DNA from: Candidatus Heimdallarchaeum aukensis
GTDB lineage: Archaea > Asgardarchaeota > Heimdallarchaeia > Heimdallarchaeales > Heimdallarchaeaceae
Direction: 5' to 3'
Length of the DNA: 64,000 nt
NCBI GenBank assembly: GCA_021513695.1
Contig: CP084166.1
Coordinates: 480,001-544,000, forward strand
Shown: positions 1 to 64,000 of the stretch, piece after piece
How the letters are laid out: each line of letters opens with the position of its first letter
How positions within the stretch are numbered: position 1 is the first letter of the stretch
Notes under the pieces: model-generated
Database searches by the model: none
Seen by the model: only the letters and a program-made list of their open reading frames with translations
What the model was told of the DNA's origin: nothing
Program-made: the position numbers and the translations under genes

Positions 1-2
1 TA

Positions 3-503
3 TTGAAAGGATACTTTGCTATGTGGCTGTCACAGTATCTATCTTACAATTTTGGAAATAATGACCCTTGGAGCATTTGCTTTGCAGGTATTTTTGCTAT
101 ACTTGGACATAATTGGCCAATATGGTTATTAAGTCATGGTGGAAGAGGAGTAGCAACAACTCTTGGTAATTTGATGTTTTTCAATCCTATCTTCTTTTTA
201 ATATGGCTAGCAACGTTTTTCTTACTCAGTTTTCCTCTTATGTATTCAGCTATCGTTTACATCACTAGTTTTATAGTTATGGGAGTTATTCTATACTTCT
301 GGCCCTGGTATGTAAGTCCGATGGTAACAGAACTGAAAAACGACCCCAATCTAGGTTTTTTATCAATGATAATGCTTTTCGGTATAACTCTTGTTGTTCT
401 TTCGCGTCAAAAATCTAATTTCATGAAAATAAAGAATGGTGAAGCAAAAAGAATGAAATTATGGAAAATATTCCAAGGAAAGGCAGATGAAGCCTTAAAA
501 TAA
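3..503 (+). CDS. plsY: PlsY-like glycerol-3-phosphate acyltransferase (acyl-phosphate dependent); N-terminus cut by the window edge
   Basis: The ORF is open to the left edge. GHNWPIW...GGRGVATTLG matches the PlsY signature (GH-x-[FW]-P ... GGKGVAT). The profile is hydrophobic and multi-helix throughout. Confidence 0.7.
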   Translation: MKGYFAMWLSQYLSYNFGNNDPWSICFAGIFAILGHNWPIWLLSHGGRGVATTLGNLMFFNPIFFLIWLATFFLLSFPLMYSAIVYITSFIVMGVILYFWPWYVSPMVTELKNDPNLGFLSMIMLFGITLVVLSRQKSNFMKIKNGEAKRMKLWKIFQGKADEALK

Positions 504-541
504 ATTCTTTCTTTCTTTTTCTATCTTTTTAACAATTTTTT

Positions 542-1288
542 CTATTTTAGTTCTATTAATTCAGAGGATTCTATTTCTAGCGAAAGAGTCTCTTTTTCAT
601 TTTGTATCTTTAAAAGTCCATTATCCTCAATTCCTTCTACTGTATATTCTTGATTTTTGTAGATAATATTATTTTTGCACAATATATCATAAGAATTAAA
701 TTCCTTCAAGATTTCTTTAAGATTGTTTTTTAGAACCTTGATAATATAGTTTTTAATTTGCTTATGCAATTCTTTTGTTAATTTCTCATTATCTACTTTT
801 ATTTTCAAGGATTCATTTATTGAAATAGCTATAGAATTGACTGGAGAGTCTAAAGAAAGAACTTTGTTATTTGTATTTATTCCTATTCCAACGAGTAGAA
901 AATTACAATTTGTATCTTTCACTGTATCAATTAAAATTCCGCCTAACTTTCTTTTTTCTAGAATTATATCATTTGGCCATTTAATTTTAACAGGTATAGA
1001 CAGAATTGTTTCTATTGCTTTTCTTACTCCTAAAGCAATAGAATAATGAAGAAAAGCATATTGTTTTTGATTTATTTCTTCTTTTTTACAAAAAACAAAC
1101 GTTCCCCACCAACCTCCTTTTGGAGAAAACCATTTACTCTGTTTTCTTCCAATACTTGCAGATTGTTCCTCTGCTATTATTAACAAATCTTCATTTTTTG
1201 CTAATTCTAAATAAGACAAAGCTACATTTTGAGTGGAAGGAACAGATTGAAAATGAATGATTTTCAAGGAAAAGGATTCTTGAGCCAT
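542..1288 (-). CDS. birA: Biotin-[acetyl-CoA-carboxylase] ligase (biotin protein ligase, group I, no HTH)
   Basis: GRKQSKWFSPKGG matches the GRGRxWxSPxG biotinyl-AMP loop. KIKWPNDI and VGIGINTN are also present. Length is 248 aa. Confidence 0.8.
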   Translation of the reverse strand: MAQESFSLKIIHFQSVPSTQNVALSYLELAKNEDLLIIAEEQSASIGRKQSKWFSPKGGWWGTFVFCKKEEINQKQYAFLHYSIALGVRKAIETILSIPVKIKWPNDIILEKRKLGGILIDTVKDTNCNFLLVGIGINTNNKVLSLDSPVNSIAISINESLKIKVDNEKLTKELHKQIKNYIIKVLKNNLKEILKEFNSYDILCKNNIIYKNQEYTVEGIEDNGLLKIQNEKETLSLEIESSELIELK

Positions 1289-1401
1289 TATTTTCGTCGA
1301 AAAACACTTTTATTTAAACTTTTTTTTGTTTTATCAAGATAAAATTATTTAATCATAAAAACAAATTGGGTTTTTAAAAGACCTTTTTTTCTTTAAACTT
1401 A

Positions 1402-2976
1402 ATGGCTCGTATTACTCATATTGGACATGATAAAGGAATTTTGGAAGAAAAAAGACAAACAATACTTTCACTAAGAGAAAAGTCTCTAAAAGGTGGGGGA
1501 GAGGAAAAAATAGCCAGTCAACACAATAAAGGAAAGCTTACTGCGAGAGAGAGAATAGAATTATTGGTTGACGAAAATTCTTTTTGCGAAATAGATCAAA
1601 TAAGAAAATCTCAACATTCTGAATTAGAAATGGAAAAAATAGAAGGAGACGGTGTAGTAACAGGTTATGCAACTATTAATGGTAGACGAGTCTTTATTTA
1701 TAGTCAAGATTTTACCGTTTTGGGAGGAAGTTTAGGAAAAACTCACGCAAAAAAAATTTGTAAAGTTATGGATCTTGCTCTTCAGAGTGGGTGTCCTATA
1801 ATAGGGTTACTTGACTCTGGAGGAGCAAGAATTCAAGAAGGAATAGATTCTCTAGCTGGTTATGGTGAAATATTTTATAGAAATGTAATGAGTTCAGGGG
1901 TAATTCCCCAAGTTTCTATTATTTTGGGTCCTTGTGCTGGAGGAGCGGTCTATTCTCCTGCCCTAACTGATTTTATTATTATGAATCAAATTAATTCATT
2001 TATGTTTGTTACTGGCCCTCAAGTTGTTAAGACAGTTACCGGTGAAGATGTTTCATTCTATGATTTAGGAGGAAGTGAAGTACATAGTTCACTTAGCGGA
2101 GTAAGTCATTTAGTAGGAGAAGATGAAGAGGAAACGATAAATTTAGCTAAGAGACTCTTATCTTACCTTCCATCGAACAATTTAGATGACCCTCCACAAG
2201 AAATAGATGATATCGAAGAAAATGATCAAGATATTCTTTCTGATATTATTCCTGAGCAGGAAAATGAACCTTATGATATGAAAAAAGTAGTTGAAACAGT
2301 TTTAGACCAAGACAGTTTCTTTGAATTACAAGAAAATTGGGCAAAAAACATTATTGTTGGTTTCGGAAGATTAGAAGGTTTAACTGTCGGTATTATTGCA
2401 AACCAACCTTTATTTCTTGGAGGAGCTATAGAATATAATGCTGCGGATAAAGCAGCAAGATTTATTCGTTTTTGTGATTCATTTAACATCCCTATAATTA
2501 CTTTTGTTGATGTACCTGGTTTTATGCCAGGATTAAAACAAGAGGAAGAAGGAATAATTCGTCATGGAGCTAAAATGCTTTTTGCTTATTCAGAAGCTAC
2601 TGTCCCAAAACTTGCAGTAATAACAAGAAAAGCTTATGGAGGAGCTTATATTGTTATGAGCTCAAAGCATTTAGGAGCTGATATTAATTTTGCTTGGCCT
2701 ACAGCAGAAATAGCTGTCATGGGGGCAGAGGGAGCTTGTAATATTATTTATAGAAAAGAACTGAAAAAAGCTGAAAATCCAGAACAAGCTTTGCAAGATT
2801 TTGTTGTAAAATACAAAAAACAGTTCAGCAATCCTATTCGAGCAGCTGAGAAAGGATATGTTGACAAAGTTATTTTGCCTGAAGAAACAAGAATTGAACT
2901 TTCTAATGCCTTGAAATTTTTACAAAATAAAAGGATAGATACCCCGAAAAGAAAACACGGGAATATTCCACTTTAA
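1402..2976 (+). CDS. pccB: Acyl-CoA carboxylase carboxyltransferase subunit (PccB/AccD5 type)
   Basis: 524 aa. Motifs seen: LDSGGARIQEG, GPCAGGAVYSPAL, DVPGFMPG, HGAKMLFAY, AYGGAYIVM. It has the two-halved crotonase-like carboxyltransferase layout. Confidence 0.9.
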   Translation: MARITHIGHDKGILEEKRQTILSLREKSLKGGGEEKIASQHNKGKLTARERIELLVDENSFCEIDQIRKSQHSELEMEKIEGDGVVTGYATINGRRVFIYSQDFTVLGGSLGKTHAKKICKVMDLALQSGCPIIGLLDSGGARIQEGIDSLAGYGEIFYRNVMSSGVIPQVSIILGPCAGGAVYSPALTDFIIMNQINSFMFVTGPQVVKTVTGEDVSFYDLGGSEVHSSLSGVSHLVGEDEEETINLAKRLLSYLPSNNLDDPPQEIDDIEENDQDILSDIIPEQENEPYDMKKVVETVLDQDSFFELQENWAKNIIVGFGRLEGLTVGIIANQPLFLGGAIEYNAADKAARFIRFCDSFNIPIITFVDVPGFMPGLKQEEEGIIRHGAKMLFAYSEATVPKLAVITRKAYGGAYIVMSSKHLGADINFAWPTAEIAVMGAEGACNIIYRKELKKAENPEQALQDFVVKYKKQFSNPIRAAEKGYVDKVILPEETRIELSNALKFLQNKRIDTPKRKHGNIPL

Positions 2977-2997
2977 AATTATTAAGAGGAGAATTTT

Positions 2998-5900
2998 ATG
3001 AAAACTCTAAAAGAACTAAAAAATGAACTACAAATTAAATATCCAATTTTTGGATATAATCCTATCGGACTTGCTGATCCCACGTTAGCTATTGAAATCT
3101 CCAAACTTGGAGGAGTGGGATTAATTAACACTATTGGACTTGAACAAGAAGAACTAACTAAGATTCTTGATCAATGCGAACTTAATCTACCCACACAACT
3201 ATGGGGAATAAGGATTAACGATCTTTCTCACATTAAATGGATTAATCATGAACGAAGTATTCCAATCGTTATCCTACCGGAGAAACCTACAAGATTACAA
3301 CTGGATAAACTGCGTAAAATAAGTAAATTTATTGTCGCTGAAGTTTTATTTGTTGAAGAAGCAAAAAGTCATCTTGAATGGTCAGATTTCTTTTTAGTTA
3401 AAGGTATTGAAGCAGGAGGAAAAGTTGGTACAAAAGCTTCTTTTATTCAGATTCAAGAGTTTTATGAAACTGGATGGCCTTTTATCATTCAAGGAGGAAT
3501 GGGTGCTTTTAATATTAGTTCTGCTCTAATAGGAGGAGCAATAGGAGTAGTTTTTGAGGGACAATTATATCAATTTCCTGAATGTCCTCTTTCTGAAGAA
3601 GCGAAAAAGTATCTTGCTTCTTTAGGTGAAAATGATTCTTTCATTATCAATGAAAGTGGTAAAGAAGGTTACAGAATTTCTGGAAAACTAGCTAACAAAG
3701 CAATTAGAGAAATAAAACAACTAGAAGAAGAATCAAGTGAGGAAAAAATACTTGATAGAATTACTGAATTTGAAAAACCTCACGATCAATTTGGTTTTAA
3801 GAGTCAGAACATTAAACACGCATTTTTACCACTAGGTAACGATGTTTTCTTCTCCACATTCTTCAAGAAAAGATTTGGAAATTTAACAAATTTTGTGGAG
3901 CAAGCTCTTAAGATAGCTGATGAACAAATACAGATTGCTCTAAGAAATTGGCCTTTTGCAAAAGGTTCTACTTTATCCAACTTTCTAGGTACAAAATATC
4001 CTATTATTCAAGGCCCTATGGCTAATGTTTCTGATAATGTAGACTTTGCTATTAATGTAGCGAAAAATGGAGCTCTTCCTTTCTTAGCTTTGGGTGGATT
4101 ACTAAAAGAAGAAACTGAGGAGCTTTTTGATAAAGTTAGAGAAAGTGAACTTGTAAAATATTCCTATGGTTGTGGGATTATAGGTTTAGAAGCAGTTAAA
4201 CAAAGGAGAGAAGAGCACCTTTCTTTAATGAGAGATCTTAAACCTCCCTTTGCTTTGATTGCTGCTGGAACAGTTAATTTAGCTAAACAAGTACAAGAAA
4301 TGGGTTTTAAGACTTTATTACACACTCCCGCTCTATCAATGTTTAAAGATTCTATCAAAAATGGAATAGATTTACAAATTTTAGAAGGGAGTGAATGTGG
4401 AGGACATATTGGACTTCTTTCATCTTTTATTTTATGGGAAAGTATTTTGGAATTTTTAGATGAAAATAGAGAACAGATAGAAAAACCTTTGAAAATAGCT
4501 TTTGCAGGAGGGATATCTGACGGCACTAGTTCTGCGATGCTAGCAGTTATGATTGCTAAACATCTAGATATTATAGAATCAGCAATACAGATGGGTACAT
4601 CCTACTTATTTACTGAAGAGATTCTAGAAACAAAGGCTTTAACTGGATTTTATCAAGAACTTCTTCTTAATTCTAACTACACCAGAATTATAGGCTCAAC
4701 AGTAAATACTCGAGCACGAGCTGCTCCTTCACCTTTTGTAGATCAAACAATTAAAAGAGAAAGAGAGAGAATTAGACAAAAAATACCAATAAAAGAAAGA
4801 AAAGAACTTTACGAGAAAGATAATCTAGGAGCTTTAAGAATTGCAGCTAAAGCTGAAAAATGGAATAACGATCATGTTCCTGGTACTGCAACTACACAGT
4901 TTATAAAAATCGATGAAGAGGAACAGAAAAACTTTGGTTGCTTTATGGCTGGAGAAGTAATAGCAAAGAAACGTAGTATTTACAAGATAGATGACCTACA
5001 CTATGATATTTCAGTAATTGGAAAAGAAATCTTAGAAAAGCAATCAACTTCTATTGCTGATTATTTACTTTCAAAAGAAAAACTAGAAGCTTATGTTTCT
5101 AAAGAACAAAGTCCTCTAGTTATAGATAGTACTAATAAAATTGCTATAGTAGGAATAGGTAGTTTCTTCCCTGATGCTCCAAACACAGAAAAATTCTGGG
5201 AAAATATTGTTAACAAACATTATGCTGTAACTGAAGTACCTATTGAAAGATGGGATCCTAAATATTATTATGACGAAGATCGAACCGCTCCAGACAAGAC
5301 TTATACCAAAATTGGAGCGTTTGTAAAAGAATTTAAATTTAAACCTATTCAATTCAAGATTCCTCCTAAAGTAGCTGAAAAGATGGATGAAGTTCAGAAA
5401 TGGTCATTAATTGCTGCAAAAGAAGCTTTAGAAGATGCTGGAATACCCACAGATGGCAAGAAACGCCTACCTATAGGAGTAATTGTAGGCAATGCTTTAG
5501 GTGGAGAAAATCAGAGAATTACTAACAGGAGATTACACTATCCAGAAATTGAAGAACAACTAAAAATTTTATTAAGCTCAAAATTGTCTGATGAGGAAGT
5601 AGAAAAGTTTGTTTCTTCTTTCAAGAAAGAATATCTCAGTAAATACGCAGAGATTACAGAGGATACTATGCCTGGAGAATTATCTAATGTTGTTGCGGGA
5701 AGAATAGCCAATATATTCAATTTATCTGGTAAATCAATGACAACAGATGCTGCATGTGCTTCTTCTCTTGCTGCTCTGGACATTGCGGTAAAAAGTTTGT
5801 TGAATAACGATTTTGATACTATTCTTGTTGGCGGAGCAGATAGATCTATGGATGTTTCTTCTTATGTTAAATTCAGTAAGATCGGTGCTCTTTCTGCAAC

Positions 5901-7518
5901 TGGTTCTCGACCTTTTGATTCCAAGGCAGACGGTTTTGTAATGGGAGAAGGATGTGGTTTTCTTGTCTTGAAGAAATTGAAAAAAGCTATTGAAGACAAT
6001 GACAAAATTTATGCCATAATTGATTCTGTTGGTTCTTCCTCTGATGGTAAAGGAAAAGGAATTACTGCTCCTAATCCTTTAGGACAAAAAGAAGCTATTG
6101 AAAGAGCTCTTGAACAAGCTAAAGTTTCTCCTTCTGAGATAGATTTAATTGAAGCACATGGAACTTCCACCATAGTAGGAGATAAAACAGAAGTTCAAGT
6201 TTTAAATGAGATTTTCACAGAAAAACAAAAAGAAAGAAAAAGGAAAATAGCTCTTGGTTCAATTAAAAGCCAAATTGGTCATTTAAAGAGCGCAGCAGGT
6301 ATAGCTTCTGTTATAAAAGTAGCTTTAGCTCTTGACAAGAAAATTCTTCCACCAACGATAAATGTTCAAGAACTTAATCCTGCGATTGATTGGAATAATT
6401 CTAATCTTTTTGTTAATCTTGATGCTCAACCATGGGAAAAGGTTGATAACTCTATCAGAAGAGCAGGAGTTTCTGCTTTTGGTTTTGGAGGAACAAATTA
6501 TCATACAATCTTGGAAGAATATATTCCAGAAGCACAGTACATAGAAAAAGAAAAGCAACCAATAGTTGAACTAAAAGAACAAAAAGAAGAAGTTTGCTTC
6601 CTTTATACTGGACAAGGAAGTCAATATTTAGGCATGATAAAGGAACTTTATGATAATTATCCAACTGTTAGAAAAACAATAGATGAAGCTTCAGTTATTG
6701 CTAAAGAGAGTTTAAATGCTGATTTGCGTGAAATAATTTTTGGTTCACCTCAACTTTCCAAAGTTGAAAATGAGGAAAGATTAAGACAAACAGAATACAC
6801 TCAACCTTCTCTCTTTGTAGTCGAAGTTGCTTTAACTAGATTATTGAAAGAAAAAGGAATTGAGCCTACAAGAGTAGCTGGACATAGTTTAGGAGAATAT
6901 ACTGCTTTAGTTGCTGCGGGAGTGTTCTCTTTTGAAGATGGATTAAAAGCTGTAATAGAAAGAGGAAAAGCGATGGCAAAAGCTTCTAAAAGTATCCCTG
7001 GAGCAATGGCAGCTATTCTTACATCTCAAGAAAAAGTTAAGGAAATTATAGAAAAGGTAAATGAAGGTTATATAACAGTAGCCAATTATAACTCATTAAA
7101 CCAAACAGTGATTTCGGGAGAAGAAAAAGCTGTAAACAAAGCTATAGAACTTTTCTCTGCAAGAAAAATAAAAGCAATAAAATTAAATGTTTCAACAGCT
7201 TTTCATTCTATTATTGTTAAAGATGCAGAAATAGAAATGGAGAGAGTGCTTAACAGCCTGACTTACAATAAACCTTCAATTCCTGTCTATTCAAATGTAA
7301 CGGGAAGTTTGTACCCTGACAAACCCTCTAAAATTAAAGAACTTCTAATTAATCAGCTCTGTAATTCTGTTCAATGGGTTAAGATTTCAGAAATGGTCAT
7401 TAATTGCTGCAAAAGAAGCTTTAGAAGATGCTGGAATACCCACAGATGGCAAGAAACGCCTACCTATAGGAGTAATTGTAGGCAATGCTTTAGGTGGAGA
7501 AAATCAGAGAATTACTAA
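2998..7518 (+). CDS. Type I PUFA-synthase/PKS-like megasynthase, part 1 (ER-like, ER, KS, AT); 3' end is an out-of-frame read into a tandem duplication
   Basis: ATG 2998 lies 5 nt after a GAGGAGA SD. aa 14-245 form an NMO/FabK-like barrel with KGIEAGGKVG, where a Lys codon (3421-3423) sits where His is usual. aa 332-665 form a PfaD/FabK-type enoyl reductase (YPIIQGPMANVS, LEGSECGGHIG, His codon 4405-4407). aa 714-1170 form a ketosynthase (IAIVGIGSFFPDAP, TTDAACASS with Cys codon 5755-5757, EAHGTST, SQIGHLKSAAG). This is followed by a malonyl/acyl transferase (FLYTGQGSQY, GHSLGEY with Ser codon 6886-6888, AFHS). The last ~44 codons (from 7386) are frame-shifted KS sequence. Confidence 0.85.
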   Translation: MKTLKELKNELQIKYPIFGYNPIGLADPTLAIEISKLGGVGLINTIGLEQEELTKILDQCELNLPTQLWGIRINDLSHIKWINHERSIPIVILPEKPTRLQLDKLRKISKFIVAEVLFVEEAKSHLEWSDFFLVKGIEAGGKVGTKASFIQIQEFYETGWPFIIQGGMGAFNISSALIGGAIGVVFEGQLYQFPECPLSEEAKKYLASLGENDSFIINESGKEGYRISGKLANKAIREIKQLEEESSEEKILDRITEFEKPHDQFGFKSQNIKHAFLPLGNDVFFSTFFKKRFGNLTNFVEQALKIADEQIQIALRNWPFAKGSTLSNFLGTKYPIIQGPMANVSDNVDFAINVAKNGALPFLALGGLLKEETEELFDKVRESELVKYSYGCGIIGLEAVKQRREEHLSLMRDLKPPFALIAAGTVNLAKQVQEMGFKTLLHTPALSMFKDSIKNGIDLQILEGSECGGHIGLLSSFILWESILEFLDENREQIEKPLKIAFAGGISDGTSSAMLAVMIAKHLDIIESAIQMGTSYLFTEEILETKALTGFYQELLLNSNYTRIIGSTVNTRARAAPSPFVDQTIKRERERIRQKIPIKERKELYEKDNLGALRIAAKAEKWNNDHVPGTATTQFIKIDEEEQKNFGCFMAGEVIAKKRSIYKIDDLHYDISVIGKEILEKQSTSIADYLLSKEKLEAYVSKEQSPLVIDSTNKIAIVGIGSFFPDAPNTEKFWENIVNKHYAVTEVPIERWDPKYYYDEDRTAPDKTYTKIGAFVKEFKFKPIQFKIPPKVAEKMDEVQKWSLIAAKEALEDAGIPTDGKKRLPIGVIVGNALGGENQRITNRRLHYPEIEEQLKILLSSKLSDEEVEKFVSSFKKEYLSKYAEITEDTMPGELSNVVAGRIANIFNLSGKSMTTDAACASSLAALDIAVKSLLNNDFDTILVGGADRSMDVSSYVKFSKIGALSATGSRPFDSKADGFVMGEGCGFLVLKKLKKAIEDNDKIYAIIDSVGSSSDGKGKGITAPNPLGQKEAIERALEQAKVSPSEIDLIEAHGTSTIVGDKTEVQVLNEIFTEKQKERKRKIALGSIKSQIGHLKSAAGIASVIKVALALDKKILPPTINVQELNPAIDWNNSNLFVNLDAQPWEKVDNSIRRAGVSAFGFGGTNYHTILEEYIPEAQYIEKEKQPIVELKEQKEEVCFLYTGQGSQYLGMIKELYDNYPTVRKTIDEASVIAKESLNADLREIIFGSPQLSKVENEERLRQTEYTQPSLFVVEVALTRLLKEKGIEPTRVAGHSLGEYTALVAAGVFSFEDGLKAVIERGKAMAKASKSIPGAMAAILTSQEKVKEIIEKVNEGYITVANYNSLNQTVISGEEKAVNKAIELFSARKIKAIKLNVSTAFHSIIVKDAEIEMERVLNSLTYNKPSIPVYSNVTGSLYPDKPSKIKELLINQLCNSVQWVKISEMVINCCKRSFRRCWNTHRWQETPTYRSNCRQCFRWRKSENY

Positions 7519-9378
7519 CAGGAGATTACACTATCCAGAAATTGAAGAACAACTAAAAATTTTATTAAGCTCAAAATTGTCTGATGAGGAAGTAGAAAAG
7601 TTTGTTTCTTCTTTCAAGAAAGAATATCTCAGTAAATACGCAGAGATTACAGAGGATACTATGCCTGGAGAATTATCTAATGTTGTTGCGGGAAGAATAG
7701 CCAATATATTCAATTTATCTGGTAAATCAATGACAACAGATGCTGCATGTGCTTCTTCTCTTGCTGCTCTGGACATTGCGGTAAAAAGTTTGTTGAATAA
7801 CGATTTTGATACTATTCTTGTTGGCGGAGCAGATAGATCTATGGATGTTTCTTCTTATGTTAAATTCAGTAAGATCGGTGCTCTTTCTGCAACTGGTTCT
7901 CGACCTTTTGATTCCAAGGCAGACGGTTTTGTAATGGGAGAAGGATGTGGTTTTCTTGTCTTGAAGAAATTGAAAAAAGCTATTGAAGACAATGACAAAA
8001 TTTATGCCATAATTGATTCTGTTGGTTCTTCCTCTGATGGTAAAGGAAAAGGAATTACTGCTCCTAATCCTTTAGGACAAAAAGAAGCTATTGAAAGAGC
8101 TCTTGAACAAGCTAAAGTTTCTCCTTCTGAGATAGATTTAATTGAAGCACATGGAACTTCCACCATAGTAGGAGATAAAACAGAAGTTCAAGTTTTAAAT
8201 GAGATTTTCACAGAAAAACAAAAAGAAAGAAAAAGGAAAATAGCTCTTGGTTCAATTAAAAGCCAAATTGGTCATTTAAAGAGCGCAGCAGGTATAGCTT
8301 CTGTTATAAAAGTAGCTTTAGCTCTTGACAAGAAAATTCTTCCACCAACGATAAATGTTCAAGAACTTAATCCTGCGATTGATTGGAATAATTCTAATCT
8401 TTTTGTTAATCTTGATGCTCAACCATGGGAAAAGGTTGATAACTCTATCAGAAGAGCAGGAGTTTCTGCTTTTGGTTTTGGAGGAACAAATTATCATACA
8501 ATCTTGGAAGAATATATTCCAGAAGCACAGTACATAGAAAAAGAAAAGCAACCAATAGTTGAACTAAAAGAACAAAAAGAAGAAGTTTGCTTCCTTTATA
8601 CTGGACAAGGAAGTCAATATTTAGGCATGATAAAGGAACTTTATGATAATTATCCAACTGTTAGAAAAACAATAGATGAAGCTTCAGTTATTGCTAAAGA
8701 GAGTTTAAATGCTGATTTGCGTGAAATAATTTTTGGTTCACCTCAACTTTCCAAAGTTGAAAATGAGGAAAGATTAAGACAAACAGAATACACTCAACCT
8801 TCTCTCTTTGTAGTCGAAGTTGCTTTAACTAGATTATTGAAAGAAAAAGGAATTGAGCCTACAAGAGTAGCTGGACATAGTTTAGGAGAATATACTGCTT
8901 TAGTTGCTGCGGGAGTGTTCTCTTTTGAAGATGGATTAAAAGCTGTAATAGAAAGAGGAAAAGCGATGGCAAAAGCTTCTAAAAGTATCCCTGGAGCAAT
9001 GGCAGCTATTCTTACATCTCAAGAAAAAGTTAAGGAAATTATAGAAAAGGTAAATGAAGGTTATATAACAGTAGCCAATTATAACTCATTAAACCAAACA
9101 GTGATTTCGGGAGAAGAAAAAGCTGTAAACAAAGCTATAGAACTTTTCTCTGCAAGAAAAATAAAAGCAATAAAATTAAATGTTTCAACAGCTTTTCATT
9201 CTATTATTGTTAAAGATGCAGAAATAGAAATGGAGAGAGTGCTTAACAGCCTGACTTACAATAAACCTTCAATTCCTGTCTATTCAAATGTAACGGGAAG
9301 TTTGTACCCTGACAAACCCTCTAAAATTAAAGAACTTCTAATTAATCAGCTCTGTAATTCTGTTCAATGGGTTAAGAT
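5393..9378. repeat. Head-to-tail tandem duplication, 2 x 1,993 bp (copy 1 5393-7385, copy 2 7386-9378), inside the synthase KS-AT region
   Basis: All shadow ORFs recur at an offset of exactly 1,993 with identical translations (5538-5783 vs 7531-7776; 6325-6558 vs 8318-8551; 6362-6544 vs 8355-8537; 6455-6664 vs 8448-8657). About 600 aa of the main frame are identical between copies. The junction reads gttaagat|ttcagaaatgg. 1,993 is not a multiple of 3. Confidence 0.95.
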
Positions 9379-12300
9379 AATTGAAGAGATGTATAACGAT
9401 GGAGGAAGAATTTTTGTAGAAGTAGGACCTAAAAAAGCATTGTACAACTTTGTTAAAGATATTTTAGGTGAAAAAGAAGACATTCAAACTTTTCTTACAT
9501 TAAACCCGAAAGTAGGAGAGTTAAAATCTTTTAATGATACTGTCTCTAAATTAAAAATGAGCAAAAGAAGAGAAACCGAAACCCCAGTTCAAACTAAAGA
9601 AAAAATAGTTTACAAAGAATCAGCACTAGATGTTTTACTTAAAAATAAAGAGATTAACAACTTGGTCTCTAAACCCTATTTCCGTGAGTATTTGAAAGAG
9701 AACAGCAATCTTCTTTCATCTATAATGAAACAAGGTTACGAGCAGTTCTCAAAGTACAGAGAATCATTGGTTATTGCTGAAAAAGCTAAATATTGGGATA
9801 TAAACTTTGATCTTATTGGTGTTACTGGTGTTGGAATTGGTCTCCCAGGAAAGAATAGAGCTGTTTTCTCTGATGATAATTTTGATCTTATTCTCAATGG
9901 AACAAATCTTATCGAATCTGTTGAAGATACAATAAAACAAGAAACTTTAGACAAAAACATCGTTAGGTTAGTTAAATCTCCTGATGGTAATGCAACTTTT
10001 GAAGCAATTGACGATATAAGTAAAGTTATTCAACTTGCAGCACAGATAGGAGAATTAAACTTCAAAGAATTAGGTATAGAAGATAAATTGGCTAAAGCTT
10101 TAGACTCCACTTTTATTATGGCTATAGGTGCAGGACTAGAAGCGTTGAAAGATGCTGGTATTCCTCTTGTTGAAAGCAAAATAGTTACTTCAACTGGAAA
10201 AACTTTGAAAGGGAGCTGGACTTTACCAGAATCCTTACAACATGATACTGGAATAGTTTTTGCTTCTGCTTTTCCCGGATATGATAATTTAGTAGATGAA
10301 GTAACAAGACATCTTGTAGCTAAATTTGAAAACAAAACTAATAAAGAGATTGAGGAGATATTTGAGCAATTAATTAATGTTGTATCAAACCCTGAAGCAA
10401 AAGAAGAGATCTCTAACTGGTTCTTGGAGAAACAATCTCTACTGGAAGAAAAAGAAGAAAAGTATACTTTTAGTAGAGAGTTCCTTTACAAAGTTTTGTC
10501 TATGGGGCACTCTCAATTTGCCCAATTTATTAAAGCTAAAGGTCCGAATACTCAAGTCAATGCTGCTTGTGCTTCTACAACCCAAGCAATTGGTGTAGCA
10601 GAAGATTGGATAAGAACTGGAAGATGTAAGAGAGTAATAGTAATAGCTGGAGACAATGCTGCAAGCAAGAATCTGTTACCTTGGATAGGTGGGGGATTCT
10701 TAGCAGCTGGGGGAGTAACCACAAAAGCCGATGTTAAAGAAGCTGCTTTACCTTTTGGAAAAGAAAGACATGGATTAATTATAGGTTCAGCTTCTGCAGG
10801 TCTTGTAATTGAAAGCAGAGAATCCTATGAAGAAAGAGGAGTTAAACCAATAGTAGACCTTGTGGGTACTTATATGGCAAATAGTGCTTATCATGGTTCT
10901 AGATTAGATGTCAACCATATTTCTGAAGAACTTGAAAGCTTTATTGAAAAAGTAGAAAGAAGATATAATATCGACAGGAAAAATATCGCTAAAGAAGGTA
11001 TTTTTGTCTCTCATGAAACTTATACACCTGCAAGAGGAGGAAGTGCAGAAGCAGAAATTCAATCACTTCTTAATGTTTTCAAAGAAGATGCTTATTCTAT
11101 GACCATAATAAACACAAAAGGATTTACAGGTCATTCAATGGGTGCAGGAATAGAAGAAGCTGTAGCTATTAAAGCAATAGAAAAAGGTAAGATTCCTCCA
11201 ATTGCTAACATAGAGAAACTTGACCCTGCCTTTTCTAAATTTAAGTTCTCAAAAGGAGAAAAGAGAAGATTTTCCTTCGCTTTGAGATTAGCAGCTGGAT
11301 TTGGGTCACAATTAGCTTTTGCTCTCTTCAGGTTAAATACTTACGACAACAGATTCTCTGCCCAATACAATGAATGGCTCAAGAGTCTTGGTGGTGGCAA
11401 AGAAGAGTTATTTGTTGAAGGCAGAGTACTTAAACTCAAAACAGATAATAAGAAAAAACAAGCTGATTTAGTTAAGAAACCAGCAGTACAAAAAACTGTT
11501 GAAAAGAAAATTAAAACTGTTACAAAAGCACCTACAGATATTCTTCAAGTTGTAAAAGATATTATTTCTGAAAAAACAGGTTATGAAACAGAAGTCATTG
11601 AAGAAAATATGCATTTAGAAGAAGATCTTGGGATTGACAGTATTAAAGCAGCAGAAATAATGAACGATATTAGCGATAAATGGTCAATACCTCAAGAAAA
11701 ACTCTTCGAACAATTTGATATCGATACACCAGGAAAAATTGCAAAGTTCATTTCTGAAAACACAAGCGCTCCTGAAGAGACAAGTTATTCAGTTGAAACA
11801 ACTGTAGCAAAAGAGGAAGTAAAAAGAGCAGAAACTTCTAGTGTTTCAACAGGAGATATTTTAGTGCGAATTAAAGAAGTAATTGGAAAACACACAGGTT
11901 ATGACATTCAAGATCTAGATGAAAACTATGACCTAGAAGAAGATCTGGGAATAGATACAGTAAAACAAGCAGAAATTTTTGGAGATTTAAGAGATTTATT
12001 CGGATTGGATTTAGATGAGACTTATGCTTTAGCAGATTATCGAACAATAGCTGACATTGCCCAAGCAATATCTACAGAGAAACCAGTGGAAAAGGTTAAA
12101 CAAGTGGAAACTGAAGAAAGCGGAGAGATTAGAACAGCACAACAACCAACAATCATATCTGAAGCTGAAAGTTCAATTTCCAGAGAAGAAGTTACAAAAG
12201 AAGTGCTTTCAATTATCTCAGAAATTACAGGATACGATACAGAAGATATAGAAATAGAGATGGATCTAGAGGAAGATTTGGGTGTTGATAGTATCAAGAT

Positions 12301-15300
12301 TGCTGAAATTCTAAGCTCTTTGGGAAGTAAGTTCGACCTTGAATTTGATGAGATGTCTGATCTTTCAGGAATTAGAAATACAGAAGATATAGTGGAAGCA
12401 GTGATAAAAATTAAGCAATCCATTGAACAAACTCAAACCCCAACCAAAACAGAAGAACAATTAGCTGTAAGTCAAAAACTTAAAGTTGAACAAGAAGAAG
12501 AAATAGTTATTCGTAGTGTAGAACCTGTTCTAAAGCCTTTAGAACAAAGTGAAGTAAATAAATTTAATCTAGAAGATAAAAATCTCTTACTTCTAGATAT
12601 TCATTCAAAAGAAGCCAAATATATCTATTCTTTACTTGAACAGAAGAAGGCTAAAATTGAGCTTGTTAGGATTAATTCTGAAGACTCAGAAAAACCAAAT
12701 AATAATAAATATGACTTAATCTTAATCTTATTACCAGATGATCACAATTCTGCAAATGATACTAAATACTTTGAGCAACTATTTCTTACCCTACAACAGC
12801 TAGAGTACAATCATAATACTAAGATTGTTTCTTACTCTGTTGAAGACTATTTAGACTCTAAAAAGGAGATAATTCCTTTAAGTGGAGGTATATCCGCTTT
12901 TGTTAAGACTATTGGTCAAGAATTTGAACTAGACATTAAACATGTTTATTCCACAAAACCTGAAGAACTAGTTACAGAGTTGGAAAATTGGGATAAAAAC
13001 CTTGAAGTTATTTATTCAGAGGGTAAAAGATACATTTTCAGTCACATGAGAAAAATACCTCTAGAACAATTACAAAAAGAAAAAATCGAACTTACAGAAG
13101 ATGATCTTATACTTGTTACTGGAGGAGCAAGAGGTATCACTTATGAATGTATTAAAGAACTTACAAAAGATGCTAAACCTTCAATTGCTATCGTTGGTAG
13201 AACTAAACTTCCAGAAGATGTATCTGAATTGCTCTTCTTAACCGACAAAGAAATAGCAAACAAAAAAGAAGAGATAAAAGAAAAACTTGCTCAAGAAAAT
13301 GAAAAAGTTACTCCAGTGATGATAGAAAAAGCTTGGAAACGCTTCCTAAACACTGTTGAAATTGCAAAGAATATTCTCTATTTAATTGAAAATGAAGTGA
13401 ATGCTAACTATTATTCTGCAGATGTTTCAGATGAAGAACAAATGAAAAGTGTTTTGAGTCAAATTGAAGAAGATTTCGAAAAAACTATAACTCTTATTGT
13501 ACATGGTGCGGGAATAGAAGAATCTAAAGCTTTCAAGAAAAAGAAACTAGAAATGGCAAAGAAAATAGTACAAGTAAAGATTTCAGGGTTATACAATATT
13601 CTAAATAATATAGATCAATCTAATTTGAAGAAGATCATCTGCTTTAGCTCAATTGCAGGAAGATTTGGTAATAGAGGACAAGTGGATTATGCTTTTGCAA
13701 ATGGTTATCTAGCTAGAACATGCTGGAAGTTTAAACAACAAGGAATTAACGCTCTAGCTATAGATTGGTCAGCTTGGGCAGATATAGGCATGGCAACACA
13801 AGGTTCTATTCTTAAAGTGCTGAAAGCTGCAGGAATAACTCCCATTCCATTAAAAGAAGGAATAAGAATATTTTCTGAACTAACCAATTACAATGTAGAA
13901 CAAAGTGAATTAATAGTTGCAGGAAAACTTGGACTTCTTCTAAAAGAAATAGAAGATAAAAAAACAAGTGGTCAACACGATACTAGTATGAACACAGAGA
14001 GTTATCCAATGATTGATGAAATTAGAAAAACAGACAACGGTTTTATTGCTTCAAAGACACTAAAATATGATTATGACTTATACATGAGAGATCATCAAAT
14101 CCAAGGATTGCCAATATTTCCTGCAGTAATGGGATTAGAATTCTTCGCTGAGATGTTCAAACTTACAACAGAAAAAGATGTTTACGCAATAGCAGAAGTA
14201 TCGTTTAGAGAAGCAATTAAACAGTTTAAGAACAAAAATGTTGAACTTCAATGTTCATTTGATACAGAAAGAGGGGATATGGAAATTAAAACAATCTTTA
14301 CAGACATTAAAGGAGTTCAAAAAGAAAAGAAACACTTCTTCTGTAAGTCTGTAAAAGATACGACAGAAAAAAGCTATAAGAAAAAGAAGATAGAAAAAAG
14401 AGTGATACCACTACTTTCCAAAGAAGTGATCTATCAGCTTTTCTTCCATGGTCCAAGTTTTCAAGTTTTGGAGAATTTGAATGAGATAAAAGGAAATATC
14501 ATCTCCACTAATGTCCAGATTCCAAATCTGCCTTTATTCAAAGATGAAGAATTGAAAACTATTCTCGTTCCTCGAGCAATAGAAGCGGCTTTACAGACAG
14601 CAGGGTTGTATGACATGTTCATTAACAATGTTGTTTCATTGCCATCAAAAATAAAAAACTTGGAAGTATACAAGGAAACAGAAGCTGTTTTTGCTGAAGC
14701 TGAATTCCTAAAGATAGAGGAAAGACATAGTTTCTTCAATGTAAAGATTTACGATGCTGAAGGAGAAGTAATAATGGTTTTAGAACAACTAGGAATGATA
14801 CATACTTCTATGCCCATAAATTTGGACGAAAAAGGAAAGAAACTCTTCCAGATGATTAAAGGATATCATGAAATAAGAACAAAAGTAGATGACGAAAAAG
14901 TAGCTGTTTTACCTATTCACAAAGTAGTAGAAGAATACAGAAAAAATAGACAAGAACTAGAAAATAAACTAGTTGCTTACGAAAAAACAAGATTTACTAA
15001 AATATCCAACGAAAAAAGAAAAATGGAATATTTAGCGGGAGTAATCCTTGCTAAAGAACTTTTTTCCAAATATGAAAACATTACCGATTTCAGAAGTATA
15101 GAAATAAAAAAGAAGAGTAAGGGGCAACCTTACTTTTTCAACAGACAACTAAAAGAAGAAACGGATTGGTATGTTTCTATTAGTCATTCAAATGATTTCG
15201 CTGTAGTCTCTATTGAGAAACAACCAGTAGGAATAGACATAGAAAAAGTAGAAGAAAGAAGTAAAAGTTTCTATGGCGAAGTTTTTTCAGATTATGAATT

Positions 15301-15538
15301 ATCAAAAATTGCTGATGACCATACTTTAGGAACAAAATATTGGACTGCTAAAGAGTCATTAACTAAAGCATTAGGAGAAGGATTACATATTAAACTAAAA
15401 GAAATTGAGTTTGGTTACAACGATGGCAAATTTGATCTAAAAAAATATCCTTCTTCTCTAAAACAAGATCAATTGCAGACTTCTATTGAATCTATTGAAG
15501 CAGCAGGTTATGTTGTTTCTAAATGTGTAATAAAATAA
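7577..15538 (+). CDS. Type I PUFA-synthase/PKS-like megasynthase, part 2 (KS remnant, AT, second KS, 3 ACP, KR, DH, PPTase); the called start is not a real start
   Basis: The frame is the KS frame of duplication copy 2, and TTG 7577 is internal to the KS. KS Cys codon is 7748-7750 and AT Ser codon is 8879-8881. The second KS-like domain spans aa 745-1255 (GVTGVGIGLPG; NAACAST with Cys codon 10568-10570; SHETYTP; TGHSMGAG). ACP1 has LGIDS (Ser codon 11639-11641), ACP2 has LGIDT (Thr codon 11957-11959) and ACP3 has LGVDS (Ser codon 12290-12292). KR shows LVTGGARGIT from 13106 and GNRGQVDYAFAN. The PKS-type DH has HQIQGLPIFP (His codon 14093-14095). The C-terminal 4'-phosphopantetheinyl transferase has GIDIEKV from 15230 and WTAKESLTKALG. 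Confidence 0.85.
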   Translation: MSDEEVEKFVSSFKKEYLSKYAEITEDTMPGELSNVVAGRIANIFNLSGKSMTTDAACASSLAALDIAVKSLLNNDFDTILVGGADRSMDVSSYVKFSKIGALSATGSRPFDSKADGFVMGEGCGFLVLKKLKKAIEDNDKIYAIIDSVGSSSDGKGKGITAPNPLGQKEAIERALEQAKVSPSEIDLIEAHGTSTIVGDKTEVQVLNEIFTEKQKERKRKIALGSIKSQIGHLKSAAGIASVIKVALALDKKILPPTINVQELNPAIDWNNSNLFVNLDAQPWEKVDNSIRRAGVSAFGFGGTNYHTILEEYIPEAQYIEKEKQPIVELKEQKEEVCFLYTGQGSQYLGMIKELYDNYPTVRKTIDEASVIAKESLNADLREIIFGSPQLSKVENEERLRQTEYTQPSLFVVEVALTRLLKEKGIEPTRVAGHSLGEYTALVAAGVFSFEDGLKAVIERGKAMAKASKSIPGAMAAILTSQEKVKEIIEKVNEGYITVANYNSLNQTVISGEEKAVNKAIELFSARKIKAIKLNVSTAFHSIIVKDAEIEMERVLNSLTYNKPSIPVYSNVTGSLYPDKPSKIKELLINQLCNSVQWVKIIEEMYNDGGRIFVEVGPKKALYNFVKDILGEKEDIQTFLTLNPKVGELKSFNDTVSKLKMSKRRETETPVQTKEKIVYKESALDVLLKNKEINNLVSKPYFREYLKENSNLLSSIMKQGYEQFSKYRESLVIAEKAKYWDINFDLIGVTGVGIGLPGKNRAVFSDDNFDLILNGTNLIESVEDTIKQETLDKNIVRLVKSPDGNATFEAIDDISKVIQLAAQIGELNFKELGIEDKLAKALDSTFIMAIGAGLEALKDAGIPLVESKIVTSTGKTLKGSWTLPESLQHDTGIVFASAFPGYDNLVDEVTRHLVAKFENKTNKEIEEIFEQLINVVSNPEAKEEISNWFLEKQSLLEEKEEKYTFSREFLYKVLSMGHSQFAQFIKAKGPNTQVNAACASTTQAIGVAEDWIRTGRCKRVIVIAGDNAASKNLLPWIGGGFLAAGGVTTKADVKEAALPFGKERHGLIIGSASAGLVIESRESYEERGVKPIVDLVGTYMANSAYHGSRLDVNHISEELESFIEKVERRYNIDRKNIAKEGIFVSHETYTPARGGSAEAEIQSLLNVFKEDAYSMTIINTKGFTGHSMGAGIEEAVAIKAIEKGKIPPIANIEKLDPAFSKFKFSKGEKRRFSFALRLAAGFGSQLAFALFRLNTYDNRFSAQYNEWLKSLGGGKEELFVEGRVLKLKTDNKKKQADLVKKPAVQKTVEKKIKTVTKAPTDILQVVKDIISEKTGYETEVIEENMHLEEDLGIDSIKAAEIMNDISDKWSIPQEKLFEQFDIDTPGKIAKFISENTSAPEETSYSVETTVAKEEVKRAETSSVSTGDILVRIKEVIGKHTGYDIQDLDENYDLEEDLGIDTVKQAEIFGDLRDLFGLDLDETYALADYRTIADIAQAISTEKPVEKVKQVETEESGEIRTAQQPTIISEAESSISREEVTKEVLSIISEITGYDTEDIEIEMDLEEDLGVDSIKIAEILSSLGSKFDLEFDEMSDLSGIRNTEDIVEAVIKIKQSIEQTQTPTKTEEQLAVSQKLKVEQEEEIVIRSVEPVLKPLEQSEVNKFNLEDKNLLLLDIHSKEAKYIYSLLEQKKAKIELVRINSEDSEKPNNNKYDLILILLPDDHNSANDTKYFEQLFLTLQQLEYNHNTKIVSYSVEDYLDSKKEIIPLSGGISAFVKTIGQEFELDIKHVYSTKPEELVTELENWDKNLEVIYSEGKRYIFSHMRKIPLEQLQKEKIELTEDDLILVTGGARGITYECIKELTKDAKPSIAIVGRTKLPEDVSELLFLTDKEIANKKEEIKEKLAQENEKVTPVMIEKAWKRFLNTVEIAKNILYLIENEVNANYYSADVSDEEQMKSVLSQIEEDFEKTITLIVHGAGIEESKAFKKKKLEMAKKIVQVKISGLYNILNNIDQSNLKKIICFSSIAGRFGNRGQVDYAFANGYLARTCWKFKQQGINALAIDWSAWADIGMATQGSILKVLKAAGITPIPLKEGIRIFSELTNYNVEQSELIVAGKLGLLLKEIEDKKTSGQHDTSMNTESYPMIDEIRKTDNGFIASKTLKYDYDLYMRDHQIQGLPIFPAVMGLEFFAEMFKLTTEKDVYAIAEVSFREAIKQFKNKNVELQCSFDTERGDMEIKTIFTDIKGVQKEKKHFFCKSVKDTTEKSYKKKKIEKRVIPLLSKEVIYQLFFHGPSFQVLENLNEIKGNIISTNVQIPNLPLFKDEELKTILVPRAIEAALQTAGLYDMFINNVVSLPSKIKNLEVYKETEAVFAEAEFLKIEERHSFFNVKIYDAEGEVIMVLEQLGMIHTSMPINLDEKGKKLFQMIKGYHEIRTKVDDEKVAVLPIHKVVEEYRKNRQELENKLVAYEKTRFTKISNEKRKMEYLAGVILAKELFSKYENITDFRSIEIKKKSKGQPYFFNRQLKEETDWYVSISHSNDFAVVSIEKQPVGIDIEKVEERSKSFYGEVFSDYELSKIADDHTLGTKYWTAKESLTKALGEGLHIKLKEIEFGYNDGKFDLKKYPSSLKQDQLQTSIESIEAAGYVVSKCVIK

Positions 15539-15572
15539 TATGGAGATTAAAAAAAAAAAAAGGTGATAATAT

Positions 15573-16334
15573 ATGTTACAACTGAATTATGATATAAAAT
15601 TTAGAAAGGATTTCATTCATGGAATTCTTTATTTGCCGGATGAAGAGGGGCAGTTCCCTTTAGTTATAAGATTGAACGGTTTTCCGGGCAATTCTCCAGA
15701 AAAAGAAGAACAAAGATTAGCAGATATTATCACCCAGAATAATATGGCTTTTTATGCCTTTGACTATGTAGGAGTAAGAAAAAGTACAGGGACATTTAAT
15801 TATTATACGAGTTTGGAAAACATAAATACTGTTATAACAGATTTATCACATCATCCTCGAATTAATCCTGCAAAGATTGCTCTTCTTGGAGAAAGCTTCG
15901 GAGGAGCAATGGCAATAAGCCAAGGAGTAAGAGACCAAAGAATAAAATGTATTGTTTTAAGGTCTCCTGTATATGATACTGAAGTTATTCCTCAAATACC
16001 GTCTTTTAATACTTTAGTTAAAATATGGTCCAGAAACAATCAAATACGTTTCCCTAAAGGAGACATAAGTGAATTATACTACAAACAAACTAATCTTTAC
16101 AATCCTAAAAAAATAGCAAATTTAGTTAATTGCCCCGTAAAATTGATTGCAGGAGATAAAGATGAGTTGTTGGAAGTTAAGGGTTTTAGAGAACTTTACA
16201 AATGTTTACCACGGAAACTAAGAAAAGGAATTGATATCATTAAAGGAGCAGATCATAACTTTACTAAACAAAAACAGTTTATAGAATTAAAGAGTGAACT
16301 TTCCAGCTTTTTGACTTGTTGCCTTTTAGGGTAA
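15573..16334 (+). CDS. Alpha/beta-fold hydrolase (dienelactone hydrolase / BAAT-type thioesterase-like)
   Basis: GESFGG forms a GxSxG nucleophile elbow. Downstream AGDKDELL supplies the Asp and GADHNF the His. An AGGTGAT SD lies 6 nt before the ATG. Length is 253 aa. Confidence 0.75.
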   Translation: MLQLNYDIKFRKDFIHGILYLPDEEGQFPLVIRLNGFPGNSPEKEEQRLADIITQNNMAFYAFDYVGVRKSTGTFNYYTSLENINTVITDLSHHPRINPAKIALLGESFGGAMAISQGVRDQRIKCIVLRSPVYDTEVIPQIPSFNTLVKIWSRNNQIRFPKGDISELYYKQTNLYNPKKIANLVNCPVKLIAGDKDELLEVKGFRELYKCLPRKLRKGIDIIKGADHNFTKQKQFIELKSELSSFLTCCLLG

Positions 16335-16355
16335 ATAACTTATGGAGTGCAAAAG

Positions 16356-16838
16356 ATGAAGAAAAAAATAATCTACAACAATGAAGAATACATAATAGAA
16401 GCTAAAGGAGAAGACGAGATAGTAGTGAATAATAAGACTTTCAAAGTTAACTTAAAAGAGAAAAACAAGAATTTTTTCAATATAGAAATTCAAGGAAAGA
16501 AGTTTATTATAGAAGTAAGAGAAGGAGAATTCTATTTAGACGGAGAGAAAATAGAAAAATTATCAATTAGCCCCTATTTTCCACAATTAAAGAAACAAAA
16601 ACAAATGATTAACTCTCAAAAAGAAGTAGTAAAAGCACCTATACCAGGAACTATAACTCAAATACTAGTTAAAGAAGGAGATACAGTAAAAAAAGACCAA
16701 GAATTATTTATCCTTGAAGCGATGAAAATGAGAAATAGAATCTTAACAACCATTGACAAAGGTGTAGTAAAAAAAATCTACGTTAGCGAGAATGAAACTG
16801 TATCTCAAGATCAAAAACTAGCTATAATTGAAAATTAA
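16356..16838 (+). CDS. accB: Biotin carboxyl carrier protein (archaeal AccB-type, biotinyl domain)
   Basis: The C-terminal biotinyl domain carries the EAMKM motif (ILEAMKMRNRI). A GGAGTG SD lies 6 nt before ATG 16356, whereas the ORF caller started at GTG 16347. Its size of about 160 aa resembles archaeal AccB. Confidence 0.8.
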   Translation: MKKKIIYNNEEYIIEAKGEDEIVVNNKTFKVNLKEKNKNFFNIEIQGKKFIIEVREGEFYLDGEKIEKLSISPYFPQLKKQKQMINSQKEVVKAPIPGTITQILVKEGDTVKKDQELFILEAMKMRNRILTTIDKGVVKKIYVSENETVSQDQKLAIIEN

Positions 16839-17073
16839 ATAAAAAAATAACAAAACAAATTTATTGCAAAAATAATTTAAAATTCGCACAAATATTTGGA
16901 TACTTCTTCTTTTTTAAATTCAAATTTTATCAAAAACTTGAAAAGAATGCTAAATAGTCTATTTTTTAAATAAATAGGAAACAAAAAAAGTTTAGACTAA
17001 GTGGTTAGTTTTTGAAGTATAAATGAGGAGAAATAGGAACTGTATAATTTAAAGAAGAATAAAAAAAATAGGA

Positions 17074-17661
17074 CTAATCAACCATAAGTTTGGGAAATTT
17101 TGAAAGTTCCATTAATTTCATGAATTTTTTTCCTTTCTTAAAAATAGTATCTATACATTCAATTATTATATCCAAAAGCTCTTCTACTTTTTCTTTTTTT
17201 ACAGGTTTTAGTCCATGAGCAAGTATTGATTCATTTCTCTCTTTTAAAAGGTCTTTCATTTTGTTGGATGAAGAAAACATTTTCCCAAGATCATCATTCA
17301 AATCGTCTAAAACTAGATAACAATCATATAATCCCAACTTTACTTTTGAACCATTACTTTTTCTTTCTTTGAAATAACTTATACGTTGAGAAGAAACTCC
17401 TAACTTTTCTAATTGCTCTAAGGATATGTCATGGGGAGGTAAATTGTAGGCACTCTTTAATCTATACTGTGCCATAAGTTCTACAGCTCTGTAGAGCCTA
17501 GCCATTGCATCATCAAACTTTTCTTCTTTTAATCGACGTTTTGCGTTATTTAATAAATCTGCAAGAAAATAAAGGTCTTTCTCTATTTTTTTATCACTTT
17601 TATGTAACAAGTCGCACAAAAATTCTTTATTAAAACTATATTCTTTGCCAAGCTGTTTCAT
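17074..17661 (-). pseudogene. Truncated duplicate of the csx1 3' half (C-terminal 195 aa, HEPN part)
   Basis: Its translation is identical to residues 215-409 of the 19770-20999 product. Its 5' end is the duplication junction at 17690/17691. Confidence 0.85.
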
Positions 17662-17679
17662 TTTATCAAAAGCTTCTTT

Positions 17680-18234
17680 ATGGTTAAATCTACTAAAATA
17701 TCCAACGAAAAAAGAAAAATGGAATATTTAGCGGGAGTAATCCTTGCTAAAGAACTTTTTTCCAAATATGAAAACATTACCGATTTCAGAAGTATAGAAA
17801 TAAAAAAGAAGAGTAAGGGGCAACCTTACTTTTTCAACAGACAACTAAAAGAAGAAACGGATTGGTATGTTTCTATTAGTCATTCAAATGATTTCGCTGT
17901 AGTCTCTATTGAGAAACAACCAGTAGGAATAGACATAGAAAAAGTAGAAGAAAGAAGTAAAAGTTTCTATGGCGAAGTTTTTTCAGATTATGAATTATCA
18001 AAAATTGCTGATGACCATACTTTAGGAACAAAATATTGGACTGCTAAAGAGTCATTAACTAAAGCATTAGGAGAAGGATTACATATTAAACTAAAAGAAA
18101 TTGAGTTTGGTTACAACGATGGCAAATTTGATCTAAAAAAATATCCTTCTTCTCTAAAACAAGATCAATTGCAGACTTCTATTGAATCTATTGAAGCAGC
18201 AGGTTATGTTGTTTCTAAATGTGTAATAAAATAA
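17680..18234 (+). pseudogene. Duplicated fragment of the synthase C-terminal PPTase domain
   Basis: From ISNEKRKMEYLAGV onward it is identical to the last ~178 aa of the 7577-15538 product. The first codons cross the duplication junction, and there is no credible promoter or SD. Confidence 0.85.
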
Positions 18235-18269
18235 TATGGAGATTAAAAATAAAAAAAAGGTGATAATAT

Positions 18270-19031
18270 ATGTTACAACTGAATTATGATATAAAATTTA
18301 GAAAGGATTTCATTCATGGAATTCTTTATTTGCCGGATGAAGAGGGGCAGTTCCCTTTAGTTATAAGATTGAACGGTTTTCCGGGCAATTCTCCAGAAAA
18401 AGAAGAACAAAGATTAGCAGATATTATCACCCAGAATAATATGGCTTTTTATGCCTTTGACTATGTAGGAGTAAGAAAAAGTACAGGGACATTTAATTAT
18501 TATACGAGTTTGGAAAACATAAATACTGTTATAACAGATTTATCACATCATCCTCGAATTAATCCTGCAAAGATTGCTCTTCTTGGAGAAAGCTTCGGAG
18601 GAGCAATGGCAATAAGCCAAGGAGTAAGAGACCAAAGAATAAAATGTATTGTTTTAAGGTCTCCTGTATATGATACTGAAGTTATTCCTCAAATACCGTC
18701 TTTTAATACTTTAGTTAAAATATGGTCCAGAAACAATCAAATACGTTTCCCTAAAGGAGACATAAGTGAATTATACTACAAACAAACTAATCTTTACAAT
18801 CCTAAAAAAATAGCAAATTTAGTTAATTGCCCCGTAAAATTGATTGCAGGAGATAAAGATGAGTTGTTGGAAGTTAAGGGTTTTAGAGAACTTTACAAAT
18901 GTTTACCACGGAAACTAAGAAAAGGAATTGATATCATTAAAGGAGCAGATCATAACTTTACTAAACAAAAACAGTTTATAGAATTAAAGAGTGAACTTTC
19001 CAGCTTTTTGACTTGTTGCCTTTTAGGGTAA
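18270..19031 (+). CDS. Alpha/beta-fold hydrolase, duplicate copy
   Basis: The 253-aa translation is identical to 15573-16334. It is part of the 2,696-bp tandem duplication. Confidence 0.7.
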   Translation: MLQLNYDIKFRKDFIHGILYLPDEEGQFPLVIRLNGFPGNSPEKEEQRLADIITQNNMAFYAFDYVGVRKSTGTFNYYTSLENINTVITDLSHHPRINPAKIALLGESFGGAMAISQGVRDQRIKCIVLRSPVYDTEVIPQIPSFNTLVKIWSRNNQIRFPKGDISELYYKQTNLYNPKKIANLVNCPVKLIAGDKDELLEVKGFRELYKCLPRKLRKGIDIIKGADHNFTKQKQFIELKSELSSFLTCCLLG

Positions 19032-19052
19032 ATAACTTATGGAGTGCAAAAG

Positions 19053-19517
19053 ATGAAGAAAAAAATAATCTACAACAATGAAGAATACATAATAGAAGCT
19101 AAAGGAGAAGACGAGATAGTAGTGAATAATAAGACTTTCAAAGTTAACTTAAAAGAGAAAAACAAGAATTTTTTCAATATAGAAATTCAAGGAAAGAAGT
19201 TTATTATAGAAGTAAGAGAAGGAGAATTCTATTTAGACGGAGAGAAAATAGAAAAATTATCAATTAGCCCCTATTTTCCACAATTAAAGAAACAAAAACA
19301 AATGATTAACTCTCAAAAAGAAGTAGTAAAAGCACCTATACCAGGAACTATAACTCAAATACTAGTTAAAGAAGGAGATACAGTAAAAAAAGACCAAGAA
19401 TTATTTATCCTTGAAGCGATGAAAATGAGAAATAGAATCTTAACAACCATTGACAAAGGTGTAGTAAAAAAATCTACGTTAGCGAGAATGAAACTGTATC
19501 TCAAGATCAAAAACTAG
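19053..19517 (+). pseudogene. BCCP duplicate with a frameshifted C-terminus
   Basis: It is identical to accB up to VVKK. An A7 run (A8 in copy 1) then shifts the frame, so the last ~20 residues are replaced (STLARMKLYLKIKN). The EAMKM motif is retained. Confidence 0.7.
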
Positions 19518-19769
19518 CTATAATTGAAAATTAAATAAAAAAATAACAAAACAAATTTATTGCAAAAATAATTTAAAATTCGCACAAATATTTGGATACT
19601 TCTTCTTTTTTAAATTCAAATTTTATCAAAAACTTGAAAAGAATGCTAAATAGTCTATTTTTTAAATAAATAGGAAACAAAAAAAGTTTAGACTAAGTGG
19701 TTAGTTTTTGAAGTATAAATGAGGAGAAATAGGAACTGTATAATTTAAAGAAGAATAAAAAAAATAGGA

Positions 19770-20999
19770 CTAATCAACCATAAGTTTGGGAAATTTTGAA
19801 AGTTCCATTAATTTCATGAATTTTTTTCCTTTCTTAAAAATAGTATCTATACATTCAATTATTATATCCAAAAGCTCTTCTACTTTTTCTTTTTTTACAG
19901 GTTTTAGTCCATGAGCAAGTATTGATTCATTTCTCTCTTTTAAAAGGTCTTTCATTTTGTTGGATGAAGAAAACATTTTCCCAAGATCATCATTCAAATC
20001 GTCTAAAACTAGATAACAATCATATAATCCCAACTTTACTTTTGAACCATTACTTTTTCTTTCTTTGAAATAACTTATACGTTGAGAAGAAACTCCTAAC
20101 TTTTCTAATTGCTCTAAGGATATGTCATGGGGAGGTAAATTGTAGGCACTCTTTAATCTATACTGTGCCATAAGTTCTACAGCTCTGTAGAGCCTAGCCA
20201 TTGCATCATCAAACTTTTCTTCTTTTAATCGACGTTTTGCGTTATTTAATAAATCTGCAAGAAAATAAAGGTCTTTCTCTATTTTTTTATCACTTTTATG
20301 TAACAAGTCGCACAAAAATTCTTTATTAAAACTATATTCTTTGCCAAGCTGTTTCATTTTATCAAAAGCTTCTTTATGGTTAAATCTATCCCATAAACTA
20401 AAAGAATCAATTAAATTGTAATAGTATTCTTTTGTTTTGTCTCCGTTTAATAATACTATTTCATCTAAATAATTTCGTGCAGCATTATATCGATAATTAT
20501 TGAAAGATTCTTTCATTCTCCTTAACAATAATTTGTCATATACTGAATAAAGACTTTGCTCGACAATTCTTTCAGTACCTGAAAGAACAACACCATCTTT
20601 TCTTCTGCCTGAAATCAAAGTTAGTTTTTTGTGAAAAAGTACTGCAGCGATAGCTGCACTCATAGTCATTGTTTTTGTTCCAGAAGTATAGTCAATTATT
20701 ATTTCAGAATTGGAATACTTGTATATCTCATTCTGAATTAGTTGAAAACAACTATCAAAATCATCAATAGAAGTAAATTGAATAAATTCGTAAGAAGACA
20801 ATTCCTTGTTATACTGTGATTTATGTTGCCTTTCTATCTCCTTTATTGTTTTACGACTGTCTTCAGAACCAAAAAAAACAATATGATCAGGTTTATAGTG
20901 TTCAATACAAACTAGCAGTCCATGAGCTAAACTCTCAATTTTCTTGTCAACGTCCTCCCCTATTGCAGTTCCTACAGTCATAAAAAGAATACGTTTCAT
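19770..20999 (-). CDS. csx1: CARF-HEPN ancillary CRISPR ribonuclease (Csx1 / Cas02710-like)
   Basis: The N-terminal Rossmann-like CARF domain shows ILFMTVGTA and IIIDYTSGTKTMTMSAA. The C-terminal HEPN domain shows the R-x6-H motif ERNESILAHG. It lies immediately downstream of cmr6 on the same strand. Confidence 0.8.
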   Translation of the reverse strand: MKRILFMTVGTAIGEDVDKKIESLAHGLLVCIEHYKPDHIVFFGSEDSRKTIKEIERQHKSQYNKELSSYEFIQFTSIDDFDSCFQLIQNEIYKYSNSEIIIDYTSGTKTMTMSAAIAAVLFHKKLTLISGRRKDGVVLSGTERIVEQSLYSVYDKLLLRRMKESFNNYRYNAARNYLDEIVLLNGDKTKEYYYNLIDSFSLWDRFNHKEAFDKMKQLGKEYSFNKEFLCDLLHKSDKKIEKDLYFLADLLNNAKRRLKEEKFDDAMARLYRAVELMAQYRLKSAYNLPPHDISLEQLEKLGVSSQRISYFKERKSNGSKVKLGLYDCYLVLDDLNDDLGKMFSSSNKMKDLLKERNESILAHGLKPVKKEKVEELLDIIIECIDTIFKKGKKFMKLMELSKFPKLMVD

Positions 21000-21111
21000 G
21001 GTAAACCACTAACTAACTTTTAAAATAATTAAATCAAAATTTTTAAGCGTTACTAAAAACAAATATGTAAATAAAGCAATTACAAGGTAAAAATCCGTCA
21101 TCTTACTCAAC

Positions 21112-21930
21112 TTAAATTACTTTGAAACGGCCATAACCTAATGCAGTTTTTGCACCTAGTCCATGAATTTTCAATATGCCTGGCAGTAAGCTATTAATAA
21201 AATTCAAGTCTTCATCCATTTCAGTATAGTTTCTCTTTGGTAATAGCACAATTTGAAACTCTTGTTCAACATCAACAGCAAGAAACGGAATAGGAATAGG
21301 CTTCATCCAATCTCCTGGTGCTTCTTTTTCCAAATAATATTGTGAATAATGAGGAGTAATAATTTCTCCTTTTAATCTTGGAAATTTAGTTGGTAACATG
21401 TCTAAAAATATCATAGAACCAACTTCATTTGAGAGAGTTTTTTGATTTTCTTCTTTTGATAAAGAACCAAAAATTCTCTTTATTTGTTTTTTTTCGTTAT
21501 CGTCGTCCATTAGATCTATTATATAATCACGGATAGCACCTTTCAACGAGCTACCAGGTAGAAAAGGAACACCTAATGTATAGTGCCACAGAAAACCCAC
21601 TTCAATTGGATGTGGAAGACCAACACCTGTAATAAATGGAGTCAAAGTTCTAACATAAATAATTCTTCCATTTCGCTGTTCAGACAACAATAGTCTATGC
21701 TCAATGCATCTCTTAAGTAAAAAATTTTCATGTTTTACTTCATTATCAGTAAGTTTAGTAAAATGTTCAATCCATTTTTTCTTTCCCTCACTTATATATT
21801 CGATGTAATTATTTTTTTTCCACTTGTCAAAAAATTTTGAGTAGACTAAACCCTTGTTTGCACATTTATAGTTTTCATAGAAAAAGTTTTGTTCATTAAA
21901 CTTATGTCCTTTATAGATTACATTAGTCAG
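21112..21930 (-). CDS. cmr6: Cmr6 (type III-B RAMP subunit); start uncertain (CTG 21930-21928 or an indel-corrected ATG 21937-21935)
   Basis: PFLPGSSLKGAIRDY and the C-terminal glycine loop GLGAKTALGYGRF are present. The frame stays open for 81 codons upstream of the called TTG. That extension contains Cmr6-like N-terminal sequence (NKGLVYSKFFDKW) but no in-frame ATG/GTG/TTG. Confidence 0.8.
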   Translation of the reverse strand: MTNVIYKGHKFNEQNFFYENYKCANKGLVYSKFFDKWKKNNYIEYISEGKKKWIEHFTKLTDNEVKHENFLLKRCIEHRLLLSEQRNGRIIYVRTLTPFITGVGLPHPIEVGFLWHYTLGVPFLPGSSLKGAIRDYIIDLMDDDNEKKQIKRIFGSLSKEENQKTLSNEVGSMIFLDMLPTKFPRLKGEIITPHYSQYYLEKEAPGDWMKPIPIPFLAVDVEQEFQIVLLPKRNYTEMDEDLNFINSLLPGILKIHGLGAKTALGYGRFKVI

Positions 21931-22325
21931 TTTTCATTCACCTCAACCTTGGCTTGAGCTAGTTTTTTTAGCCATCCAAGGAACTCTAAAGTTTCTATCT
22001 GTGCAAGAATATACTCATCTTGTGTTGCATTTGTAATGTTATAAATTAAATCATTAGAATCTGTAAAAATATTCACCTTTTTTAACCATGTTTCTATAAT
22101 ATCAACAATTTTTTTATGGGCCTTTTTATCGCCATTATCGGGTTTAGGAGTTGCACTTGCTAGTTCCATTGCAATGGCTTGTCCAAGACCATTCATTACA
22201 ATTGTAGCTGGTAAACTTTTCACATAACTTAAAAAGCTTGAATTGTTTATTTCGTCATCATCAATTACTTCATTTATTGATGCTAAAGCAAATTTAGCCC
22301 TATCGTTATCTGATAAAAACTCCAG
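21927..22325 (-). CDS. cmr5: Cmr5 (small alpha-helical subunit); start uncertain (CTG 22325-22323)
   Basis: LPATIVMNGLGQAIAMELA matches the Cmr5 P-x-M-I-x-x-NGL-x-Q core. The frame is open for 35 codons upstream of the called GTG and encodes DRAKFALASINEV, which is typical of Cmr5 N-termini. Confidence 0.75.
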   Translation of the reverse strand: MEFLSDNDRAKFALASINEVIDDDEINNSSFLSYVKSLPATIVMNGLGQAIAMELASATPKPDNGDKKAHKKIVDIIETWLKKVNIFTDSNDLIYNITNATQDEYILAQIETLEFLGWLKKLAQAKVEVNEN

Positions 22326-22327
22326 AT

Positions 22328-23227
22328 TTATTCACCTCCTTTATCTGCATCAATTTTATCTATATGATGAATGATTTTTTCTGCATAATCCAGTTTTACA
22401 TGAAACCAACCTTGACCAACAGTTTCATTTCCTCCGATCTGGAGAAAACAACTATTAGTTAATAAATTGTCCAAAAAATCAATTCCATCTTCCTCAGAAA
22501 AAACTAAGCAATACATTAGAGTATCAGAGGAAATGTACTCTTCGTACCACAAATTTCTGCTTGACTTTGTCTCTGAATTTAATATATTCCTTGCTCGTAT
22601 TTCTAACCCAAAATTTGCGAACCATTTAAAATCATCATTATGAAGTATAACAAGCTGGTCTTTTAGTCTGTTCCTTACATCATCATCGGGTATCATAGCT
22701 GATAATAAATTAGCCAAATTGTCTATACCTTCACTTTCTTCTTTTTCAAATTGCCGTTCTTCAAGAAAAATATATTGTTCATTCACACAAGATAGAGTTT
22801 TTCCTCTTGTCACTTCGGGAATTGTAAATGAATATTTTATTCCTAAGCGTTTTAGGTCTCTTTTCAGTCTTTCTAATATATATGGACAAGTAATCCATCT
22901 ATAATTCGTCAATAAACTTCGTACTGGTAGCAATAGTAAGCGTGCATCAGAAATTAATAATTTTCCAGCAGAATCAGAACTTCCAAAGTACTTATCAACC
23001 TTTTTATTTGTTATATTAGAATTAACACCAACATTCTCATTAGCTAAACCACGCAGTGAGCCTTTTAAACTAGTGCTTGGTATGAAAGGATAACTTGTAA
23101 TTGTTTCACGAGCTACGGGACAATCTACTATTGATGTAGGATGTCCAGTTCCTGTATGAACAAATGTTTCAGCCAACATTTTCATTATTTTCCCTTTTAA
23201 ATTCGACTTCTTTTCATTTTGTTCCAT
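22328..23227 (-). CDS. cmr4: Cmr4 (backbone RAMP, target-RNA cleaving subunit)
   Basis: Motifs seen: FVHTGTGHPTSIVDCPVARE, IPSTSLKGSLRG, and C-terminal IGGNETVGQGWF. ATG 23227 is preceded by GAGGTGA with a 5-nt spacer and follows the cmr3 stop. Confidence 0.85.
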   Translation of the reverse strand: MEQNEKKSNLKGKIMKMLAETFVHTGTGHPTSIVDCPVARETITSYPFIPSTSLKGSLRGLANENVGVNSNITNKKVDKYFGSSDSAGKLLISDARLLLLPVRSLLTNYRWITCPYILERLKRDLKRLGIKYSFTIPEVTRGKTLSCVNEQYIFLEERQFEKEESEGIDNLANLLSAMIPDDDVRNRLKDQLVILHNDDFKWFANFGLEIRARNILNSETKSSRNLWYEEYISSDTLMYCLVFSEEDGIDFLDNLLTNSCFLQIGGNETVGQGWFHVKLDYAEKIIHHIDKIDADKGGE

Positions 23228-23228
23228 A

Positions 23229-24371
23229 TTAATCACCTCTTTCCCATTTTCCAAAAAGAAATTGTCCAAATCCAAATTCAGTTAATTTACCTATTTTATT
23301 GGAAACCAATCTTTTTAATGAAGATGTATTTTTTTCATCAAAAAAGAATGTAGACCCTGGAGGAATAAAAGGTCTGACTTCTAGAGGTTCTTTTTTTACT
23401 GCATTCCATCCTCCAATGCGAAGAATATCACCAATGTTAGCACCTATAACCTCAGAACCAAACTTTTTTGACAAAAATGTCATAACTTCATCTAGAGAAT
23501 CTCCTAAATATGCAGGAGTAATAAATGTAATTGTAAAATTATCAGAAACTGTTGAAATAGGGGGTATTTTATCAATTACTGGGAATTCTATTTCCTTGTA
23601 ACTAATATTAGCTATCTTTCCTTCTCCACCTATACGGTTACACCAATTTTCAATTGAGTCAAGTAAATCAATACCATTGACTTTCATACAAAGTACAATA
23701 TTTTCTAACCTTATCATTTGACGCGAAAATAAATTTCCAGTAACTGCAGTATTGGTTGTAGGATCTATTTCAATACCAATCTCATTTTCTTTTTGCCATA
23801 ATTTATTCTCAGAGAGAAAACGAACATTTTTAAGACTTTCAGAAGAAAAGGACAATAATCTTTCTAGATCATCAAATTTAACATAATAATTTTGTAATGT
23901 TTTATAACCATAATTACCACTTCTTCTTGGAAGTAAAATACTCTTTCTATCATGTTTGTCTTTACTTATACTTGACAAATACTTTTGTTTAGAAGGAATT
24001 AAATAATCCAGATCTACAATCTCTTCGTTTTTTTGAGAGGAAATGTGTCCAATTATATGTAAAGGAACAGGAAATAAAGGATGAAATTGATTATCCTCTT
24101 TTAATAATAAGTAAGGACCAAAAAAGTCTAAAGGCCCAAGATCGGTACCATCACCCAATTTACTAATTATATTTTCATCCCATTTACTGCTTCCATCCCA
24201 TCCATAATATCGAGCTAGTAAGGATCTTATTAGTCCAGTAATTGAAAATGGAGATGGTGGAAAAACACTTTTAACAAAATCTGACGAACTATCACTTTTA
24301 TAGAAAGAATAGTTTCCTCTAAAAAACAACCTATCTAAAGGTTCAATTATGAAACACTGTTCCTTAGCCAT
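23229..24371 (-). CDS. cmr3: Cmr3
   Basis: N-terminal FIIEPLDRLFFRG and C-terminal EFGFGQFLFGKW are present. It sits between cas10 and cmr4. An alternative ATG exists at 24389. Confidence 0.8.
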   Translation of the reverse strand: MAKEQCFIIEPLDRLFFRGNYSFYKSDSSSDFVKSVFPPSPFSITGLIRSLLARYYGWDGSSKWDENIISKLGDGTDLGPLDFFGPYLLLKEDNQFHPLFPVPLHIIGHISSQKNEEIVDLDYLIPSKQKYLSSISKDKHDRKSILLPRRSGNYGYKTLQNYYVKFDDLERLLSFSSESLKNVRFLSENKLWQKENEIGIEIDPTTNTAVTGNLFSRQMIRLENIVLCMKVNGIDLLDSIENWCNRIGGEGKIANISYKEIEFPVIDKIPPISTVSDNFTITFITPAYLGDSLDEVMTFLSKKFGSEVIGANIGDILRIGGWNAVKKEPLEVRPFIPPGSTFFFDEKNTSSLKRLVSNKIGKLTEFGFGQFLFGKWERGD

Positions 24372-26373
24372 TTTTATTACCAACCCCATGTTGATAAAGA
24401 AATTTTATAATATCAAGAAAACTTATAAAAAACTCATTTTCAGAGCTTTCAGGTATATACTCATTATTCTCATCTAATACTCTATATGACCGCTTCATTA
24501 GTTTAATCAATAAGCAAATAGTGGAATCTAATTTTTCGTTATTTAATTTTCTGTTTTCATGAGTAACAAATTCAGATTTTAATACTGTACTCAAATCTTT
24601 TCCAAAATCAGATATCTTTACAACATTTAGAGATTTACTTATTTCTTTATTTTCGTTTAATTTTCTAAAGACATTTCTAATTCTATACAATGCTCCTATC
24701 GAAAGATCGACATTAGAATCATAAAATAATTCAGAAATAAATTTCTCAAAATCATATCCATTTTTCTCAATAGAAGAAATAACGTCAAAAGTTGTTACAT
24801 ATTGATATTCTTTAGTTCCTCCTTTTAATAATGAAATTGCAATACTAGATCGACCATTATAATCTTTTGCAACTTCATCCAAAAGATAATGAGCTTTTTT
24901 CAAGACATCTTGTAAAGGATCATTAAAATGAGCGAAAACAATTCCTGCGGACATTGTTGCTTTTTTAGCATGCTTATCCATTTCTTCAACAAATCTATTA
25001 TTAATTGAAATTGCACATGAAATAACTTTATTTATTGGAACAAAAGCTAGAACATCGTCACCTCCAGCGTAAACAAGTACTCCATTATAATTTCTTACAA
25101 TTTCTTCTACTTCAATTGCAAATTTGGCAAGAATCTTACTAACTTTTTTTATAGCTTCTTTTTCTCCTTTTTCTTTCAATTTTTTGATAACATCACCTAT
25201 TTTATCACCATCCATTATCAGAACAGAGTAATAAGGTGATGGTATTATTTCACACTTATCGTAAATATTATCAACAAGATTTTTAGAAAGTTTTTTTCGA
25301 TATTCTTCGTATTCGGATGGAAACATAATTTTATTCTCATTTTTTAATAAGTCAGTATAATAAAGTTGAGCATCTAACTGAAAGAAAGGTTTGATTGCCT
25401 TTGCATCTTCTGATGCTCCTTCTTTATTGAAATTAAAATCAAACCATTGAGTAACATTAGGTCTTTTCAAATGTGATAAATCTTTGACTTTTTTAGCAAA
25501 ACTAATCAAAGATTTTCTCAATTCTAAATCTGTAGCAGCTTTTTCTTCTAACATGAACAACCAAGGTAAAGCTGCAATATAAACCGTTGAGGGCCAGTTT
25601 AGTATAGTTTTGCTTTTTAGAATTTCTTCTGAACATAAAGGAAACAATCGTTTTATTAATGCAATAGAAGAAAGCCTTTCATCATCTTTTAGTACGTATT
25701 TTAAAATATTTTTTCTAACTCGTTCCCAAAATGCATCTTGCTTATCTTTTTCACTTGTACTTTTTCCTCTGATAAAACCCGATAATTCTTGCCAATTTCC
25801 CATCATTTTACAACGATCACCCTTCTCAACAGGGAAAGAAAAAGGTGACCAAAGTTTAAAGTTAGAGAAATATTTTATTTCTTCTTCATTTTCTACTATT
25901 AACCATCGTATATTCCAAAAATTACTAGTTTGTCTAGCCCAAATCTTCTTTACTTCTGGATATTGTTTTTCTAGACTTGAAAAATATCTATCCCAAATCG
26001 TATCACAAATCCTCAACCATTCATTTCTAACAACAATTTCTGCTTTTTTAGCTAATTGAAAAGGATCTTTGCTTTTAGTTTTTATCACAGCTTGGTTTGG
26101 AATTGAACCTACTTTTGGGACTCCTTCAAGACCTTTGGTTTCATTCTTATCTGATTTTTCTTTTAAAGCATTTATAAAGGAATAAAATTCATTTCCATCT
26201 AGATTAGGCGATTCTATTGTTCCTCCAGAAATCATAAATTCATGCAATGCAACCCCAGTTAAGTAAGAAAGCAAATAAGAACCTACCCATAAATCTTGAG
26301 TCTTTCTAGCTTGTGCAATAAAAGACTGAACTGGGCCTATGGAAAAAATAATTGTAGTCTCATTAGTATCCAT
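24364..26373 (-). CDS. cas10: Cas10/Cmr2, short form without a recognisable N-terminal HD domain; GGDD cyclase motif intact
   Basis: The protein starts directly with FSIGPVQSFIAQARKTQDLWVGSYLLS. Palm motifs LIMDGDKIG and VYAGGDDVLAFVP are present. Length is 669 aa. Confidence 0.9.
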   Translation of the reverse strand: MDTNETTIIFSIGPVQSFIAQARKTQDLWVGSYLLSYLTGVALHEFMISGGTIESPNLDGNEFYSFINALKEKSDKNETKGLEGVPKVGSIPNQAVIKTKSKDPFQLAKKAEIVVRNEWLRICDTIWDRYFSSLEKQYPEVKKIWARQTSNFWNIRWLIVENEEEIKYFSNFKLWSPFSFPVEKGDRCKMMGNWQELSGFIRGKSTSEKDKQDAFWERVRKNILKYVLKDDERLSSIALIKRLFPLCSEEILKSKTILNWPSTVYIAALPWLFMLEEKAATDLELRKSLISFAKKVKDLSHLKRPNVTQWFDFNFNKEGASEDAKAIKPFFQLDAQLYYTDLLKNENKIMFPSEYEEYRKKLSKNLVDNIYDKCEIIPSPYYSVLIMDGDKIGDVIKKLKEKGEKEAIKKVSKILAKFAIEVEEIVRNYNGVLVYAGGDDVLAFVPINKVISCAISINNRFVEEMDKHAKKATMSAGIVFAHFNDPLQDVLKKAHYLLDEVAKDYNGRSSIAISLLKGGTKEYQYVTTFDVISSIEKNGYDFEKFISELFYDSNVDLSIGALYRIRNVFRKLNENKEISKSLNVVKISDFGKDLSTVLKSEFVTHENRKLNNEKLDSTICLLIKLMKRSYRVLDENNEYIPESSENEFFISFLDIIKFLYQHGVGNKNG

Positions 26374-27569
26374 TATATCTCCTCTTTACAATCAAATCTA
26401 TCAAAAAATGAATCTAAAAACGACCAATTTACTGCTAAAGGGACTTCTGTTGAATTTACTATTTTTTTTACTGTTCTATTACGAATTCTGTGTTGTTTTG
26501 TTGCTATAATTTTGAGTTTATTGTTCTGTAAAAATTTGGATTTTAATATCAAACCTATTGCAGCATAATGCTGTTGAACTTTAATGATTTTTATGAAAAG
26601 CGGGCTTGCTCTTCTAGTTGCACTATTTGAAAATGGTGATATCATTACACTTGTTTTATTGCTCTGAAAATAATAATTATGAGGTAAGCCAAAAATAATA
26701 CGTTCAGGATGCTCTTCAATTTTATTTTTATTAGTAAAATCAAGCATTAGATCATGATCTCTCTTAAAGTTTCTCTCAGCTCTTATTCCTCCTGGTAGTT
26801 CTCCACTATCCCCATAACTTCTATATTTTAATAACTCAAATCCAATAGAATTTAACAATTTATTAACATCACTGTCAATTTTTAATAAACAAGCCCTAGA
26901 ATACCTTGAAAAACGGGAATACAGTAAATCATTAATTTGTATCTGGTCTTCTTCTTTAAATTCAGCAAGAAAGTTCTCAATATTAATTTTTAAATCTTTT
27001 ACATTCTTTGATTGGATATATTCTAGCTCATCACCATTTTTTATCTCTTCAATATGAAATGATCCTAACCCTCGTCTAGATCTTGCGCCTATACCTCCAA
27101 AATAACTGAGAGCTATTAGAGCTTTAATAATAGAATTTTTAATGGATTTTTTACATTTTTTATTCAAATTTCTAAAGTAGATATTTATTTTTCCATTAAC
27201 AGGTGGTAAAACATATTCCTTAATATCATCTTTATGTTTTTTAATACCATATGTTAAATAACTTAATCCATATTCATTTTTTCCATATCCTTTAAAATGA
27301 CCCTTTTTGAAGTAATCTACCTCTGCATTTAATATCACCTTAGATTTACCAACGGACTTATCTGTGCTACTGAAAATCATAGTTTCATTACGATATAATT
27401 CATCTATAGTTTTTAGCTTAAAGTATTTCCAAGCTATCGCTCGCCACCAGAATCTTAAAGCCCCTTTAAAACTAGAAAGTCTAAATTCTGCTTTAGACTG
27501 ATCATAGCCGCGTAAAAATAGAGGAGTAACTATTTCAAACTTAACTGAAATATGTTCATACTCTTTCAC
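26373..27569 (-). CDS. cmr1: Cmr1 (double RAMP)
   Basis: Motifs seen: IVTPLFLRG, FRLSSFKGALRFWWRA, and the glycine loop YFGGIGARSRRGLGSF. It is the first gene of the operon. Confidence 0.85.
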   Translation of the reverse strand: MKEYEHISVKFEIVTPLFLRGYDQSKAEFRLSSFKGALRFWWRAIAWKYFKLKTIDELYRNETMIFSSTDKSVGKSKVILNAEVDYFKKGHFKGYGKNEYGLSYLTYGIKKHKDDIKEYVLPPVNGKINIYFRNLNKKCKKSIKNSIIKALIALSYFGGIGARSRRGLGSFHIEEIKNGDELEYIQSKNVKDLKINIENFLAEFKEEDQIQINDLLYSRFSRYSRACLLKIDSDVNKLLNSIGFELLKYRSYGDSGELPGGIRAERNFKRDHDLMLDFTNKNKIEEHPERIIFGLPHNYYFQSNKTSVMISPFSNSATRRASPLFIKIIKVQQHYAAIGLILKSKFLQNNKLKIIATKQHRIRNRTVKKIVNSTEVPLAVNWSFLDSFFDRFDCKEEI

Positions 27570-27836
27570 AATTATGACACCGTCAGCAATACAATTATTA
27601 TTTTATCTATTGTTTTTTATTTATAAGTTTAGTCTAATATTTTAAACAAAGTGTAATTTTAAATTTAAAATTTAAAAAAGCAATTATTTATTTATGATAG
27701 TCCTCATTACGTTTTATTTTTAGTAAAAATAGTTGTTTTAGTTAATCTTTTTTAAATGTAAAAGATAAATACTAATTTTTTCTATTAAATGGTTTAAATA
27801 CTTTTTTAAAGAAAGTATTACCTAATACATATAATT

Positions 27837-28391
27837 ATGTGTGAGCTAGTATATGTAACATTAGCTGGTTCTTCTAAAAAAGCTATTGTAAACTCAATAT
27901 ATTTTACAGTAAAAGAATTTATTAAAAAAAATATTAAATCAGTTGAAAAATTGTCAATTTTGATAATAAAATCAAATACAAGTCCAATAAAAAAAGAGTC
28001 TATAAAAACTTCTATAACAGAATATTTTAGTCTATCAAAAGAATTATCGGATATCAAAATTGAATTTTTCGAAGAAAAAGTAGTTCCAGAGCATATGTTA
28101 ATAGATATTTTTAAAGAGATTCAAAATGAACTTGTTCCTTTTTTAGACAATAATCAAAATAAGCTAATTATTGTAGATTTGACCGCATCAAGAAAAATAA
28201 TGTCGATAGGTCTCACTCTAAGTATTATTGAGTATTGGAAAAAGAAAAAAAACAACAATGTTTTTGTGTCCTATTACTTACTTAAGAAATTTTACGACAA
28301 TAAAGAGAAAATAACTATAGAATTATTTCCTGATGAATTCTCCGTTGAAATATGGTCTATCAAAGATTTAGAGGTGATCTTTAGTGAATGA
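27837..28391 (+). CDS. Small Rossmann-like protein, possible stand-alone CARF-type sensor domain
   Basis: VYVTLAGSS and LIIVDLTASRKIMSIGLTLS parallel the csx1 CARF motifs (FMTVGTA; IDYTSGTKTMTMSAA). It is divergent from cmr1. Its 3' end overlaps the next gene's GTG by 8 nt. Confidence 0.4.
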   Translation: MCELVYVTLAGSSKKAIVNSIYFTVKEFIKKNIKSVEKLSILIIKSNTSPIKKESIKTSITEYFSLSKELSDIKIEFFEEKVVPEHMLIDIFKEIQNELVPFLDNNQNKLIIVDLTASRKIMSIGLTLSIIEYWKKKKNNNVFVSYYLLKKFYDNKEKITIELFPDEFSVEIWSIKDLEVIFSE

Positions 28392-28980
28392 TAAAGAAAC
28401 AGAACTATATTTTGCTCAGTTTTTTGAAAAATTTCTAAAAAACAAAGAAATTATCATTAAAGGTTACAATGAAAGCAAAAATAGTGAATTTGAAATATCT
28501 TTCTCTGAACCGAAATTAATTTTCACTGGTGGTTTGCTCAATAGTACCATTCGAGATCTACTCTTTAATATAGCTATAGACAAAAATCAATTTGCTAAAA
28601 ACTATGAAGAACTAATTAGTGCAATTAATGAGGAATATATCATCGCAAAAAAGGATAATCGAATTCTAGCTTTGGGTATTGATACCAATATAATCTATTC
28701 AGGAGTTCTACTTACTGGATTATACAAACGTTTAATGAAAAAATTAGACTGGAAATTCCCTTTAATTGTAATCTCACATACCACTTCAGAAGAAATTCAC
28801 TATAAACGAGCTTCTAAATATAAAAATCCAACTTTAAATCAATTTAAAGCTAATATTCAGAAACAATCTGAAAATATTCAAAGTTTATTAAATAAAGTAT
28901 TTGCTGAAGAAGGAATGAATATTTCAGAAAGTGTTTATAGAAATCTACTTGATAGAGATGGTAGATTAGGCCATCTCTAG
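28384..28980 (+). CDS. Hypothetical protein with a PIN-like nuclease core (tentative), possibly disrupted at the 3' end
   Basis: GAGGTGAT lies 5 nt before GTG 28384. LALGIDTNIIY gives a PIN-like first acidic motif and ISHTTSEEI a second. A further 46-codon ORF in another frame (28992-29132) follows the stop. Confidence 0.35.
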   Translation: MNDKETELYFAQFFEKFLKNKEIIIKGYNESKNSEFEISFSEPKLIFTGGLLNSTIRDLLFNIAIDKNQFAKNYEELISAINEEYIIAKKDNRILALGIDTNIIYSGVLLTGLYKRLMKKLDWKFPLIVISHTTSEEIHYKRASKYKNPTLNQFKANIQKQSENIQSLLNKVFAEEGMNISESVYRNLLDRDGRLGHL

Positions 28981-29200
28981 GAGTATACAAATTGCTCTTA
29001 CATCGCATTAAAATGAATACAATTGTAATAAAATCAATTCACCCTTATTACTCTGGAAAGTTTTCCAATAATGGAAATGTTCCTAGAGAAATTGGTGCAA
29101 TATATGATTCTTTAGTTTGCATTAATTCATAACTCTAGAAGAAGGATTTTTGAACAAGATTAAATTAAAAAAAAAAAAGGATATAGAGAAAGTTGAGTTG

Positions 29201-30718
29201 TTACCAAATGAAGTCTACTATTAAGTTTCCAAGTGTCCAAGTAGATGGTAAAATACCAACTGATGCCAGAGCACACCATGCATCATACGCAAATCCAATA
29301 CCATACACAGGTTCTAAAGCATCACCAATACCAGCATCAATAACATTTGCAACAATAGTTTTCATTTCACTTGTAGAAATAGTACCGTCGTCAACAAGAG
29401 CGATTGCAACAGAAATAACACCTGTAGCAAGCATAGATATACATGGTGAAAAATAACTCGTTTTAAGAGCGTTTTTTAGGATATTTCTTATTTCTTCTTC
29501 AGTTATAGTGTCAGTAGGGGATACCTTAAACAAGTTTCCAATTAATTCATAGGTAGCATCTTTTATGTGTGCACCTGTGCTCCCTATTATTTTATCAGTG
29601 AAGTCTCTTAATGCTTTTGCCATTTTTCCTGCGGTTTCTGTGGAATGAGAAAGATAATAACTATTACAGTATCCCTTAATGTCTTCAATGACTTTTAGAG
29701 TATTATCTACAAGTTGATAACTATTCAATGAAGCTTTGATATCAGAGGTATCTGATGTTCTATCGCTAGCGAATGCCATTATAAATTCCCTGATTTCTCC
29801 AGAACCATCACCCCAACTAAATACATCTTTTGCTAGTATTTTCCATTTAAGGGGTCTGTGGGCGTAAGAAGGATTGTTTACTGATATCGTGAATTCAAGA
29901 GTTTTTTCTCCAGGATCTGGATTGGAAGAGCTATGTCTGTCCCATAATTGTGCTATATACACATTTTCATTATTAACAGCATCGTAGTAACCCAAATACA
30001 CATCAAGTTGAGTCCAGTCTGAGTATGATATCCTTGTCTTTACATATATATAATCAACATATACATTATCTGGTACGTAATAGTTATATATTGAAGCATA
30101 AGCCATAAAGGGATCGTCTAATTCTACTTCATTGTGATAAGTACTATCGAAGTAATAAGCATCTCTTGATACTGCTACAGAACCTTCACCCCCCTCACCG
30201 CCATATGGACTGTTTGTTTCATACTGACTATTTCCGCCTATTCCAGTTGTAATCGCGATAGACCAATAATCGATATATCCTTTATCACCGCTAGCACAAT
30301 CTTCTACGCGTAATTTCCATGTACCATAACAGTTGAATCCTTTAAAATAACTTGTAATAACGAAATCCTGATGGATGTCATCTGAGCTACCACCTTCTCT
30401 GTCCCAAATTTGATAAGTTAACCCACTAGGACTGACAACCCATATTTTTAGGTCTCCAATCCATGTATGAATAATGCTCACGTAAACTGAAACAGTATCT
30501 ATAGAATCAGATTTTGAGATATATATATAGCTTTCTGTTGTAGAATGATCATAGATATTATAGTTTGATCCATTGGACCCCTGTGTACCTGCAGCACTTG
30601 TAGCGCTAGTTGGCATTATGAATGTATTTTGAGGAATCACTGTTACTATCATTAATGCTAATATAGACAGACTTATTAAGTAGATTTTTGATTTAGATTT
30701 TAATTTCATGTTATCCAT
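29201..30718 (-). CDS. Secreted or membrane-anchored protein with two proprotein-convertase-type P domains and no protease domain
   Basis: The N-terminal signal/anchor is KIYLISLSILALMIVTVIP. The P-domain consensus is IIHTWIGDLKIWVVSPSG...GTWKLRVEDCASGDKGYIDYWSIAI. A second, weaker copy runs WTQLDVYLGY...WKILAKDVFSWGDGSGEIREF. Confidence 0.7.
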   Translation of the reverse strand: MDNMKLKSKSKIYLISLSILALMIVTVIPQNTFIMPTSATSAAGTQGSNGSNYNIYDHSTTESYIYISKSDSIDTVSVYVSIIHTWIGDLKIWVVSPSGLTYQIWDREGGSSDDIHQDFVITSYFKGFNCYGTWKLRVEDCASGDKGYIDYWSIAITTGIGGNSQYETNSPYGGEGGEGSVAVSRDAYYFDSTYHNEVELDDPFMAYASIYNYYVPDNVYVDYIYVKTRISYSDWTQLDVYLGYYDAVNNENVYIAQLWDRHSSSNPDPGEKTLEFTISVNNPSYAHRPLKWKILAKDVFSWGDGSGEIREFIMAFASDRTSDTSDIKASLNSYQLVDNTLKVIEDIKGYCNSYYLSHSTETAGKMAKALRDFTDKIIGSTGAHIKDATYELIGNLFKVSPTDTITEEEIRNILKNALKTSYFSPCISMLATGVISVAIALVDDGTISTSEMKTIVANVIDAGIGDALEPVYGIGFAYDAWCALASVGILPSTWTLGNLIVDFIW

Positions 30719-30910
30719 TTCTTCTCACCTGTCGTAAGTAGAGGCATCCTCATACTCAAATGGGATGCCAATTTATATTTCACTACCGTTCTTTAAAAAT
30801 CAATTGTGCTTATAAGCAAAGCCTAATCTTGTTTTAATCACCATCAAGAACTTTTATGAATATAAAAAGAAGAAAGCTTTTTATTGTTGTTATCATATTA
30901 AAATTTATTA

Positions 30911-33541
30911 GTGAGGTTCACAGCAGCAAATAAAATATTATTGTCTCTTTTATTCAATGATTGTGTTCATATGTCTAATTCCCATCAATATAATGTTAGC
31001 TATTATGCTACACAGCGTGGAATAGCTGAAAGTACAGGTATTCCTCTGACAAATATCCCTAGAACCCTAAAAATGTTAATTAAAAAAGGATTTGTAGAAC
31101 AAAGTATGGGGTATACAAAAGATGCAATAAGAAGAAGAAAAGTGTATTTTCTCACAGAAATTGGAAAAAAAATGGCACAAAACCTTTACCATGAGCTATT
31201 AGAGCAAGAAATTACAATAATTAATAAACACGGTAAGAGTGAATTACATCCATTTAATGAAGTAGCGAAATTATATAATGTAGACGTTATAAAGATACTT
31301 AGAAATTTGGATTTGCAAGGAAATATTATGCTGGAAGAGCTTGTTCAAAATAACAATGAGGCTAATAAAGTTTATTTTCTTAATTATACACCAGAAGAGA
31401 ATTTTTTTTTCGGAAGAAAGGAAGAATTAGAAAAAATCAGAAGATTTATTGAACACGAACACAAAAAAGTTATAGCTGTATACGGTATTGCAGGTATAGG
31501 AAAGACCTCGTTGATATTAAAAATAATGCAGAATTATAGAAAGAATTACAATATTTTTTATTATAGATTACACGAGTGGGACAGCTTACGAAGTGTGTTA
31601 ACTTCATTATCTGACTTTTTAAGTAGGCTTGGAAAGAAAAGTTTGAGAAAATATTTGAATAATAACAGACCTTGCCTTGATGAAGTTCAAGCAATATTAA
31701 GAAAAGAATTAATGAACGTTAATTCTCTGTTGGTAATCGACGAAGTTCAAAACATTGCGAGCGATGAAATAGTTGATTTACTAAAATATCTTATAATAAT
31801 CTTTTGTGCTGAAATTGAGAATTCAATCCTTATTTTCGCCAGTAGAAAGAGGGTTAATTTCTACTCAATGAAACATACTCTAAAACGAAGCATCGGAGAA
31901 ATTGTTTTGAATGGGCTGGATAGGGAATCAAGTAATAAAATAATTGAGAAGAATATAAATATAAGAAACTTTGAGGAAATTTATAATATTACACAGGGAC
32001 ATCCCCTTGCTCTTAGATTCATAAGTAATTGCAATACGTTAAAGAAAGGAGAAAAAAACATCCTGAATTATGCATTCAATGAAATATATGACAATCTCTC
32101 ACCAAAAGAGAAAGAATTGTTATTTTTTCTCTATACATGTCGATATCCAGTGACAACTCAAATGCTTTTAGATAATAACTTTTCTTATGAAACTTTCCAA
32201 AGACTCTATAACAAAAGCTTTTGTTTTAAAACAGTTTTAGGTAATGTGCAACTACATTATATCCTTCGCAGCTTCCTTCACAAGCTTTTCTCACATAGTA
32301 TATCAGAAAACACGCAAATAGTAACTAACATAAAGATTGCAGAATATTATAGAAAAAATAAAACACCCTTGAACATTATTGCTGCTATATATCATTATTT
32401 TCATGCAAAAGAACACGAACAAGCTATAAAGCTAGCGATTCAATATGAGGATCTAATTATCGAAAATGGTTATTCTCAAGAGTTGATAGATATTTTAGAA
32501 ACGTTTGAAAAAGATATTATTTTAAAAGAAGATTGGAAGAGTATACTACAACTCAAAGGTAACGCGTATAATGCAATAGGAAAAATAAATTATGCGTTAA
32601 ATTTATACTTACAAGTCTTGGAATTATGCAAGAATACAGAAAAACCAGAAATAGAGCTTTTATTGGAAATAGGAAAATTGTATTTGAAAAAAAACGCATT
32701 TGATATTGCTTTAGATAAATATATCGAATGTTTAAGAAATGCAAAAGAAAGTGATAATAAAGAGAACATTGCTTATAGTTACTATTATATAGGAAAAACC
32801 TACTGGAAAAAAGGAAATCTTAAAAAATCGATTAGATGTTTGAAGAAAGCTCTTAGGTTCAGTAATCAAACCAACAATCTACACCTTAAAGGAAAAATCT
32901 ACATGGATTTTGCGATGGTATATTCTCTCAGAGCAATGTGGCAACAAGCAATAAATAGTTCTCTTCTAAGTCTTGAATTATTAGAAAGAACAGGCAATTA
33001 CTATGAGATAAGTAAGGCGTATAATAATATTGGAGTAATCTATTCCTCTAGGGGAGATTATGAGAAAGCAATTTATTACTACGAAAAACAATTAAGATGT
33101 GCAGAGAAATACGACTTTATACGAACAAAAGTTTATGCTTTTTGTAATATTGCATGGGCAATTGCTAATAAAAATAATGTATCTAAACAAGAGTTAGAGA
33201 AAGCAATAGGTTTATGCTCACAAGCTTTTGATATCTCACGACATCTTAAGGATGATAGGATAACAGCAGGTCTCTACACAGCTTATGGTTGCTTATTTGC
33301 AAAAATGCAAAAGTGGGCAAAAGCTATCCATTACTTTAATCATGCAATCAACTACTTAGAAAAAGAGAAGGATATCCTTCTCCTTCCTCGAATATTTTTT
33401 TGGTTTGGAAAAATCTATAAAGAGAAAGGCGATATAGCCAATGCTAAGAAATATTTTAACAGAGCTTATAAATATTATAAAAGAAGAAAAAACCGAATAA
33501 GAATTAAAGAGATTGAAGTTGAATTAGAAACATGTGTTTAG
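30911..33541 (+). CDS. STAND ATPase: N-terminal winged HTH, NB-ARC-like NTPase, C-terminal TPR array
   Basis: The wHTH is QRGIAESTGIPLTNIPRTLKMLIKKGFVE. Walker A is YGIAGIGKTSL (from about nt 31484) and Walker B is LLVIDEVQ. A GxP motif (QGHPLAL) lies about 170 aa after the P-loop. The C-terminal ~400 aa have repeated TPR-like A/Y/G periodicity. Confidence 0.75.
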   Translation: MRFTAANKILLSLLFNDCVHMSNSHQYNVSYYATQRGIAESTGIPLTNIPRTLKMLIKKGFVEQSMGYTKDAIRRRKVYFLTEIGKKMAQNLYHELLEQEITIINKHGKSELHPFNEVAKLYNVDVIKILRNLDLQGNIMLEELVQNNNEANKVYFLNYTPEENFFFGRKEELEKIRRFIEHEHKKVIAVYGIAGIGKTSLILKIMQNYRKNYNIFYYRLHEWDSLRSVLTSLSDFLSRLGKKSLRKYLNNNRPCLDEVQAILRKELMNVNSLLVIDEVQNIASDEIVDLLKYLIIIFCAEIENSILIFASRKRVNFYSMKHTLKRSIGEIVLNGLDRESSNKIIEKNINIRNFEEIYNITQGHPLALRFISNCNTLKKGEKNILNYAFNEIYDNLSPKEKELLFFLYTCRYPVTTQMLLDNNFSYETFQRLYNKSFCFKTVLGNVQLHYILRSFLHKLFSHSISENTQIVTNIKIAEYYRKNKTPLNIIAAIYHYFHAKEHEQAIKLAIQYEDLIIENGYSQELIDILETFEKDIILKEDWKSILQLKGNAYNAIGKINYALNLYLQVLELCKNTEKPEIELLLEIGKLYLKKNAFDIALDKYIECLRNAKESDNKENIAYSYYYIGKTYWKKGNLKKSIRCLKKALRFSNQTNNLHLKGKIYMDFAMVYSLRAMWQQAINSSLLSLELLERTGNYYEISKAYNNIGVIYSSRGDYEKAIYYYEKQLRCAEKYDFIRTKVYAFCNIAWAIANKNNVSKQELEKAIGLCSQAFDISRHLKDDRITAGLYTAYGCLFAKMQKWAKAIHYFNHAINYLEKEKDILLLPRIFFWFGKIYKEKGDIANAKKYFNRAYKYYKRRKNRIRIKEIEVELETCV

Positions 33542-33562
33542 TTTAACTTTTGTAAGTTATTT

Positions 33563-33838
33563 ATGCAATTTTCATTGTTTACTTACACAAACAAGTTGAT
33601 ATTAACAAAAGATAAGCAATTATATTCTCTGTTAAAGAGGACTGGAATACGTAGCGAATATATGGAGCTACCTAAATCAAGAGAAATAGCCAATAAAATT
33701 AAAATAACATACAATCAGTTTTCATATCTTGCTCGAGAATTGTTAGTATTATCTCCTTATTTAATAATAGAAGTAGATAATAAATCAATAGTACTAACAA
33801 TGAATTGGTTTGGACATGAAAAAGAAAAAATGGTATAG
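33563..33838 (+). CDS. Hypothetical small protein
   Basis: This is a 91-aa ORF with no recognisable motif. Coding status is uncertain. Confidence 0.3.
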   Translation: MQFSLFTYTNKLILTKDKQLYSLLKRTGIRSEYMELPKSREIANKIKITYNQFSYLARELLVLSPYLIIEVDNKSIVLTMNWFGHEKEKMV

Positions 33839-33932
33839 AGGAGTAAAACGCTACAACAAAAATTGATGGTAAAGTTAGACATTTGTGTATTAAATGAAAT
33901 AAATATACTTATACAATATGAGCTATTGCGAT

Positions 33933-34301
33933 TTATAATTCTTCTAATTCATATTCTGTAACTTCTTTTTTAAATTCTTCTTCAGTTAATAGTACAACAT
34001 CAAAATCTAAATCTTCTATTTTCATATTAATAACATTGTATGAACTACCAATTTCAATATGAGCTTTAGGAAACCCATACTTGAGATTGGATGCAATCAT
34101 AGGATAAATATTCTTTTTAGGAGGATCTCCTGCAACAGTAAATATGATGTCTAAATCACTCTTATTACGATGATTCCCTCTTCTTCTTGAACCAGCTCTT
34201 GCTATTCCACTAACTCTAAGTCCAGTATTGTTTTTTATGAAATTTCCAATACTTCTCCACAACTTTGCATATCTCTGTTCAAATTCAGGTCTTTCAGCCA
34301 C
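33933..34301 (-). CDS. Minimal nucleotidyltransferase (Pol-beta superfamily, MNT-like)
   Basis: AGSRRRGNHRNKSDLDIIF matches the GS-x(9-10)-SD[LI]D signature. Length is 122 aa. Confidence 0.7.
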   Translation of the reverse strand: MAERPEFEQRYAKLWRSIGNFIKNNTGLRVSGIARAGSRRRGNHRNKSDLDIIFTVAGDPPKKNIYPMIASNLKYGFPKAHIEIGSSYNVINMKIEDLDFDVVLLTEEEFKKEVTEYELEEL

Positions 34302-34405
34302 AAGCTAAATTATTACTTAAAATATAAAAACATTTTTTCTTTTTTTCTTTAATTATTCTTAAAAATTTTTATTTTGAATTTCAAATTATTTTTTCAATTT
34401 GAATA

Positions 34406-35414
34406 AGAGCGTTCAAAAATTAATTTTTATTAATGTGAGGGTTTATGTTGGAATTATGACTTACTTTCAGATCAAGATCCCCACAAAGTAAGAGAATTCA
34501 TAATCATTATGAACCTTTCCTTAAGAAACTGGTGGATGAGAAAACGAGAGAAAGCAAAAAAGGAAGAAAAAGAATAGCAAAAAGATGGGTGATTCTGGCT
34601 TTAGCGATTATTGCTAGAATAGACGGGATAGCTTGGAGGAAGTTAGAAGAAAAGTTGTCTCTATGTGATTTTTTGATAGAAGAGGGGTGGATGAGGAAGA
34701 TTCCTTCTAAATCTACTTTTCATGCTGTATGGAGAGCAACAGAAAGTAAAATCTTAGAGCAGTGGATAATAGATTTAGGGGGAGAAATAGTGAGAAAAAA
34801 AGGGTTGAAAGCTATGGCGGTGGACAGTTCAGGGTTTAAAATCCATCAAGCTTCTGTTTGGCGTTTTCTCAAATGGTCAAGAGGGACACTAAAGAAAACC
34901 TCTAAACTAAACTTCTCTTGAAGATACACCTTATAGCTGGTTTACCCTCCAGAGCTATAGTCTCTCTAGCACATTCTGCTAGTAACACTCACGATAGTAA
35001 AGTCTTCGGTTTGTTATGGCAAAAACTTCCTTCTGCACTCTTAAGACCGCTCTTGAGATTCTATGGTGACTGCGCCCACTGGACAGAAAATATCGTCGGT
35101 CTTCTTAGCCAACATTCCTTTTTTCCTGTTATTCCCCCAAAAAGTAATGCTCGTTATCCCTCTCCTCCTCCCCTTGGACCAATAGTTCAAGCTCATCGTC
35201 TCTACCCTGTTCTCTATCGTTTATCATAATCACCACCCCGAGTATCGTAGTAGTATTGAACACGTCTTTGGTCTCCTCAAACTCTCTCTTCCCCCAATCC
35301 TTGATCGCTTACCCTCTACCATTCTCTCTACTCTTTATAGTTCTCTCCTCTGTTACAACTACCTTTTATTCCTTCGGACCGTTTAGCAGGTGAAAAAGAA
35401 TTTTTGGACATGCT
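34406..35414. mobile_element. Decayed IS element (IS4/IS5-superfamily-like), about 1.0 kb
   Basis: The imperfect terminal inverted repeats are agagcgttcaaaaatt (34406-34421) and aatttttggacatgct (35399-35414), 12/16 complementary. Both are flanked by tttgaat (left 34398-34404, right 35416-35422). Transposase fragments lie inside. Confidence 0.5.
34460..35386 (+). pseudogene. DDE transposase broken into at least 3 frames
   Basis: AVDSSGFKIHQAS is a DDE first-Asp region and YRSSIEHVFGLLK is a C-terminal IS5-like motif. The pieces lie in different frames (34532-34921, 34918-35229, about 35230-35386). The 3' half is conspicuously C/T-rich on the + strand. Confidence 0.55.
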
Positions 35415-35861
35415 TTTTGAATTAAATTTATCAATTCCTTATTGTCAAGAAAATCATTCTTAATGGAAAAAAATCTAAACAATTTTCATAGTTTGTTTCT
35501 CCAGCAATTATATCCTCTTTTAAAGGTTAGTAAAATAAAAAAAGCAATATCGCTTTCTGCACTTTAAAAAGTTTTATTCCACTCCTTATTTTCGAAGAAT
35601 TCAGTCATAATATTCTTAATTTATTCAGTTCTTGTTAAATAAAAAAAACAATAAAAATAGAATCACATCATTTCTTGAAGTTACAACTAACTTTTGGCGC
35701 ATAATAATTATAGATTAAAATACAAAAAGTTTGCTCAGAATTTGGGACTTTGAATGTTAAAATCATTATTCACTCTAGTTCGATTAGACTTTTGTAAAAA
35801 AAACATACAATAATAAAAAAAAATTTATTTTGATTTGAGAAAAATCCAATTCTCGTCTCAA

Positions 35862-37361
35862 TTATATATTTCTCGTTTGCTCAAGTTTACTTCTTTGTTT
35901 CCACAAATTAAGTATTCTTCGCTGTTTTTCTGATATTGTTTCAGTTTTTACTCTTTTTATTGCTCCTATCTTTTCATAAAAAGCATATAGTGCTGCCACT
36001 TTTATTTCCTCATTTTCTTCTATTTTTTCTTTGATTGAAGCTTTTTCTATAAAGTCTGTTGAAACTATTCTTTCTTGGAATTCTTTTGTTTCAAGTATAG
36101 TTTTATGGAAATCTATGTTGGTTGTAATCCCACTAATTGTTAATTCTTTAAAAGCTAACCTTGCTCTTTCTATTGCGTCGTTTCTTGTTTTTCCCCATAC
36201 AATTAGTTTTCCTAAAAGAGAGTCATATTCATTTGACACATTGTAAGATGAAAAAACAAAAGTATCAAATCTTACATGATATATACTTGGAGCTATTAAT
36301 TGTTCAATTTTTCCTGATTTAGGTAAGAAGGTTTTTGGGTCTTCAGCATTTATTCTAAATTCAATTGCACTTCCATTTATTTTTATTTCATCTTGAACAT
36401 AACTTAATTTTAATCCTCCTGCTACTCTGATTTGTTCAACTACAAGATCTATTCCAGTAACCATTTCTGTTACAGGGTGTTCTACTTGAATCCTTGGATT
36501 AACTTCATTGAAATAAATTTGTCCATCTTTGTAAAGAAATTCAGCTGTTCCAGCATTAACATATCCTAGCTCTTTAGCCATCTTACAGACTTTTTCTCCA
36601 AGTTCATTTCTTTCTTGTTCTGTCAAAAATGAAGGCGCTTCTTCTATTAGTTTCTGATGAGAACGCTGAATGCTACATTCTCTATCTCCTAAGTGGATTA
36701 CATTACCATAACTATCTCCAATGAACTGTATCTCTATGTGTCTTGGAGATTCGATGTATTTCTCTATGAAAACAGACTTATTACCAAAAAAGTTCTCTGC
36801 TACAGATTGTGCTCCTAAAAGAGAGATTTCTAAAGTTTCGGGAGAGTTGACTATTTCCATTCCTTTTCCTCCCCCTCCAAAAGCAGCTTTAATAATTATA
36901 GGATAACCTATTTTTTCTGCTACTGTCTTTGCTTCTTCCAGTGTTTCTACATATCCTTTTGAACCTGGAACAACAGGTATTCCTACTTTACTTGCTATGC
37001 TTCTTGCTTTAACTTTGTCTCCTAGAAGGTCTATTACCTCTGGAGAAGGACCAATGAAAACAATCTTGCTTTTTATTACTTTTCTTGCAAATTCTGAGTT
37101 TTCAGAGAGAAAACCATAACCTGGATGTATAGCATCACATTTAGCTTTTTTGGCTATTTTTATTATTTTATCAATGTTAAGATAAGTTTCATTAACTGAA
37201 CCAGAACCAATACAATAAGCTTCATCTGCTAGTTTAACGTGTAATGACTGAGAATCGACTACGGTAAAGATAGCTACAGTTTTGATATTCATAAGTTTAC
37301 AAGCACGAATGATTCTAACAGCTATCTCTCCTCTATTTGCAATAAGTATCTTCTTAAGCAT
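35862..37361 (-). CDS. accC: Biotin carboxylase subunit of acyl-CoA carboxylase
   Basis: Motifs seen: MLKKILIANRGEIAVRIIRA, ATP-grasp GGGGKGM, EVNPRIQVEHPVTE. The start is placed at ATG 37361, because the called 27-aa extension is low-complexity. Confidence 0.9.
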   Translation of the reverse strand: MLKKILIANRGEIAVRIIRACKLMNIKTVAIFTVVDSQSLHVKLADEAYCIGSGSVNETYLNIDKIIKIAKKAKCDAIHPGYGFLSENSEFARKVIKSKIVFIGPSPEVIDLLGDKVKARSIASKVGIPVVPGSKGYVETLEEAKTVAEKIGYPIIIKAAFGGGGKGMEIVNSPETLEISLLGAQSVAENFFGNKSVFIEKYIESPRHIEIQFIGDSYGNVIHLGDRECSIQRSHQKLIEEAPSFLTEQERNELGEKVCKMAKELGYVNAGTAEFLYKDGQIYFNEVNPRIQVEHPVTEMVTGIDLVVEQIRVAGGLKLSYVQDEIKINGSAIEFRINAEDPKTFLPKSGKIEQLIAPSIYHVRFDTFVFSSYNVSNEYDSLLGKLIVWGKTRNDAIERARLAFKELTISGITTNIDFHKTILETKEFQERIVSTDFIEKASIKEKIEENEEIKVAALYAFYEKIGAIKRVKTETISEKQRRILNLWKQRSKLEQTRNI

Positions 37362-37625
37362 GAAAAGTGAATATGCTACACCTTTATTTAAATGAGTTGT
37401 TGTTTTATGAGTAAAAAATATTATAAAAAAATACAATTTCAATTTATTTGAAATTAATTCAACAGAGAAATTCTTACTTGTTACATAGGTTTCTAAATGA
37501 TCTTTAATCTTAATTATAATAACAATAGAAACAATCTAAAGAGAACACTTCCTAAATTAGTAAAGTCAGTAGACAAAAATATTAATAATTAGCAACTAAT
37601 TATCCAATTTAGTTATATTTCCCAA

Positions 37626-38590
37626 GTGTTTGACTTGAATAAAGAGGTTCTATACAATTTTTTTCATTCTCGAATCTTCAGTATCATTCAAGCTTTCTTT
37701 ATTACAATTCTGTGGTCATCTTCTTGGATACTAATAAAAGAAGGACTAGAAGATATTCCACCTATATTCTTTGCGGGAATTAGATATACTATTTCTTCAT
37801 TTATTTTAATCATTTTAGTATTTATTTTCTATAATAAAGAACAAACAAATGTAAAGATTTCCAAAAAATTATGAGGAAAACTAATTATTTATGGATTTAC
37901 TTTTTATACCATCACTCAAGGAGCTCAATTTATTGGAATATATTTTCTTCCAACTATTACAGTAAGCATGGTTTATAGTTTCACTCCTATAATTGTAGTT
38001 CTATTTTCTTACTTGATTTTAAAAGAGAAATCAAGTTTAATTCAGTTACTAATAGTTTTAGCTTCTATTGTTGGAGTAGTTCTCTACTTTAATCCCTTTT
38101 ACCAACAAGAAAGAACAGACTTTTTTACAATTGGTATTATTATAGTTATTTTTGGTGTAATAGCAAACGCCTTAGCAACAATAATTGGTCGAGACATTAA
38201 TAGTTCAAAGCAAATTCCTCCTCTTCTTGTGACATCAATTAGTAAGACTATAGGTTCGATTATTTTACTTATAGTAGCATTAATAATTGAGAATTTGCCC
38301 AAAATATCACTTAAATCTCTATTAATTATTCTTTGGTTAAGTATTGTAAACACAGCATTTGCTTTTACATTATGGAACAAAGTGATGCAAAAGCTAAAAG
38401 CAGTTGAGTTAATAATGATTAACAACTCTATGCTTGCTCAATTGCAATTTTAGCAGTAATATTTCTAGGAGAACGTCATCTAATTATAGAATGGATTGGA
38501 TTAACAATAGTTGGTTTATGCTCTATTTTTATCCAAATATTTAGAAATAATGGGACAAAAGAAGTAATTACAAATAAAAATGAAAATTAA
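37626..38590 (+). pseudogene. EamA/DMT-family transporter interrupted by an in-frame TGA (37872-37874) and a frameshift near 38438
   Basis: LIKEGLEDIPPIFFAGIRYTISS is a typical EamA repeat start. The sequence after the TGA continues in the same frame (GKLIIYGFTFYTITQGAQFIG). The C-terminal IAILAVIFLGERHLIIEWIGL lies in the +2 frame after ...NNSMLA. Confidence 0.7.
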
Positions 38591-38611
38591 AAAAGAAAAA
38601 CTAGAGCTTTT

Positions 38612-39997
38612 TTAATTCTGTGAAGAGATGTTTATACCCTTTGTTTTAATATAAGGAGTTTCTAGATAGCCATTAACTTTTTTGGTTGTTTTACTTAAAG
38701 ACACAATATTTTTCAGTACATCGAAAACATTACCTGCGATAGTCACATTAGTTAAGGGGGTTGTGATCTCACCATTTTTTATAAGTTGAGCACCTTTAGC
38801 TACTCCAGAGAATATACCATTCTCAGATCTTTGAGAGCCAGCAAAGTATTCAAAGACTATACCTTCTTTTATATCTTCTATCATTTCATCGTATTTTGTG
38901 TCTCCTGGTTTAATTACTGGTACATTTGGAAAGATATTATTTGGAGGATTCATAAAACTGCTATTTATAAATCCACGATAAGAATTTCCTGTTGATTGTG
39001 TGTTTGCTTTGTTTGCTGTCTTTATATCAAACAAATGTGTCATCAATACTCCATCTTTAATTATTTCTAGTTCTTTAACTGGTGTTCCTTCGTCATCAAA
39101 AGGTCTAGCGGTAGAGGATTTTCCATCTAATGAATTATCTATAAACGAGAAGCCATCTATCGCTACTTTTTCTCCTATACTATCTTTCCAAAGTGATTGA
39201 TTATGTTGTGTTCTTTCTGCTGATATAGCCATTGCAATAACAATGAATATTGGGCTAAGGACAGCATCAGGTTTGAAAACAACTATGTCTGAATCTATAC
39301 CTTTTAATTTTTCAACATTGACATTTCTAATGGCTCTTTCTACTAATTCTTTACCAAATTGGTAGAAATCAACTTCTTTTGGATCTTTCACACTAAATGA
39401 ATCCGATACAAAAGAACCTACTTTCTCTCCTTCTCTTGCAATTGCAAGAAATGATCCATCAAGGCTATTTCTGATATAGTTTCCTTCTACACCAAGAGAG
39501 TTTGCTATTCCCACATATTCTTCAGAAAGGATGATTCGACTAAGGTCTGTTTTAACGCTTATTGGTGCTTCTTCAAAGGGTAATAGTATCTGTTTAGCAC
39601 TGTCTATTAGTTCTTCAACCGTAAAAGTAGATAATTGTTTTGAAAAAAGTCCTTCGATTGTTGAATAGGAACTGGGAGGAGCAAGAGCTATTCCTTCTTT
39701 TTTAGGTTTGACTTTTAACATCACAATTGCTTGTTCAACTGTTTGCTCTATTGCTTTTTTATCTGCTTTATTAGTATAACTAAATCCTTCTACAGAATCT
39801 AGTAAAACTCTTATTCCAAAACCTAATTCTTGCACTTCTTTCTCATTAGCTATTTCTTTTCCAGAACAAGTAACTTCTAGTTTCTTGTTATCAGAGAAAA
39901 ATACTTCAGCGTCTTTAACTCCTTTCTTTTCAGCATACTCAATAGCATATTGAGCAAGATAATAAGCTTCATCTCTATTGATATTTGATTCACTCAT
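38612..39997 (-). CDS. pmbA: PmbA/TldE-family protein (partner of TldD metalloprotease)
   Basis: This is a 461-aa TldD/PmbA-fold paralogue without HExxxH. It lies directly downstream of tldD, with the stop and start abutting. Confidence 0.8.
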   Translation of the reverse strand: MSESNINRDEAYYLAQYAIEYAEKKGVKDAEVFFSDNKKLEVTCSGKEIANEKEVQELGFGIRVLLDSVEGFSYTNKADKKAIEQTVEQAIVMLKVKPKKEGIALAPPSSYSTIEGLFSKQLSTFTVEELIDSAKQILLPFEEAPISVKTDLSRIILSEEYVGIANSLGVEGNYIRNSLDGSFLAIAREGEKVGSFVSDSFSVKDPKEVDFYQFGKELVERAIRNVNVEKLKGIDSDIVVFKPDAVLSPIFIVIAMAISAERTQHNQSLWKDSIGEKVAIDGFSFIDNSLDGKSSTARPFDDEGTPVKELEIIKDGVLMTHLFDIKTANKANTQSTGNSYRGFINSSFMNPPNNIFPNVPVIKPGDTKYDEMIEDIKEGIVFEYFAGSQRSENGIFSGVAKGAQLIKNGEITTPLTNVTIAGNVFDVLKNIVSLSKTTKKVNGYLETPYIKTKGINISSQN

Positions 39998-41398
39998 TTA
40001 ATTTCCTCCTGCAAGCATTGCTTTAACTGCTATATGTGGACCTCCAGCATCCACTTTGGCCGGTTGAATCTTTCCACAAGAACCTGAACCTAAAGAAATA
40101 ACAAAATCTTTGCCTACGCCTATAATATTGGATAAAACTTCAAAAGCGTTTCCAGTTAAAACAGGTCCCTGGTAAATTTTCTCTGTTATCTCCCCTTTAG
40201 TAATTCTAAAAGCTTCTAATGCTCCAAACATGAATTCTCCACTTGAATCTGCCTGTCCATTTTGTAGAGATTTAAGGTAGTAACCGTCACCTATAGCTTC
40301 TAATAATTCTTCAAAACTCATATCTCCAGATTCGATGTAGGTGTTCCTCATTCTAACAATTGGTTCATCAGCAAATGTGTAAGCTCTTGCGTTTCCTGTA
40401 GGTTCAACACCTAACTTTGTTGCTAGTTCTCTATTAGTCATATACCCTGTCATAACTCCATTGGTAATGATTTTCACTTCTTTTCCTTTTACTCCTTCAT
40501 CATCGAAAGGTAACCATCCTACACCCATCCAGTTAGTGCTTTCTTTAAAAGGAGAATCTACTATAGTTATTCGTTCATCACAAACTTTTTTACCCAACTT
40601 ACCTTGAGTAAAAGAGCCAGCAAGAACTAAGTCAGCTTCAGCAGTGTGTCCTATAGCTTCATGTGCAAGAACACCTACCATCTGATGATCTAATAACAAA
40701 TTATGTGTCCCTGCAGGGGGTAATGTTGCATCTGTTAATTGTGTAGATTTTTCACATGACGATTTAACTAGTTCATCTAGTGGATGTAAATCAAAAAACT
40801 CTGCTCCACAAGTATGAGACCATGATTTATATCCTCCAGCTATTTTCCCTTCTTTTGAAGCAACAGCATAACTAATAACCGTTGGTTTCATGTCTTCCCA
40901 TTCTACTCTTGTTCCTTCGTTAGTGAAAATAATTCTTTTATCAATGACCTCATTATAGCTAATTTGAAGACTTTTGACCGCTGAATAATCATTTTTTAAT
41001 TTTGAAGCTTCTTGTATCATCTTTATTTTTTCTTCAAGTGAAATGTCTAACAAGCTAATTTTCCTCGGTGATACAGCTTTTTCATCGATTATTTCTACTT
41101 CAGCTAATTGTATTTTTTCACTTTTTGAACTTGCAGAGTTTTTAGCTAAAGAAACCGCGTTAGAAACAATTTTTTCTGCATTTTCTTTGCTCAACTTATT
41201 CGTACTAGCAAAAGCCCAACTTCCATCAACTAGAACCCTAATTCCTATTCCATTTCTAGATCCTATGTTAGTGTTAATTTCTCCATTCTTATATACTAAA
41301 TCTGCAGAATATTTGTCTTGAAACCGAGCTTCTACAAATTCTGCTCCTTTTTTTTCTGCATACTCTAGAATATAGTTTAATAGATCTCTTATTTCCAA
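39998..41398 (-). CDS. tldD: TldD metalloprotease
   Basis: An HExxxH motif is present (LAHEAIGHTAE). GIRVLVDGSWAFAS and the C-terminal GxC region (GSGSCGK) are also present. Length is 466 aa. Confidence 0.85.
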   Translation of the reverse strand: MEIRDLLNYILEYAEKKGAEFVEARFQDKYSADLVYKNGEINTNIGSRNGIGIRVLVDGSWAFASTNKLSKENAEKIVSNAVSLAKNSASSKSEKIQLAEVEIIDEKAVSPRKISLLDISLEEKIKMIQEASKLKNDYSAVKSLQISYNEVIDKRIIFTNEGTRVEWEDMKPTVISYAVASKEGKIAGGYKSWSHTCGAEFFDLHPLDELVKSSCEKSTQLTDATLPPAGTHNLLLDHQMVGVLAHEAIGHTAEADLVLAGSFTQGKLGKKVCDERITIVDSPFKESTNWMGVGWLPFDDEGVKGKEVKIITNGVMTGYMTNRELATKLGVEPTGNARAYTFADEPIVRMRNTYIESGDMSFEELLEAIGDGYYLKSLQNGQADSSGEFMFGALEAFRITKGEITEKIYQGPVLTGNAFEVLSNIIGVGKDFVISLGSGSCGKIQPAKVDAGGPHIAVKAMLAGGN

Positions 41399-41536
41399 TT
41401 AATCACCTTTATTAAATGAACTCTAAATTTAGTACTCTAAACTATTATTAAAACGTATACAAAAAATTAACAGTAGTAATATTTATATTATTTAAACCAA
41501 TAAAGTTCTACTTAGAACATCTTTTAGGGGTTCAAA

Positions 41537-44500
41537 ATGAAAAAGAAAGTATTTTTTATTATTAACATTCTAGTAATTATGTTATTGTTTTCTTCTTCAA
41601 CTTTTACTTTTGCTACAAAGCAAATAGACAAAAATACAGAGATCACTATTACAAGTATTGAAGAGTTTAACTTGAAGGAGAAACAAGTAATTGTAGGAGG
41701 TTACAGAGAGTTCTGCTATGGATGGGTAGGAACTGATGGTTGGGTAAATAGCTACGTCGGATTTGAAGGAATTGGATTAGTAGTGGGAAACTTGGATTTT
41801 TCAACCATTCCACAAATTTACATCGAGAATCTAGATTGGATTTCTCTCTCTACTCATTATTCTGAAGATCCATACGAGTGGAATACTAATCTTGATATTG
41901 ACTTTAGTGAATTAAGTTTTGAAGACGCTCAAAATGCAGCAGATTTAGTAAAAGAAATAATTCAACAATTCCTAATCGTAGAACTTGAGTTTGAAGGTTC
42001 GTACAGTTATGATGAGTGGAGAGGAGAATGGGTAGAAATAATATCATTTAGATATTCAGGACATGCGGACTGGTCAAACATCAAAGAATTGTATGAAGGA
42101 AGTATTCCTAGAGAAAAAGGAGGTATAGCTGAGACAATAGATATTGCAGAAGCTAAAGAATTGAGATTTGAAGGTTGGTATAATAGCTACGAACAAGCAG
42201 TGGTGGGAAGAATCGGTTTTTCATTCGGTTTCCAAAAAACAACTTTAGTCGGTGGACATTCAATAAGTTTGAAAGAGATTTTCCATATCGCAGATTTTGA
42301 AGCTTCATCAGAAGCGAGCAACCCACTAAACATATATGTAGAGTTGCCAGATGTTGAAAATTTAGATATAAGCCCTTGGTATAATGATACCCAACTAATG
42401 ATGTACTTGGAATATCACCCAAATATAGAAGAACCTTGGATCAAAGATTCAGCTTATTCAATCATAATAGATTTAAGTTCTGGAAAATATATAAGCGATT
42501 TTATTGTTTCATTTGACTACACATTTATTCCTTGGGACTTAAGAATACTTGAAGAAGCAGAATATTACATAGATCCAAGAGGATACGATAGCCGATATAT
42601 TGGTTACCAAGGTAGTCTTGCTTCTCTCTCAACAGATGCTTTTGACGAGTCAGTTCTTGAAAACATCTTCAACATTGATTTATGGTACTATGTAAATGCT
42701 TATTCTGTTGCAGAATATGCAAATATAGTTATCGATTTAAGATATACTGGGCCAGGTCCACACAACAATGACACTATAATTAGCTATTTTGAATCAATTC
42801 TTGGTTATACCTTTACTTTTGACGAAGTTACCACAGAATATGTATGGGACTATTATCAACAGCAAGATGTAGAAATAACTAGATATACCTCACATATACA
42901 AAACTTCCCTAAAGCAGATTTTGATAACTTAGTAGCTAATAGTATAGCCTATAAACATTCATCTATGATTAACAGCTCAAATATTCTTCCTGATATTACT
43001 AGATTTCATTGGAAAATAGACTACTTATCTATTTTTGATGATTATAGACACGAAATAGGCTTTTATGATTATAGTTTAGATGAATTTGAAGAATCACCAA
43101 CAAAAGCTTATACTGAAACCAGCGTCCCAAATACATATACCATAGATCTACTAAACAAATTCGGATGGACAACCTTTCCATACTCTTCTGAATCTTCGCA
43201 AATGAAAATAAGATTTGAGTCAACAATCACTGATTTAGATTCAGTGGTTTTTGACCCAGATAAAGGAAATGGATGGGGATATGATTCCTGGTTCTGGTTT
43301 TACTCGTGGAGTAATTATCAATATATCTATTATGATTTCAACTGGTTTACTGAAACTCCATATACAACAGACGATAATGGGAACAAAGTTGATCCTCTAA
43401 CAGGATTGACTATATCATTTGATAATCAATTTGAACCAGATACAATAGATATTGAACCTCCAAACATTAATGGACTACGTTATTATCCTTACCCAGACTT
43501 TTGGGACTGGGATATTTGGAGTTATTCCTATTCTGGATTAAACTTGTTTGGGGTAGATGTTGATGACAATGGATGGTTGTATTATTACGATACAAGTGTA
43601 GGGTATATGGTTCCGAGATTTCCAGGAAGTGGAGTAGATTCTGTAGAAGGAAAATTATTTTACACTGCATTACCTACAGAATTAAGCGGTGTAACTCAAA
43701 ACGTCTCCTTTATTTGGAATACCACTGCTAATCTTTACACAACTTATGTTGATTTCTCAAGTGGAGATTTTGCAGACGGTGAATGGGGTTTTGAAGTGTA
43801 TGCTAATGATTCTTATGGAAACGAGGCATGGATGTATGAGACTATAACTGTTGATAACTATGACGATGCAGAGTATGTAAATCCTGCTTCAGTAGTCTGG
43901 ACATCTACAACTCCAGAAGATGGAGCTACAGTTACTGGTGAGATAACTATAGAAGCAGAAATAACAGATGATGTAGGTGTATTCTTGGCAGTAATTTGGG
44001 CAAACTTTGGAGGATGGTTGTTTGAAGATCCAGACGAAGACGGAATTTATTCTAAAACAATCGATACAACTTACTACGTTGATGGGCCTTTAGAAATAAT
44101 TATAGAAGTATGGGACATGGAAGGACATCATACAGTTGTTTCAAGGACTTTTACAATAGACAATGTTCCTTCTGGAAACCCACCAACAATAACGTTCATT
44201 TATCCAACTGATGGAGAAACAGTAACAGGAACAATTTTGATTCAAGCAGAAGTAATCGATGATATTGGATTAAGATCTGTTACTTTCAGTGTAGATGACA
44301 GAACACCAATGGCTATGAGTTATAACGATGAAACAGGATACTACGAAGTAAGTTATAACACAAATCAGTTAACTAATGGAATGCATACATTCTACATTAC
44401 AGCAGTAGATCAAGACGAAAACGTACATACTGTTACAGCATCGATAGAAATAGAAGTAACAGGAAGCACAGGGACAGGAGAAGGCAATCCTCCAGAATAT

Positions 44501-44947
44501 AAGCTGATAAATGTACCAGTTAATCAAACAGAAGAGGAATTAGCAACACAAATAACTGCTGCAGTAGATGAATCAAAAGCAGTTGTTGATGTGTTTGTAT
44601 GGGAAATTGAAGCAAAAGACGATTATGGTCTTAATCAAATCTCTATTTCTATAGATGACAATCTGTCTGCAATGGAAGGAGCTGATGCAGGACCAGACAC
44701 ATGGAGTACATGGACCTACGAATGGGATAGCACAGAAGTAAAAGACGGAGCTCATTATGCGGTAATAACAATTTCTGATATTGATACAAATCAACATACA
44801 GTAAAAATTGTTATTGGTTTTACAACAAATAACGGAAATGTCGGAGAAAAGAAAACATTCGGAATTGATGGTTTCACCTACTTCTGGACTATTTTAGCAA
44901 TAATACCAATTTCAGTCATTAAAATTTTAAGAAGAAGAAAGCAATAA
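41537..44947 (+). CDS. Large surface protein: signal peptide, long Asp/Tyr/Trp-rich ectodomain, three Ig-like repeats, C-terminal TM anchor
   Basis: The N-terminus is KKVFFIINILVIMLLFSSSTFTFA. Repeated motifs are VTGEITIEAEITDDVGV, VTGTILIQAEVIDDIGL and VFVWEIEAKDDYGL. The C-terminus is FTYFWTILAIIPISVIKILRRRKQ. Confidence 0.6.
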   Translation: MKKKVFFIINILVIMLLFSSSTFTFATKQIDKNTEITITSIEEFNLKEKQVIVGGYREFCYGWVGTDGWVNSYVGFEGIGLVVGNLDFSTIPQIYIENLDWISLSTHYSEDPYEWNTNLDIDFSELSFEDAQNAADLVKEIIQQFLIVELEFEGSYSYDEWRGEWVEIISFRYSGHADWSNIKELYEGSIPREKGGIAETIDIAEAKELRFEGWYNSYEQAVVGRIGFSFGFQKTTLVGGHSISLKEIFHIADFEASSEASNPLNIYVELPDVENLDISPWYNDTQLMMYLEYHPNIEEPWIKDSAYSIIIDLSSGKYISDFIVSFDYTFIPWDLRILEEAEYYIDPRGYDSRYIGYQGSLASLSTDAFDESVLENIFNIDLWYYVNAYSVAEYANIVIDLRYTGPGPHNNDTIISYFESILGYTFTFDEVTTEYVWDYYQQQDVEITRYTSHIQNFPKADFDNLVANSIAYKHSSMINSSNILPDITRFHWKIDYLSIFDDYRHEIGFYDYSLDEFEESPTKAYTETSVPNTYTIDLLNKFGWTTFPYSSESSQMKIRFESTITDLDSVVFDPDKGNGWGYDSWFWFYSWSNYQYIYYDFNWFTETPYTTDDNGNKVDPLTGLTISFDNQFEPDTIDIEPPNINGLRYYPYPDFWDWDIWSYSYSGLNLFGVDVDDNGWLYYYDTSVGYMVPRFPGSGVDSVEGKLFYTALPTELSGVTQNVSFIWNTTANLYTTYVDFSSGDFADGEWGFEVYANDSYGNEAWMYETITVDNYDDAEYVNPASVVWTSTTPEDGATVTGEITIEAEITDDVGVFLAVIWANFGGWLFEDPDEDGIYSKTIDTTYYVDGPLEIIIEVWDMEGHHTVVSRTFTIDNVPSGNPPTITFIYPTDGETVTGTILIQAEVIDDIGLRSVTFSVDDRTPMAMSYNDETGYYEVSYNTNQLTNGMHTFYITAVDQDENVHTVTASIEIEVTGSTGTGEGNPPEYKLINVPVNQTEEELATQITAAVDESKAVVDVFVWEIEAKDDYGLNQISISIDDNLSAMEGADAGPDTWSTWTYEWDSTEVKDGAHYAVITISDIDTNQHTVKIVIGFTTNNGNVGEKKTFGIDGFTYFWTILAIIPISVIKILRRRKQ

Positions 44948-44994
44948 TTTTTTCTTTTTTTTTCTTCTTTTTTCTCTTTTTTAAAAGATCTAAC

Positions 44995-46233
44995 CTACAA
45001 AAAATCTTCTAATTTCTTTTGTTTCTTTTTCAATTCATAAATTTTGGATTTGTTCTTATAATAATCGATTGAGTATGCTAGGAATTTTGGAATATAAGAA
45101 AATGCAGAATCTAGGGTGTCTGTGCTAACTATCTGATTTTGCATTGCTTGTCTTGCTCCTTGCCTTACAACCCAGACACCCAAAGGTAATTTATAATTCT
45201 GGTCAATTTCTCTAAAGGTTATCACTTGTGCTTGTCTTCTTATTTTTCGGAGATACTCCGTAACTGCTAATCTTGTAGCATAATATCCTCCAGATACATT
45301 TTTTGCATAAGTTTTTCGACCATTGTATAGTTCATAATCTGAAATACCAATATCCTTTGCACTTGGATTTAAGTAAGCACCCTTATACCAAACTTCAATT
45401 GCTTCAAAACCCCAAAAATCAGGTATTAATATGATATAAAAACGATTTCCAAAAAAGTAACTTGTAAAAACTTGAAATTCGTTGATTGTTGGAAACTTTT
45501 TGATTTCTTCAATATGTGATTTACTCAAAGTGTCATCAACAGCAGTGATACTCCAACGAGTAGGAACAAGTTTCCTATTTTTGCCCAAACCCAACATTCC
45601 TGCAGACATCACTCTAATTAAATTAGAAACAGAAATATTTTCTTTTCCTAAAATTGTAATCGCTTCTGAAGCTTTTAAATCTGTATCGTAATAAGCTTTC
45701 TCTATAGGTTTTAATGGGGTTTGATTCTCTGTAACATCTAGTTTTCTAATAGGAGCTACAGGTCCATGAGGAGCTAAACGAGGATCAATAGTTAGTCGAG
45801 GAATAATACTCCGTTCAAGTTCAACTTCAACATTGATGGGTTTTATACCTAATAACATTTCATGACTTTTCTGAATAATTCTAGATTCAAGAGGTTTCTT
45901 TGCATCAATTTGTGCCTTAGTCCTAATCATAGATAACCTCATCATAATAATTTCTTCTTGTGTTTTATTATTCCACAAATCACTATCATCAACCACAATA
46001 GACGGTTCTTTCGACGGAGTTAAAACTGGACCAGCATTGATTTCAGGATAGTTAAACCTTCCAACAAAAAAAGCAGGAGGAGCATATGCATCTTCAATTC
46101 TATCGATCTTCTTTACTTGAATACTCATCTCATCCATCCATTTTTTCAATAATGGACAAGGAGAAATACCACACAGATTCCTTGAAGTTTTGCATATTAC
46201 ACATAGCTCAAAATCGATATCCTGCTTTTTCAT
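44995..46233 (-). CDS. Nre-family (archaeal DNA-repair associated) protein with a C-terminal PIP box
   Basis: The N-terminal Cys cluster is CVICKTSRNLCGISPCP. Length is about 410 aa. The extreme C-terminus QKKLEDFL matches the PCNA-interacting motif Q-x-x-[LIM]-x-x-[FY]-[FYL]. Confidence 0.5.
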   Translation of the reverse strand: MKKQDIDFELCVICKTSRNLCGISPCPLLKKWMDEMSIQVKKIDRIEDAYAPPAFFVGRFNYPEINAGPVLTPSKEPSIVVDDSDLWNNKTQEEIIMMRLSMIRTKAQIDAKKPLESRIIQKSHEMLLGIKPINVEVELERSIIPRLTIDPRLAPHGPVAPIRKLDVTENQTPLKPIEKAYYDTDLKASEAITILGKENISVSNLIRVMSAGMLGLGKNRKLVPTRWSITAVDDTLSKSHIEEIKKFPTINEFQVFTSYFFGNRFYIILIPDFWGFEAIEVWYKGAYLNPSAKDIGISDYELYNGRKTYAKNVSGGYYATRLAVTEYLRKIRRQAQVITFREIDQNYKLPLGVWVVRQGARQAMQNQIVSTDTLDSAFSYIPKFLAYSIDYYKNKSKIYELKKKQKKLEDFL

Positions 46234-46378
46234 TATATTTATATCTTTTTTTCAATTTTTAAATATTAATAACATTAATTTAATCTTTTTTTTATATAAT
46301 AAACAAATTATCGAAACATATATGTTAGAATTTTTCATAAAATTAATAAATATGAAAAATAATAACATTTCGATAACA

Positions 46379-46840
46379 ATGAAAATTAATTTAATTTCTA
46401 GGAAAAAAAGCTTGATATTTGGGGTTCTATTGGTTTTAGTGATATCTCTTTCATGGGGAGTGAGAGCAGATAGCAACATGAAACTTTCAATTACCACAGC
46501 ATATTACTGTGACATTGATGGAGATGGATTTGAAGATGATATTTATGCAGAAGCAATAGTATTAGCAGATGAAGGATTCAAATTTTACTACATGGAATAC
46601 TCTTTAATTTACCCATCAGGAAATGTTTATTCTGATGATCATACATATTACACCTTTGATAGTGAAACAACTTTTGTTTTCAGATTAACAAATGCTGCTA
46701 CAGAATCAGGATGGTATACATTAGAAATAACTCTATACGTATTAACTGGTGGTGGAATAACAGTTCTTTACGATAGCTTAGAGTTCGATCCCCCTGGTGG
46801 AAGTGGAGATGAACCAATAGGTGGAGGAGTTTCTCCCTAA
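46379..46840 (+). CDS. Small secreted protein
   Basis: The signal-like N-terminus is MKINLISRKKSLIFGVLLVLVISLSWGVRA. The tail is Gly-rich. The called upstream extension overlaps the Nre start region and is AT-rich low-complexity sequence. Confidence 0.45.
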   Translation: MKINLISRKKSLIFGVLLVLVISLSWGVRADSNMKLSITTAYYCDIDGDGFEDDIYAEAIVLADEGFKFYYMEYSLIYPSGNVYSDDHTYYTFDSETTFVFRLTNAATESGWYTLEITLYVLTGGGITVLYDSLEFDPPGGSGDEPIGGGVSP

Positions 46841-46874
46841 ATCTTGCTGAAAAAATAGAAGAAAAAAGAAATTA

Positions 46875-46926
46875 AAACTCCTTAGGTTTTAATTTTTATT
46901 TCCGTCGCTCGCCCCCTAAGGAGTTT
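46875..46926 (+). terminator. Perfect 12-bp stem hairpin followed by a T-rich tract
   Basis: aaactccttagg (46875-46886) and cctaaggagttt (46915-46926) are separated by a 28-nt loop and followed by ctttcttttatttctttct. The hairpin begins 35 nt after the stop at 46840. Confidence 0.3.
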
Positions 46927-47024
46927 CTTTCTTTTATTTCTTTCTGATTTAAACTCTACTAGTTACCTATTGTAAAAAATACTTTAATATTTAGTCAGAA
47001 AGAAATAAGGGGCAAAAATAGGAG

Positions 47025-48260
47025 GTGAAAAAAATATATAGAATTCCTTTATTACAAGTAAAAATAATTCATGCATTACAAGATAACCCTTTGGCTTCTT
47101 ATGAAGAGATAGCAAAAAAGGTTAAAATTCCTCTTACCACACTATACAGGAAAATAAGATCACTAGAAGAAAAGAAGATCATTAGAAACACTCTTTCATC
47201 CAAAATAGCTGAAAAAATAGGTTTAACCCGCTATACATTTGAATTTAAGATAAAGTCACTTGAACAGTTTCAACTAATGCAGCTTGCTTTTCATGAGCAT
47301 CCTTTTACTTATCATTATAACAGATTTTACGGAAACCAATTTGGTTTTTATGCTAAATTTGACATTCCTGAAGGAGGAATAAAGTATTTTGAATTATTCT
47401 TAAAAGAATTAATAAATAGAGAAATGTGTGAAAGTTACAACCTATATGCATCTACAGGCCATTGGGTGGATATTCAAGAGCCTATACCAAACACAAAGCT
47501 AAATCCAAAAAGTTTCAACCTTGTTGAATTCTGGGGAAAAAGACAAGAGATGAAAGAAACAAATGGAGAGAAAATTGAGAAAATTGATATAAAAAAATTA
47601 CATCCTATTCAACTTTTAATACTTCGAGATATAAACAGGAATGCTAAGCAGAAACAGAAAGACCTTTTAGAACTTTACAAAAAAGCTTTAGAGAATGAAA
47701 AAGTGAATTCAGAAGAAACAAAAATCATTCCAGAGGCATACAAATCATTCATTGAAGAATTTTTTGAAGGTAGAAGTCATGAAGCAATAATGATGGACTT
47801 TAATCGTAAATATAAATTCGTTTTTGAAAATTTAGTCACTAATTTCAGAATTAACTTTTCTCGTAACTATTTTGAGATATATCCTATGCAAGCTTATGTT
47901 ATTAAAGATATAAGCTCTGAAGAAAGTTTCCAAACTTTAAACTTATTCAAAAAATATAGACCACCTTTCAGAGCAGGTATTGATATATTAAACAGAGGAT
48001 TGTTCATTGCTGTTACTCTCCCACCGTTCTATGCTTCAAGATTCTCATACTTAATATATAGTTCCTATTCTGATTTTAAATTTTATAACATGGACTTCTT
48101 TGGAGAGCATGGTGTGGCTTATCCTTTCTATGTAAATAACTTTGATCCAATAAAAAATGAATGGAAAACAGATAAAAAATGGATAGTAGATGATGTATTT
48201 TCAAGAATTGATGGAAAACTAAACAATGGTAATTATGGTGAAAACAACAATCACCATTAA
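47025..48260 (+). CDS. Lrp/AsnC-type HTH domain protein with a long uncharacterised C-terminal region
   Basis: The N-terminus is IIHALQDNPLASYEEIAKKVKIPLTTLYRKIRSLEEKKII. A second HTH-like stretch is LLILRDINRNAKQKQKDL. The start codon is uncertain because the GTG sits inside GGAGGTGA. Confidence 0.55.
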   Translation: MKKIYRIPLLQVKIIHALQDNPLASYEEIAKKVKIPLTTLYRKIRSLEEKKIIRNTLSSKIAEKIGLTRYTFEFKIKSLEQFQLMQLAFHEHPFTYHYNRFYGNQFGFYAKFDIPEGGIKYFELFLKELINREMCESYNLYASTGHWVDIQEPIPNTKLNPKSFNLVEFWGKRQEMKETNGEKIEKIDIKKLHPIQLLILRDINRNAKQKQKDLLELYKKALENEKVNSEETKIIPEAYKSFIEEFFEGRSHEAIMMDFNRKYKFVFENLVTNFRINFSRNYFEIYPMQAYVIKDISSEESFQTLNLFKKYRPPFRAGIDILNRGLFIAVTLPPFYASRFSYLIYSSYSDFKFYNMDFFGEHGVAYPFYVNNFDPIKNEWKTDKKWIVDDVFSRIDGKLNNGNYGENNNHH

Positions 48261-48399
48261 TTTTTTTATTTTGCACCAAAAGTGTATAATAATTGACTAG
48301 ATATCAACAGTAATTCTTCTTAAATACTCAATTGTTTTTTGCAATTTTTTTGTCTTCAAAAATAGAATAGTTTTTGTATTTGAAGAAAAATAATTACTT

Positions 48400-49512
48400 A
48401 TGGTATCGAGTGAGTTAGAATTATACATAAAAATAGCGCAAATAACTCTTATAACATTTATTCTTGCATACTTTATCTACAGAAGAATAAAAGATAAGAT
48501 TACTGGATTTAACTGGTTTATTTTCTTATTCATTTCAGCCTTAACTCAAGGTATTGTTGAAATGATTTTATATGGATTAACATCAAATGGTTCTATTTCA
48601 GAAAATTCTACTCTACAAGAAGTACATATCATTCCTTATGCAGTTGGGTTATTCACCTTATTCTTATATTGCGAACTAATAATGAGAGAAAGACCAAATG
48701 AGATATTATTGAGCTTTATGACTTTACTGATTGGAGCTTATTTAGCAACTTTTTCTCTAGAACTAGCTTTTAACTTAAATACAGATATCCTTCCTAAATA
48801 TCGTTTAAATAGATTAATTTTCAACATTTTCCAATTTTTTGTTCTATTGGAAGCAACACTAATGTTTGCACTGGATGCGAAGAGAGTTGAATATAAGAAA
48901 CTTAGAAGAATTTCTCTTGTTATAGCAATTGCAATAGGTACATCTGCAGTTTTTGCTTTCTTCAAAATATTGGAATACTGGGTTCTTCCTTTTTCCTTTT
49001 ATGGAGCGATACCTTATGGAATTTTATTTGGAGTTTTAGCAATTGAATTTATTGCCAATCCATTCTTTGTTTATTTGCTACCGTCAAGAATAAACAAAGT
49101 TGTAGTCATAGACGATTCTGGAGTTTTACTATTTGCTGTTAGAGTTGGAAAAGAAGAACCTGACATAATCGAAGACACATTACTTTCTGGAACACTTTCT
49201 GCTATGAAATCAGTAATAAAAGAAACAACAGGAACACAAACAGAACTTCAAAAAATAGAGTTCAGAGATAAATATATGATAGTTGCAGAGAATGAAGAAA
49301 AAACAATTTCTACGATTATTATATGCGACAGAGATTCATTTATGCTACAAACAGCAGCAAGACAATTTATCAACGCCTTTGCTAAAGAGTTTAAAGAACA
49401 TTTAGAAAAGTTTGATGGATCAATTGGTAGGTTTGGTGCTGCTACACATCTAGTGCGACGTATCTTTCCTTTTGTTCCACCTAAGGAAATAGTAGAAGTA
49501 AAAGAAAAGTAA
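48400..49512 (+). CDS. Multi-TM protein with a C-terminal longin/Roadblock-like domain (paralogue 1)
   Basis: The first ~230 aa are hydrophobic, with about 7 helices. The C-terminus reads KVVVIDDSGVLLFAV...LLSGTLSAMKSVIKETTG...LQKIEFRDKYMIVAE...ISTIIICDRDS plus a long helix. The terminal motif is RRIFPFVPP. Confidence 0.55.
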   Translation: MVSSELELYIKIAQITLITFILAYFIYRRIKDKITGFNWFIFLFISALTQGIVEMILYGLTSNGSISENSTLQEVHIIPYAVGLFTLFLYCELIMRERPNEILLSFMTLLIGAYLATFSLELAFNLNTDILPKYRLNRLIFNIFQFFVLLEATLMFALDAKRVEYKKLRRISLVIAIAIGTSAVFAFFKILEYWVLPFSFYGAIPYGILFGVLAIEFIANPFFVYLLPSRINKVVVIDDSGVLLFAVRVGKEEPDIIEDTLLSGTLSAMKSVIKETTGTQTELQKIEFRDKYMIVAENEEKTISTIIICDRDSFMLQTAARQFINAFAKEFKEHLEKFDGSIGRFGAATHLVRRIFPFVPPKEIVEVKEK

Positions 49513-49651
49513 TAAGTTAGGGTTCAATTCTCTTTTTTTTAGTTTCTCTTTTATTTGAATATTAATCAAAAAGTTGGAAGAAAAAAATAAATAGTTGTTT
49601 AAGAAGCTAGAGAATTAGCAAAACTTAATCATTAAAAAATTGTAGATAAAA

Positions 49652-50545
49652 ATGGAGATTGAAGAAAAAGATAAAGTAAAACATGCTAATAAGGATAAAG
49701 AGAATACGATATACGGAGATTTTAGATCTTTAGGTTTCCTATTTCTTTTTACAGTCTTAACGGCAACAATTCTTTCTCTCGTTGATTTTTCTGTCTTAAG
49801 TAATGCAAAATGGCTTTTATCCTTATTGTTTGTTGCAGATCTAATTTTGTTAATATTTATACTACTTGTTCATAGGAATTTTATAACTATAACAGGTTTC
49901 ATAATTACAGAACAATTAAAAGAGATGTTTATTCCAAAGAAAAGAAACAAAGAAAGATTTCTAAAAAAGATTAACAAGTGGAACAGAAAACAAAAATCAT
50001 ATATAAAAGATGCAAAAGAACTTAAAGAATTGATTCCAAAGCTTATTGGATTAACTCTAATTTATTATTTGCTTATTTTCACTATCTTGTTTGATCCCTC
50101 AGCACTAACAGGTTATGGAGCATATTTCACTGTTATGTATTGGGCTTTTATTCTCTTATATGCCTTTGTTTTTCTCTTCATTATGAGATTATTTAATAAA
50201 CATCCCTTAATTTCTGGAGGAATATTTTGGGGTCTAAATGGACTATCTGTTTTTGGTTTAAAAGTACTTAATCCTATTCCTTTGTCTTTATTACTTTATA
50301 TAGCTGGTAAGAAATCATCTGAAATGAATGATGCAATCATTAGCATTATGCAAAAAACATTAATTGCTAAATTTATTTTTGCAGTTTTAAATGTTGTTAG
50401 TGTAATTGGTATAATTGTTTATTCTTTTAGAAACGCAATGAACTTTAACTTTAGTCCAGACTTAATTGTTTTTAAAGAACAATCTGCAGAAGACAACAAG
50501 AAAGAATTTCGTGGAACTGATAACCAAATTAACAAAGAAGAATAG
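49652..50545 (+). CDS. Polytopic membrane protein, unknown function
   Basis: 297 aa, with a charged N-terminus followed by multiple hydrophobic helices. Confidence 0.5.
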   Translation: MEIEEKDKVKHANKDKENTIYGDFRSLGFLFLFTVLTATILSLVDFSVLSNAKWLLSLLFVADLILLIFILLVHRNFITITGFIITEQLKEMFIPKKRNKERFLKKINKWNRKQKSYIKDAKELKELIPKLIGLTLIYYLLIFTILFDPSALTGYGAYFTVMYWAFILLYAFVFLFIMRLFNKHPLISGGIFWGLNGLSVFGLKVLNPIPLSLLLYIAGKKSSEMNDAIISIMQKTLIAKFIFAVLNVVSVIGIIVYSFRNAMNFNFSPDLIVFKEQSAEDNKKEFRGTDNQINKEE

Positions 50546-50557
50546 ATATTCGCTAGA

Positions 50558-51320
50558 GGTAGTGTCTAGTTTTCTTCCGACAAAAATATTTGTGGGGACT
50601 CTAATAGTAAGATATGAAAACACAAAAACTATCTACTCTTTTTAAGAGATGCAGAGTCCCCAAAAAGATAATAATAAAAGCGATTTATGAATATATTGGT
50701 TCAAAGAATGGTTTGAGGACAGTAGCATGGAAGAATGGTTTAACGCATCAAACATTATGGTATTGGGTAAAGAAGTTCAGGCTCTTTAGGGAAAGTTTAC
50801 ATAGAGTTGTAGCAGAAAGAGGGGGAATACCAGAGATTATAGTAGTTGATGAAACAGAGATTAAGACCTCTCAAGGCTCAATATATCTGTGGTTCGCGTT
50901 AGATCCTTACAACAAGACTTTACTGGGTTTTAGTATTACTAAAGGACGGAGTAATCTTGAATGTTTACTAACTTTCCGTTATTGGTTCAAATGTTGGGGT
51001 TTTAAGCCCCGTATTGTCGTTACAGATGCAGGGGTATGGTATCCTGTCTTACTTCGTCTCGGTATCAAAATCTCTGTTATCAAAGGTGGTTTACGCTCCT
51101 ATATTGAACGTTTTAATGCCACCCTTAAGAGTTATCATTGGTTTCATTCTATTCTTCACTGTACTTGTCCTATCCGTGCCGTCTATGGCTCTACTCATCT
51201 TTCTGGTTTCCTTACTCTCTTTATGCTCCATTTTAATTTCGTTCGTCCTCATCAGAGCTTGGGACATCCTCCCCTTAGTTCTTTTTTACCTAGGAGGTGG
51301 TATAAAAACTAGACACTACC
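50558..51320 (+). mobile_element. Intact 763-bp IS (IS6-family-like) with 16-bp perfect IRs and a 10-bp target duplication
   Basis: IRL is ggtagtgtctagtttt (50558-50573) and IRR is aaaactagacactacc (51305-51320). The direct repeats attcgctaga sit at 50548-50557 and 51321-51330. Confidence 0.8.
50614..51312 (+). CDS. DDE transposase (rve/IS240-like)
   Basis: The N-terminal HTH is LTHQTLWYWVKKF. DDE candidates are VVDETEIK, VVTDAGVWY and YIERFNATLK, followed by FNFVRPHQSLG. Length is 232 aa, and the stop lies inside IRR. Confidence 0.8.
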   Translation: MKTQKLSTLFKRCRVPKKIIIKAIYEYIGSKNGLRTVAWKNGLTHQTLWYWVKKFRLFRESLHRVVAERGGIPEIIVVDETEIKTSQGSIYLWFALDPYNKTLLGFSITKGRSNLECLLTFRYWFKCWGFKPRIVVTDAGVWYPVLLRLGIKISVIKGGLRSYIERFNATLKSYHWFHSILHCTCPIRAVYGSTHLSGFLTLFMLHFNFVRPHQSLGHPPLSSFLPRRWYKN

Positions 51321-51372
51321 ATTCGCTAGAACTATCAAAGTTTTTAAATAAGTACTTCTTCCTTTTTCTAAT

Positions 51373-52479
51373 ATGGATTTAAATTTTGTAGTTTCACTTA
51401 CTATCGCAATTTTCATGTTTATTTTAGGAATTATTTTCATAGTTCAATCAATAATTAAGAAAAGAACAGCGTACGTTTTTACTTCTTCAATGTTTATAGG
51501 GATGATTGCTTCTCTTATAGAAGTCTTTAGAGTAAGTAAATTACCTAATTTGGATTTTAATTCAAGCGTTTTACTTGTAATTCATTTATCATTTTGGTGC
51601 TTGATGTATCTACTTTCTTTGATTTTCTTCATTCAGCTTGAAAAAGAAAAAATCTTATCCTATATACTTCCAGTCGTCATGATTATTTATGTTCTACACA
51701 TAACTTTCGGGATTTTTTGGATTTACTCTGGTTCTTTTCCTGATCAAGCTCAGTCAACAATAACTATGTTATGGGACTTAACTTACGCTCTCATGGGAAT
51801 ACTCACTTTCTCTTACGGTGCTTATGTCCATTTTAAAACTGGAATAAAAGCACATGAAAAAGAAGGTTATTTGTTAGGAGGAGCACTCATTTTAATAAGT
51901 ATTGGCTTCCTTTTGGGTTTCATTAAAGATTTAGGTGTAAAAGTTGATATTCAAAGTATTCCTGTTGGAGAAGTACTTAAATTAATAGGTATTTTCACCT
52001 TTATTATATTCTACATTGCAAAACCAGATTACATCTTCAGATTACCTTTCCAAATTACTTCAGTTCTTGTATTTAACAGACTTGGAATGTTAATCTATTC
52101 AGCACAATATTTGACTGAAGATGGTGATGAGGAAATAGATCCTGATGATACATCGATGGAGCTAATTACTGCAGCAGTAAATGCATTTTCAACCTTTATG
52201 AAAGAAACAACTGGAAGCGAAGAACCTCTAAAAAGAGTAAAAACAGGAGATAAACTTCTGATAGTAGAACAAGGAGATAAATGTTCTATAGCAATAATCT
52301 CTACCTCTTCTAGTTATTTCATGATACAAAGCATGAGGAAAGTAATTAAGGAACTAGAAAAGAGATATGAAAAAGAACTAGAACTTGATTATACTGACTC
52401 TACCTTTTTCAATGAAGTACCGAAACTTATTTCCTACTCTTTTCCATTCTTGGGAATACCAAAAAAAGAATTGTATTAA
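51373..52479 (+). CDS. Multi-TM protein with a C-terminal longin/Roadblock-like domain (paralogue 2)
   Basis: It has the same architecture as 48400-49512. The C-terminus reads SVLVFNRLGMLIYSAQ...ELITAAVNAFSTFMKETTG...LKRVKTGDKLLIVEQ...SIAIISTSSS. The terminal motif is SYSFPFLGIP. Confidence 0.55.
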   Translation: MDLNFVVSLTIAIFMFILGIIFIVQSIIKKRTAYVFTSSMFIGMIASLIEVFRVSKLPNLDFNSSVLLVIHLSFWCLMYLLSLIFFIQLEKEKILSYILPVVMIIYVLHITFGIFWIYSGSFPDQAQSTITMLWDLTYALMGILTFSYGAYVHFKTGIKAHEKEGYLLGGALILISIGFLLGFIKDLGVKVDIQSIPVGEVLKLIGIFTFIIFYIAKPDYIFRLPFQITSVLVFNRLGMLIYSAQYLTEDGDEEIDPDDTSMELITAAVNAFSTFMKETTGSEEPLKRVKTGDKLLIVEQGDKCSIAIISTSSSYFMIQSMRKVIKELEKRYEKELELDYTDSTFFNEVPKLISYSFPFLGIPKKELY

Positions 52480-52495
52480 AAAAAATCTTTTTTTT

Positions 52496-53617
52496 CTATT
52501 CTTCTTCTTTTTCAAAAGGAAAGACATAATTTAGTTTAAGATCATCGCGTAAAAAGATTAGGTCTCGAGCAATACTATCATTAATTGGTACACCATGCTC
52601 TCTTACTCTCTTTTCTGCTTCGTATTCTTTTTCTCCAGCAGTATAAATTCTTGATTCACCAGGAGCTTTTTTAGAGTTCCTGAGCTCTCTACATATCGAA
52701 CCAGAAATCTTTTTGAAAATATTTACATCAATAAAATGTTCTACGTTTATCGCAATAAAGAAATGACCAATCATAAAGTGCCTAAAAGAACCATCTTCGT
52801 TCAACCCACTTAAATCCTTTAGGAATTTTCCGTTCTGTAAAGCTGAAGATAATATCTCTACAACAGTAGAATAACCATACCCTTTATGTCCAGATAATTC
52901 TTCTCCCTTTCCTCCAAGAGGTAAAAGTGCAGCCTTTCCATTCACAAAATCAGAGATGAGCTGCTCAGCATCAGTTCTATACTCTCCAGTTTCAGTGTCT
53001 ATTACACAACCTAAAGGAAGATCTTTATTTTCCCGAGCATAAACTTCAACTTTTCCTCTTTGAATAATAGATGTAGCACAATCCAAAACAAAAGGAAAAG
53101 CTTCATCAGTAGGTATACCAAAAGTCAAAGGATTAGTGCCTAACATAGGCTCAACACCAAAAGTAGGTGCAACAGCAGGACGAGCATTTGTACCAGTAAT
53201 CCCTATACAGTTCTCTTTTACAGCCATAAGAGCATAATAACCAGCAATACCATAATGAGTACCATTACGAACAACAACCATACCTATACCAAACTTCTTA
53301 GCCTTAGAAATAGCAAGCTCCATAGCTTTATAGGAAATATAATGACCATTACCATGATGGGCATCAATAACAGCAATAGCATCTTTATCTTTAACAATTT
53401 CATATTTGCTAATAAGATGTTGCTTTCTCTTAATACGGTCATAATAATATTTTAATCGCTGAACACCATGACTTGTTATCCCGCGAAGATCTGACTCAAT
53501 TAAAACATCAGCACTAACTTGAGCTTCCTCAACAGGATAACCCAAAGAAACAAAAACATCTCGAATAAAATCATGCAATAAATCAACTGAAACATATTTC
53601 TGATTGGAATCTGTCAT
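52496..53617 (-). CDS. Ldh_2-family (malate/L-sulfolactate/ureidoglycolate-type) 2-hydroxyacid dehydrogenase
   Basis: Motifs seen: DLRGITSHGVQRLKYY, AHHGNGH, GTNPLTFGIP. Length is 373 aa. Confidence 0.75.
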   Translation of the reverse strand: MTDSNQKYVSVDLLHDFIRDVFVSLGYPVEEAQVSADVLIESDLRGITSHGVQRLKYYYDRIKRKQHLISKYEIVKDKDAIAVIDAHHGNGHYISYKAMELAISKAKKFGIGMVVVRNGTHYGIAGYYALMAVKENCIGITGTNARPAVAPTFGVEPMLGTNPLTFGIPTDEAFPFVLDCATSIIQRGKVEVYARENKDLPLGCVIDTETGEYRTDAEQLISDFVNGKAALLPLGGKGEELSGHKGYGYSTVVEILSSALQNGKFLKDLSGLNEDGSFRHFMIGHFFIAINVEHFIDVNIFKKISGSICRELRNSKKAPGESRIYTAGEKEYEAEKRVREHGVPINDSIARDLIFLRDDLKLNYVFPFEKEEE

Positions 53618-53959
53618 CTCATTCTTAACTTAAAATTAGTCAATATAAATATTGTTTAAAATAGAAAAAAAATAAAAGAAATTCAAAAAATAAATTTCCA
53701 AAAAAAATTATCTGTATTATCTTTACATTGCTAAATTAAATATAAAATATCCATACAAATAGTTTTTTAGATACTACAACAGAATATCGCATTTATTATC
53801 ATTTATAAAGAAGTAGCATTTTTAAAGAAATTTTTTTTTTGTTTTTTTTTGAAGCATACTGTTTTGCAAAAAAATGTAGAAAATGATAAATAAATCTTTG
53901 AAACAACTAAATAAAAAACTTGAAACATAACAATTAACATTTACTTTTTTGAGAAAAAG

Positions 53960-54523
53960 TTATGATTTTTTCATTTCAAGCTGATTTACCAACCATGTAA
54001 ATGCTTCGTTTACTCCTGTTCCGTTTATTGCACTGCAGTCAAACACTGCAAAAGTTCTATCTTTCATTTCTAAATGTAGTCCTAGCAATTGTATTAGCAT
54101 TGGTGCTTGTATTGATTCTGGTAGATCTTGTTTATTTGCTATTATCAGGCAAGGTATTTTTTCTAAATACGGATTGTTAAATACATGAACTTTTAATATA
54201 TCTCTCGCTTCTGGCAATCTTTCTATATCTGCTGCATCTATTACAAATATTACTGCTGAACTTCCTGGGTAATGCACTTCCCATAGAAATCTGAACTGTT
54301 TTTGTCCTGCTACATCTACTATAGTAATATTCCAATCTGCAAAGTTTACTGTATCTATGTTTTGTCCTATTGTTGGTACTGTATCTTGAAAGTCTCCTGT
54401 GTTTACATATTTCATTAATGTAGTCTTACCTGCTGAATCTAAGCCTAAAACGATAATTTTAGCCTTTTTTTCTGATTTAAGTTTTTTCCTTAACCAAGAA
54501 GAAAACGATAGTTTAGAGCTCAT
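53960..54523 (-). CDS. Arf/Arl-like small GTPase
   Basis: G1 is GLDSAGKTTL, G3 is DVAGQ, G4 is NKQD and G5 is CSA. The N-terminal basic amphipathic stretch is MSSKLSFSSWLRKKLKS. Confidence 0.8.
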   Translation of the reverse strand: MSSKLSFSSWLRKKLKSEKKAKIIVLGLDSAGKTTLMKYVNTGDFQDTVPTIGQNIDTVNFADWNITIVDVAGQKQFRFLWEVHYPGSSAVIFVIDAADIERLPEARDILKVHVFNNPYLEKIPCLIIANKQDLPESIQAPMLIQLLGLHLEMKDRTFAVFDCSAINGTGVNEAFTWLVNQLEMKKS

Positions 54524-54615
54524 TGTGTATTATTTCTTTATTCTAATTACCCATTAATAAAAATTGTCTAAGTCTTCAACAATAAAAAAAGAAAGTGATA
54601 AATCTTAAAAAAAAA

Positions 54616-56808
54616 TTATTGGTGTTTCTTTGCTAATTCTATTAGTTCAGGAAAGTCCATTCCTAGTTCTTTTAATTTTTCTATAGTAGGTACACCGTTT
54701 TCTGTCCATCCTCTTCTTTCATATACAGCTTTTTTCAACTTTTCATACCTTTCTTCTCTGTATTTTCTTATTGCGGCCATCTTTTCTTCTACTGTCATGT
54801 TTGTTGGATCTACACCTACTTTTTCTTTTAGTTCTTTAAGGTAGTATTTGTCTTCTCTGGACAGGTATTCTTCTTTTGTTACTGGACCCATAGCTCTAAA
54901 GGGTATAGTGTCTAATTCTTTGTAAGTTACACCTTCTGGAATGAAAAGTAAATTCATTACTCTTTGGAAGTTATAGACTCTTTCACTCATTTTAATATAT
55001 TCTCTAGAATCTATATTATTACCTGTTACACTATTGAAGTATTGGACATAATTTAGAACGTGTTCTGGCACTTTTGCAGGGTCGGCTAGATCTTCAGGAA
55101 CAGTCATTCCATGCTTTTCTATCTTTCCTTCTGCAAATTCTTTATTATCTTCTGGAACAATATCGTTCCAAGGTAACTTACATAGACCTAATAGTCCAAA
55201 GGAAGTTCTCCACATTGGGAACCACCATAGAGCTTCTGCTTTTTGTTCGAAAGTGGGCATAAAGTTATGCACCATGTCTAGAAAGATTAACCATGCTTCA
55301 TCGTGCTGTGGTCCCTTGAGTGTAAGACCATATCCTCCTTGTTGTGCAAGTGACTCTTTTGTCATATATTCGCTAAATTCTAGACCTTTAGATTCCATTC
55401 CTATATCGTCCAAAAGTTTGGCTTCTTCCTCACTCAAGTTAAACTCTTTCTTGAAGTACTCTTTCATGTATCTAATTCCTTTACCGAATATTTTACCGAA
55501 CCCATCTCCTTTTGCTACTTGGTGAATAACTTCCATTGCTCCTTCAAAATTGCCCCAAGAGAGATCTATTCCTCCAGTTCTTTCTTTGTTTAATATTCCG
55601 TATTCGTAGCACTCCATACAGAAGGCCATACCTGTTCCTACACTAATAGTATCTAAACCATAGTTATCACAATAGAAATTAACTTCAATAACATGGTCTG
55701 GGTCCCACATGTACCAGTTAGAACCTACTCCAGCAGCTGTTTCATATTCTGGACCGTCGACAGTTACTTTTTGACCTTTGTATGGTCCAGTTTTACATTC
55801 AAAACTACTCACACCATGAGTACATCCTACTGTACATCCTTTCCAACATGGGTCTGGTCCTTTTTCAAATCTCTTATAATAAGCTTCTTTACCTATTTTT
55901 TCTGCTTGTGGGTCAGAACCAAATTTGAAGTTCTTTGTTGGTAAAAGGTCAAAATCATTCATTATTGGAATCAAATGTATAGTTCCAATATTTCTCATAT
56001 CGTTTTGCTTTGGATCGAGTTCAGTTATTTCTTTACTGTGTCTCTTGGCTACTTCTTTCTCTGCTTCAGGATTAGCAGGATTGTTAGATTTGACGTTAAC
56101 ATTGCTTTTTCTTACAACTAGAGCTTTTATTTTCTTATTTCTAAATACAGTTCCTGTTCCTCCTCTTCCGGCTTGTTTATATCTTACATATCCTCTTTTA
56201 CCGTCAAACCAACTGAAATTTAAGCAACCCATATAAGCATTTTCTGCTCCAGGACCTGCAGATACAACAGAAATATTTCTTTTATCTTTTTCATCTACTG
56301 CATATCTCTCAGTAAGTATTTTTCCTATCTGAAAAGTTTCTGAAGGTAAATCTTCTGCTTCTTCGATGATTATTTTTCCATTATCTCCATCAATAAAAAT
56401 GACTAATTCTTTTTCTGCTTTACCTTGAATGGCCATAGCATCGAAACCTGCAAATTTGAGAAAAGGACCAAAATATCCTCCAACGTTTGAATCAACCAAA
56501 ATACCAGTTAATGGAGAAATGGCTGTTACAATACTTTTACCTGAACCAGGATAGTTGGTTGTTCCACCTAATGGTCCAGAAGCTATACAAAGAACATTAT
56601 CTGGGTCATCCCATTTTACTTTTTTGTCTTTAGGAATATATTTCCAAGTTAGCCAAAGATCAAATCCCCTTCCACCTATGAATTTTTCTTTCATTTCTTC
56701 TGTAACATCTTCTATTTTTGCTTCTAACGTTTCTAAATTAATGTACAATGTTTTGTTAGCATATCCTTTATCTATTACTGGAACTTCATAATTTATCTCT
56801 TTAATCAT
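54616..56808 (-). CDS. aor: Aldehyde:ferredoxin oxidoreductase family (tungstopterin enzyme)
   Basis: Motifs seen: AGRGGTGTVFRNKKIKALVV, the Cys cluster DPCWKGCTVGCTH, and C-terminal RRGWTENGVPTIEKLKELGM. Length is 730 aa. Confidence 0.9.
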   Translation of the reverse strand: MIKEINYEVPVIDKGYANKTLYINLETLEAKIEDVTEEMKEKFIGGRGFDLWLTWKYIPKDKKVKWDDPDNVLCIASGPLGGTTNYPGSGKSIVTAISPLTGILVDSNVGGYFGPFLKFAGFDAMAIQGKAEKELVIFIDGDNGKIIIEEAEDLPSETFQIGKILTERYAVDEKDKRNISVVSAGPGAENAYMGCLNFSWFDGKRGYVRYKQAGRGGTGTVFRNKKIKALVVRKSNVNVKSNNPANPEAEKEVAKRHSKEITELDPKQNDMRNIGTIHLIPIMNDFDLLPTKNFKFGSDPQAEKIGKEAYYKRFEKGPDPCWKGCTVGCTHGVSSFECKTGPYKGQKVTVDGPEYETAAGVGSNWYMWDPDHVIEVNFYCDNYGLDTISVGTGMAFCMECYEYGILNKERTGGIDLSWGNFEGAMEVIHQVAKGDGFGKIFGKGIRYMKEYFKKEFNLSEEEAKLLDDIGMESKGLEFSEYMTKESLAQQGGYGLTLKGPQHDEAWLIFLDMVHNFMPTFEQKAEALWWFPMWRTSFGLLGLCKLPWNDIVPEDNKEFAEGKIEKHGMTVPEDLADPAKVPEHVLNYVQYFNSVTGNNIDSREYIKMSERVYNFQRVMNLLFIPEGVTYKELDTIPFRAMGPVTKEEYLSREDKYYLKELKEKVGVDPTNMTVEEKMAAIRKYREERYEKLKKAVYERRGWTENGVPTIEKLKELGMDFPELIELAKKHQ

Positions 56809-56928
56809 ATTAATACACCCGAGAATATCGTTATAAATACGAAAAAAATCAACTATATAATTTTAACTCTATCTCGTCAAGTATTAAAGAAAACTAACTT
56901 TTTCTTTTAACTAAAAAGAAAGTTAACT

Positions 56929-57348
56929 TTACGAAGAATTATCAATCTTAAATTTATTAGCATTTTTGGGTTCGTGTCCAGCTTCAAAAGATTGTATCTC
57001 AAGAGTATATCTGTCAGGATCATTAAAGAAGATGTTATAAATTTGATATTTTTCGTACATACTAGGCTCTTTAGTTAGATTGACACCTTTCTCTTTAAGG
57101 TATTTCGCCCAAAGATTCACTTCATCTGGTGTTTCAACAACTAATGTTAAACATGTTTTCTCAGGATTTGAAATTTCTTCACTTGTTTCACAGAATCCCC
57201 AGTAACCATTTGAACCTATGTTATAAATTATACAGTTTGTCTGCTCTAAGGCAACTTCAAGTTCTAATAGACCAGAATAGAACTTTTTATTTTCTTCTAA
57301 ATTTTTTGTTTTCAAAAAGGTAATAGGATAAATAATTTTTGGAAGCAT
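56929..57348 (-). CDS. VOC/glyoxalase-family protein
   Basis: 139 aa. The beta-alpha-beta-beta-beta pattern shows in TFLKTKNLEENKKFYSGLLELEV and DPDRYTLEIQSF. Confidence 0.6.
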   Translation of the reverse strand: MLPKIIYPITFLKTKNLEENKKFYSGLLELEVALEQTNCIIYNIGSNGYWGFCETSEEISNPEKTCLTLVVETPDEVNLWAKYLKEKGVNLTKEPSMYEKYQIYNIFFNDPDRYTLEIQSFEAGHEPKNANKFKIDNSS

Positions 57349-57403
57349 ATATTAAATAAGTTATTCTTCTTTTAAAAATTTCTTGAGAATGTATGGATTT
57401 TTT

Positions 57404-58516
57404 TCAAACTCCAACTGTTAGTTTTGATTCATCTACAAATGGGAAGTACAATGGAATGTATTTCACTGCATCATCGAAAACAGAGGCATCTCCGCTAAAA
57501 CATACAATCTGCTCTCTAAACATTGAATTAAACTTGTTTACAAAATGTTCAAGTGAAGTGTCAAATATCCTTACCCTTCTATCAACTATTAACACTCCGA
57601 TAATATCATCTTTCTCTTTGGTTATCATGACTCTATCTTTTAGTTCAACACATTTTAATAACTGATAGGATGAATTGGTTACTTCAGAAATAAAATGAGC
57701 AAAAGCGTTAATCATTCCCCCAATTAACAAACCCTCTGATTCTTTTTTAGAATAGTTTGAAGCAGAGAAAAGAGTTGTTCCATTTTTATTAATTATTAAG
57801 AAGTTAAAAATCTCTGCAGAAGTGAATAAGACAAATTTAGGGTCAATTAAATAAATGACCAAAGTTACACCGAGAGCTAACCCAAAACCTATAGCACCAT
57901 ATGTTTCTAAAGGAACTACATGTTCCAAAAATTCCAAAATAGCCACTATAAAAGCTATAAAGAAGCTTATCCATAATAGTAATGTATGATATTGAGCTTT
58001 TTTACCTACACTCTTAACAAAGGTAAAAGTTATTCCTACTAAACATACTGTAACAACATATAGTTGAAAAAAATCTAAAAACCAAATATATAAACAGTCA
58101 TTCTTTGTTGGAACCTTCAAATTCGTAGAGATCGGGGGTAAATCAAAGAAAATATTTATCAAATAAGTAACAAATAAAGAAAAAATAATAATGTAACCTG
58201 CTTGAACTACTCTACGATCCCAAGCGTTGAAGTTACTAAAATGTATTAAAATATATAGAAATACAAGAGCATAAGGAATAATCTCTAAAGAAGGTAAATA
58301 ACTATTTTCTAAATATGCCCACTGATAACCTGCTACACGGGCAAAATAGAAAAAGAATTCTACTACACTTTGTATAATCGCCAGAATTAATGCAGCAATT
58401 AAATTTTTATAACCTTGAACTTTGTTTACTGTGCTCCGATAAGAAAAAACACCTAACATAATCAAAATAATAACAACTTGAAATAGTTTGAATATCGCTT
58501 GGCTTAGAGTTTCCAA
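57404..58516 (-). CDS. Multi-TM protein with a C-terminal longin/Roadblock-like domain (paralogue 3)
   Basis: The N-terminus aligns with paralogue 1 (YRSTVNKVQGYKN vs YRRIKDKITGFNW). The C-terminus reads NFLIINKNGTTLFSAS...LIGGMINAFAHFISEVT...LKCVELKDRVMITKE...IIGVLIVDRRV. The terminal motif is LYFPFVDES. Confidence 0.55.
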   Translation of the reverse strand: METLSQAIFKLFQVVIILIMLGVFSYRSTVNKVQGYKNLIAALILAIIQSVVEFFFYFARVAGYQWAYLENSYLPSLEIIPYALVFLYILIHFSNFNAWDRRVVQAGYIIIFSLFVTYLINIFFDLPPISTNLKVPTKNDCLYIWFLDFFQLYVVTVCLVGITFTFVKSVGKKAQYHTLLLWISFFIAFIVAILEFLEHVVPLETYGAIGFGLALGVTLVIYLIDPKFVLFTSAEIFNFLIINKNGTTLFSASNYSKKESEGLLIGGMINAFAHFISEVTNSSYQLLKCVELKDRVMITKEKDDIIGVLIVDRRVRIFDTSLEHFVNKFNSMFREQIVCFSGDASVFDDAVKYIPLYFPFVDESKLTVGV

Positions 58517-58647
58517 AGTAAATCAATTAATTGATTATATTTCTATTATATTAAATTTATGTAAAAATGCCAAAGTTACATTTTAGAAAAGATATTGAAA
58601 AAATATACTAAAACTTCTTGAATTACATATTTTTCTTTAATGAGATA

Positions 58648-58935
58648 TCATCCCCCTGCAACAAAAGGAAGTATCGATATTTCAGTTTTATCTTCAGTTA
58701 CTAGATAAGTTGACAGCTCTTCATGATGAATAGTTTTGCTATTTATCATTATATTATAAAAAGAATGTAGCTTTTTATTTGTAAATAGGAGTCCATCAAG
58801 CTCTGGATACGTCTTAGTTAAAAATTCTATTGCTTCTAAAACAGTTATTTCCTTATCTTCTAATTCAATTTCGACTTCTGCTTTATTTCCTAAAGTAGAC
58901 CTTAACTGACCAAACAAGCGAAAAATAACTCTCAT
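58648..58935 (-). CDS. MoaD/ThiS-type beta-grasp ubiquitin-like protein ending in Gly-Gly
   Basis: 95 aa. The N-terminus is MRVIFRLFGQLRSTLG and the C-terminus is ISILPFVAGG, followed directly by the stop. Confidence 0.65.
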   Translation of the reverse strand: MRVIFRLFGQLRSTLGNKAEVEIELEDKEITVLEAIEFLTKTYPELDGLLFTNKKLHSFYNIMINSKTIHHEELSTYLVTEDKTEISILPFVAGG

Positions 58936-59000
58936 TCTTTTTCCTCTGATAAGATAAAGTAGATTAAAAGAATAAAATTGTTATGTTTTGTCAATTCTTT

Positions 59001-59561
59001 TTATATAGAATTTACCTCAAAGAATTTGACTATATTTTCTATAAGAGTAATAAAAGCTCTTTCTACATTTTCTCCTGTTTTAGCTGAAGTTTCTATATAA
59101 GGTACTTCGAATCCACTCCAATTACTTAGGCTTTTGGCATAATCTGCAGCATATTCATATGGTACTGCATTAGGAGTTGAATCACGAAGATCAGATTTGT
59201 TTCCAATTAAAAGCATAGGAACAATCTTATTTTTGTTATTCTTGATTAACTCATGAATCCAATTAGGTAATAATTCATATGTTTCAGGTCTTGAAATGTC
59301 AAAAACTAGCAAAGCACCTGAAGTTCCTCGATAATATACTTCTCTCACTGCAGAAAAACGTTGTTGTCCTGCTAAATCCCATATCTGTAGAGTATACTCA
59401 ATATTATTTAGTAGCATTTTCTTTACTGCAAAGTCTGCACCTACTGTCATGGCATATCCTGATTCAAAAGTTTCTCCTAAATATCGACGTCTTAACGATG
59501 TTTTACCTACTGCTCCTTCACCAAGCAATGAAACTTTAAAGATTCTCTGCACTTTTTTCAT
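59001..59561 (-). CDS. Rab/Ras-like small GTPase
   Basis: G1 is GEGAVGKTSL, G3 is WDLAGQQRF, G4 is GNKSDL and G5 is ETSAKTGENV. There is no C-terminal Cys-containing lipidation motif; the protein ends FFEVNSI. Confidence 0.85.
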   Translation of the reverse strand: MKKVQRIFKVSLLGEGAVGKTSLRRRYLGETFESGYAMTVGADFAVKKMLLNNIEYTLQIWDLAGQQRFSAVREVYYRGTSGALLVFDISRPETYELLPNWIHELIKNNKNKIVPMLLIGNKSDLRDSTPNAVPYEYAADYAKSLSNWSGFEVPYIETSAKTGENVERAFITLIENIVKFFEVNSI

Positions 59562-59717
59562 CTCTCTCTATTTCTAAAGAACTCATGCACAACATATTAT
59601 TAAATTATTTGTTTACTTGCAATGTCTACTATTTAAGAAAATTATTTTTTAGAAAAACTCTTAGTGCATTTTACCTTTTAATTAGCTTTTTATAGTTCTT
59701 TAACTACTAATAACAAG

Positions 59718-61088
59718 ATGAGTGAAGAAACAGTTGTTATTCAAAATCCTTTACTAGTGTGTAAGTACATTAAAAAATTTACTCATTATCCAGAATTTGA
59801 TAGAATTTTAATAGATAATTTAGATTGGAAAAGAGAAGATATTATTGGAATCTCCATTATTCCTATTGTAGATACTGTTCCATCAGGCAAAAATGCAATC
59901 TTTAGAATATTTATTTCAAACATGGGAGAAACAACACAAAAGGTAAAAGTTCATGTTCGTACTTTTGGTTATTTAAGCAAAAAAGAAAAGTTAAATAGAA
60001 GCCAAATAGCATTTAAAAAATTAATTATCAACAACAATGAAGTATGGTATAGAGATGTTATCATACCAAGTGATATAAAATTAGGTAAAAACTTTTTCCA
60101 GCTTGTCGTTAAATATAAAGTAAACAAAAAGAAAAGAATAATCTATGAAATTAAAGAATATACAGAGATTATGCCTTTAGATCATATAAAACAGATTGCC
60201 AGACAAAACTTTTTAGGACTTGCCCAAAAGCCCTACATTGATCCTTCTTCAATAAGTTATTGGATATATTGCTCTCTTTTTGGTTCTAGAAATTATTCAA
60301 AAGAACCAACTTTCATTTATATAACTAAATGGATTGTTTTTCTTCTAAGTATTTCTACTATTGGTGCTTACTTCACTTTACCTTTACCTGAAATAGTTCT
60401 TTATATCAGTTCAGGAGGAGCTTTGCTTTCTTTCCTAACCTTTTTTACTGATTTAGATAGACATACAGTCCGTGAGATACATGATTTAGGTTTAACTGAA
60501 TTAAAAAGAAAAGCCTTCATAGATAACATCCCGAAAAAAACCGAATGGCTTAAGTTATTCACTCTGAAAAGTGATTATTTCTATTTCATTGAAGAAGAAT
60601 CAACTTTTGCATGGAAAACTAGTACAGATAATTCATTTAAACCAGTTATTTATTCTTTAAATCAAGTTTTAGATACACAATTAAGTATAAAAGAAGGAAC
60701 AAAAGAAGAGGAAGAAAGAATAATTGAAGAAATAATAACTAATAGGAAAATAGAAAAAATTAAAACAAAAACAAAAACGAAAGAAGAAGTAGAAGAACAC
60801 GAAGGTATTGTTTTTGAAGAAGATTTGTCCATAAGTTTTGATGCAAAGATGCAAATACTTGATAGTATAACTTCATATACTGTACCTAGCAAAGCAATTG
60901 AATTAGAAGATAGTTTTGAACTTCCTGTAGAAATAATAAAAACAGAAACATTCATAGAACCTGATTCTGTAGCTTTTGATGTTTTAGATAAACCTTTTAC
61001 AACTGATTTAGAACCAATAATTACAGACAGTGAAAGTATAGACTCTAAAGGTTCACTGAAATTCAAGAAAACAAACATAGATGTATAA
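59718..61088 (+). CDS. Hypothetical protein: N-terminal beta-rich region, two central TM helices, acidic C-terminal tail
   Basis: 456 aa. The hydrophobic pair is WIVFLLSISTIGAYFTLPLPEIVLYISSGGALLSFLTFF. The tail is E/K/D-rich. It is divergent from the Rab-like GTPase. Confidence 0.4.
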   Translation: MSEETVVIQNPLLVCKYIKKFTHYPEFDRILIDNLDWKREDIIGISIIPIVDTVPSGKNAIFRIFISNMGETTQKVKVHVRTFGYLSKKEKLNRSQIAFKKLIINNNEVWYRDVIIPSDIKLGKNFFQLVVKYKVNKKKRIIYEIKEYTEIMPLDHIKQIARQNFLGLAQKPYIDPSSISYWIYCSLFGSRNYSKEPTFIYITKWIVFLLSISTIGAYFTLPLPEIVLYISSGGALLSFLTFFTDLDRHTVREIHDLGLTELKRKAFIDNIPKKTEWLKLFTLKSDYFYFIEEESTFAWKTSTDNSFKPVIYSLNQVLDTQLSIKEGTKEEEERIIEEIITNRKIEKIKTKTKTKEEVEEHEGIVFEEDLSISFDAKMQILDSITSYTVPSKAIELEDSFELPVEIIKTETFIEPDSVAFDVLDKPFTTDLEPIITDSESIDSKGSLKFKKTNIDV

Positions 61089-61181
61089 ATAAAGTGAATA
61101 AAATAGATATGAAAAAATTAAACTGTAATAACTAAATTTGTTTTAAACAATAAATAGAAAAACTTTATCAATATACGTAAT

Positions 61182-61943
61182 TTGGTCGATTCAATGATTA
61201 CTGGAACACATCCTTCAACTATTGCCGAAGAAGATTATTTTTCATTTATTGGTATTTTTCTTTCAGTTCCGTTTTTTATTGCTTATTTTGTAAATGAGAT
61301 GATTCTAGCTTTATTCAGACTCACAAAATACGAAAGAGAGATTGGAACACCTGTTACTGCCCCTTATCCTACTTGGAGAATGATTAATGCTGTTATTTAT
61401 GCAGTAGCAATTATTATTTTAGCTCTTCAAGTTTTAAGTTGGAGTGTAACCTATCGAAGATATGAATTCAGAAAACTTGCAAAAAGAACTGTTTTTGCTT
61501 TTCTTATTACAGCTATTTTTGTAATTATTTTTGAGTACTTACAGATTTCAATGCCTGTTCAACCTAGAGATCAATCAGATATTACTGTGCCATTTTTCAC
61601 TTTAGTAGGCTTTCATTTGTGGTCTTTTGTTAGTTTTAAACAAGTTATAGAGCATTTAGGAAAACATTACAAAACTAGAGTAGGTGATTCTATATTTTAC
61701 ATTCTCTTTGCAAGCTATCCATTCATTAAATTTGGATTACCCATAATATTATTGATATTTGTCAGTTTGGCAATGTCTCCTTATGCTTTTATTCTCTATT
61801 CTGAAATAACAATGGCATACCTAGTCGGTTTCATTTCAATTGCTCTTGGTGTTGTTCTTATAAATGATGTTGTTAAAATTGGAAGAGCGCAAGATCATTA
61901 TTTTTTCACAAAAGAGAGCACCGAAAACAAAAAAGAGGATTAA
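61182..61943 (+). CDS. Polytopic membrane protein, unknown function
   Basis: 253 aa with at least 6 hydrophobic helices. An alternative ATG exists at 61194. Confidence 0.45.
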   Translation: MVDSMITGTHPSTIAEEDYFSFIGIFLSVPFFIAYFVNEMILALFRLTKYEREIGTPVTAPYPTWRMINAVIYAVAIIILALQVLSWSVTYRRYEFRKLAKRTVFAFLITAIFVIIFEYLQISMPVQPRDQSDITVPFFTLVGFHLWSFVSFKQVIEHLGKHYKTRVGDSIFYILFASYPFIKFGLPIILLIFVSLAMSPYAFILYSEITMAYLVGFISIALGVVLINDVVKIGRAQDHYFFTKESTENKKED

Positions 61944-62584
61944 CTTTTTTTCTCTTTTTTATCTTTAATTTTGTAGTATAAGATTTCTAGTCCAGGTTTG
62001 ACTATAAATACAATTACAAGAACACTAACTCCAATCCCAATGATTATAAAAAGTATTTTTAACAAATCGCTATTATCTTGCAGAGGATCAGAAATATATT
62101 GTTCAGTTTCGTGATTTATTGCAATTTTTATTTTTTCTTCAAGAGTTGAAGCGTAGGTAAATCCTTCAAATATGGCTACTATATAATTATAATCATCTAA
62201 AATTATTATAAATGGAACAATTCTTATCTTGTAATCTACGACTGTTTTATTAGTTACATACCCCATTATCCAGTTTTCAGAAAGATTATTTTCTTTTTTA
62301 TAATCTAAAAGTTGTTCATTTGTTTTGTTGAATTTTGCAGATAGACCGAAGATTGTAATGTTATACCTCTCTTCTACTTCTTTTATTTCATCTATTTCAA
62401 GATGACAATTTGGGCAAGTAGGAAGATAGACAAAAACTATTTTTATACCTGAATAATAAGTAACATCATCATTTTCTCCTTCTGTGTTTATAAAAGATAT
62501 ACTAACATTACTAGCATTGGCAAATAAAGAACTTAATGAAATTACTATTATGAACACTGATAGGAAATGAATTATTTTTCTCAT
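61940..62584 (-). CDS. Membrane-anchored thioredoxin-fold (TlpA/redoxin-like) protein
   Basis: It has an N-terminal signal, a CxxC motif in VYLPTCPNCHLE, and the C-terminal TM helix ILFIIIGIGVSVLVIVFIV. Confidence 0.6.
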   Translation of the reverse strand: MRKIIHFLSVFIIVISLSSLFANASNVSISFINTEGENDDVTYYSGIKIVFVYLPTCPNCHLEIDEIKEVEERYNITIFGLSAKFNKTNEQLLDYKKENNLSENWIMGYVTNKTVVDYKIRIVPFIIILDDYNYIVAIFEGFTYASTLEEKIKIAINHETEQYISDPLQDNSDLLKILFIIIGIGVSVLVIVFIVKPGLEILYYKIKDKKEKKS

Positions 62585-62771
62585 TACACTTAATCACAAT
62601 AGAGCACTTTTAAATCTCATTATTGATTAATATTAAGTGAAATTCTTTTTTCATTTTATTAAAAAAAAGTTTTTAATTCAGAACAAACAATAACAATTTG
62701 AAGAGAGATTGACACTACAAGATTCTGACTTTGATATTCCAGAAGAATTTTCTTCTTATAACAAGTTTTTA

Positions 62772-64000
62772 ATGGAAAACAAGAAAATCATTTTACCTAA
62801 AATAAAAGAATGGATGAAAAAAGGAAAAACTTTTTTCCAATCATTGGTCTATGCATGTGATGAGATAGGTTCAGAGCTACCTACTCCAGATGTGTTAAAA
62901 CCCACTTTCTTAGAAATAGCTATAATTGGATATTTCCTTTTAGATGAATATGAAAAAGTATTGAAAATAGAGACTATAAGCGATAATTTTCTTTCAAACT
63001 ACTTTAAATATAAATCTGCTTGGTTATTAGGTCACAAGAAAGCACAAGCTTACCTAGCTGATCTTGTACCGTCATTAATGGAGTTAAAAAAGCAAAATAA
63101 AGAGATTTACGAAATCTGTAACAATATAATCTCTCTTGAGGTAAGTTTCATCTCTTCTAACAAAGAAAATATATTAAAACATGCTGCACAGTTCAAGCAA
63201 GATCTTTTTGATAAATCACTTATCACTACTTTTCCTCTTTTGGCTATCGAAATTGCAGGAGATTTAGCTTACAGAGAATACAGAACTGGAGATCCTGCTT
63301 TCTCTGGTTGGCTTGAAATCTATAAAGAATTAGTAGAAGCTTTTAACATGGATTCTAGGAGATTAGACTGCTACACCATTTTAGGTGGTCTTTACAGGTA
63401 CAAGGGATATTTAGAAGATGCAGAAGAATATTACAAAAGAGCTATGGAATTATCAGAAAAAATAGGAAACGAAAAAGCATACAACGAAATAATAGCAAAG
63501 ATAGCGGATTTTGAACACACTAGAGGAAACTTTGACGTTGCTTTAAAACTCTGTCTGGATGTCATTCAAAAAACTGAAGGAAAAGGAGAGATTAACAAGT
63601 CAATTTACATAAATTTAGGCGAAATCTTAATTAAACAACAAAAGTACGAAGAAGCAGTAAAATATCTGAAAAAATTAGAGAACGATGAGTCTCAAGAAAC
63701 AGCTATAATTAACATTCTCCACGGTTATGCCTTAACTAAATTAGATGAAAAAGAATTATATAATAGTGGAATCAAATTACTGGAAAAGGGAGGAGCTTTA
63801 AGCGAGAAAACAGGAAATAGAAGATTTTTGACAATTTATTACTATTACAGAGGAAGAGCTCATTTAGACAGTTATGACTTGTCTTCAGCTATAAAGAACT
63901 TTGAAATGTGTTATAATACAGCAATAAATACAGAGTTTCAATATGTTCTTTTTTCTCAAATCTACTTGGCAGTAGCTTATCTTCACCGTTTCAAAGTTTC
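62772..64000 (+). CDS. TPR-repeat protein, 3' end beyond the window (not in the supplied ORF track)
   Basis: My own translation is open from 62694 to the window end. ATG is at 62772, with an alternative TTG at 62709. TPR-like repeats include LGGLYRYKGYLEDAEEYYKRAMEL, IADFEHTRGNFDVALKLC and LGEILIKQQKYEEAVKYL. Confidence 0.6.
   Translation, partial: MENKKIILPKIKEWMKKGKTFFQSLVYACDEIGSELPTPDVLKPTFLEIAIIGYFLLDEYEKVLKIETISDNFLSNYFKYKSAWLLGHKKAQAYLADLVPSLMELKKQNKEIYEICNNIISLEVSFISSNKENILKHAAQFKQDLFDKSLITTFPLLAIEIAGDLAYREYRTGDPAFSGWLEIYKELVEAFNMDSRRLDCYTILGGLYRYKGYLEDAEEYYKRAMELSEKIGNEKAYNEIIAKIADFEHTRGNFDVALKLCLDVIQKTEGKGEINKSIYINLGEILIKQQKYEEAVKYLKKLENDESQETAIINILHGYALTKLDEKELYNSGIKLLEKGGALSEKTGNRRFLTIYYYYRGRAHLDSYDLSSAIKNFEMCYNTAINTEFQYVLFSQIYLAVAYLHRFKV

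What the first reader, a model, noticed from the sequence alone, without database searches (positions are those of the whole stretch)
5393..9378. Apparently exact 1,993-bp tandem duplication splits the synthase by a frameshift
Seen: 5393-7385 is repeated at 7386-9378. Every overlapping ORF translation is identical, and I found no mismatch by eye. The unit runs from the KS N-terminal region (MDEVQKW) to the end of the AT domain (VQWVKI). 1,993 mod 3 = 1, so ORF1 reads about 44 out-of-frame codons and stops at 7518. Inference: this is either an assembly or collapse artefact, a very recent duplication that inactivates the gene, or population heterogeneity. If real, it is a snapshot of KS-AT module duplication.
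Basis: seen in the sequence. Interest (0 to 1): 0.6.

Follow-up and report, generated by a model that had tools for sequence, protein, structure and literature searches.

The report
Likely false duplication splitting archaeal synthase
A perfect 1,993-base back-to-back repeat that breaks a giant lipid/polyketide synthase gene in the published genome of the Asgard archaeon Ca. Heimdallarchaeum aukensis is really in the record, but an independent short-read assembly of what appears to be the same DNA sample and all relatives show one copy and an intact gene, so it is most likely an assembly error rather than biology.

Summary
Window 5393-7385 and 7386-9378 are identical (1,993 bp, 0 mismatches). 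The junction is blunt. ORF1 runs 43 out-of-frame codons and stops at 7518.

The window is the deposited Ca. Heimdallarchaeum aukensis genome. The two fragments are GenBank UJG41226.1 and UJG42174.1. Removing one copy restores a single 3,515-aa ER-KS-AT-KS-ACP3-KR-DH-PPTase synthase. It is colinear with the intact orthologues (3,515 aa in H. endolithica, 3,519 aa in another MAG) and is under strong purifying selection (dN/dS 0.09).

An independent Illumina-only k=31 assembly (Logan, SRR15988954) is 100% identical to the window. It runs unbroken through both unit borders. It does break exactly at the borders of a second, 2,696-bp tandem duplication 7.6 kb downstream, which serves as an internal positive control.

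The genome was built from metaSPAdes contigs, joined twice with LRScaf using Nanopore reads from MDA-amplified DNA, then polished with Pilon. That route is prone to false duplications.

Verdict: most likely an assembly artefact (about 0.7), possibly a minority variant (about 0.25), and not a fixed gene split. The unit cuts inside both the KS and AT domains, so it is not a clean module duplication. Interest is low, apart from correcting a reference genome.

The parts
5393..7385 (+). Copy 1 of the 1,993-bp unit. It covers residues 799-1463 of the synthase: most of KS, including the active-site DAACAS at residue 917, and most of AT, including GHSLG at residue 1295.
   Evidence: Exact identity to 7386-9378. 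Domain and motif positions.
7386..9378 (+). Copy 2 of the 1,993-bp unit. This is probably the spurious extra copy, although which of the two copies is 'extra' cannot be decided.
   Evidence: The independent Logan contig L001 and the relatives L005 and L016 have only one copy.
7380..7391 (+). The novel junction ...GTTAAGAT|TTCAGAAATGG... It is a blunt join with 0 bp of microhomology and no similarity between the two breakpoint contexts.
   Evidence: The 27-mer across the junction is absent from JGI metagenome contigs, while the native adjacency is found once.
2998..7518 (+). ORF1 as deposited (GenBank UJG41226.1, 1,506 aa): FabK/NMO-like ER, KS, a C-terminally truncated AT, and a 43-codon out-of-frame tail (7386-7518).
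7403..15538 (+). ORF2 as deposited (GenBank UJG42174.1, 2,711 aa, ATT start): N-terminally truncated KS, AT, a second KS-like domain, 3 ACPs, KR, DH and PPTase.
2998..15538 (+). The real gene once one unit is removed (2998-7385 joined to 9379-15538). It is a single 3,515-aa ORF with these domains: ER (about 3973-4851), KS (5134-6366), AT (6598-7385 plus 9379-9490), second KS-like domain (about 9788-11440), 3 ACPs (about 11528-12400), KR (13109-13783), DH (from 14033) and PPTase (14975-15427).
   Evidence: single ORF. (end-to-end colinear with the 3,515-aa PR6 protein and the 3,519-aa MAG orthologue). (domains). (dN/dS 0.09).
14995..17692 (+). Copy 1 of the second tandem duplication (unit of about 2,696 bp): the 3' end of the synthase gene (PPTase domain), the alpha/beta hydrolase gene, the BCCP gene, and the 3' part of csm6 (minus strand). 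It serves as an internal control for how a junction supported by reads looks in the Illumina graph.
   Evidence: Logan contig L003 (2,699 bp) equals exactly this unit.
17691..20388 (+). Copy 2 of the second tandem duplication. It overlaps copy 1 by the 2-bp microhomology TA.
   Evidence: Logan contig L004 starts at window 20359, which is 20389-30.
1402..2976 (+). Acyl-CoA carboxylase beta (carboxyltransferase) gene immediately upstream of the synthase (UJG41225.1). It was used as the anchor to retrieve the independent contig.

Best explanation
[quoted passage not shown] It is not a feature of most cells.

The chromosome was assembled from metaSPAdes Illumina contigs. These were joined in two rounds of LRScaf using Nanopore reads from MDA-amplified (and in one run PCR-amplified) DNA, then polished with Pilon.

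My inference is that one of two things happened at a join or gap-fill inside the synthase gene:
- two sequence pieces overlapping by about 2 kb were concatenated instead of merged, or
- a chimeric long read supplied the fill.

Pilon would then have polished both copies to the same Illumina consensus, which would explain why they are identical.

The consequence in the record is that one 3,515-aa PfaA-like ER-KS-AT-KS-ACP3-KR-DH-PPTase gene appears as two ORFs with a frameshift. In the organism the gene is most likely intact.

Shown: the repeat is exact and is in GenBank. One copy restores an intact, conserved gene. The Illumina graph has no branch at the unit borders.

Inferred: which pipeline step made it.
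For: 1. Independent assembly.
- Logan contig SRR15988954_7381 (L001) is 100% identical to window 1-7385 and 7386-14969 with exactly one unit.
- Logan contigs are k=31 de Bruijn contigs without repeat resolution, and every 31-mer occurs only once in them. A junction with normal read support must therefore break the contig at both unit borders. It does not.

2. Internal positive control.
- In the same run, the contigs do break at the borders of the second duplication.
- L001's contig end extrapolates to window 15024, which is 14994+30.
- L003 (2,699 bp) spans exactly 14995-17692.
- L004 starts at 20359, which is 20389-30.
- Neighbouring contigs therefore overlap by k-1 = 30 nt.

3. Same DNA. Only one DNA sample (FW4588) yielded this organism. 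It gave the single Illumina PE library and both MDA-preamplified MinION runs. The assembly method is listed as 'Metaspades + Lrscaf' plus Pilon.

4. Long-read sequence is present nearby. Each copy of the second duplication carries its own A-run deletion relative to the Illumina contig. So long-read-derived, imperfectly polished sequence is present 7.6 kb from the finding. Unit 1 has no homopolymer of 7 or more, so a polished fill would look clean.

5. Relatives are single-copy. This holds for PR6 (L005), JGI contig L016, and the proteins P0016 (3,515 aa) and P0011 (3,519 aa, 98.35% identity, no gaps).

6. The gene is constrained. dN/dS is 0.089 against PR6.

7. The junction. It is blunt with no microhomology, as expected for a computational join. 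It lies inside the KS and AT domains and is out of frame.

8. Known class. False duplications from incorrect gap filling are documented (PMC9516828).
Against: - No reads could be inspected. Depth and junction-spanning reads are untested.
- The identification of SRR15988954 as the Illumina run of sample FW4588 is inferred. It rests on 100% identity over about 29 kb and on there being only one such library.
- Graph cleaning in Logan (Minia3) removes low-coverage connections. A junction present in a minority of cells would be invisible. My rough estimate, from my own knowledge of the Minia/SPAdes relative-coverage heuristics, is below about a quarter of cells.
- If the metaSPAdes contig was as continuous here as the Logan contig, it is unclear why a scaffolder would have touched the interior of the gene. 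The exact step is unknown.
- LRScaf says it 'merges' contigs with a negative gap, which should not leave a duplicate if done exactly.
- There is no run of N and no residual error marking a join.
- A neighbouring tandem duplication seems to be read-supported, so real duplications do occur in this population.
Confidence: 0.7

Rival explanations
1. This is a real but rare structural variant. A very recent intragenic tandem duplication would exist in a minority of cells of the enrichment culture. Stochastic MDA over-amplification of a few template molecules would then have made it dominate the Nanopore reads at this locus, and the scaffolder or gap-filler would have written it into the consensus.
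For: - The Illumina graph can hide a junction of low relative coverage, because Minia3 follows SPAdes-like simplification.
- A second tandem duplication 7.6 kb away is supported by the graph topology of the same run, so this population does carry such rearrangements.
- The Nanopore libraries were MDA-amplified from scarce DNA.
- The copies have zero divergence, which fits a very young event.
Against: - There is no positive evidence for the junction outside the record. It is absent from the Logan contig structure and from JGI metagenome contigs.
- The junction is blunt. Replication-slippage or microhomology-mediated duplications usually show a few shared bases (the expectation is general knowledge).
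- The variant would inactivate a gene with dN/dS 0.09.
Confidence: 0.25
2. This is a real duplication present in most or all cells. The synthase would be genuinely split and inactivated, or expressed as two polypeptides, in Ca. H. aukensis.
For: It is what the deposited, Pilon-polished 'complete' genome shows. GenBank annotates both fragments as proteins.
Against: - The Illumina-only k=31 contig from the 100%-identical population passes both unit borders unbroken, while contigs break at the borders of the other duplication.
- All relatives have one copy and an intact gene of 3,515-3,519 aa.
- There is strong purifying selection.
- ORF1 would lack any ACP, and ORF2 would start with a KS that lacks about 90 N-terminal residues and uses an ATT start.
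Confidence: 0.04
3. The extra copy comes specifically from an MDA chimera, formed by phi29 template switching in a Nanopore read that was then used for gap filling. On this reading it does not come from a computational unmerged overlap.
For: - Both Nanopore runs were MDA-preamplified.
- MDA makes chimeras, and intramolecular ones within 10 kb are favoured (PMC1855051).
- Long-read-derived sequence is present nearby.
Against: - 85% of MDA chimeras are inverted.
- Direct-orientation joins less than 10 kb apart were only 11 of 475.
- Over 70% of junctions show complementary bases.
- Here the join is direct, 2 kb apart, and has no microhomology.
- This is a sub-case of the artefact explanation, not a rival to it.
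Confidence: 0.2

Closest known systems
False (assembly-generated) duplications, as characterised by Ko et al. 2022, Genome Biol 23:205 (PMC9516828)
   Same: - Adjacent duplicated copies that create a false gene structure in the annotation.
- They arise from incorrect gap filling or unmerged sequence during scaffolding.
- They are absent from an independent assembly of the same material.
   Different: - That study concerns vertebrate diploid assemblies, where many cases are haplotype (heterotype) duplicates. This is a haploid archaeal MAG.
- There is no N gap between the copies here.
- The diagnostic read-depth and discordant-pair criteria could not be tested here.
Genuine prokaryotic tandem duplications by illegitimate or microhomology-mediated recombination (general knowledge, e.g. 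the Reams and Roth reviews)
   Same: Head-to-tail direct repeat of a few kb, zero divergence, and a single novel junction. The second duplication in this window (14995-20388), with a TA/ATYTA microhomology and read-graph support, looks like this class.
   Different: The 1,993-bp duplication has no microhomology, has no support in the Illumina graph, and is absent from all relatives.
PfaA-type polyunsaturated fatty acid / secondary-lipid megasynthases (NCBIfam TIGR02813)
   Same: The affected gene has KS-AT, tandem ACPs (3), KR and a PKS-type DH. TIGR02813 is its best NCBIfam hit at 969 bits.
   Different: - The score is below the 1,010-bit cutoff.
- The protein also carries an N-terminal FabK/NMO-like enoyl reductase, a second KS-like domain between AT and the ACPs, and a C-terminal PPTase, all in one polypeptide.
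- No pfaB, pfaC or pfaD partner genes are seen in the window.
- The host is an Asgard archaeon.
MDA chimeras (Lasken and Stockwell 2007, PMC1855051)
   Same: The long reads used for scaffolding came from MDA-amplified DNA. MDA rearrangements are mostly intramolecular and within 10 kb.
   Different: The typical MDA chimera is inverted, with a deletion and 2-21 nt of junction complementarity. This join is direct, duplicative and blunt.

Membership tests
False assembly duplication (criteria of PMC9516828) | Absent from an independent assembly or independent read data of the same material | tested here: met
   Logan Illumina-only contig L001 is 100% identical to the window, has one copy, and is unbroken at both unit borders. 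Contigs do break at the borders of the neighbouring duplication. That the sample is the same one is inferred.
False assembly duplication (criteria of PMC9516828) | About half the normal read depth on each copy, and no reads across the junction (a depth gap) | not testable with these tools
The Logan per-contig abundance is not exposed.
False assembly duplication (criteria of PMC9516828) | An assembly gap (run of N) or a join mark between the copies | tested here: not met
   There is no N anywhere in the window, and the junction is seamless. A gap could have been closed by gap filling and Pilon, so this is weak evidence.
Genuine tandem duplication in the population | The novel junction is supported by unamplified sequencing reads | tested here: not met
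   There is no graph branch at 5393 or at 7385/9378 in the k=31 Illumina assembly. A low-frequency junction cannot be excluded.
Genuine tandem duplication in the population | Short microhomology at the breakpoints (usual, but not obligatory) | tested here: not met
   Shared bases at the junction: 0 bp. The longest run of identity between the two breakpoint contexts, at any offset within +/-15, is 5 nt.
Modular duplication of a KS-AT unit (PKS module evolution) | Breakpoints fall in inter-domain linkers and the reading frame is preserved | tested here: not met
   The unit starts 86 residues inside KS and ends 27-37 residues before the end of AT. Its length is 1,993 = 3n+1.
PfaA-type PUFA synthase (TIGR02813) | Whole-protein score at or above the curated cutoff | tested here: not met
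   969.1 bits against a cutoff of 1,010.1, measured on the 95%-identical PR6 orthologue P0016.
PfaA-type PUFA synthase (TIGR02813) | KS-AT followed by tandem ACP domains, KR and DH | tested here: met
   Pfam and NCBIfam domain hits plus three DLG[IV]D[ST] ACP motifs at residues 2212, 2318 and 2429. There is also an extra KS-like domain, an ER and a PPTase.
PfaA-type PUFA synthase (TIGR02813) | Accompanying pfaB/pfaC/pfaD genes in the cluster | tested here: not met
   The neighbours are a biotin ligase, acyl-CoA carboxylase beta, an alpha/beta hydrolase, BCCP and then CRISPR-Cas genes. An ER (PfaD-like function) is fused at the N-terminus instead.

The most novel reading that the evidence does not exclude
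The duplication is a real, days-to-months-old intragenic tandem duplication segregating at low frequency in the Ca. H. aukensis enrichment. Together with the read-supported 2.7-kb duplication 7.6 kb downstream, it would indicate an unusually high rate of kb-scale tandem duplication in this Asgard archaeon. That would be raw material for the domain accretion seen in its many giant genes.
Probability: 0.2. Interest if true: 0.4.

Novelty: not a real feature. Interest (0 to 1): 0.15.

Why it matters
Ca. H. aukensis is one of very few circularised Heimdallarchaeia genomes and is used as a reference for questions about eukaryogenesis.

If the duplication is false:
- Two GenBank/UniProt entries (UJG41226.1 / A0A9Y1BLU5 and UJG42174.1 / A0A9Y1BNB5) are fragments of one intact 3,515-aa megasynthase.
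- Any inference that this archaeon has lost, or split, its only PfaA-like fatty-acid/polyketide synthase would be wrong. That point bears on the archaeal-eukaryotic 'lipid divide'.
- It also warns that other exact kb-scale tandem repeats in this assembly need checking against the reads.

Biologically the finding itself is ordinary.

Tried and rejected
- **Synthetic insertion into the window.** Rejected, because ORF1 with its out-of-frame tail is exactly GenBank UJG41226.1.
- **PCR/Sanger primers from the paper.** I searched for the five primers that verified the end-join and the 1-kb unresolved region. None lies in the window, so this locus was not one of the experimentally checked joins.
- **Junction 27-mer in JGI metagenome contigs.** 0 hits. 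The native-adjacency control found one contig, L016, which is single-copy. This is a weak test, because only one related contig exists in that collection.
- **Exact-protein look-up of ORF1 and of full-length Csm6 in the contig index.** Neither is on record.
- **Shorter unmerged k-mer overlaps elsewhere in the window.** I looked for 55/77/99-bp tandem repeats typical of SPAdes joins. Tandem Repeats Finder and self-BLAST found none.
- **A CRISPR array at 33.5-36 kb that might explain where the Logan contig ends.** None was found.
- **Repeated k-mers at the unit borders that could have caused a graph tangle.** There is no repeat of 14 nt or more elsewhere in the window.
- **Literature on a PfaA-like synthase in Asgard archaea.** Nothing specific turned up.
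- **A 'collapse artefact', meaning the true genome has more copies.** Rejected, because the Illumina graph shows no cycle at this unit.
- **Programmed frameshifting across the junction.** Rejected, because a single copy gives a perfect orthologue-length ORF.
Full report
**1. The observation**

Window 5393-7385 and 7386-9378 are identical over all 1,993 bases, with no mismatch (self-BLAST 100%). Identity stops exactly at the unit ends. The base before copy 1 differs from the last base of the unit, and the base after copy 2 differs from the first base of the unit. The junction ...GTTAAGAT|TTCAGAAATGG... therefore has no microhomology. The two breakpoint contexts share no more than a 5-nt run at any offset.

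1,993 = 3 x 664 + 1. ORF1 (2998-7518, 1,506 aa) leaves the frame at the junction, reads 43 sense codons (SEMVINCC...SENY) and stops at 7518.

**2. Where the window comes from**

Exact-sequence look-ups identify the window as the deposited genome of Candidatus Heimdallarchaeum aukensis, a 3,081,793-bp contig:
- ORF1 is UJG41226.1.
- The downstream fragment is UJG42174.1 (2,711 aa). It starts at an ATT codon at 7403.
- The upstream carboxyltransferase is UJG41225.1.

The duplication is therefore in GenBank and UniProt and was not introduced when the window was made. The sister genome, Ca. H. endolithica PR6 (CP084167.1), was retrieved as L005.

**3. What the gene is**

Deleting one unit gives a single ORF of 3,515 aa. 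This is the same length as the PR6 orthologue UJG44031.1. It aligns end to end with that protein at 95% identity, and with a 3,519-aa orthologue from another Heimdallarchaeaceae MAG at 98.35% identity without gaps.

The domains are as follows:
- an N-terminal FabK/NMO-like enoyl reductase;
- KS, with active-site motif DAACAS at residue 917;
- AT, with GHSLG at residue 1295;
- a second KS-like domain, with NAACAS at residue 1857;
- three ACPs;
- KR;
- a PKS-type DH;
- a C-terminal 4'-phosphopantetheinyl transferase.

The best NCBIfam hit is PfaA (TIGR02813) at 969 bits, just under the 1,010-bit cutoff. The gene sits between a biotin ligase and acyl-CoA carboxylase beta on one side and an alpha/beta hydrolase and BCCP on the other.

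Against PR6, dN/dS is 0.089 for the whole gene and 0.072 within the unit. The gene has therefore been under strong purifying selection in this lineage.

The unit covers residues 799-1463. It begins 86 residues inside the KS domain and ends 27-37 residues before the AT domain ends. It is not a domain-bounded module.

**4. Independent data from the same population**

The upstream carboxyltransferase is also encoded on a Logan contig from run SRR15988954 (L001, contig length 13,596 bp). L001 is 100% identical to window 1-7385 and to 7386-14969, with the two matches overlapping by exactly one unit. In other words, it is the window minus one copy.

Having one copy is not informative on its own. Logan contigs are k=31 de Bruijn contigs in which every 31-mer is unique by construction, and they are built by Minia3 without repeat resolution (PMC12424806).

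The graph topology is informative. A tandem junction with normal read support gives the unit node two predecessors and two successors. The contig then has to stop at both unit borders. L001 passes 5393 and 7385/9379 without stopping.

**5. An internal positive control**

The window holds a second near-exact tandem duplication, 14995-17692 / 17691-20388, with a period of 2,696 bp. At this one the Logan contigs behave as theory predicts:
- L001's contig ends at window 15024, extrapolated from its length. That is the last 31-mer still containing the unique base 14994.
- A separate 2,699-bp contig (L003) spans exactly 14995-17692, which also corresponds to 17691-20388.
- The next contig (L004, 100% identical to the window) starts at 20359, which is 20389-30.

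Neighbouring contigs overlap by k-1 = 30 nt. So in the same run, 7.6 kb away, a read-supported junction does break the graph, and the 1,993-bp junction does not. The latter is therefore absent from that read set, or rare enough to be removed as a low-coverage connection.

**6. How the genome was made**

Wu et al. 2022 (PMC8813620) give the following:
- Ca. H. aukensis came from one DNA sample (FW4588, incubation DRS71).
- Illumina PE150 reads were assembled with metaSPAdes.
- The assembly was scaffolded with two iterations of LRScaf using MinION reads.
- Both MinION runs were MDA-preamplified because DNA was scarce, and one was additionally PCR-amplified.
- The result was polished with Pilon at 346x.

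The only joins verified by PCR and Sanger sequencing were the circularisation point and a 1-kb unresolved stretch near 2.9 Mbp. None of those primers lies in this window.

Each copy of the second duplication carries its own deletion in an A-run relative to the Illumina contig: A5TA8 to A13 at 15554, and A8 to A7 at 19473. This is the signature of long-read-derived sequence that short-read polishing did not fully repair, so gap filling from Nanopore reads did occur in this neighbourhood. Unit 1 contains no homopolymer of 7 or more. A polished fill there would leave no trace.

LRScaf states only that contigs with a negative gap are 'merged' and that repeat contigs are masked (PMC6902338). False duplications from incorrect gap filling are a documented class (PMC9516828).

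**7. Relatives**

PR6 (L005), assembled independently with Canu, has one copy of the unit. So does JGI metagenome contig Ga0180301_10005383 (L016, about 95% identical). The junction 27-mer occurs nowhere in JGI metagenome contigs.

**8. Weighing the explanations**

A duplication present in most cells is contradicted by sections 4 and 5.

The remaining options are a technical artefact or a real minority variant that MDA happened to over-amplify.

Points favouring an artefact:
- the assembly route;
- the blunt junction;
- the breakpoints inside domains and the broken frame, in a gene with dN/dS 0.09;
- the lack of any support outside the record.

Within the artefact class, a classical MDA chimera is not the best fit. 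85% of MDA chimeras are inverted, direct joins under 10 kb apart were 11 of 475, and more than 70% of junctions have complementarity (PMC1855051). An unmerged overlap or a faulty fill at a join is at least as likely. I could not identify the step.

Points against a pure artefact:
- a scaffolder should not alter the interior of a contig, and the Logan contig is continuous here;
- the neighbouring duplication appears real.

My estimates are: artefact about 0.7, minority variant about 0.25, fixed about 0.04.

**9. Comparison with what is known, and verdict**

As a sequence feature this belongs to the known class of false assembly duplications. The one criterion I could test, absence from an independent assembly, is met. 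Read depth and discordant pairs could not be tested. The criterion of an N gap between the copies is not met.

It fails the tests for a genuine tandem duplication (no read-graph support, no microhomology). It also fails those for a modular KS-AT duplication (breakpoints inside domains, out of frame).

The gene underneath works like a PfaA-type iterative megasynthase but falls just below the family cutoff and has an unusual all-in-one architecture.

The finding is of low biological interest. Its value is curatorial: the reference genome and two UniProt entries probably misrepresent an intact gene. Simple k-mer counts in SRR15988954, plus one PCR, would settle it.

Noticed in passing
window 14995-17692 and 17691-20388: A second near-exact tandem duplication (unit about 2,696 bp, TA/ATYTA microhomology). 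It covers the PPTase end of the synthase gene, the alpha/beta hydrolase gene, the BCCP gene and the 3' part of csm6. It yields duplicate GenBank proteins (UJG41227/UJG41231) and two fragments (UJG41230, UJG41229). Illumina-only Logan contigs break exactly at both borders with 30-nt overlaps, so its junction is probably real, either as a tandem duplication or as an excised circle.
   Followed up: partly
window 15554 and 19473: Residual indel errors of the long-read type in the deposited sequence, relative to the Illumina contig L003. At 15554, A5TA8 became A13, in the spacer before the hydrolase gene. At 19473, A8 became A7, which frameshifts the last ~19 residues of BCCP copy 2: ...GVVKKSTLARMKLYLKIKN* instead of ...GVVKKIYVSENETVSQDQKLAIIEN*.
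   Followed up: yes
window 16839-35868: An island of about 19 kb (about 16.3 kb without the duplicated part) that is absent from Ca. H. endolithica PR6 (L005) and from ENA scaffold L002. In both, BCCP is followed directly by the sequence at window ~35860. The island carries csm6, a type III-B Cmr/Cas10 operon, a large NB-ARC/TPR STAND-like ATPase and a P_proprotein-domain protein. No CRISPR array was found at 33.5-36 kb.
   Followed up: partly
window 1-16838 (L001 adds PlsY upstream): An Asgard archaeon carries a bacterial-looking lipid cluster: PlsY-type glycerol-3-phosphate acyltransferase, biotin ligase, acyl-CoA carboxylase beta, the 3,515-aa all-in-one ER-KS-AT-KS-ACP3-KR-DH-PPTase synthase, a hydrolase and BCCP. 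The nearest homologues outside the Heimdallarchaeaceae are bacterial or from uncultured MAGs at only 25-41% identity (Bacteroidota, Xenorhabdus, Cloacimonadia and others). The product, the origin of the cluster and its bearing on the 'lipid divide' were not pursued.
   Followed up: partly
L016 (JGI Ga0180301_10005383; NCBI RLG16130-RLG16132): A 9.8-kb metagenome contig about 95% identical to this Heimdallarchaeum locus is labelled 'Candidatus Pacearchaeota archaeon' in NCBI. It is probably a binning or taxonomy error. Its synthase is also split into 497-aa and 2,001-aa products, which goes with a single indel relative to the window.
   Followed up: no
window 7403: GenBank's ORF2 (UJG42174.1) was given an ATT start codon inside copy 2. 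It overlaps the out-of-frame tail of ORF1. This is an annotation by-product of the duplication.
   Followed up: yes

What the first reader, a model, noticed from the sequence alone, without database searches (positions are those of the whole stretch)
14995..20386. 2,696-bp tandem duplication spanning the synthase 3' end, hydrolase, BCCP and half of csx1
Seen: 14995-17690 is repeated at 17691-20386, with a 2-bp ta junction microhomology. The copies differ only at two A-runs: a T inserted in A13, and A8 vs A7. The second difference frameshifts the copy-2 BCCP. The duplication creates a csx1 3' fragment (17074-17661) abutting a PPTase fragment (17680-18234). Inference: this is a recent duplication or an assembly artefact. 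The homopolymer-only differences look like read or polishing errors rather than divergence.
Basis: seen in the sequence. Interest (0 to 1): 0.55.

Follow-up and report, generated by a model that had tools for sequence, protein, structure and literature searches.

The report
Recent tandem duplication, read-graph supported
A 2.7-kb stretch of the published Candidatus Heimdallarchaeum aukensis (Asgard archaeon) genome is present twice, head to tail; independent read-graph contigs support the join, the two one-base differences look like uncorrected consensus errors, and the feature is an ordinary young structural variant, not a new system.

Summary
Window 14995-17690 is repeated at 17691-20386. 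There are no substitutions and two 1-nt indels in A-runs, and a 2-nt TA is shared at the join.

The window is the GenBank complete MAG of Ca. Heimdallarchaeum aukensis. It was assembled with metaSPAdes, scaffolded with LRScaf using MDA-amplified Nanopore reads, then polished with pilon.

Logan contigs (k=31 de Bruijn graph) from three SRA runs end to the base where a repeated unit predicts. One 2699-nt contig equals the unit plus TA. The flanking contigs overlap it by exactly 30 nt. So the unit has two entries and two exits in the reads, and the join is very probably real in the DNA.

The unit contig carries neither deletion, and every relative has the undeleted state. Roughly 52 kb of the window outside the unit is 100% identical to the short-read contigs. 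The two differences, including the BCCP "frameshift", are therefore most likely errors that polishing could not fix. All relatives are single-copy.

Copy number and population frequency remain unmeasured. A second exact tandem duplication nearby (5393-7385 = 7386-9378) is not supported by the read graph. It falsely splits a 3515-aa megasynthase gene.

Low interest, but useful as a correction to a reference genome.

The parts
14995..17690 (.). Copy 1 of the duplicated unit (2696 nt as assembled; true unit probably 2697 nt)
17691..20386 (.). Copy 2 of the duplicated unit
17689..17692 (.). Novel head-to-tail junction (TC|TA). TA at 17691-17692 is also found at 20387-20388 (2-nt microhomology).
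   Evidence: The Logan unit contig ends with this TA.
15549..15561 (+). Site 1: A13 in copy 1, against A5-T-A8 at 18245-18258 in copy 2. It lies between the synthase stop codon and the hydrolase start codon. Copy 1 probably lacks a T through consensus error.
   Evidence: PR6 and Logan contigs from two runs carry the same A5-T-A8 as copy 2; L001 also carries a T, in a different arrangement.
19466..19472 (+). Site 2: A7 in copy 2, against A8 at 16769-16776 in copy 1. It shifts the frame of the copy-2 BCCP. Probably a consensus error.
   Evidence: All six other sequences compared have A8.
2998..15538 (+). Megasynthase gene (NMO-type ER, KS, AT, KS-like, ACPs, KR, DH, PPTase). The unit starts in its PPTase-coding 3' end. 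In the window it is split by a second duplication.
15573..16334 (+). Alpha/beta hydrolase, copy 1 (UJG41227). Copy 2 at 18270-19031 (UJG41231) is identical.
16356..16838 (+). Biotin/lipoyl carrier protein (BCCP-like, EAMKM motif), copy 1 (UJG41228). Copy 2 at 19053-19517 has an altered C-terminus.
17074..17661 (-). Csm6-type HEPN-only fragment (195 aa, UJG41229), a by-product of the duplication
17680..18234 (+). PPTase-domain fragment. The mechanical ORF starts 11 nt before the junction. GenBank calls 17719-18234 (171 aa, UJG41230).
19770..20999 (-). Intact csm6-type CARF-6H-HEPN gene (409 aa, UJG41233). The unit ends at its codon 205.
5393..9378 (.). Second, exact tandem duplication (5393-7385 = 7386-9378, 1993 nt, no microhomology). 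It is not supported by the short-read contig. It is relevant as a control for how this assembly behaves.

Best explanation
This is a genuine, very young head-to-tail segmental duplication of a 2697-nt unit in the Ca. Heimdallarchaeum aukensis population that was sequenced.

**How it arose (inferred).** It formed by illegitimate recombination, or template switching between sister chromosomes, with at most 2 nt of microhomology. One breakpoint lies in the PPTase-coding end of the lipid/polyketide-type megasynthase gene. The other lies in the middle of the convergent csm6-type gene.

**What it leaves.**
- One intact copy of each broken gene.
- A second copy of the hydrolase and of the biotin carrier gene.
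- Two gene fragments.

**Function (inferred).** It has no demonstrated function and is probably neutral and unstable.

**The two 1-nt differences (inferred).** These are not divergence. They are residual errors of Nanopore-derived sequence. Pilon could not correct them because short reads align to whichever copy is already right at that site.

**Shown.**
- The repeat itself.
- Single-copy relatives.
- Read-graph break points at both unit boundaries.
- The undeleted state in the short-read unit contig.

**Inferred.**
- That the second context of the unit is its own other end.
- The copy number of 2.
- The mechanism.
- The error origin of the differences.
For: **1. Source of the window.** It is the GenBank Ca. 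H. aukensis MAG. The hydrolase carries two accessions, UJG41227 and UJG41231.

**2. Read-graph evidence.** Logan contigs have every 31-mer only once by construction (PMC12424806). A tandem repeat must therefore appear as left contig, unit contig and right contig, overlapping by 30 nt.
- In run SRR15988954, contig _21955 (2699 nt) is exactly the unit plus TA.
- Contig _7381 (13596 nt) maps to an end at window 15024, 30 nt into the unit.
- Contig _7509 starts at 20359, 30 nt before the end of unit+TA.
- In run SRR15988958 a contig starts exactly at the unit's first base.
- In run SRR15988959 a contig ends exactly at 20359.
- The other end of _7509 abuts a DDE transposase, so these contigs do break at repeats.

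**3. Nature of the unit.** Its boundaries lie inside genes and it holds no mobility gene. Its own other end is therefore the simplest second context. The extent of the unit contig, including the TA, matches that.

**4. Relatives.** All are single-copy. There are 0 substitutions between the copies.

**5. Errors rather than divergence.**
- The unit contig has T and A8.
- PR6 has the same A5-T-A8 at site 1, L001 also carries a T there, and all six other sequences have A8 at site 2.
- Both changes are deletions in A-runs, and one removes a T from inside a run.
- About 52 kb elsewhere in the window shows 0 differences from the short-read contigs.

**6. Not the circularisation joint.** The authors' end-joining and gap-closing primers are absent from the window.
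Against: - No read or contig spanning the junction was seen. De Bruijn contigs cannot span it, and the 40-mer across it is absent from JGI metagenome contigs.
- Read depth was not available, so copy number and the fraction of cells carrying the duplication are unknown.
- The same assembly contains a second tandem duplication 7.6 kb upstream that the short-read contig contradicts. The pipeline (metaSPAdes, LRScaf with MDA-amplified Nanopore reads, pilon, Table S6) can therefore produce unsupported tandem copies.
- The three runs probably derive from one DNA extraction. They are technical confirmations, not biological ones. I could not check their metadata.
- Logan pops bubbles, so the unit contig could be a mosaic of two truly different copies.
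Confidence: 0.65

Rival explanations
1. The copy number is an artefact. Most genomes carry one copy. The join exists only in a minority of molecules: a low-frequency duplication, an excised circle, or chimeric DNA. Scaffolding and gap filling with MDA-amplified Nanopore reads turned it into a fixed two-copy locus.
For: - A neighbouring exact 1993-nt tandem duplication in the same assembly is contradicted by a continuous short-read contig, and it breaks a gene that is intact (3515 aa) in the sister species.
- The Nanopore libraries were MDA-amplified, and MDA is known to make chimeras (general knowledge).
- Depth was not measured.
Against: - Minia3 removes weak connections in the way SPAdes does (PMC12424806). 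The break nevertheless survives at both boundaries in the deep run and at one boundary in each of two further runs.
- The unsupported 1993-nt join left no break.
- By the authors' table, the Illumina library was not MDA-amplified.
Confidence: 0.22
2. The duplication is real and the differences are real. The copies have begun to diverge by homopolymer indels, and the second BCCP copy is already a pseudogene.
For: - Homopolymer runs are the fastest-mutating sites (general knowledge).
- Logan pops bubbles, so a mosaic unit contig is possible.
- Pilon at 346x left the differences in place.
Against: - The unit contig carries the ancestral state at both sites. That has a 1 in 4 chance if the choices at two bubbles were arbitrary.
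- Loss of a T from inside A5-T-A8 is not a slippage product.
- There are no substitutions.
- Site 2 is 921 nt or more from unique sequence, so its assignment to copy 2 can only have come from noisy long reads.
- Polishing is expected to leave exactly this one-copy-wrong pattern.
Confidence: 0.08
3. The unit has a second context elsewhere, in another genomic place, a co-resident strain or an element, and was wrongly placed in tandem.
For: Graph topology alone shows only two entries and two exits. It does not show which sequences they are.
Against: - The unit starts and ends inside genes and has no transposase, integrase or terminal repeats.
- The deposited genome has exactly two hydrolase copies, both at this locus.
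- The unit contig stops after TA, as the tandem join predicts. I estimate roughly 5-10% chance of this under an unrelated context (my own estimate from base composition).
- Relatives at 92-99% identity show nothing comparable.
Confidence: 0.05

Closest known systems
Spontaneous tandem segmental duplications formed by illegitimate or microhomology-mediated recombination in prokaryotic chromosomes (general knowledge of bacterial genetics)
   Same: - Head-to-tail with no spacer.
- Breakpoints at unrelated sites inside genes with 0-2 nt homology.
- Copies identical.
- One intact copy of each broken gene kept.
- Absent from close relatives.
   Different: - Seen here in an uncultured Asgard archaeon from an enrichment.
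- Frequency and stability are unknown.
- No selection for dosage has been shown.
False duplications introduced by scaffolders or gap fillers in hybrid assemblies
   Same: - Exact or near-exact tandem copies in an assembly made by metaSPAdes, LRScaf and pilon.
- The neighbouring 1993-nt duplication fits this class.
   Different: For the 2.7-kb unit, the read graph of three runs breaks exactly at both boundaries. A purely computational duplication would not cause that.
Polishing blind spots in exact repeats (residual long-read homopolymer errors that short-read polishers cannot fix)
   Same: - Differences are single-base deletions in A-runs.
- One copy is wrong per site.
- They are confined to the repeated segment, while about 52 kb of unique sequence is error-free.
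   Different: None noted. It was not tested with reads.

Membership tests
Recent tandem segmental duplication (real structural variant) | Two direct copies abut head to tail with no spacer and near-identity | tested here: met
   2696 nt twice, 0 substitutions, 2 indels.
Recent tandem segmental duplication (real structural variant) | Single copy in close relatives | tested here: met
   - PR6 and the ENA contig.
- Three JGI contigs run through the right boundary with csm6 intact.
- 41 Asgard loci have the PPT-domain/hydrolase/BCCP block once.
Recent tandem segmental duplication (real structural variant) | The unit behaves as a repeat node in an assembly graph built from reads alone | tested here: met
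   Six contig termini in three runs fall at the predicted bases. Logan uses k=31 with distinct 31-mers.
Recent tandem segmental duplication (real structural variant) | Reads span the novel junction, and depth over the unit is about twice that of the flanks | not testable with these tools
   There is no access to reads or to contig k-mer abundance. The junction 40-mer is absent from JGI contigs, which is uninformative.
False duplication from scaffolding or gap filling | The junction has no trace in read-only assemblies | tested here: not met
   Not met for 14995-20386 (breaks at both boundaries). Met for 5393-9378, where contig SRR15988954_7381 runs through in single copy.
Leftover circularisation overlap | The duplication lies at the authors' end-joining point | tested here: not met
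   The end-joining and gap PCR primers quoted in PMC8813620 are not in the window, allowing up to 2 mismatches.
Transposable or integrative element | Mobility gene, terminal repeats, boundaries between genes | tested here: not met
   The unit holds only a synthase 3' end, hydrolase, BCCP and half of csm6. Both boundaries lie inside coding sequence.
Csm6/Csx1 CARF-HEPN effector (identity of the broken gene) | N-terminal CARF-like Rossmann domain plus C-terminal HEPN domain, next to type III cas genes | tested here: met
   - Csa3_N/CARF-like, Csm6_6H and Csm6 HEPN in the 409-aa protein.
- Cmr2/3/5/6 and RAMP genes are adjacent.
- The 195-aa fragment has HEPN only.

The most novel reading that the evidence does not exclude
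The lipid-synthesis locus of this Asgard archaeon is undergoing ongoing, heterogeneous gene amplification in the enrichment culture. Two independent tandem joins within 15 kb would then be present at different frequencies, reflecting selection for higher dosage of the hydrolase/biotin-carrier pair or of a free-standing PPTase domain. The alternative is one real neutral duplication plus one artefact.
Probability: 0.06. Interest if true: 0.4.

Novelty: new member of a known kind. Interest (0 to 1): 0.15.

Why it matters
Ca. H. aukensis is one of very few closed Asgard genomes and is used as a reference. At this locus the record gives four misleading gene models:
- A 'frameshifted' biotin carrier.
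- A HEPN-only csm6 protein (UJG41229).
- A 171-aa PPTase (UJG41230).
- A 3515-aa megasynthase split into two proteins. This comes from the neighbouring unsupported duplication.

Anyone studying bacterial-type fatty-acid and ester-lipid genes or CRISPR effectors in Asgard archaea should not read these as biology. Apart from that, it is an ordinary young duplication.

Tried and rejected
- **Exact-product look-up.** The csm6 fragment and the 1506-aa synthase piece gave nothing in contig look-ups. They exist only in the GenBank record.
- **Junction search.** A 40-mer across the junction found 0 hits in JGI metagenome contigs. This is uninformative, because the reads are in SRA, not JGI.
- **Logan partial synthase.** A reconstruction of the 3344-aa Logan partial synthase was not found as an exact sequence. 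I therefore could not trace contigs of the two smaller runs across the 1993-nt duplication.
- **Tandem Repeats Finder.** It found nothing in the window. Its longest period is 500 nt.
- **Circularisation overlap.** Rejected, because the authors' primers are absent from the window.
- **Mobile element.** Rejected on gene content and intragenic boundaries.
- **Deletion-variant or strain-bubble explanation for the contig breaks.** Rejected on topology. In those cases the branch nodes would lie in the flanks and the unit contig would carry 30 nt of flank. Here the flank contigs carry 30 nt of the unit.
- **GC-skew switch near 20 kb.** It follows gene orientation and recurs along the window. It is not evidence for a replication terminus.
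- **The 2-nt microhomology.** Not significant.
- **A fuzzy-regex script.** It timed out and was replaced by alignments.
Full report
**Observation**

Window 14995-17690 and 17691-20386 are direct, abutting copies of 2696 nt each. They have no substitutions and two single-base indels.
- Copy 1 has A13 at 15549-15561, where copy 2 has A5-T-A8 (T at 18250).
- Copy 1 has A8 at 16769-16776, where copy 2 has A7 at 19466-19472.

The join reads ...TTAAATC|TACTAAAA. Copy 2 is followed by TATCCC, so TA is shared. Two or more matching bases at such a join are expected by chance about one time in five at this composition. The microhomology is real but carries no weight.

**What the genes are**

Pfam shows a large synthase gene. 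Once a neighbouring duplication is collapsed, it encodes 3515 aa:
- NMO-type enoyl reductase
- KS, AT and a second KS-like domain
- ACPs
- KR and DH
- a C-terminal Sfp-type PPTase domain

It is followed by an alpha/beta hydrolase and a biotin/lipoyl carrier protein with an EAMKM motif. Upstream lie a PlsY-type acyltransferase, a biotin ligase and a carboxyltransferase.

Convergent to this block is a 409-aa CARF-6H-HEPN protein of the Csm6 type. It is the last gene of a type III-B Cmr locus.

The unit runs from codon 2473 of the 2653-aa synthase ORF to codon 205 of csm6. It therefore duplicates:
- almost the whole PPTase domain
- the hydrolase
- the carrier protein
- the HEPN half of csm6

'csx1' is only approximately right.

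**Where the window comes from**

Exact look-up shows the proteins are UJG41225-41234 of Candidatus Heimdallarchaeum aukensis, a 3,081,793-bp closed MAG.
- The hydrolase has two accessions.
- The fragments are annotated as proteins UJG41229 and UJG41230.

The source paper is PMC8813620. It states that this genome was assembled from Illumina PE150 reads with metaSPAdes. It was scaffolded by two rounds of LRScaf with Nanopore reads from MDA-amplified DNA, then polished with pilon at 346x. The paper does not mention the duplication.

The authors' primers for the circular end-joining and for a Sanger-closed gap are not in the window. The repeat is therefore not a leftover circularisation overlap.

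**Is the join in the reads?**

This was the decisive question, and it can be answered indirectly.

Logan contigs are built per SRA run from a k=31 de Bruijn graph and simplified by Minia3. Every 31-mer occurs once by construction (PMC12424806). A tandem duplication cannot be written out in such contigs. It must appear as a left contig, a unit contig and a right contig that overlap by 30 nt. That is what is found.

In run SRR15988954:
- Contig _21955 is 2699 nt and equals the unit from its first base to its last base plus TA.
- Contig _7381 (13596 nt) is collinear with the window. Its stated length places its end at 15024, 30 nt into the unit. The last 55 nt were not retrieved.
- Contig _7509 begins at 20359, 30 nt before the end of unit+TA.

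In two further runs:
- A 1599-nt contig in SRR15988958 starts at exactly the unit's first base.
- A 1609-nt contig in SRR15988959 ends at exactly 20359.

The far end of _7509 abuts a DDE transposase, so these contigs do break at repeats.

The orientation of the overlaps matters. The flank contigs carry 30 nt of the unit, not the reverse. This excludes a deletion variant or a strain bubble. It means the unit is entered from two contexts and left into two contexts.

The unit begins and ends inside genes and carries no mobility gene. The simplest second context is therefore its own other end, and the TA at the end of the unit contig is what that join predicts.

I did not see a read across the junction and had no depth information. 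Copy number and population frequency are inferred, not measured. The three runs probably come from one DNA extraction (Table S6). I could not check their metadata.

**A warning from the same window**

A second tandem duplication lies 7.6 kb upstream. 5393-7385 equals 7386-9378, 1993 nt at 100% identity with no microhomology.
- Here the short-read contig _7381 runs straight through in single copy.
- Removing one copy restores one ORF of 3515 aa. That is the length of the PR6 orthologue UJG44031.
- GenBank instead has a 1506-aa protein (UJG41226) and a second piece.

This join is therefore absent or rare in that run, and the assembly pipeline can produce unsupported tandem copies. This is why I keep a sizeable probability on the rival, in which the 2.7-kb join is real but minor and the two-copy state is an assembly choice. 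The contrast between the two cases in the same graph, one with breaks at both ends and one with none, is also the best internal control in favour of the 2.7-kb join.

**Are the two differences real?**

Several lines say no.
- The short-read unit contig has both the T and A8, so the unit is 2697 nt.
- The second run's contig also has the T.
- PR6 has the same A5-T-A8 as copy 2, and the ENA contig L001 also carries a T at that site in a different arrangement.
- All six other sequences compared have A8.
- Each copy therefore deviates once, by a one-base deletion in an A-rich run. One of these removes a T from inside a run, which slippage does not do.
- About 52 kb of the window outside the unit is 100% identical to short-read contigs. 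The only two discrepancies fall in the 5.4 kb that short reads cannot place uniquely.

This is the pattern expected when a long-read-derived draft is polished. If one copy is wrong at a site, reads align to the other copy and the error stays. Site 2 is more than 900 nt from unique sequence, so its assignment to copy 2 can only have come from noisy long reads.

The 'frameshifted' BCCP is thus most likely not biological. Logan's bubble popping leaves room for real divergence, and I give that 8%.

**Relatives**

- Ca. H. endolithica PR6 (92-94% identical here) and an ENA metagenome contig carry the block once. They pass from the carrier gene directly to the biotin carboxylase gene (window 35862-37442). 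They lack the roughly 19-kb stretch with the Cmr locus, csm6, a STAND NTPase and an IS.
- Three JGI metagenome contigs (96-99% identical) have csm6 intact next to the carrier gene.
- All 41 Asgard loci found with the hydrolase have PPTase domain, hydrolase and carrier protein once.

The duplication is therefore specific to this population and very young.

**How it works**

It is a structural variant, not a device. It was most likely formed by illegitimate recombination or template switching between sister chromosomes at unrelated sites. This is inferred from the clean join and the lack of homology.

Consequences:
- Both broken genes keep one intact copy.
- The hydrolase and carrier genes are doubled.
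- T-tracts follow the first carrier gene, and copy 2 lacks the operon's upstream region. Its expression is therefore doubtful (inference).
- The HEPN-only fragment has lost the csm6 upstream region.

Nothing suggests selection.

**Verdict**

The join is most likely real in the DNA (0.65) and the differences are most likely errors. It is an ordinary feature whose value lies in correcting a reference Asgard genome. Interest is low.

Noticed in passing
window 5393-7385 and 7386-9378: Second exact tandem duplication (1993 nt, 100% identical, no microhomology) inside the megasynthase gene. Its length is not a multiple of 3, so it splits the gene: GenBank UJG41226 (1506 aa) plus a second piece. Logan contig SRR15988954_7381 runs through in single copy. 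Collapsing it restores a 3515-aa ORF, the length of the PR6 orthologue. Probably an assembly artefact or a rare variant.
   Followed up: partly
window about 16880-35860: A stretch of about 19 kb is absent from Ca. H. endolithica PR6 and from an ENA metagenome relative, where the carrier gene is followed directly by biotin carboxylase. It holds csm6, a Cmr type III-B locus, a P-domain protein, a STAND/TPR NTPase, a nucleotidyltransferase and a DDE transposase. JGI relatives at 96% identity have a shorter version of it.
   Followed up: partly
window 3-16838 and 35862-37442; loci L003-L043: A bacterial-type lipid gene block: PlsY-like acyltransferase, biotin ligase, carboxyltransferase, a one-polypeptide ER-KS-AT-KS-ACP-KR-DH-PPTase synthase, hydrolase, biotin carrier and biotin carboxylase. 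The PPTase-domain/hydrolase/carrier triad is syntenic in all 41 Heimdall-, Hod-, Loki- and Thor-type loci retrieved.
   Followed up: partly
window 53701-57287 vs L051 (SRR15988958_211); L052 position about 706: Contigs of run SRR15988958 differ from the window only by longer homopolymers (T9 to T11, G2 to G3, A7 to A8, A5 to A6), with no substitutions. This suggests the run is a noisy long-read or amplified library of the same organism.
   Followed up: no
window 53960-54523 (-) and 59001-59561 (-): Two small Arf/Ras/Roc-type GTPase genes, typical eukaryote-like signature genes of Asgard archaea. They flank an aldehyde:ferredoxin oxidoreductase gene (Pfam labels).
   Followed up: no
L047 8554-8967 (JGI 3300033149): In one of three otherwise near-identical JGI contigs, the carrier-protein gene is called as only 77 aa and is 94% rather than 100% identical. 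This may be a local variant or an assembly error in that contig.
   Followed up: no

What the first reader, a model, noticed from the sequence alone, without database searches (positions are those of the whole stretch)
19770..27569. Complete type III-B effector operon plus csx1, with no CRISPR array, cas6 or adaptation genes in the window
Seen: cmr1-cas10-cmr3-cmr4-cmr5-cmr6-csx1 lie on the minus strand with abutting or overlapping stops and starts. I found no spaced direct repeats in any intergenic region of the 64 kb, and no cas6, cas1 or cas2. Established: Cmr complexes need Cas6-processed crRNAs. Inference: the module depends on arrays and Cas6 encoded elsewhere in trans, or it is an orphan.
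Basis: partly seen in the sequence, partly recalled or inferred. Interest (0 to 1): 0.5.

Follow-up and report, generated by a model that had tools for sequence, protein, structure and literature searches.

The report
Array-less Cmr operon in Heimdallarchaeum
This is an intact type III-B CRISPR interference operon with no CRISPR array of its own, sitting on a variable island of the Asgard archaeon Ca. Heimdallarchaeum aukensis; the genome paper already reports one array-free operon, and such operons are common, so it is ordinary.

Summary
cmr1-cas10-cmr3-cmr4-cmr5-cmr6 plus a CARF-HEPN Csm6/Csx1-family gene lie on the minus strand at 19770-27569. The 64 kb window has no CRISPR array, cas6, cas1 or cas2.

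The window comes from the circular genome of Ca. Heimdallarchaeum aukensis. Its genome paper (Wu et al. 2022, PMC8813620) reports "one array-free operon (C7)" alongside complete CRISPR-Cas operons with arrays. At least one of those, C2 with 92 spacers, is in this genome.

The operon sits on a 16.3 kb island between BCCP and accC. The island is absent from H. endolithica. A related Pescadero lineage has it on one contig that spans the whole island, again with no array.

The core genes are intact:
- Catalytic motifs are present: Cas10 GGDD, the Cmr4 Asp, and the Csm6 R..H.
- dN/dS is 0.09-0.41 against that relative.
- Cas10 has no HD domain.

The best reading is a working interference and cOA-signalling module that uses crRNAs made in trans. 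I could not fetch this genome's arrays or cas6, so trans use rests on the paper.

Side findings:
- cmr5 and cmr6 have CTG starts.
- A second, decaying CARF/PIN-like accessory pair lies next to cmr1.
- A 2.7 kb tandem duplication creates a truncated csm6 copy.

Already known; low interest.

The parts
26373..27569 (-). cmr1 (398 aa, GTG start; GenBank UJG41238.1)
   Evidence: TIGR01894 E=1e-19. PADLOC Cmr1 E=2e-27. dN/dS 0.41 against L003. Its 3' half lies in a divergence hot spot.
24364..26373 (-). cas10/cmr2 (669 aa), without an HD domain, with an intact cyclase palm
   Evidence: TIGR02577 E=4e-58. Pfam Cmr2_N at residues 8-123 and palm2 at 381-512. Residue 7 aligns to residue ~249 of a 1004-aa HD-bearing Cas10. 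'MDGDKIG' and 'GGDDVLAF' are conserved. GenBank UJG41237.1.
23229..24389 (-). cmr3 (386 aa)
   Evidence: TIGR01888 E=8e-33 and PF09700 E=5e-56, both full length. dN/dS 0.23.
22328..23227 (-). cmr4 (299 aa from the ATG at 23227, as in GenBank UJG41235.1; the longest ORF starts at TTG 23275)
   Evidence: TIGR02580 E=2e-52. 'SIVDCPVARE' aligns with 'GVVDQPIQRE' in the top PDB Cmr4 chains (4w8w, 4rdp). This keeps the Asp I take to be the RNA-cleaving D26 of P. furiosus Cmr4 (the residue number and species are from my own knowledge).
21927..22325 (-). cmr5 (132 aa from CTG 22325; the GTG at 22223 gives a truncated 98 aa)
   Evidence: The 132-aa form matches PADLOC Cmr5 models end to end (E=2e-28). 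The 98-aa form lacks model positions 1-30. The 30-codon extension has 7 synonymous and 2 non-synonymous changes against L003, where the GTG is not conserved. GenBank UJG42175.1 starts at this CTG. GGAGGTGA lies 6 nt upstream.
21112..21930 (-). cmr6 (272 aa from CTG 21930, which overlaps the cmr5 stop as CTGA; the TTG at 21690 gives 192 aa)
   Evidence: The frame is open for 80 codons upstream of the TTG with no ATG, GTG or TTG. PADLOC Cmr6 models need these N-terminal residues (PDLC01452 covers 45-271). The frame is conserved in L003. The Guaymas relative RLG10349.1 is annotated as 271 aa from the CTG. GAGGTGA lies 7 nt upstream.
19770..20999 (-). Csm6/Csx1-family CARF-6H-HEPN effector (TIGR02710, 409 aa; GenBank UJG41233.1)
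   Evidence: TIGR02710 E=1e-62. Pfam Csm6_6H and Csm6 HEPN. 'DYTSGTKTM' and 'RNESILAHG' align with 'DLTSGTKAM' and 'RNSALLVHG' of solved Csm6 chains (8jh1 shown, 5fsh also hit). 99% identical to the JGI relative.
27837..28391 (+). second, small CARF-like gene (184 aa), transcribed divergently from cmr1
   Evidence: PADLOC CARF_TM E=3e-5, CARF_m1 E=5e-4, several Csx1 models. Card1 is the best PDB sequence hit, E=0.12. A low-confidence model (pLDDT 54) has the cA4-bound protein Cdn1 as its highest-probability fold match (prob 0.99, TM 0.45). The gene is fragmented in L003 and L021.
28384..29120 (+). N-terminal part of a disrupted PIN-like gene (the 198-aa ORF 28384-28980, then a frameshifted stretch)
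   Evidence: Homologues are 359-389 aa and the ORF matches only their first ~200 residues. An intact 359-aa allele, P0310, exists in a JGI contig. A model of P0310 (pLDDT 63) best matches cA4-bound SiRe_0806 (prob 0.98-0.99) and then PIN proteins (VapC, Rrp44), all with low TM scores.
33506..33838 (+). C-terminal part of the same PIN-like gene (the 91-aa ORF 33563-33838)
   Evidence: tblastn of P0288 and P0289 residues 234-342 hits 33506-33832 (E=1e-13 to 1e-14). The gene is contiguous in L003.
29131..33541 (.). 4.4 kb insertion inside the PIN-like gene: a P-domain protein (29201-30718, minus) and a STAND NTPase with TPR repeats (30911-33541, plus)
   Evidence: Pfam P_proprotein; ATPase_2, NB-ARC, nSTAND1 and TPR. 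Absent from L003, where window 29130 and 33542 are adjacent. Present in a second JGI haplotype, L021.
19572..35868 (.). the 16.3 kb variable island that carries the operon, between the convergent BCCP (stop 19517) and accC (stop 35862) genes
   Evidence: Homology to H. endolithica CP084167.1 stops at 19571 and resumes at 35869. There accC and BCCP are 64 nt apart. The island also holds an MNT-type nucleotidyltransferase (33933-34301) and DDE transposase fragments (34532-35229).
17074..17661 (-). truncated second copy of csm6 (HEPN half only, 195 aa; GenBank UJG41229.1), created by the tandem duplication 14992-17687 / 17688-20388
   Evidence: Pfam Csm6 HEPN E=1e-37. Self-BLAST: 2.7 kb repeat at 99.9% identity. 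Short-read contigs of the same strain end within ~30 nt of both repeat borders. The junction is not found in JGI metagenomes.

Best explanation
This is a functional type III-B (Cmr) interference module with a cyclic-oligoadenylate (cOA) signalling arm. It sits on a 16.3 kb variable defence island of Ca. Heimdallarchaeum aukensis. It is most likely the 'array-free operon C7' of Wu et al. 2022.

Shown here:
- All six Cmr subunits and a CARF-6H-HEPN Csm6-family RNase are present.
- The Cas10 cyclase motif, the Cmr4 catalytic Asp and the HEPN R..H are intact.
- Cas10 has no HD nuclease domain.
- The genes are under purifying selection.
- The island has no array, cas6, cas1 or cas2, either here or in a sister lineage.

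Inferred mechanism:
- crRNAs come from CRISPR arrays elsewhere on the chromosome and are cut by a Cas6 belonging to another CRISPR-Cas locus.
- These crRNAs load into Cmr1-6.
- Binding of a complementary transcript triggers RNA cleavage by Cmr4 and cOA synthesis by Cas10.
- cOA activates Csm6, which degrades RNA non-specifically.
- With no HD domain, there is no Cas10 DNase arm.
- New spacers are acquired only through the other loci.
For: Gene content and order.

Motifs:
- Cas10 'DGD' and 'GGDD', with an N-terminus that begins where HD-bearing Cas10 proteins are at residue ~249.
- The Cmr4 Asp that aligns with the solved Cmr4 chains 4w8w and 4rdp, which I take to be D26 of P. furiosus Cmr4.
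- Csm6 CARF 'TSGTK' and HEPN 'RN....H'.

Selection against the JGI relative L003:
- dN/dS is 0.41 for cmr1, 0.34 for cas10, 0.23 for cmr3, 0.35 for cmr4 and 0.09 for cmr5.
- csm6 is 99.8% identical.

Context:
- L003 spans the whole island from accC to BCCP and has no array or cas6/1/2, so the array-free state predates the split of the two lineages and has been kept.
- Source organism.
- The paper states that the two Heimdallarchaeum genomes hold five complete CRISPR-Cas operons, one array-free operon and one orphan array, and that C2 is in H. aukensis. I derive its 92 spacers from the source data.
- The nearest more distant relative (Cas10 36% identical, L019) is also a cmr1-6 plus CARF-effector module with no cas6 or array on a 13.9 kb contig.

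Established knowledge: Cmr complexes of Pyrococcus furiosus and Saccharolobus use crRNAs from arrays and a Cas6 encoded elsewhere. Type III-B loci often lack cas1, cas2 and cas6.
Against: - I did not see the arrays or cas6 of this genome. The single genome-collection scan, run with the Cas1 of a related MAG, returned no Heimdallarchaeum locus. The Cas6 search returned only the query itself.
- That this locus equals 'C7' is inferred. It is the only stated array-free operon and this locus is array-free, but the figure naming the operons is not held as text.
- Repeat compatibility is untested.
- cmr5 and cmr6 lack ATG, GTG or TTG starts, so their expression depends on CTG (or ATA) initiation, which has not been shown.
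- The neighbouring CARF and PIN-like accessory genes are decaying, which shows that part of the island is not maintained.
Confidence: 0.72

Rival explanations
1. Orphan remnant. The operon was stranded without array and Cas6 after transfer or deletion, is no longer used for immunity, and is on its way to decay.
For: - There is no array, cas6 or adaptation gene on the island in either lineage.
- cmr5 and cmr6 have lost canonical start codons.
- The adjacent CARF and PIN-like genes are frameshifted or split by an insertion.
- IS fragments lie at the island edge.
- The island is absent from H. endolithica.
Against: - All seven core reading frames are open in the window, in the short-read contig L001 and in L003-L006.
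- Catalytic residues are intact.
- dN/dS is 0.09-0.41, including in the non-canonically started N-terminus of Cmr5 (7 synonymous against 2 non-synonymous changes).
- The accessory genes next door did decay over the same period, so selection has evidently discriminated between them and the core.
Confidence: 0.13
2. A working Cmr complex whose guides are not made by a Cas6. Either a host ribonuclease processes the crRNAs, as RNase E does for Synechocystis subtype III-Bv, or non-CRISPR RNAs are used as guides.
For: - No cas6 lies on the island in two lineages.
- The module is far from its nearest relatives: Cas10 is 36% identical beyond the Heimdallarchaeaceae.
- I could not confirm a cas6 elsewhere in this genome.
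Against: - The paper lists complete CRISPR-Cas operons in the same genome. A related Heimdallarchaeaceae MAG has a type III-A locus with cas6, cas1 and cas2. A Cas6 in trans is therefore the simpler assumption.
- Nothing in the sequence points to a different guide.
Confidence: 0.1
3. An ordinary complete locus whose array or cas6 lies just outside the window.
For: The window covers only 64 kb of a 3.08 Mb chromosome.
Against: - The operon is 19.7 kb from the left end and 36.4 kb from the right end of the window.
- The island borders are defined by housekeeping genes shared with H. endolithica.
- The flanks are metabolic and cell-biology genes.
- Short-read contigs reaching 0.56 kb and 5.4 kb beyond the ends show no array or cas gene.
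- The paper reports an array-free operon in these genomes, which this locus most likely is.
Confidence: 0.02

Closest known systems
'Array-free operon C7' of the Ca. Heimdallarchaeum genomes (Wu et al. 2022, Nat Microbiol, PMC8813620)
   Same: Same organism. It is a CRISPR-Cas operon with no array. The paper describes the CRISPR-Cas systems of these genomes as variable between the two species, which matches the island's absence from H. endolithica.
   Different: Nothing known to differ. The paper's text does not give the subtype or coordinates of C7, so the identity is by elimination. The paper does not discuss selection, motifs, start codons, the accessory genes or the duplication.
Cmr systems of Pyrococcus furiosus and Saccharolobus islandicus, which use crRNAs from arrays and a Cas6 encoded elsewhere (my own knowledge)
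   Same: Six-subunit Cmr1-6 architecture. Cmr4 is 1.7e-36 to the solved Cmr4 chain 4w8w and keeps the aligned Asp. There is a CARF-family accessory RNase. The module depends on trans-encoded Cas6 and arrays.
   Different: Cas10 here lacks the N-terminal HD domain. At 669 aa it is about the size of the chain deposited as 'Cmr2dHD' (3ung, 693 aa), so no DNase arm is expected. The effector is a TIGR02710 Csm6-type protein rather than a Csx1-type one.
HD-less type III-B Cas10/Cmr2 proteins with solved structures (PDB 9arw, 612 aa; 9lq5, 600 aa)
   Same: Short Cas10 with Cmr2_N and palm domains only. Sequence hits at E=8.5e-27 and 8e-11.
   Different: These are distant in sequence. The signalling product and effectors of those systems were not compared here.
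Cross-subtype crRNA sharing, for example Marinomonas mediterranea type III-B using type I-F crRNAs, and Cas6-independent processing by RNase E in Synechocystis III-Bv (my own knowledge)
   Same: Type III-B effector modules that rely on RNA-processing and array resources they do not encode.
   Different: No evidence here on which array, repeat or nuclease is used.
Thermus thermophilus Csm6 (PDB 5fsh) / the TIGR02710 family
   Same: CARF, 6H and HEPN domain order. The CARF 'TSGTK' and HEPN 'RN....HG' motifs are conserved.
   Different: Only weak overall sequence similarity (E=2e-5). The activating cOA species is unknown.

Membership tests
Type III-B CRISPR-Cas (Cmr) effector module | Cas10 of the Cmr2 type, with Cmr2_N and palm/cyclase domains | tested here: met
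   TIGR02577 197.5 bits against a cut-off of 79.4. PF12469 and PF22335 match. GGDD is present.
Type III-B CRISPR-Cas (Cmr) effector module | Cmr1, Cmr3, Cmr4, Cmr5 and Cmr6 all present in one operon | tested here: met
   Each scores above the NCBIfam equivalog cut-off. PADLOC assigns them to CAS-III-B/C models.
Type III-B CRISPR-Cas (Cmr) effector module | Catalytic Asp of the Cmr4 backbone subunit | tested here: met
   The Asp in 'SIVDCPVARE' aligns with the Asp in 'VVDQPIQRE' of 4w8w and 4rdp. Equating it with D26 of P. furiosus Cmr4 is from my own knowledge.
Type III-B CRISPR-Cas (Cmr) effector module | HD nuclease domain on Cas10 (typical but not universal) | tested here: not met
   The protein starts at the Cmr2_N domain. 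Residue 7 aligns to residue ~249 of the 1004-aa chain 9l7c_B and ~209 of 6s6b_K.
Type III-B CRISPR-Cas (Cmr) effector module | Loaded with Cas6-processed crRNA carrying an 8-nt repeat tag | not testable with these tools
   No arrays or cas6 of this genome could be fetched. This needs RNA data.
Complete CRISPR-Cas locus (effector + array + cas6 + adaptation) | CRISPR array within the locus | tested here: not met
   The sister-lineage island L003 has none either.
Complete CRISPR-Cas locus (effector + array + cas6 + adaptation) | cas6, cas1 and cas2 within the locus | tested here: not met
   Pfam, NCBIfam and PADLOC on the called ORFs, plus tblastn, give no hit.
Csm6/Csx1 CARF-HEPN effectors (TIGR02710) | N-terminal CARF domain, 6H linker, and C-terminal HEPN domain with an R-X(4-6)-H motif | tested here: met
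   TIGR02710 212 bits against a cut-off of 83.9. PF22205 and PF09670 match. 'RNESILAH' aligns with the R..H of solved Csm6 chains.
Degenerate / pseudogenised cas locus | Frameshifts, premature stops or lost catalytic residues in the core genes | tested here: not met
   Frames are open in five independent assemblies. Motifs are intact. dN/dS is below 0.5. Only the start codons of cmr5 and cmr6 are non-canonical.
'C7 array-free operon' of Wu et al. 2022 | Lies in a Ca. Heimdallarchaeum circular genome and has cas genes without an array | tested here: met
   The proteins are UJG412xx of Ca. H. aukensis, on a 3,081,793-bp contig. No array was found. The label 'C7' itself is in a figure that is not held as text.

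The most novel reading that the evidence does not exclude
The Cmr module has been kept through at least one lineage split with no array or Cas6 of its own because it does not depend on canonical Cas6-made crRNAs. It would be loaded with RNAs processed by a host nuclease, or with non-CRISPR transcripts. Two of its subunits (Cmr5, Cmr6) would be made only by CUG-initiated, termination-coupled translation that sets their stoichiometry.
Probability: 0.05. Interest if true: 0.75.

Novelty: already known. Interest (0 to 1): 0.15.

Why it matters
It matters little as a discovery. Array-less type III-B modules that borrow crRNAs are textbook, and the genome paper already reports one array-free operon in these genomes, which this locus most likely is.

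It has modest value as a worked example in an Asgard archaeon:
- The island's borders, age and haplotypes are now defined.
- The core is shown to be under selection while its accessory CARF and PIN-like genes decay.
- Cas10 is shown to lack the HD domain, so immunity should rest on RNA cleavage and cOA signalling alone.

It also flags annotation and assembly problems in the public record: short Cmr6, inconsistent Cmr5 starts, and duplicated segments.

Tried and rejected
1. Fetching the arrays and cas6 of H. aukensis failed.
- A Cas6 from a related Heimdallarchaeaceae type III-A locus (L008/L009) found only itself.
- The single genome-collection scan, run with that MAG's Cas1, returned only distant bacterial loci.

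2. The paper's supplements did not help.
- The spacer tables are cut off.
- The mobilome FASTA has uninformative headers.
- A 2026 archaeal-immunity paper has no per-genome table held.

3. Co-occurrence of the III-B island and the III-A locus in one related MAG could not be shown. The accession ranges differ.

4. A scan of viral contigs for Cas10 relatives found none.

5. The bacterial promoter and terminator scan gave no more sites than shuffled sequence and is the wrong model for an archaeon.

6. TGA recoding (codes 4 or 25) as an explanation for the missing starts was rejected. TGA is used as a stop codon, and recoding does not rescue cmr5.

7. A -1 frameshift fusion of Cmr4 and Cmr5 was rejected: there is no slippery site, and only a 3-nt window lies between the two stop codons.

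8. The junction ORF of the 2.7 kb duplication is not on record, and the junction 29-mer is absent from JGI metagenomes. Whether the duplication is real stays open.

9. A profile of the PIN-like family found no convincing match among PDB sequences.

Full report
**What is there.** The minus strand from 27569 to 19770 carries seven genes: cmr1, cas10/cmr2, cmr3, cmr4, cmr5, cmr6 and a CARF-6H-HEPN gene of the TIGR02710 (Csm6/Csx1) family.
- Each scores far above the curated NCBIfam cut-off.
- Pfam and PADLOC confirm the assignments.

**No array or adaptation genes.** Four independent approaches found no CRISPR array anywhere in the 64 kb:
- Tandem Repeats Finder at low stringency.
- Spaced direct-repeat searches.
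- My own periodic k-mer and mismatch-tolerant scans.
- Rfam, including its CRISPR-DR families.

The largest intergenic gap is 632 nt. No cas6, cas1 or cas2 was found by Pfam on the non-overlapping ORFs of 60 aa or more that I called. PADLOC on the unannotated ORFs and tblastn with Heimdallarchaeaceae Cas6, Cas1 and Cas2 also found none.

**Where it comes from.** Exact look-ups place the proteins in the circular 3,081,793-bp genome of Ca. Heimdallarchaeum aukensis (Cas10 = UJG41237.1). This fits the Arf/Ras-family GTPases and the archaeal Nre protein in the flanks.

The genome paper (Wu et al. [quoted passage not shown]
- The paper places C2 in H. aukensis. Its source data imply 92 spacers for C2.
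- The present locus is array-free, and the paper reports only one array-free operon. So this is very probably C7. That is inference, because the figure that labels the operons is not held as text.
- From the repeat counts (against "212 and 262"), H. aukensis may also hold the orphan array C4 and the two-array locus C6. This too is inference only.

**Island structure.** Comparison with H. endolithica CP084167.1 shows that homology stops at 19571 and resumes at 35869. In that genome the convergent accC and BCCP genes are 64 nt apart. The operon therefore lies on a 16.3 kb island.

A JGI Pescadero contig, L003 (11.3 kb), spans the whole island of a sister lineage from accC to BCCP. Its gene order is: MNT-like region, a PIN-like gene, a small CARF gene, cmr1-6, csm6. 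It has no array and no cas6, cas1 or cas2.

The H. aukensis island has two extra insertions:
- A 4.4 kb block (29131-33541) encoding a P-domain protein and a STAND/TPR NTPase. It splits the PIN-like gene into 28384-29120 and 33506-33838.
- About 1.3 kb of IS remnant.

A second Pescadero haplotype, L021, also carries both insertions.

**Is it alive?**
- Against L003, dN/dS is 0.41 (cmr1), 0.34 (cas10), 0.23 (cmr3), 0.35 (cmr4) and 0.09 (cmr5). csm6 is 99.8% identical.
- Cas10 keeps 'DGD' and 'GGDD'. It begins at the Cmr2_N domain, aligned to residue ~249 of an HD-bearing 1004-aa Cas10, so it has no HD nuclease.
- Cmr4 keeps the Asp that aligns with the solved Cmr4 chains 4w8w and 4rdp, which I take to be D26 of P. 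furiosus Cmr4.
- The Csm6-family protein keeps the CARF 'TSGTK' and HEPN 'RN....HG' motifs.
- By contrast, the neighbouring CARF and PIN-like genes are frameshifted or interrupted in every assembly except one JGI allele, P0310.

Selection has therefore kept the core and let the accessories go. This argues against a decaying orphan.

**Start codons.** With ATG/GTG/TTG starts, cmr5 and cmr6 look N-terminally truncated (98 and 192 aa) and leave gaps of 104 and 236 nt.
- Both frames are open upstream.
- The extensions are needed to match the family models end to end.
- The cmr5 extension shows 7 synonymous against 2 non-synonymous changes, and its GTG is not conserved.
- Each frame has a CTG 6-7 nt after GAGGTGA. 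The cmr6 CTG overlaps the cmr5 stop as CTGA.
- GenBank already starts Cmr5 at this CTG (UJG42175.1) but gives a short Cmr6 (UJG41234.1, 191 aa). A Guaymas relative is annotated with a 271-aa Cmr6 from the CTG and a Cmr5 from the ATA.

**Mechanism (inferred).**
- crRNAs are transcribed from arrays elsewhere and cut by the Cas6 of another locus.
- They load into Cmr1-6.
- Target transcripts are cut by Cmr4 and switch on cOA synthesis by Cas10.
- cOA activates the Csm6-family RNase.
- No DNase arm is expected.

This matches established knowledge for Cmr systems that share arrays and Cas6 with co-resident systems. The next-nearest relative (Cas10 36% identical) is likewise a cmr1-6 plus CARF-effector (Card1) module, with no array or cas6 on its 13.9 kb contig.

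**What I could not do.** I could not retrieve the arrays or cas6 of this genome. Trans supply rests on the paper's text, and repeat compatibility is untested.

**Verdict.** The feature is already published and of a common kind, so interest is low. The incidental findings are listed separately.

Noticed in passing
window 14992-17687 and 17688-20388: A 2.7 kb tandem duplication at 99.9% identity, with 2-5 nt of microhomology at the junction. It duplicates the PPTase end of the megasynthase, a hydrolase, BCCP and the 3' half of csm6. This creates a truncated csm6 copy (17074-17661, annotated as UJG41229.1) and a BCCP copy frameshifted by one A in a homopolymer. Short-read contigs of the same strain stop within ~30 nt of both repeat borders, as expected if junction reads exist. 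The junction is not found in JGI metagenomes. The nanopore library was MDA-amplified, so an artefact is not excluded.
   Followed up: partly
window 5393-7385 and 7386-9378: An exact 1993-bp tandem duplication splits a giant megasynthase gene into ORFs of 1506 and 2653 aa. The short-read contig L002 carries a single copy and one continuous gene of more than 3344 aa. H. endolithica has one 3515-aa gene. This is probably an assembly artefact of the deposited genome.
   Followed up: partly
window 21927-22325 and 21112-21930 (minus strand): cmr5 and cmr6 have no ATG, GTG or TTG at their true N-termini. Both have a conserved GAGGTGA-N6/7-CTG context, and the cmr6 CTG overlaps the cmr5 stop (CTGA). 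Public annotations disagree with one another: CTG, ATA, or a short internal start.
   Followed up: yes
window 27837-28391, 28384-29120 and 33506-33838: A second accessory pair lies next to cmr1: a small CARF-like protein and a ~360-aa PIN-like protein. A model of the PIN-like protein best matches cA4-bound SiRe_0806 and then PIN nucleases. The models have low to moderate confidence. In this genome the PIN-like gene is split by a 4.4 kb insertion. In relatives both genes are frameshifted.
   Followed up: partly
window 29131-33541: The inserted cassette encodes a 505-aa protein with a proprotein-convertase P domain and an 876-aa STAND NTPase with TPR repeats. It may be a separate defence-type module nested in the CRISPR island. 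It is present in one Pescadero haplotype (L021) and absent from another (L003).
   Followed up: partly
window 25574-26766: A divergence hot spot covers the 3' half of cmr1 and the 5' third of cas10. Identity to the JGI relative is 67-88% there, against 95-99.8% over the rest of the operon and 99.8% in csm6. This suggests recombination with another allele or diversifying selection.
   Followed up: partly
window 542-19517 and 35862-37442: An Asgard archaeon carries a type I PKS/FAS-like megasynthase with enoyl reductase-like, KS, AT, 3 ACP, KR, DH and PPTase domains. It sits next to acyl-CoA carboxylase subunits (carboxyltransferase, BCCP, biotin carboxylase) and a biotin-protein ligase. The cluster is conserved in H. 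endolithica. It could bear on fatty-acid-type lipid synthesis in Asgard archaea.
   Followed up: no
window 53960-54523 and 59001-59561: Arf-family and Ras/Rab-family small GTPases, which are eukaryotic signature proteins typical of Asgard archaea.
   Followed up: no
window 37626-38453: Two EamA-transporter fragments (82 and 161 aa) lie in a 1.1 kb stretch that has no counterpart in H. endolithica. This is probably a pseudogene.
   Followed up: no
L008/L009 (NCBI MAGs GCA_054386755.1, GCA_054387515.1): Related Heimdallarchaeaceae MAGs carry a type III-A locus: HD-Cas10/Csm1, csm2-5, a TIGR02710 CARF protein 42% identical to the one here, cas6, a 303-aa gene, cas1 and cas2. The contig ends at cas2, where an array would be expected.
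   Followed up: partly

What the first reader, a model, noticed from the sequence alone, without database searches (positions are those of the whole stretch)
27837..29132. Divergent two-gene unit next to cmr1: small CARF-like protein translationally coupled to a PIN-like protein
Seen: ORF 27837-28391 has VYVTLAGSS and IVDLTASRKIMSIGL, echoing the csx1 CARF motifs. Its stop overlaps the GTG (28384, with a GAGGTGAT SD) of a 198-aa ORF carrying LGIDTNIIY and TSEEI, which are PIN-like acidic motifs. A 46-codon ORF in another frame (28992-29132) may be a displaced C-terminus. Established: CARF domains sense cOA, and CARF fusions to HEPN, PIN-like and other nucleases are known ancillary effectors. 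Small CARF proteins can also act as ring nucleases. Inference: this is a split sensor/nuclease effector or a ring nuclease plus toxin, possibly a second cOA output of this locus.
Basis: partly seen in the sequence, partly recalled or inferred. Interest (0 to 1): 0.6.

Follow-up and report, generated by a model that had tools for sequence, protein, structure and literature searches.

The report
Broken two-gene CARF plus PIN effector
Next to a type III-B CRISPR locus in a Heimdall-group archaeon lies the remnant of a rare two-gene signal-activated nuclease (a small CARF sensor plus a separate PIN nuclease): the sensor gene is still whole, but the nuclease gene is dead, cut by a frameshift and a 4.4-kb insertion.

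Summary
The ORFs, motifs, 8-nt overlap and Shine-Dalgarno site are all as described. ORF1 (27837-28391) is a CARF protein: every PADLOC hit is a CARF family, and its family profile is closest to Crn1-type ring nucleases. ORF2 (28384-28980) is only the first 198 residues of a 347-389 aa PIN protein. The 46-codon ORF is the next ~47 residues in a shifted frame, not the C-terminus. The following ~96 residues, which carry the last catalytic Asp, lie 4.4 kb downstream at 33551-33841. A two-gene insertion separates them (a secreted P-domain protein and a STAND-TPR NTPase). ORF2 is therefore a pseudogene in all assemblies compared, and one sister strain also has frame-breaking deletions in ORF1.

Intact versions of the pair exist in about six loci, including Ca. 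Heimdallarchaeum aukensis. They are tightly coupled and collinear with the known CARF_m1 CARF-PIN fusion family. The PIN partner's model is structurally closest to SiRe_0806, a PIN protein crystallised with cA4. Elsewhere the pair sits in a CBASS operon or in viperin/Mokosh-like islands, not next to cas genes.

Verdict: a decayed copy of a new split variant of a known effector kind. It is not an active second cOA output.

The parts
27837..28391 (+). ORF1, 184 aa: small stand-alone CARF protein, apparently full length. Motif I is G11-S12-S13. Motif II is D114-L-T-A-S118-R-K-I-M, with Ser where 6 of 7 family members have Gly.
   Evidence: 10 of 10 PADLOC hits are CARF, best 3.3e-5; 34% identity to the H. 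aukensis 179-aa protein, E 2e-26.
28369..28376 (+). GAGGTGAT Shine-Dalgarno-like site, 7 nt before the GTG start of ORF2. The ORF1 stop overlaps the ORF2 start by 8 nt.
   Evidence: sequence. Tight coupling is kept in homologous loci: ATGA overlaps in L005 and L007, and a 10-nt gap with GAGGA in L003. The site is mutated to GAGGGGAT in strain L002.
28384..28980 (+). ORF2 piece A, 198 aa: the N-terminal domain plus the first half of the PIN domain. It carries invariant Asp (GIDTN) and Glu (SEEIH) and ends in the GRLG motif and a TAG stop.
   Evidence: relatives are 364-389 aa; P0004 residues 9-200, E 4e-31.
28980..29120 (+). ORF2 piece B, 47 codons in a shifted frame. Two extra bases (TA, 28978-28979) break the frame. 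It carries the third invariant Asp (IYD).
   Evidence: P0005 residues 203-250, 44% identity; gapless across the junction.
29121..33550 (.). ~4.43-kb insertion that splits ORF2. It holds a secreted P_proprotein-domain protein (29201-30718, minus strand) and a wHTH-STAND NTPase-TPR protein (30911-33541, plus strand), transcribed divergently. No recombinase gene and no terminal inverted repeats. There is at most a TTTG(Y) duplication at the ends.
   Evidence: Both junctions are present in L002 and L009, and the left junction in L001.
33551..33841 (+). ORF2 piece C, 96 codons plus stop: the last PIN strand with the fourth invariant Asp (YTNKLILTKD) and most of the C-terminal domain. It ends ~25 residues early. 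Other assemblies call most of it as a 91-aa gene (window 33563-33838).
   Evidence: (P0005 residues 253-342, E 1e-14; P0004, E 2e-13).
33838..33897 (+). Possible remnant of the ORF2 tail in yet another frame, with an internal stop (tentative).
   Evidence: EE*NATTKIDG..KVRHLCI against P0004 EESLAEGKIHG..IKHIWI, E 0.45 only. The position and order fit, but the statistics do not.
19770..27569 (-). Adjacent type III-B locus: csm6-like TIGR02710 CARF-HEPN (19770-20999), cmr6 (21112-21690), cmr5 (~21927-22223), cmr4 (22328-23275), cmr3 (23229-24389), cas10/cmr2 with GGDD (24364-26373) and cmr1 (26373-27569). It is divergent from ORF1 across 267 bp.

Best explanation
The region is the decaying remnant of a two-gene effector that responds to a cyclic-oligonucleotide signal.

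In its intact form (seen in Ca. Heimdallarchaeum aukensis and a few metagenomic loci), a ~180-aa CARF protein and a ~350-390-aa PIN-domain protein are made from tightly coupled genes. Together they correspond, domain for domain, to the single-chain CARF_m1 CARF-PIN effectors.

Inferred mechanism of the intact module:
- The CARF subunit dimerises and binds a cyclic oligoadenylate, most likely cA4. The signal is made by Cas10 or, in one locus, by a CBASS CD-NTase.
- Binding switches on the partner's metal-dependent PIN nuclease, probably through oligomerisation, as reported for a CRISPR-associated PIN nuclease.
- The nuclease degrades RNA non-specifically.
- The CARF motifs resemble Crn1, so the sensor may also cleave its ligand and so limit the response.

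In this genome the nuclease gene is dead. It has a 2-nt frameshift at 28978-28979, a 4.43-kb two-gene insertion at 29121-33550 and a premature stop at 33839. These split the four invariant acidic residues over three reading frames. ORF1 is still intact but carries Ser in place of the family's conserved motif-II Gly. It is frame-broken in L002 (56-bp deletion plus a stop) and, if a 1-nt poly-A difference is real, in L001 too, so it is probably drifting towards loss. The working cOA output of this Cmr locus is the intact Csm6-like CARF-HEPN protein.

Shown: homology, domain identity, collinearity with the fusion family, gene disruption and strain decay. Inferred: the ligand, the activation mechanism, RNA as substrate, and the present non-function of ORF1.
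For: ORF1 is CARF:
- All 10 PADLOC hits are CARF families.
- Homologues reach 3e-10 to 7.6e-10 against CARF_m1 families.
- The family profile hits the 7z55 chain at 6.4e-4 (labelled only 'CRISPR-associated protein'; probably the small ring nuclease Sis0455, my inference) and Crn1/Sso2081 at 1.6e-3. It also hits the N-terminus of SiRe_0806 at 0.041.
- The model has beta-alpha-beta topology.

ORF2 family is PIN:
- The top five Foldseek hits are all SiRe_0806, including the cA4 complex.
- DTN, E, D and T/SxD are invariant.

Collinear with the fusion family PDLC01973:
- ORF1-like proteins match profile positions 4-141.
- P0006 matches positions 235-323 (2.6e-6).
- P0004 matches positions 338-417 (9e-4).

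The pair is conserved and coupled in L003/L004, L005, L007, L010 and L011. Association with signal generators: Cmr here, and CD-NTase plus E1-E2 in L011.

Disruption:
- tblastn and a gapless reconstruction show the three pieces.
- The same structure is in L002 and L009, and the frameshift and left junction are in L001.
- L002 adds 56-bp, 1-bp and 32-bp deletions and a stop codon. All frame-breaking indels in 6.5 kb fall in these two genes.

Literature: Crn1 motifs I and II (PMC10018336). cA4-driven oligomerisation activates a CRISPR-associated PIN nuclease (Wang et al., NAR 2025, gkaf744, as cited in PMC13577387 and bioRxiv 10.64898/2025.12.27.695470).
Against: - No experiment or expression data.
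- Window ORF2 on its own has only a PIN_3 hit at E 0.22. Its assignment rests on homology to P0004-P0006.
- Both AF2 models are of low to moderate confidence (pLDDT 54 and 66), and Foldseek E-values are weak.
- ORF1 is intact here and in L009, so it may still be functional.
- pN/pS values rest on about 13 substitutions per gene and do not distinguish ORF1/ORF2 from their neighbours.
- The 1-nt ORF1 frameshift in L001 lies in a poly-A run and could be an assembly error.
- The CARF-PIN paper itself could not be read, so equating it with SiRe_0806 is an inference.
Confidence: 0.8

Rival explanations
1. ORF1 survives as a stand-alone Crn1-like ring nuclease or cOA sponge. It would tune the neighbouring Cmr/Csm6 system and would have been kept after its PIN partner was lost.
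For: - ORF1 is full length against its homologues.
- Its size (184 aa) and motifs match Crn1. Motif I is G-S-S against G-T-S in Crn1, and motif II is S-R-K against G-R-K (PMC10018336).
- The best PDB sequence hits of the family profile are Crn1 (Sso2081) and 7z55, probably Sis0455.
- It is divergent from cmr1 across only 267 bp.
Against: - The conserved motif-II Gly is Ser only in this copy.
- ORF1 carries a 56-bp deletion and a stop in L002, and a 1-nt frameshift in L001.
- pN/pS is ~0.8.
- Family members score far below the NCBIfam Crn1 cut-off: 22.7 bits against 125.
- In every other locus ORF1 comes with the PIN partner, which argues for a sensor role.
Confidence: 0.25
2. One reading: ORF1 plus the 198-aa ORF2 is a working split sensor/nuclease effector that gives this Cmr locus a second cOA output.
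For: - CARF and PIN assignments.
- A strong SD and overlapping stop/start.
- Adjacency to cmr1 and a Cas10 with GGDD.
Against: - The 198-aa product has only two of the four invariant PIN acidic residues and about half the fold.
- All intact relatives are 347-389 aa.
- The remaining pieces are out of frame and 4.4 kb away.
- Sister strains degrade both genes further.
Confidence: 0.04
3. A VapBC-like toxin-antitoxin pair unrelated to cyclic-nucleotide signalling, with ORF1 as the antitoxin and ORF2 as the PIN toxin.
For: - A small upstream gene overlapping a PIN gene is the classic VapBC layout.
- There is a weak Arc/RHH-like similarity inside the PIN insert.
Against: - ORF1 is a CARF domain, not an RHH, AbrB or HTH antitoxin.
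- The PIN partner is ~365 aa with extra domains and is collinear with CARF-PIN fusions.
- One locus is a CBASS operon.
- The RHH signal is not significant: hhalign gives 19% and Pfam finds nothing.
Confidence: 0.03

Closest known systems
SiRe_0806 of Sulfolobus islandicus (PDB 9jxw; 9jxx with cA4). Probably the 'CRISPR-associated PIN nuclease' of Wang et al., NAR 2025, gkaf744.
   Same: - Its N-terminus carries the CARF motif matched by the ORF1-family profile.
- It binds cA4, according to the PDB entry title.
   Different: - It is a single ~410-aa chain, whereas here CARF and PIN are separate proteins totalling ~545 aa.
- There is no detectable sequence similarity to the PIN part.
- The ORF2 family has an extra ~90-aa N-terminal domain and a ~70-aa insert inside the PIN domain.
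- The copy in this window is a pseudogene.
PADLOC family PDLC01973, 'CARF_m1--CARF_PIN' (465-position profile). The family name follows the clade naming used for CARF proteins; the source classification paper was not held.
   Same: - ORF1-like proteins match profile positions 4-141.
- ORF2-like proteins match positions 235-323 and 338-417.
- The order is the same as in the fusion.
   Different: - The genes are split in all six loci seen.
- Matches are weak (E 1e-3 to 1e-9).
- Window ORF2 itself gives no hit.
Crn1 ring nucleases (Sso2081 and Sis0455, CARF_m13)
   Same: - Similar size: ~180-aa CARF-only proteins.
- Motif II is nearly identical: DiTaGRKiMSvAa against DITGGRKSMSVAA.
- Motif I is G-[ST]-[ST] (PMC10018336; PMC9638899).
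   Different: - Scores are far below the NCBIfam Crn1 cut-off.
- ORF1-type proteins are always paired with a PIN gene.
- PADLOC places them nearest CARF_m1, not CARF_m13.
Csm6/Csx1 CARF-HEPN effectors, including the TIGR02710 protein at 19770-20999 in this window
   Same: The logic is the same: a CARF sensor of cOA controls a non-specific nuclease next to a type III locus.
   Different: The nuclease is PIN (metal-dependent) rather than HEPN, and the sensor and nuclease are separate chains. Similarity to the local Csm6 is limited to the CARF motif region.
CBASS effector modules (nuclease effectors next to a CD-NTase and Cap2)
   Same: In L011 the pair occupies the effector position beside a CD-NTase cyclase and an E1-E2 protein.
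   Different: The sensor is a classic CARF rather than SAVED, and it is a separate subunit.

Membership tests
CARF domain superfamily (ORF1) | Profile-HMM match to CARF families | tested here: met
   Window ORF1: 10 of 10 PADLOC hits are CARF, best 3.3e-5. Homologues reach 3e-10 to 7.6e-10. Pfam and NCBIfam hits are only sub-threshold.
CARF domain superfamily (ORF1) | Rossmann-like beta-alpha-beta fold | tested here: inconclusive
   The single-sequence AF2 model has alternating beta/alpha elements but pLDDT 54. Foldseek finds no hit at E<=0.001. The best TM-score is to the CARF protein Cdn1 bound to cA4.
CARF domain superfamily (ORF1) | Motif I (G-S/T-S/T after beta1) and motif II (D-x-T-x-G-x-K after beta4) | tested here: met
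   G11-S12-S13 and D114-L-T-A-S-R-K are present. The motif-II Gly is Ser in this copy only. Motif definitions are from PMC10018336.
CARF domain superfamily (ORF1) | Binds a cyclic oligoadenylate | not testable with these tools
   Needs biochemistry.
PIN domain nucleases (ORF2) | PIN fold | tested here: met
   [not shown]
PIN domain nucleases (ORF2) | Four conserved acidic residues in one polypeptide | tested here: not met
   The family has invariant D (DTN), E, D ([YH]D) and D (T/SxD). In the window they are spread over pieces A, B and C, in three frames and 4.4 kb apart.
PIN domain nucleases (ORF2) | Profile-HMM match to PIN families | tested here: inconclusive
   Window ORF2 hits PIN_3 at E 0.22. 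P0006 hits PIN_4 at E 0.044. P0006 and P0004 match the PIN part of PDLC01973 at 2.6e-6 and 9e-4.
CARF-PIN fusion effectors (PDLC01973 / SiRe_0806-like) | CARF and PIN in one polypeptide | tested here: not met
   There are separate genes in the window and in L003/L004, L005, L007, L010 and L011.
CARF-PIN fusion effectors (PDLC01973 / SiRe_0806-like) | Same domain order and homology of both halves | tested here: met
   There are collinear matches to profile positions 4-141 and 235-417. SiRe_0806 is the top structural hit.
Crn1 ring nuclease | Passes the curated NCBIfam Crn1 model (NF040581, cut-off 125 bits) | tested here: not met
   Window ORF1 gives no hit. The best family member scores 22.7 bits.
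Crn1 ring nuclease | Cleaves cA4 | not testable with these tools
   The motifs are compatible (PMC10018336), but activity needs an assay.
Type III CRISPR-Cas ancillary gene | Recurrent genomic linkage to cas10 loci | tested here: not met
   The pair is adjacent to cmr1 only in this organism. No cas genes are visible in L003/L004 (18 kb), L010 (12 kb) or L011 (a CBASS operon). The sample is very small.
VapBC toxin-antitoxin | Upstream partner is a DNA-binding antitoxin (RHH, AbrB or HTH) | tested here: not met
   ORF1 is CARF.

The most novel reading that the evidence does not exclude
The intact ORF1/ORF2-type pair would be a previously undescribed two-subunit form of CARF-PIN effector. It would be portable between signal generators: type III Cas10 here, a CBASS CD-NTase in L011, and viperin/Mokosh-like islands in Heimdallarchaeum aukensis and L010. 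Its Crn1-like CARF subunit would both sense and destroy the signal. In this genome the orphaned CARF gene might then persist as a ring nuclease after an insertion killed its nuclease partner.
Probability: 0.3. Interest if true: 0.5.

Novelty: new variant of a known kind. Interest (0 to 1): 0.32.

Why it matters
CARF-PIN effectors are among the least studied cOA outputs. Within the literature I could search, a single 2025 report (Wang et al., NAR 2025) plus the PDB entries 9jxw/9jxx were all I found.

A naturally split version, with sensor and nuclease as separate chains, would allow direct tests of how ligand binding in one subunit switches on a PIN active site in another. Its presence beside both Cas10 and a CBASS cyclase would illustrate effector sharing between the two signalling systems in Asgard-lineage archaea.

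For this window the practical message is cautionary. The locus should be annotated as a pseudogene split by an insertion, with one remaining CARF ORF, and not as an extra active effector.

Tried and rejected
1. Word-indexed homology search: ORF2 found nothing, and ORF1 found only near-identical strain copies. The exhaustive HMMER search was needed.
2. GTDB genome scans with both family alignments found nothing. The metagenome scan with the ORF2 alignment also found nothing.
3. Viral contig scans found nothing.
4. Terminal inverted repeats or a target-site duplication for the 4.4-kb insertion: there is only an 8-bp TTTAGTTT repeat, at chance level and off the junction, plus a possible TTTG(Y). 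The insertion mechanism is unresolved.
5. 'Catalytic Asp to Gly' in piece B (IGAIYD): rejected. That Asp is Asn in P0017, and the invariant Asp is the next one, which is retained.
6. RHH/Arc-like domain inside the PIN insert: PDB profile E 0.02-0.04, but hhalign probability is 19% and Pfam finds nothing. It remains a lead only.
7. The 366-aa neighbour in L003 as a paralogue of the PIN protein: no similarity.
8. pN/pS between the window and L002: too few substitutions to discriminate.
9. Rfam scan of 19-36 kb: nothing. The sigma-70 promoter/terminator scan was uninformative for an archaeon.
10. The afdb50 fold library was unavailable.
11. The Makarova 2020 CARF classification and the Wang 2025 paper are not held.
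12. No CRISPR array was found in the window.
Full report
OBSERVATION

The window is AT-rich (~30% GC). The region is 96-98% identical at the DNA level to contig L002. The NCBI record for the L002 copy of ORF1 names the source as a Candidatus Heimdallarchaeaceae archaeon MAG (taxonomy).

- ORF1 runs 27837-28391 (184 aa) and contains VYVTLAGSS and IVDLTASRKIMSIGL.
- A GTG at 28384 overlaps the ORF1 stop by 8 nt. GAGGTGAT (28369-28376) lies 7 nt upstream of it.
- A 198-aa ORF2 contains LGIDTNIIY and TSEEIHY.
- A 46-codon ORF lies at 28992-29132 in another frame.

With about 8% stop codons expected at this base composition, open frames of 184-198 codons are not chance (my arithmetic). Homology confirms this.

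On the other strand, directly upstream, lies a complete type III-B set. It comprises cmr1, cas10/cmr2 (GGDD present, no HD domain hit), cmr3, cmr4, cmr5 and cmr6, plus a TIGR02710 Csm6-like CARF-HEPN protein. No CRISPR array is in the window.

ORF1 IS A CARF PROTEIN

Pfam and NCBIfam give nothing for ORF1. All ten of its PADLOC hits are CARF families, the best at 3.3e-5. Its best PDB sequence hit is the CARF domain of Card1, aligned on the motif ...TGGTKIMS (E 0.12).

A single-sequence AF2 model is of low confidence (pLDDT 54) but shows alternating strand/helix topology. Foldseek finds nothing significant. The best TM-score is to the CARF protein Cdn1 bound to cA4 (Cdn1 is a DUF1887 CARF nuclease, PMC12825302).

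The case becomes firm through homologues:
- A 179-aa protein of Ca. Heimdallarchaeum aukensis, UJG40390.1, is 34% identical (E 2e-26).
- Further relatives occur in L005, L006, L007, L010 and L011.
- These hit dozens of CARF families, at up to 3e-10 and 7.6e-10. The closest are the 'CARF_m1' families, including 'CARF_m1--CARF_PIN'.

A profile of the family finds two kinds of chain in the PDB. It hits small CARF proteins: Crn1/Sso2081 at 1.6e-3 and the 7z55 chain at 6.4e-4. That chain is labelled only 'CRISPR-associated protein' and is probably Sis0455 (my inference). It also hits the N-terminus of SiRe_0806 at 0.041.

The family's motif II (DiTaGRKiMSvAa) is almost the Crn1 motif (DITGGRKSMSVAA), and its motif I is G-S/T-S/T. 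These are the two motifs reported as critical for ring-nuclease activity (PMC10018336). The proteins nonetheless score far below the curated Crn1 and Csx14 cut-offs. The window copy alone has Ser in place of the motif-II Gly.

ORF2 IS THE FIRST HALF OF A PIN-DOMAIN PROTEIN

On its own, ORF2 has only a PIN_3 hit at E 0.22, and the word-indexed search found no homologues.

The exhaustive search of 1.84 billion representatives found three full-length relatives. These are P0004 (364 aa, 37% identity, E 1e-25), P0005 (366 aa, E 1e-19) and P0006 (389 aa, E 3e-4). A cluster look-up added P0017 (347 aa). All are about twice the length of ORF2.

P0006 and P0004 match the PIN half of the PADLOC CARF_m1--CARF_PIN profile. 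P0006 matches positions 235-323 at 2.6e-6, and P0004 matches positions 338-417 at 9e-4. The ORF1-type proteins match positions 4-141 of the same profile. The two genes are therefore collinear with a known single-chain CARF-PIN family.

An AF2 model of P0005 (pLDDT 66) gives these results:
- A long series of PIN domains follows: MJ1533, PINc, Nmd4, Rrp44, AF0591, EST1A, Utp24, Nob1 and VapC.
- The top five Foldseek hits are all SiRe_0806 chains, including the entry 'SiRe_0806 in complex with cA4'.

The family has invariant DTN, E, [YH]D and T/SxD, the usual PIN acidic quartet.

[quoted passage not shown] It is cited in PMC13577387 and in bioRxiv 10.64898/2025.12.27.695470. I could not read it. 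That it describes SiRe_0806 is my inference from the release dates of the PDB entries.

THE NUCLEASE GENE IS BROKEN INTO PIECES

tblastn of the full-length relatives against the window shows three collinear pieces:
- Residues 1-~200 match 28384-28977.
- Residues ~203-250 match 28980-29120, in a frame shifted by two extra bases (TA, 28978-28979).
- Residues ~253-342 match 33560-33829 (E 1e-14 and 2e-13), immediately after the stop codon of the STAND gene.

Joining 28384-28977, 28980-29120 and 33551-33838 gives a 340-aa sequence. It aligns to the family without a gap at the frameshift junction and with a one-residue offset at the insertion junction (LVC|CKLF against LIAYEF). It stops about 25 residues early. 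A possible remnant of the tail, with another frame change and a stop, follows at 33838-33897, but it is not statistically supported.

The gene was split by a clean ~4.43-kb insertion (29121-33550). The insert carries two divergently transcribed genes:
- a secreted P_proprotein-domain protein (29201-30718, minus strand);
- a wHTH-STAND NTPase-TPR protein (30911-33541, plus strand).

I found no recombinase, no terminal inverted repeats and at most a TTTG(Y) duplication, so how the insert arrived is unknown.

The four invariant acidic residues survive but now sit in three different frames. One earlier idea is withdrawn: a Gly in IGAIYD does not replace a catalytic Asp, because that position is Asn in P0017.

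THE ARRANGEMENT IS REAL AND DECAY CONTINUES

A second assembly, L009 (Logan, SRR15988954), matches window 20359-34509 at 100%. It has the same gene calls: 184, 198, 505, 856 and 91 aa.

L001 (99.9% identical) and L002 (96-98% identical) share the frameshift and the left junction. L002 also shares the right junction.

L002 has in addition:
- a 56-bp deletion that removes the ORF1 CARF motif II;
- a stop codon in ORF1;
- 1-bp and 32-bp deletions in ORF2;
- a mutated SD.

Every frame-breaking indel in the 6.5 kb compared falls in these two genes, and none falls in the 4.1 kb of neighbouring coding sequence. L001 has a 1-nt deletion in a poly-A run of ORF1, which may be an assembly error. pN/pS values (0.79 and 0.47, against 0.65 and 0.34 for the neighbours) rest on too few changes to be informative.

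CONTEXT OF INTACT PAIRS

The pair is rare. Searches of very large collections turned up about six loci. In these the two genes are always adjacent and tightly coupled, either by ATGA overlaps or by a 10-nt gap with GAGGA.

The neighbourhoods are:
- Ca. H. aukensis (L003/L004): between two helicase-PLD (Mokosh-like) modules, near a viperin and a Csa3-like CARF regulator. No cas genes lie within 7-10 kb.
- L010: the same radical-SAM/helicase/~360-aa/PLD set flanks the pair. A second CARF protein lies directly upstream and a NYN nuclease downstream.
- L011: the pair is followed directly by a CD-NTase oligonucleotide cyclase (E 3e-31) and an E1-E2 (Cap2-like) protein. This is a type II CBASS layout with the pair in the effector position.

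The link to type III CRISPR is therefore specific to this organism. The broader link to cyclic-oligonucleotide signalling and defence islands supports the sensor-nuclease idea.

MECHANISM AND VERDICT

The intact module most likely works as follows. All steps here are inferred.
- A CARF dimer binds a cyclic oligoadenylate, cA4 by analogy with SiRe_0806 and Crn1.
- Binding activates the partner's metal-dependent PIN nuclease, probably by ligand-induced oligomerisation.
- The CARF subunit may also cleave the ligand.

In this window that module is a relic. The nuclease is a pseudogene split by an insertion, and the CARF gene is the only intact part. ORF1 may be a residual ring nuclease or sponge (about 25%) or simply not yet degraded. 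The Csm6-like protein is the functional cOA effector of the locus.

The split architecture is a new variant of a known kind. Interest is modest.

Noticed in passing
window 29121-33550: A compact 4.43-kb two-gene cassette sits exactly inside the PIN gene. It holds a secreted P_proprotein-domain protein (minus strand) and a wHTH-STAND NTPase-TPR protein (plus strand), transcribed divergently, with both 3' ends abutting the junctions. No recombinase gene or terminal repeats were found, and its means of insertion is unknown.
   Followed up: partly
window 14992-17692 and 17688-20388: A 2.7-kb tandem duplication at 99.9% identity. It copies an alpha/beta hydrolase gene, a biotin-lipoyl protein gene and the 3' half of csm6, which creates a HEPN-only csm6 fragment at 17074-17661. 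Contig L009 ends at the repeat boundary, as expected for a true repeat, but an assembly artefact is not excluded.
   Followed up: partly
window 5393-7385 and 7386-9378: A 1,993-bp tandem duplication at 100% identity spans the junction of two very large ORFs (2998-7518 and 7577-15538). A phosphopantetheinyl transferase gene lies nearby at 17680-18234. The large ORFs were not examined.
   Followed up: no
L011 1-3784: A CBASS-like operon in which the CARF plus PIN pair takes the effector position. The order is CARF (partial), PIN (P0004), CD-NTase cyclase (SMODS plus OAS1_C), then an E1-E2/Cap2-like protein.
   Followed up: partly
L003 3099-9404 and L010 1900-8620: The same four-gene set recurs next to the pair in two different organisms: a radical-SAM viperin-like protein, an AAA_11/12 (MkoA-like) helicase, a ~360-aa unknown protein and a PLD nuclease. 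This may be a conserved defence module.
   Followed up: no
window 28825-28977 (ORF2 residues ~148-198) and the same region of P0004: The ~70-aa insert inside the PIN domain resembles the Arc repressor. An example is NKVFAEEGMNISESVYRNLLDRDGRLG against RKVAEENGRSVNSEIYQRVMESFKKEGRIG. The PDB profile E-value is 0.02-0.04, but hhalign probability is 19% and Pfam gives no support. The AF2 model is disordered in this region.
   Followed up: partly
window 33933-34301 (minus strand) and 34532-34921 (plus strand): A small nucleotidyltransferase (NTP_transf_2) gene and an unassigned 129-aa ORF lie just beyond the last PIN fragment. This could be another small defence or toxin-antitoxin element.
   Followed up: no
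L001 and L002 contig starts (window 27804 and 27672): Two other assemblies break inside the 267-bp cmr1-ORF1 intergenic region, whereas L009 spans it. This may reflect strain variation in whether the Cmr locus is present next to the pair.
   Followed up: no
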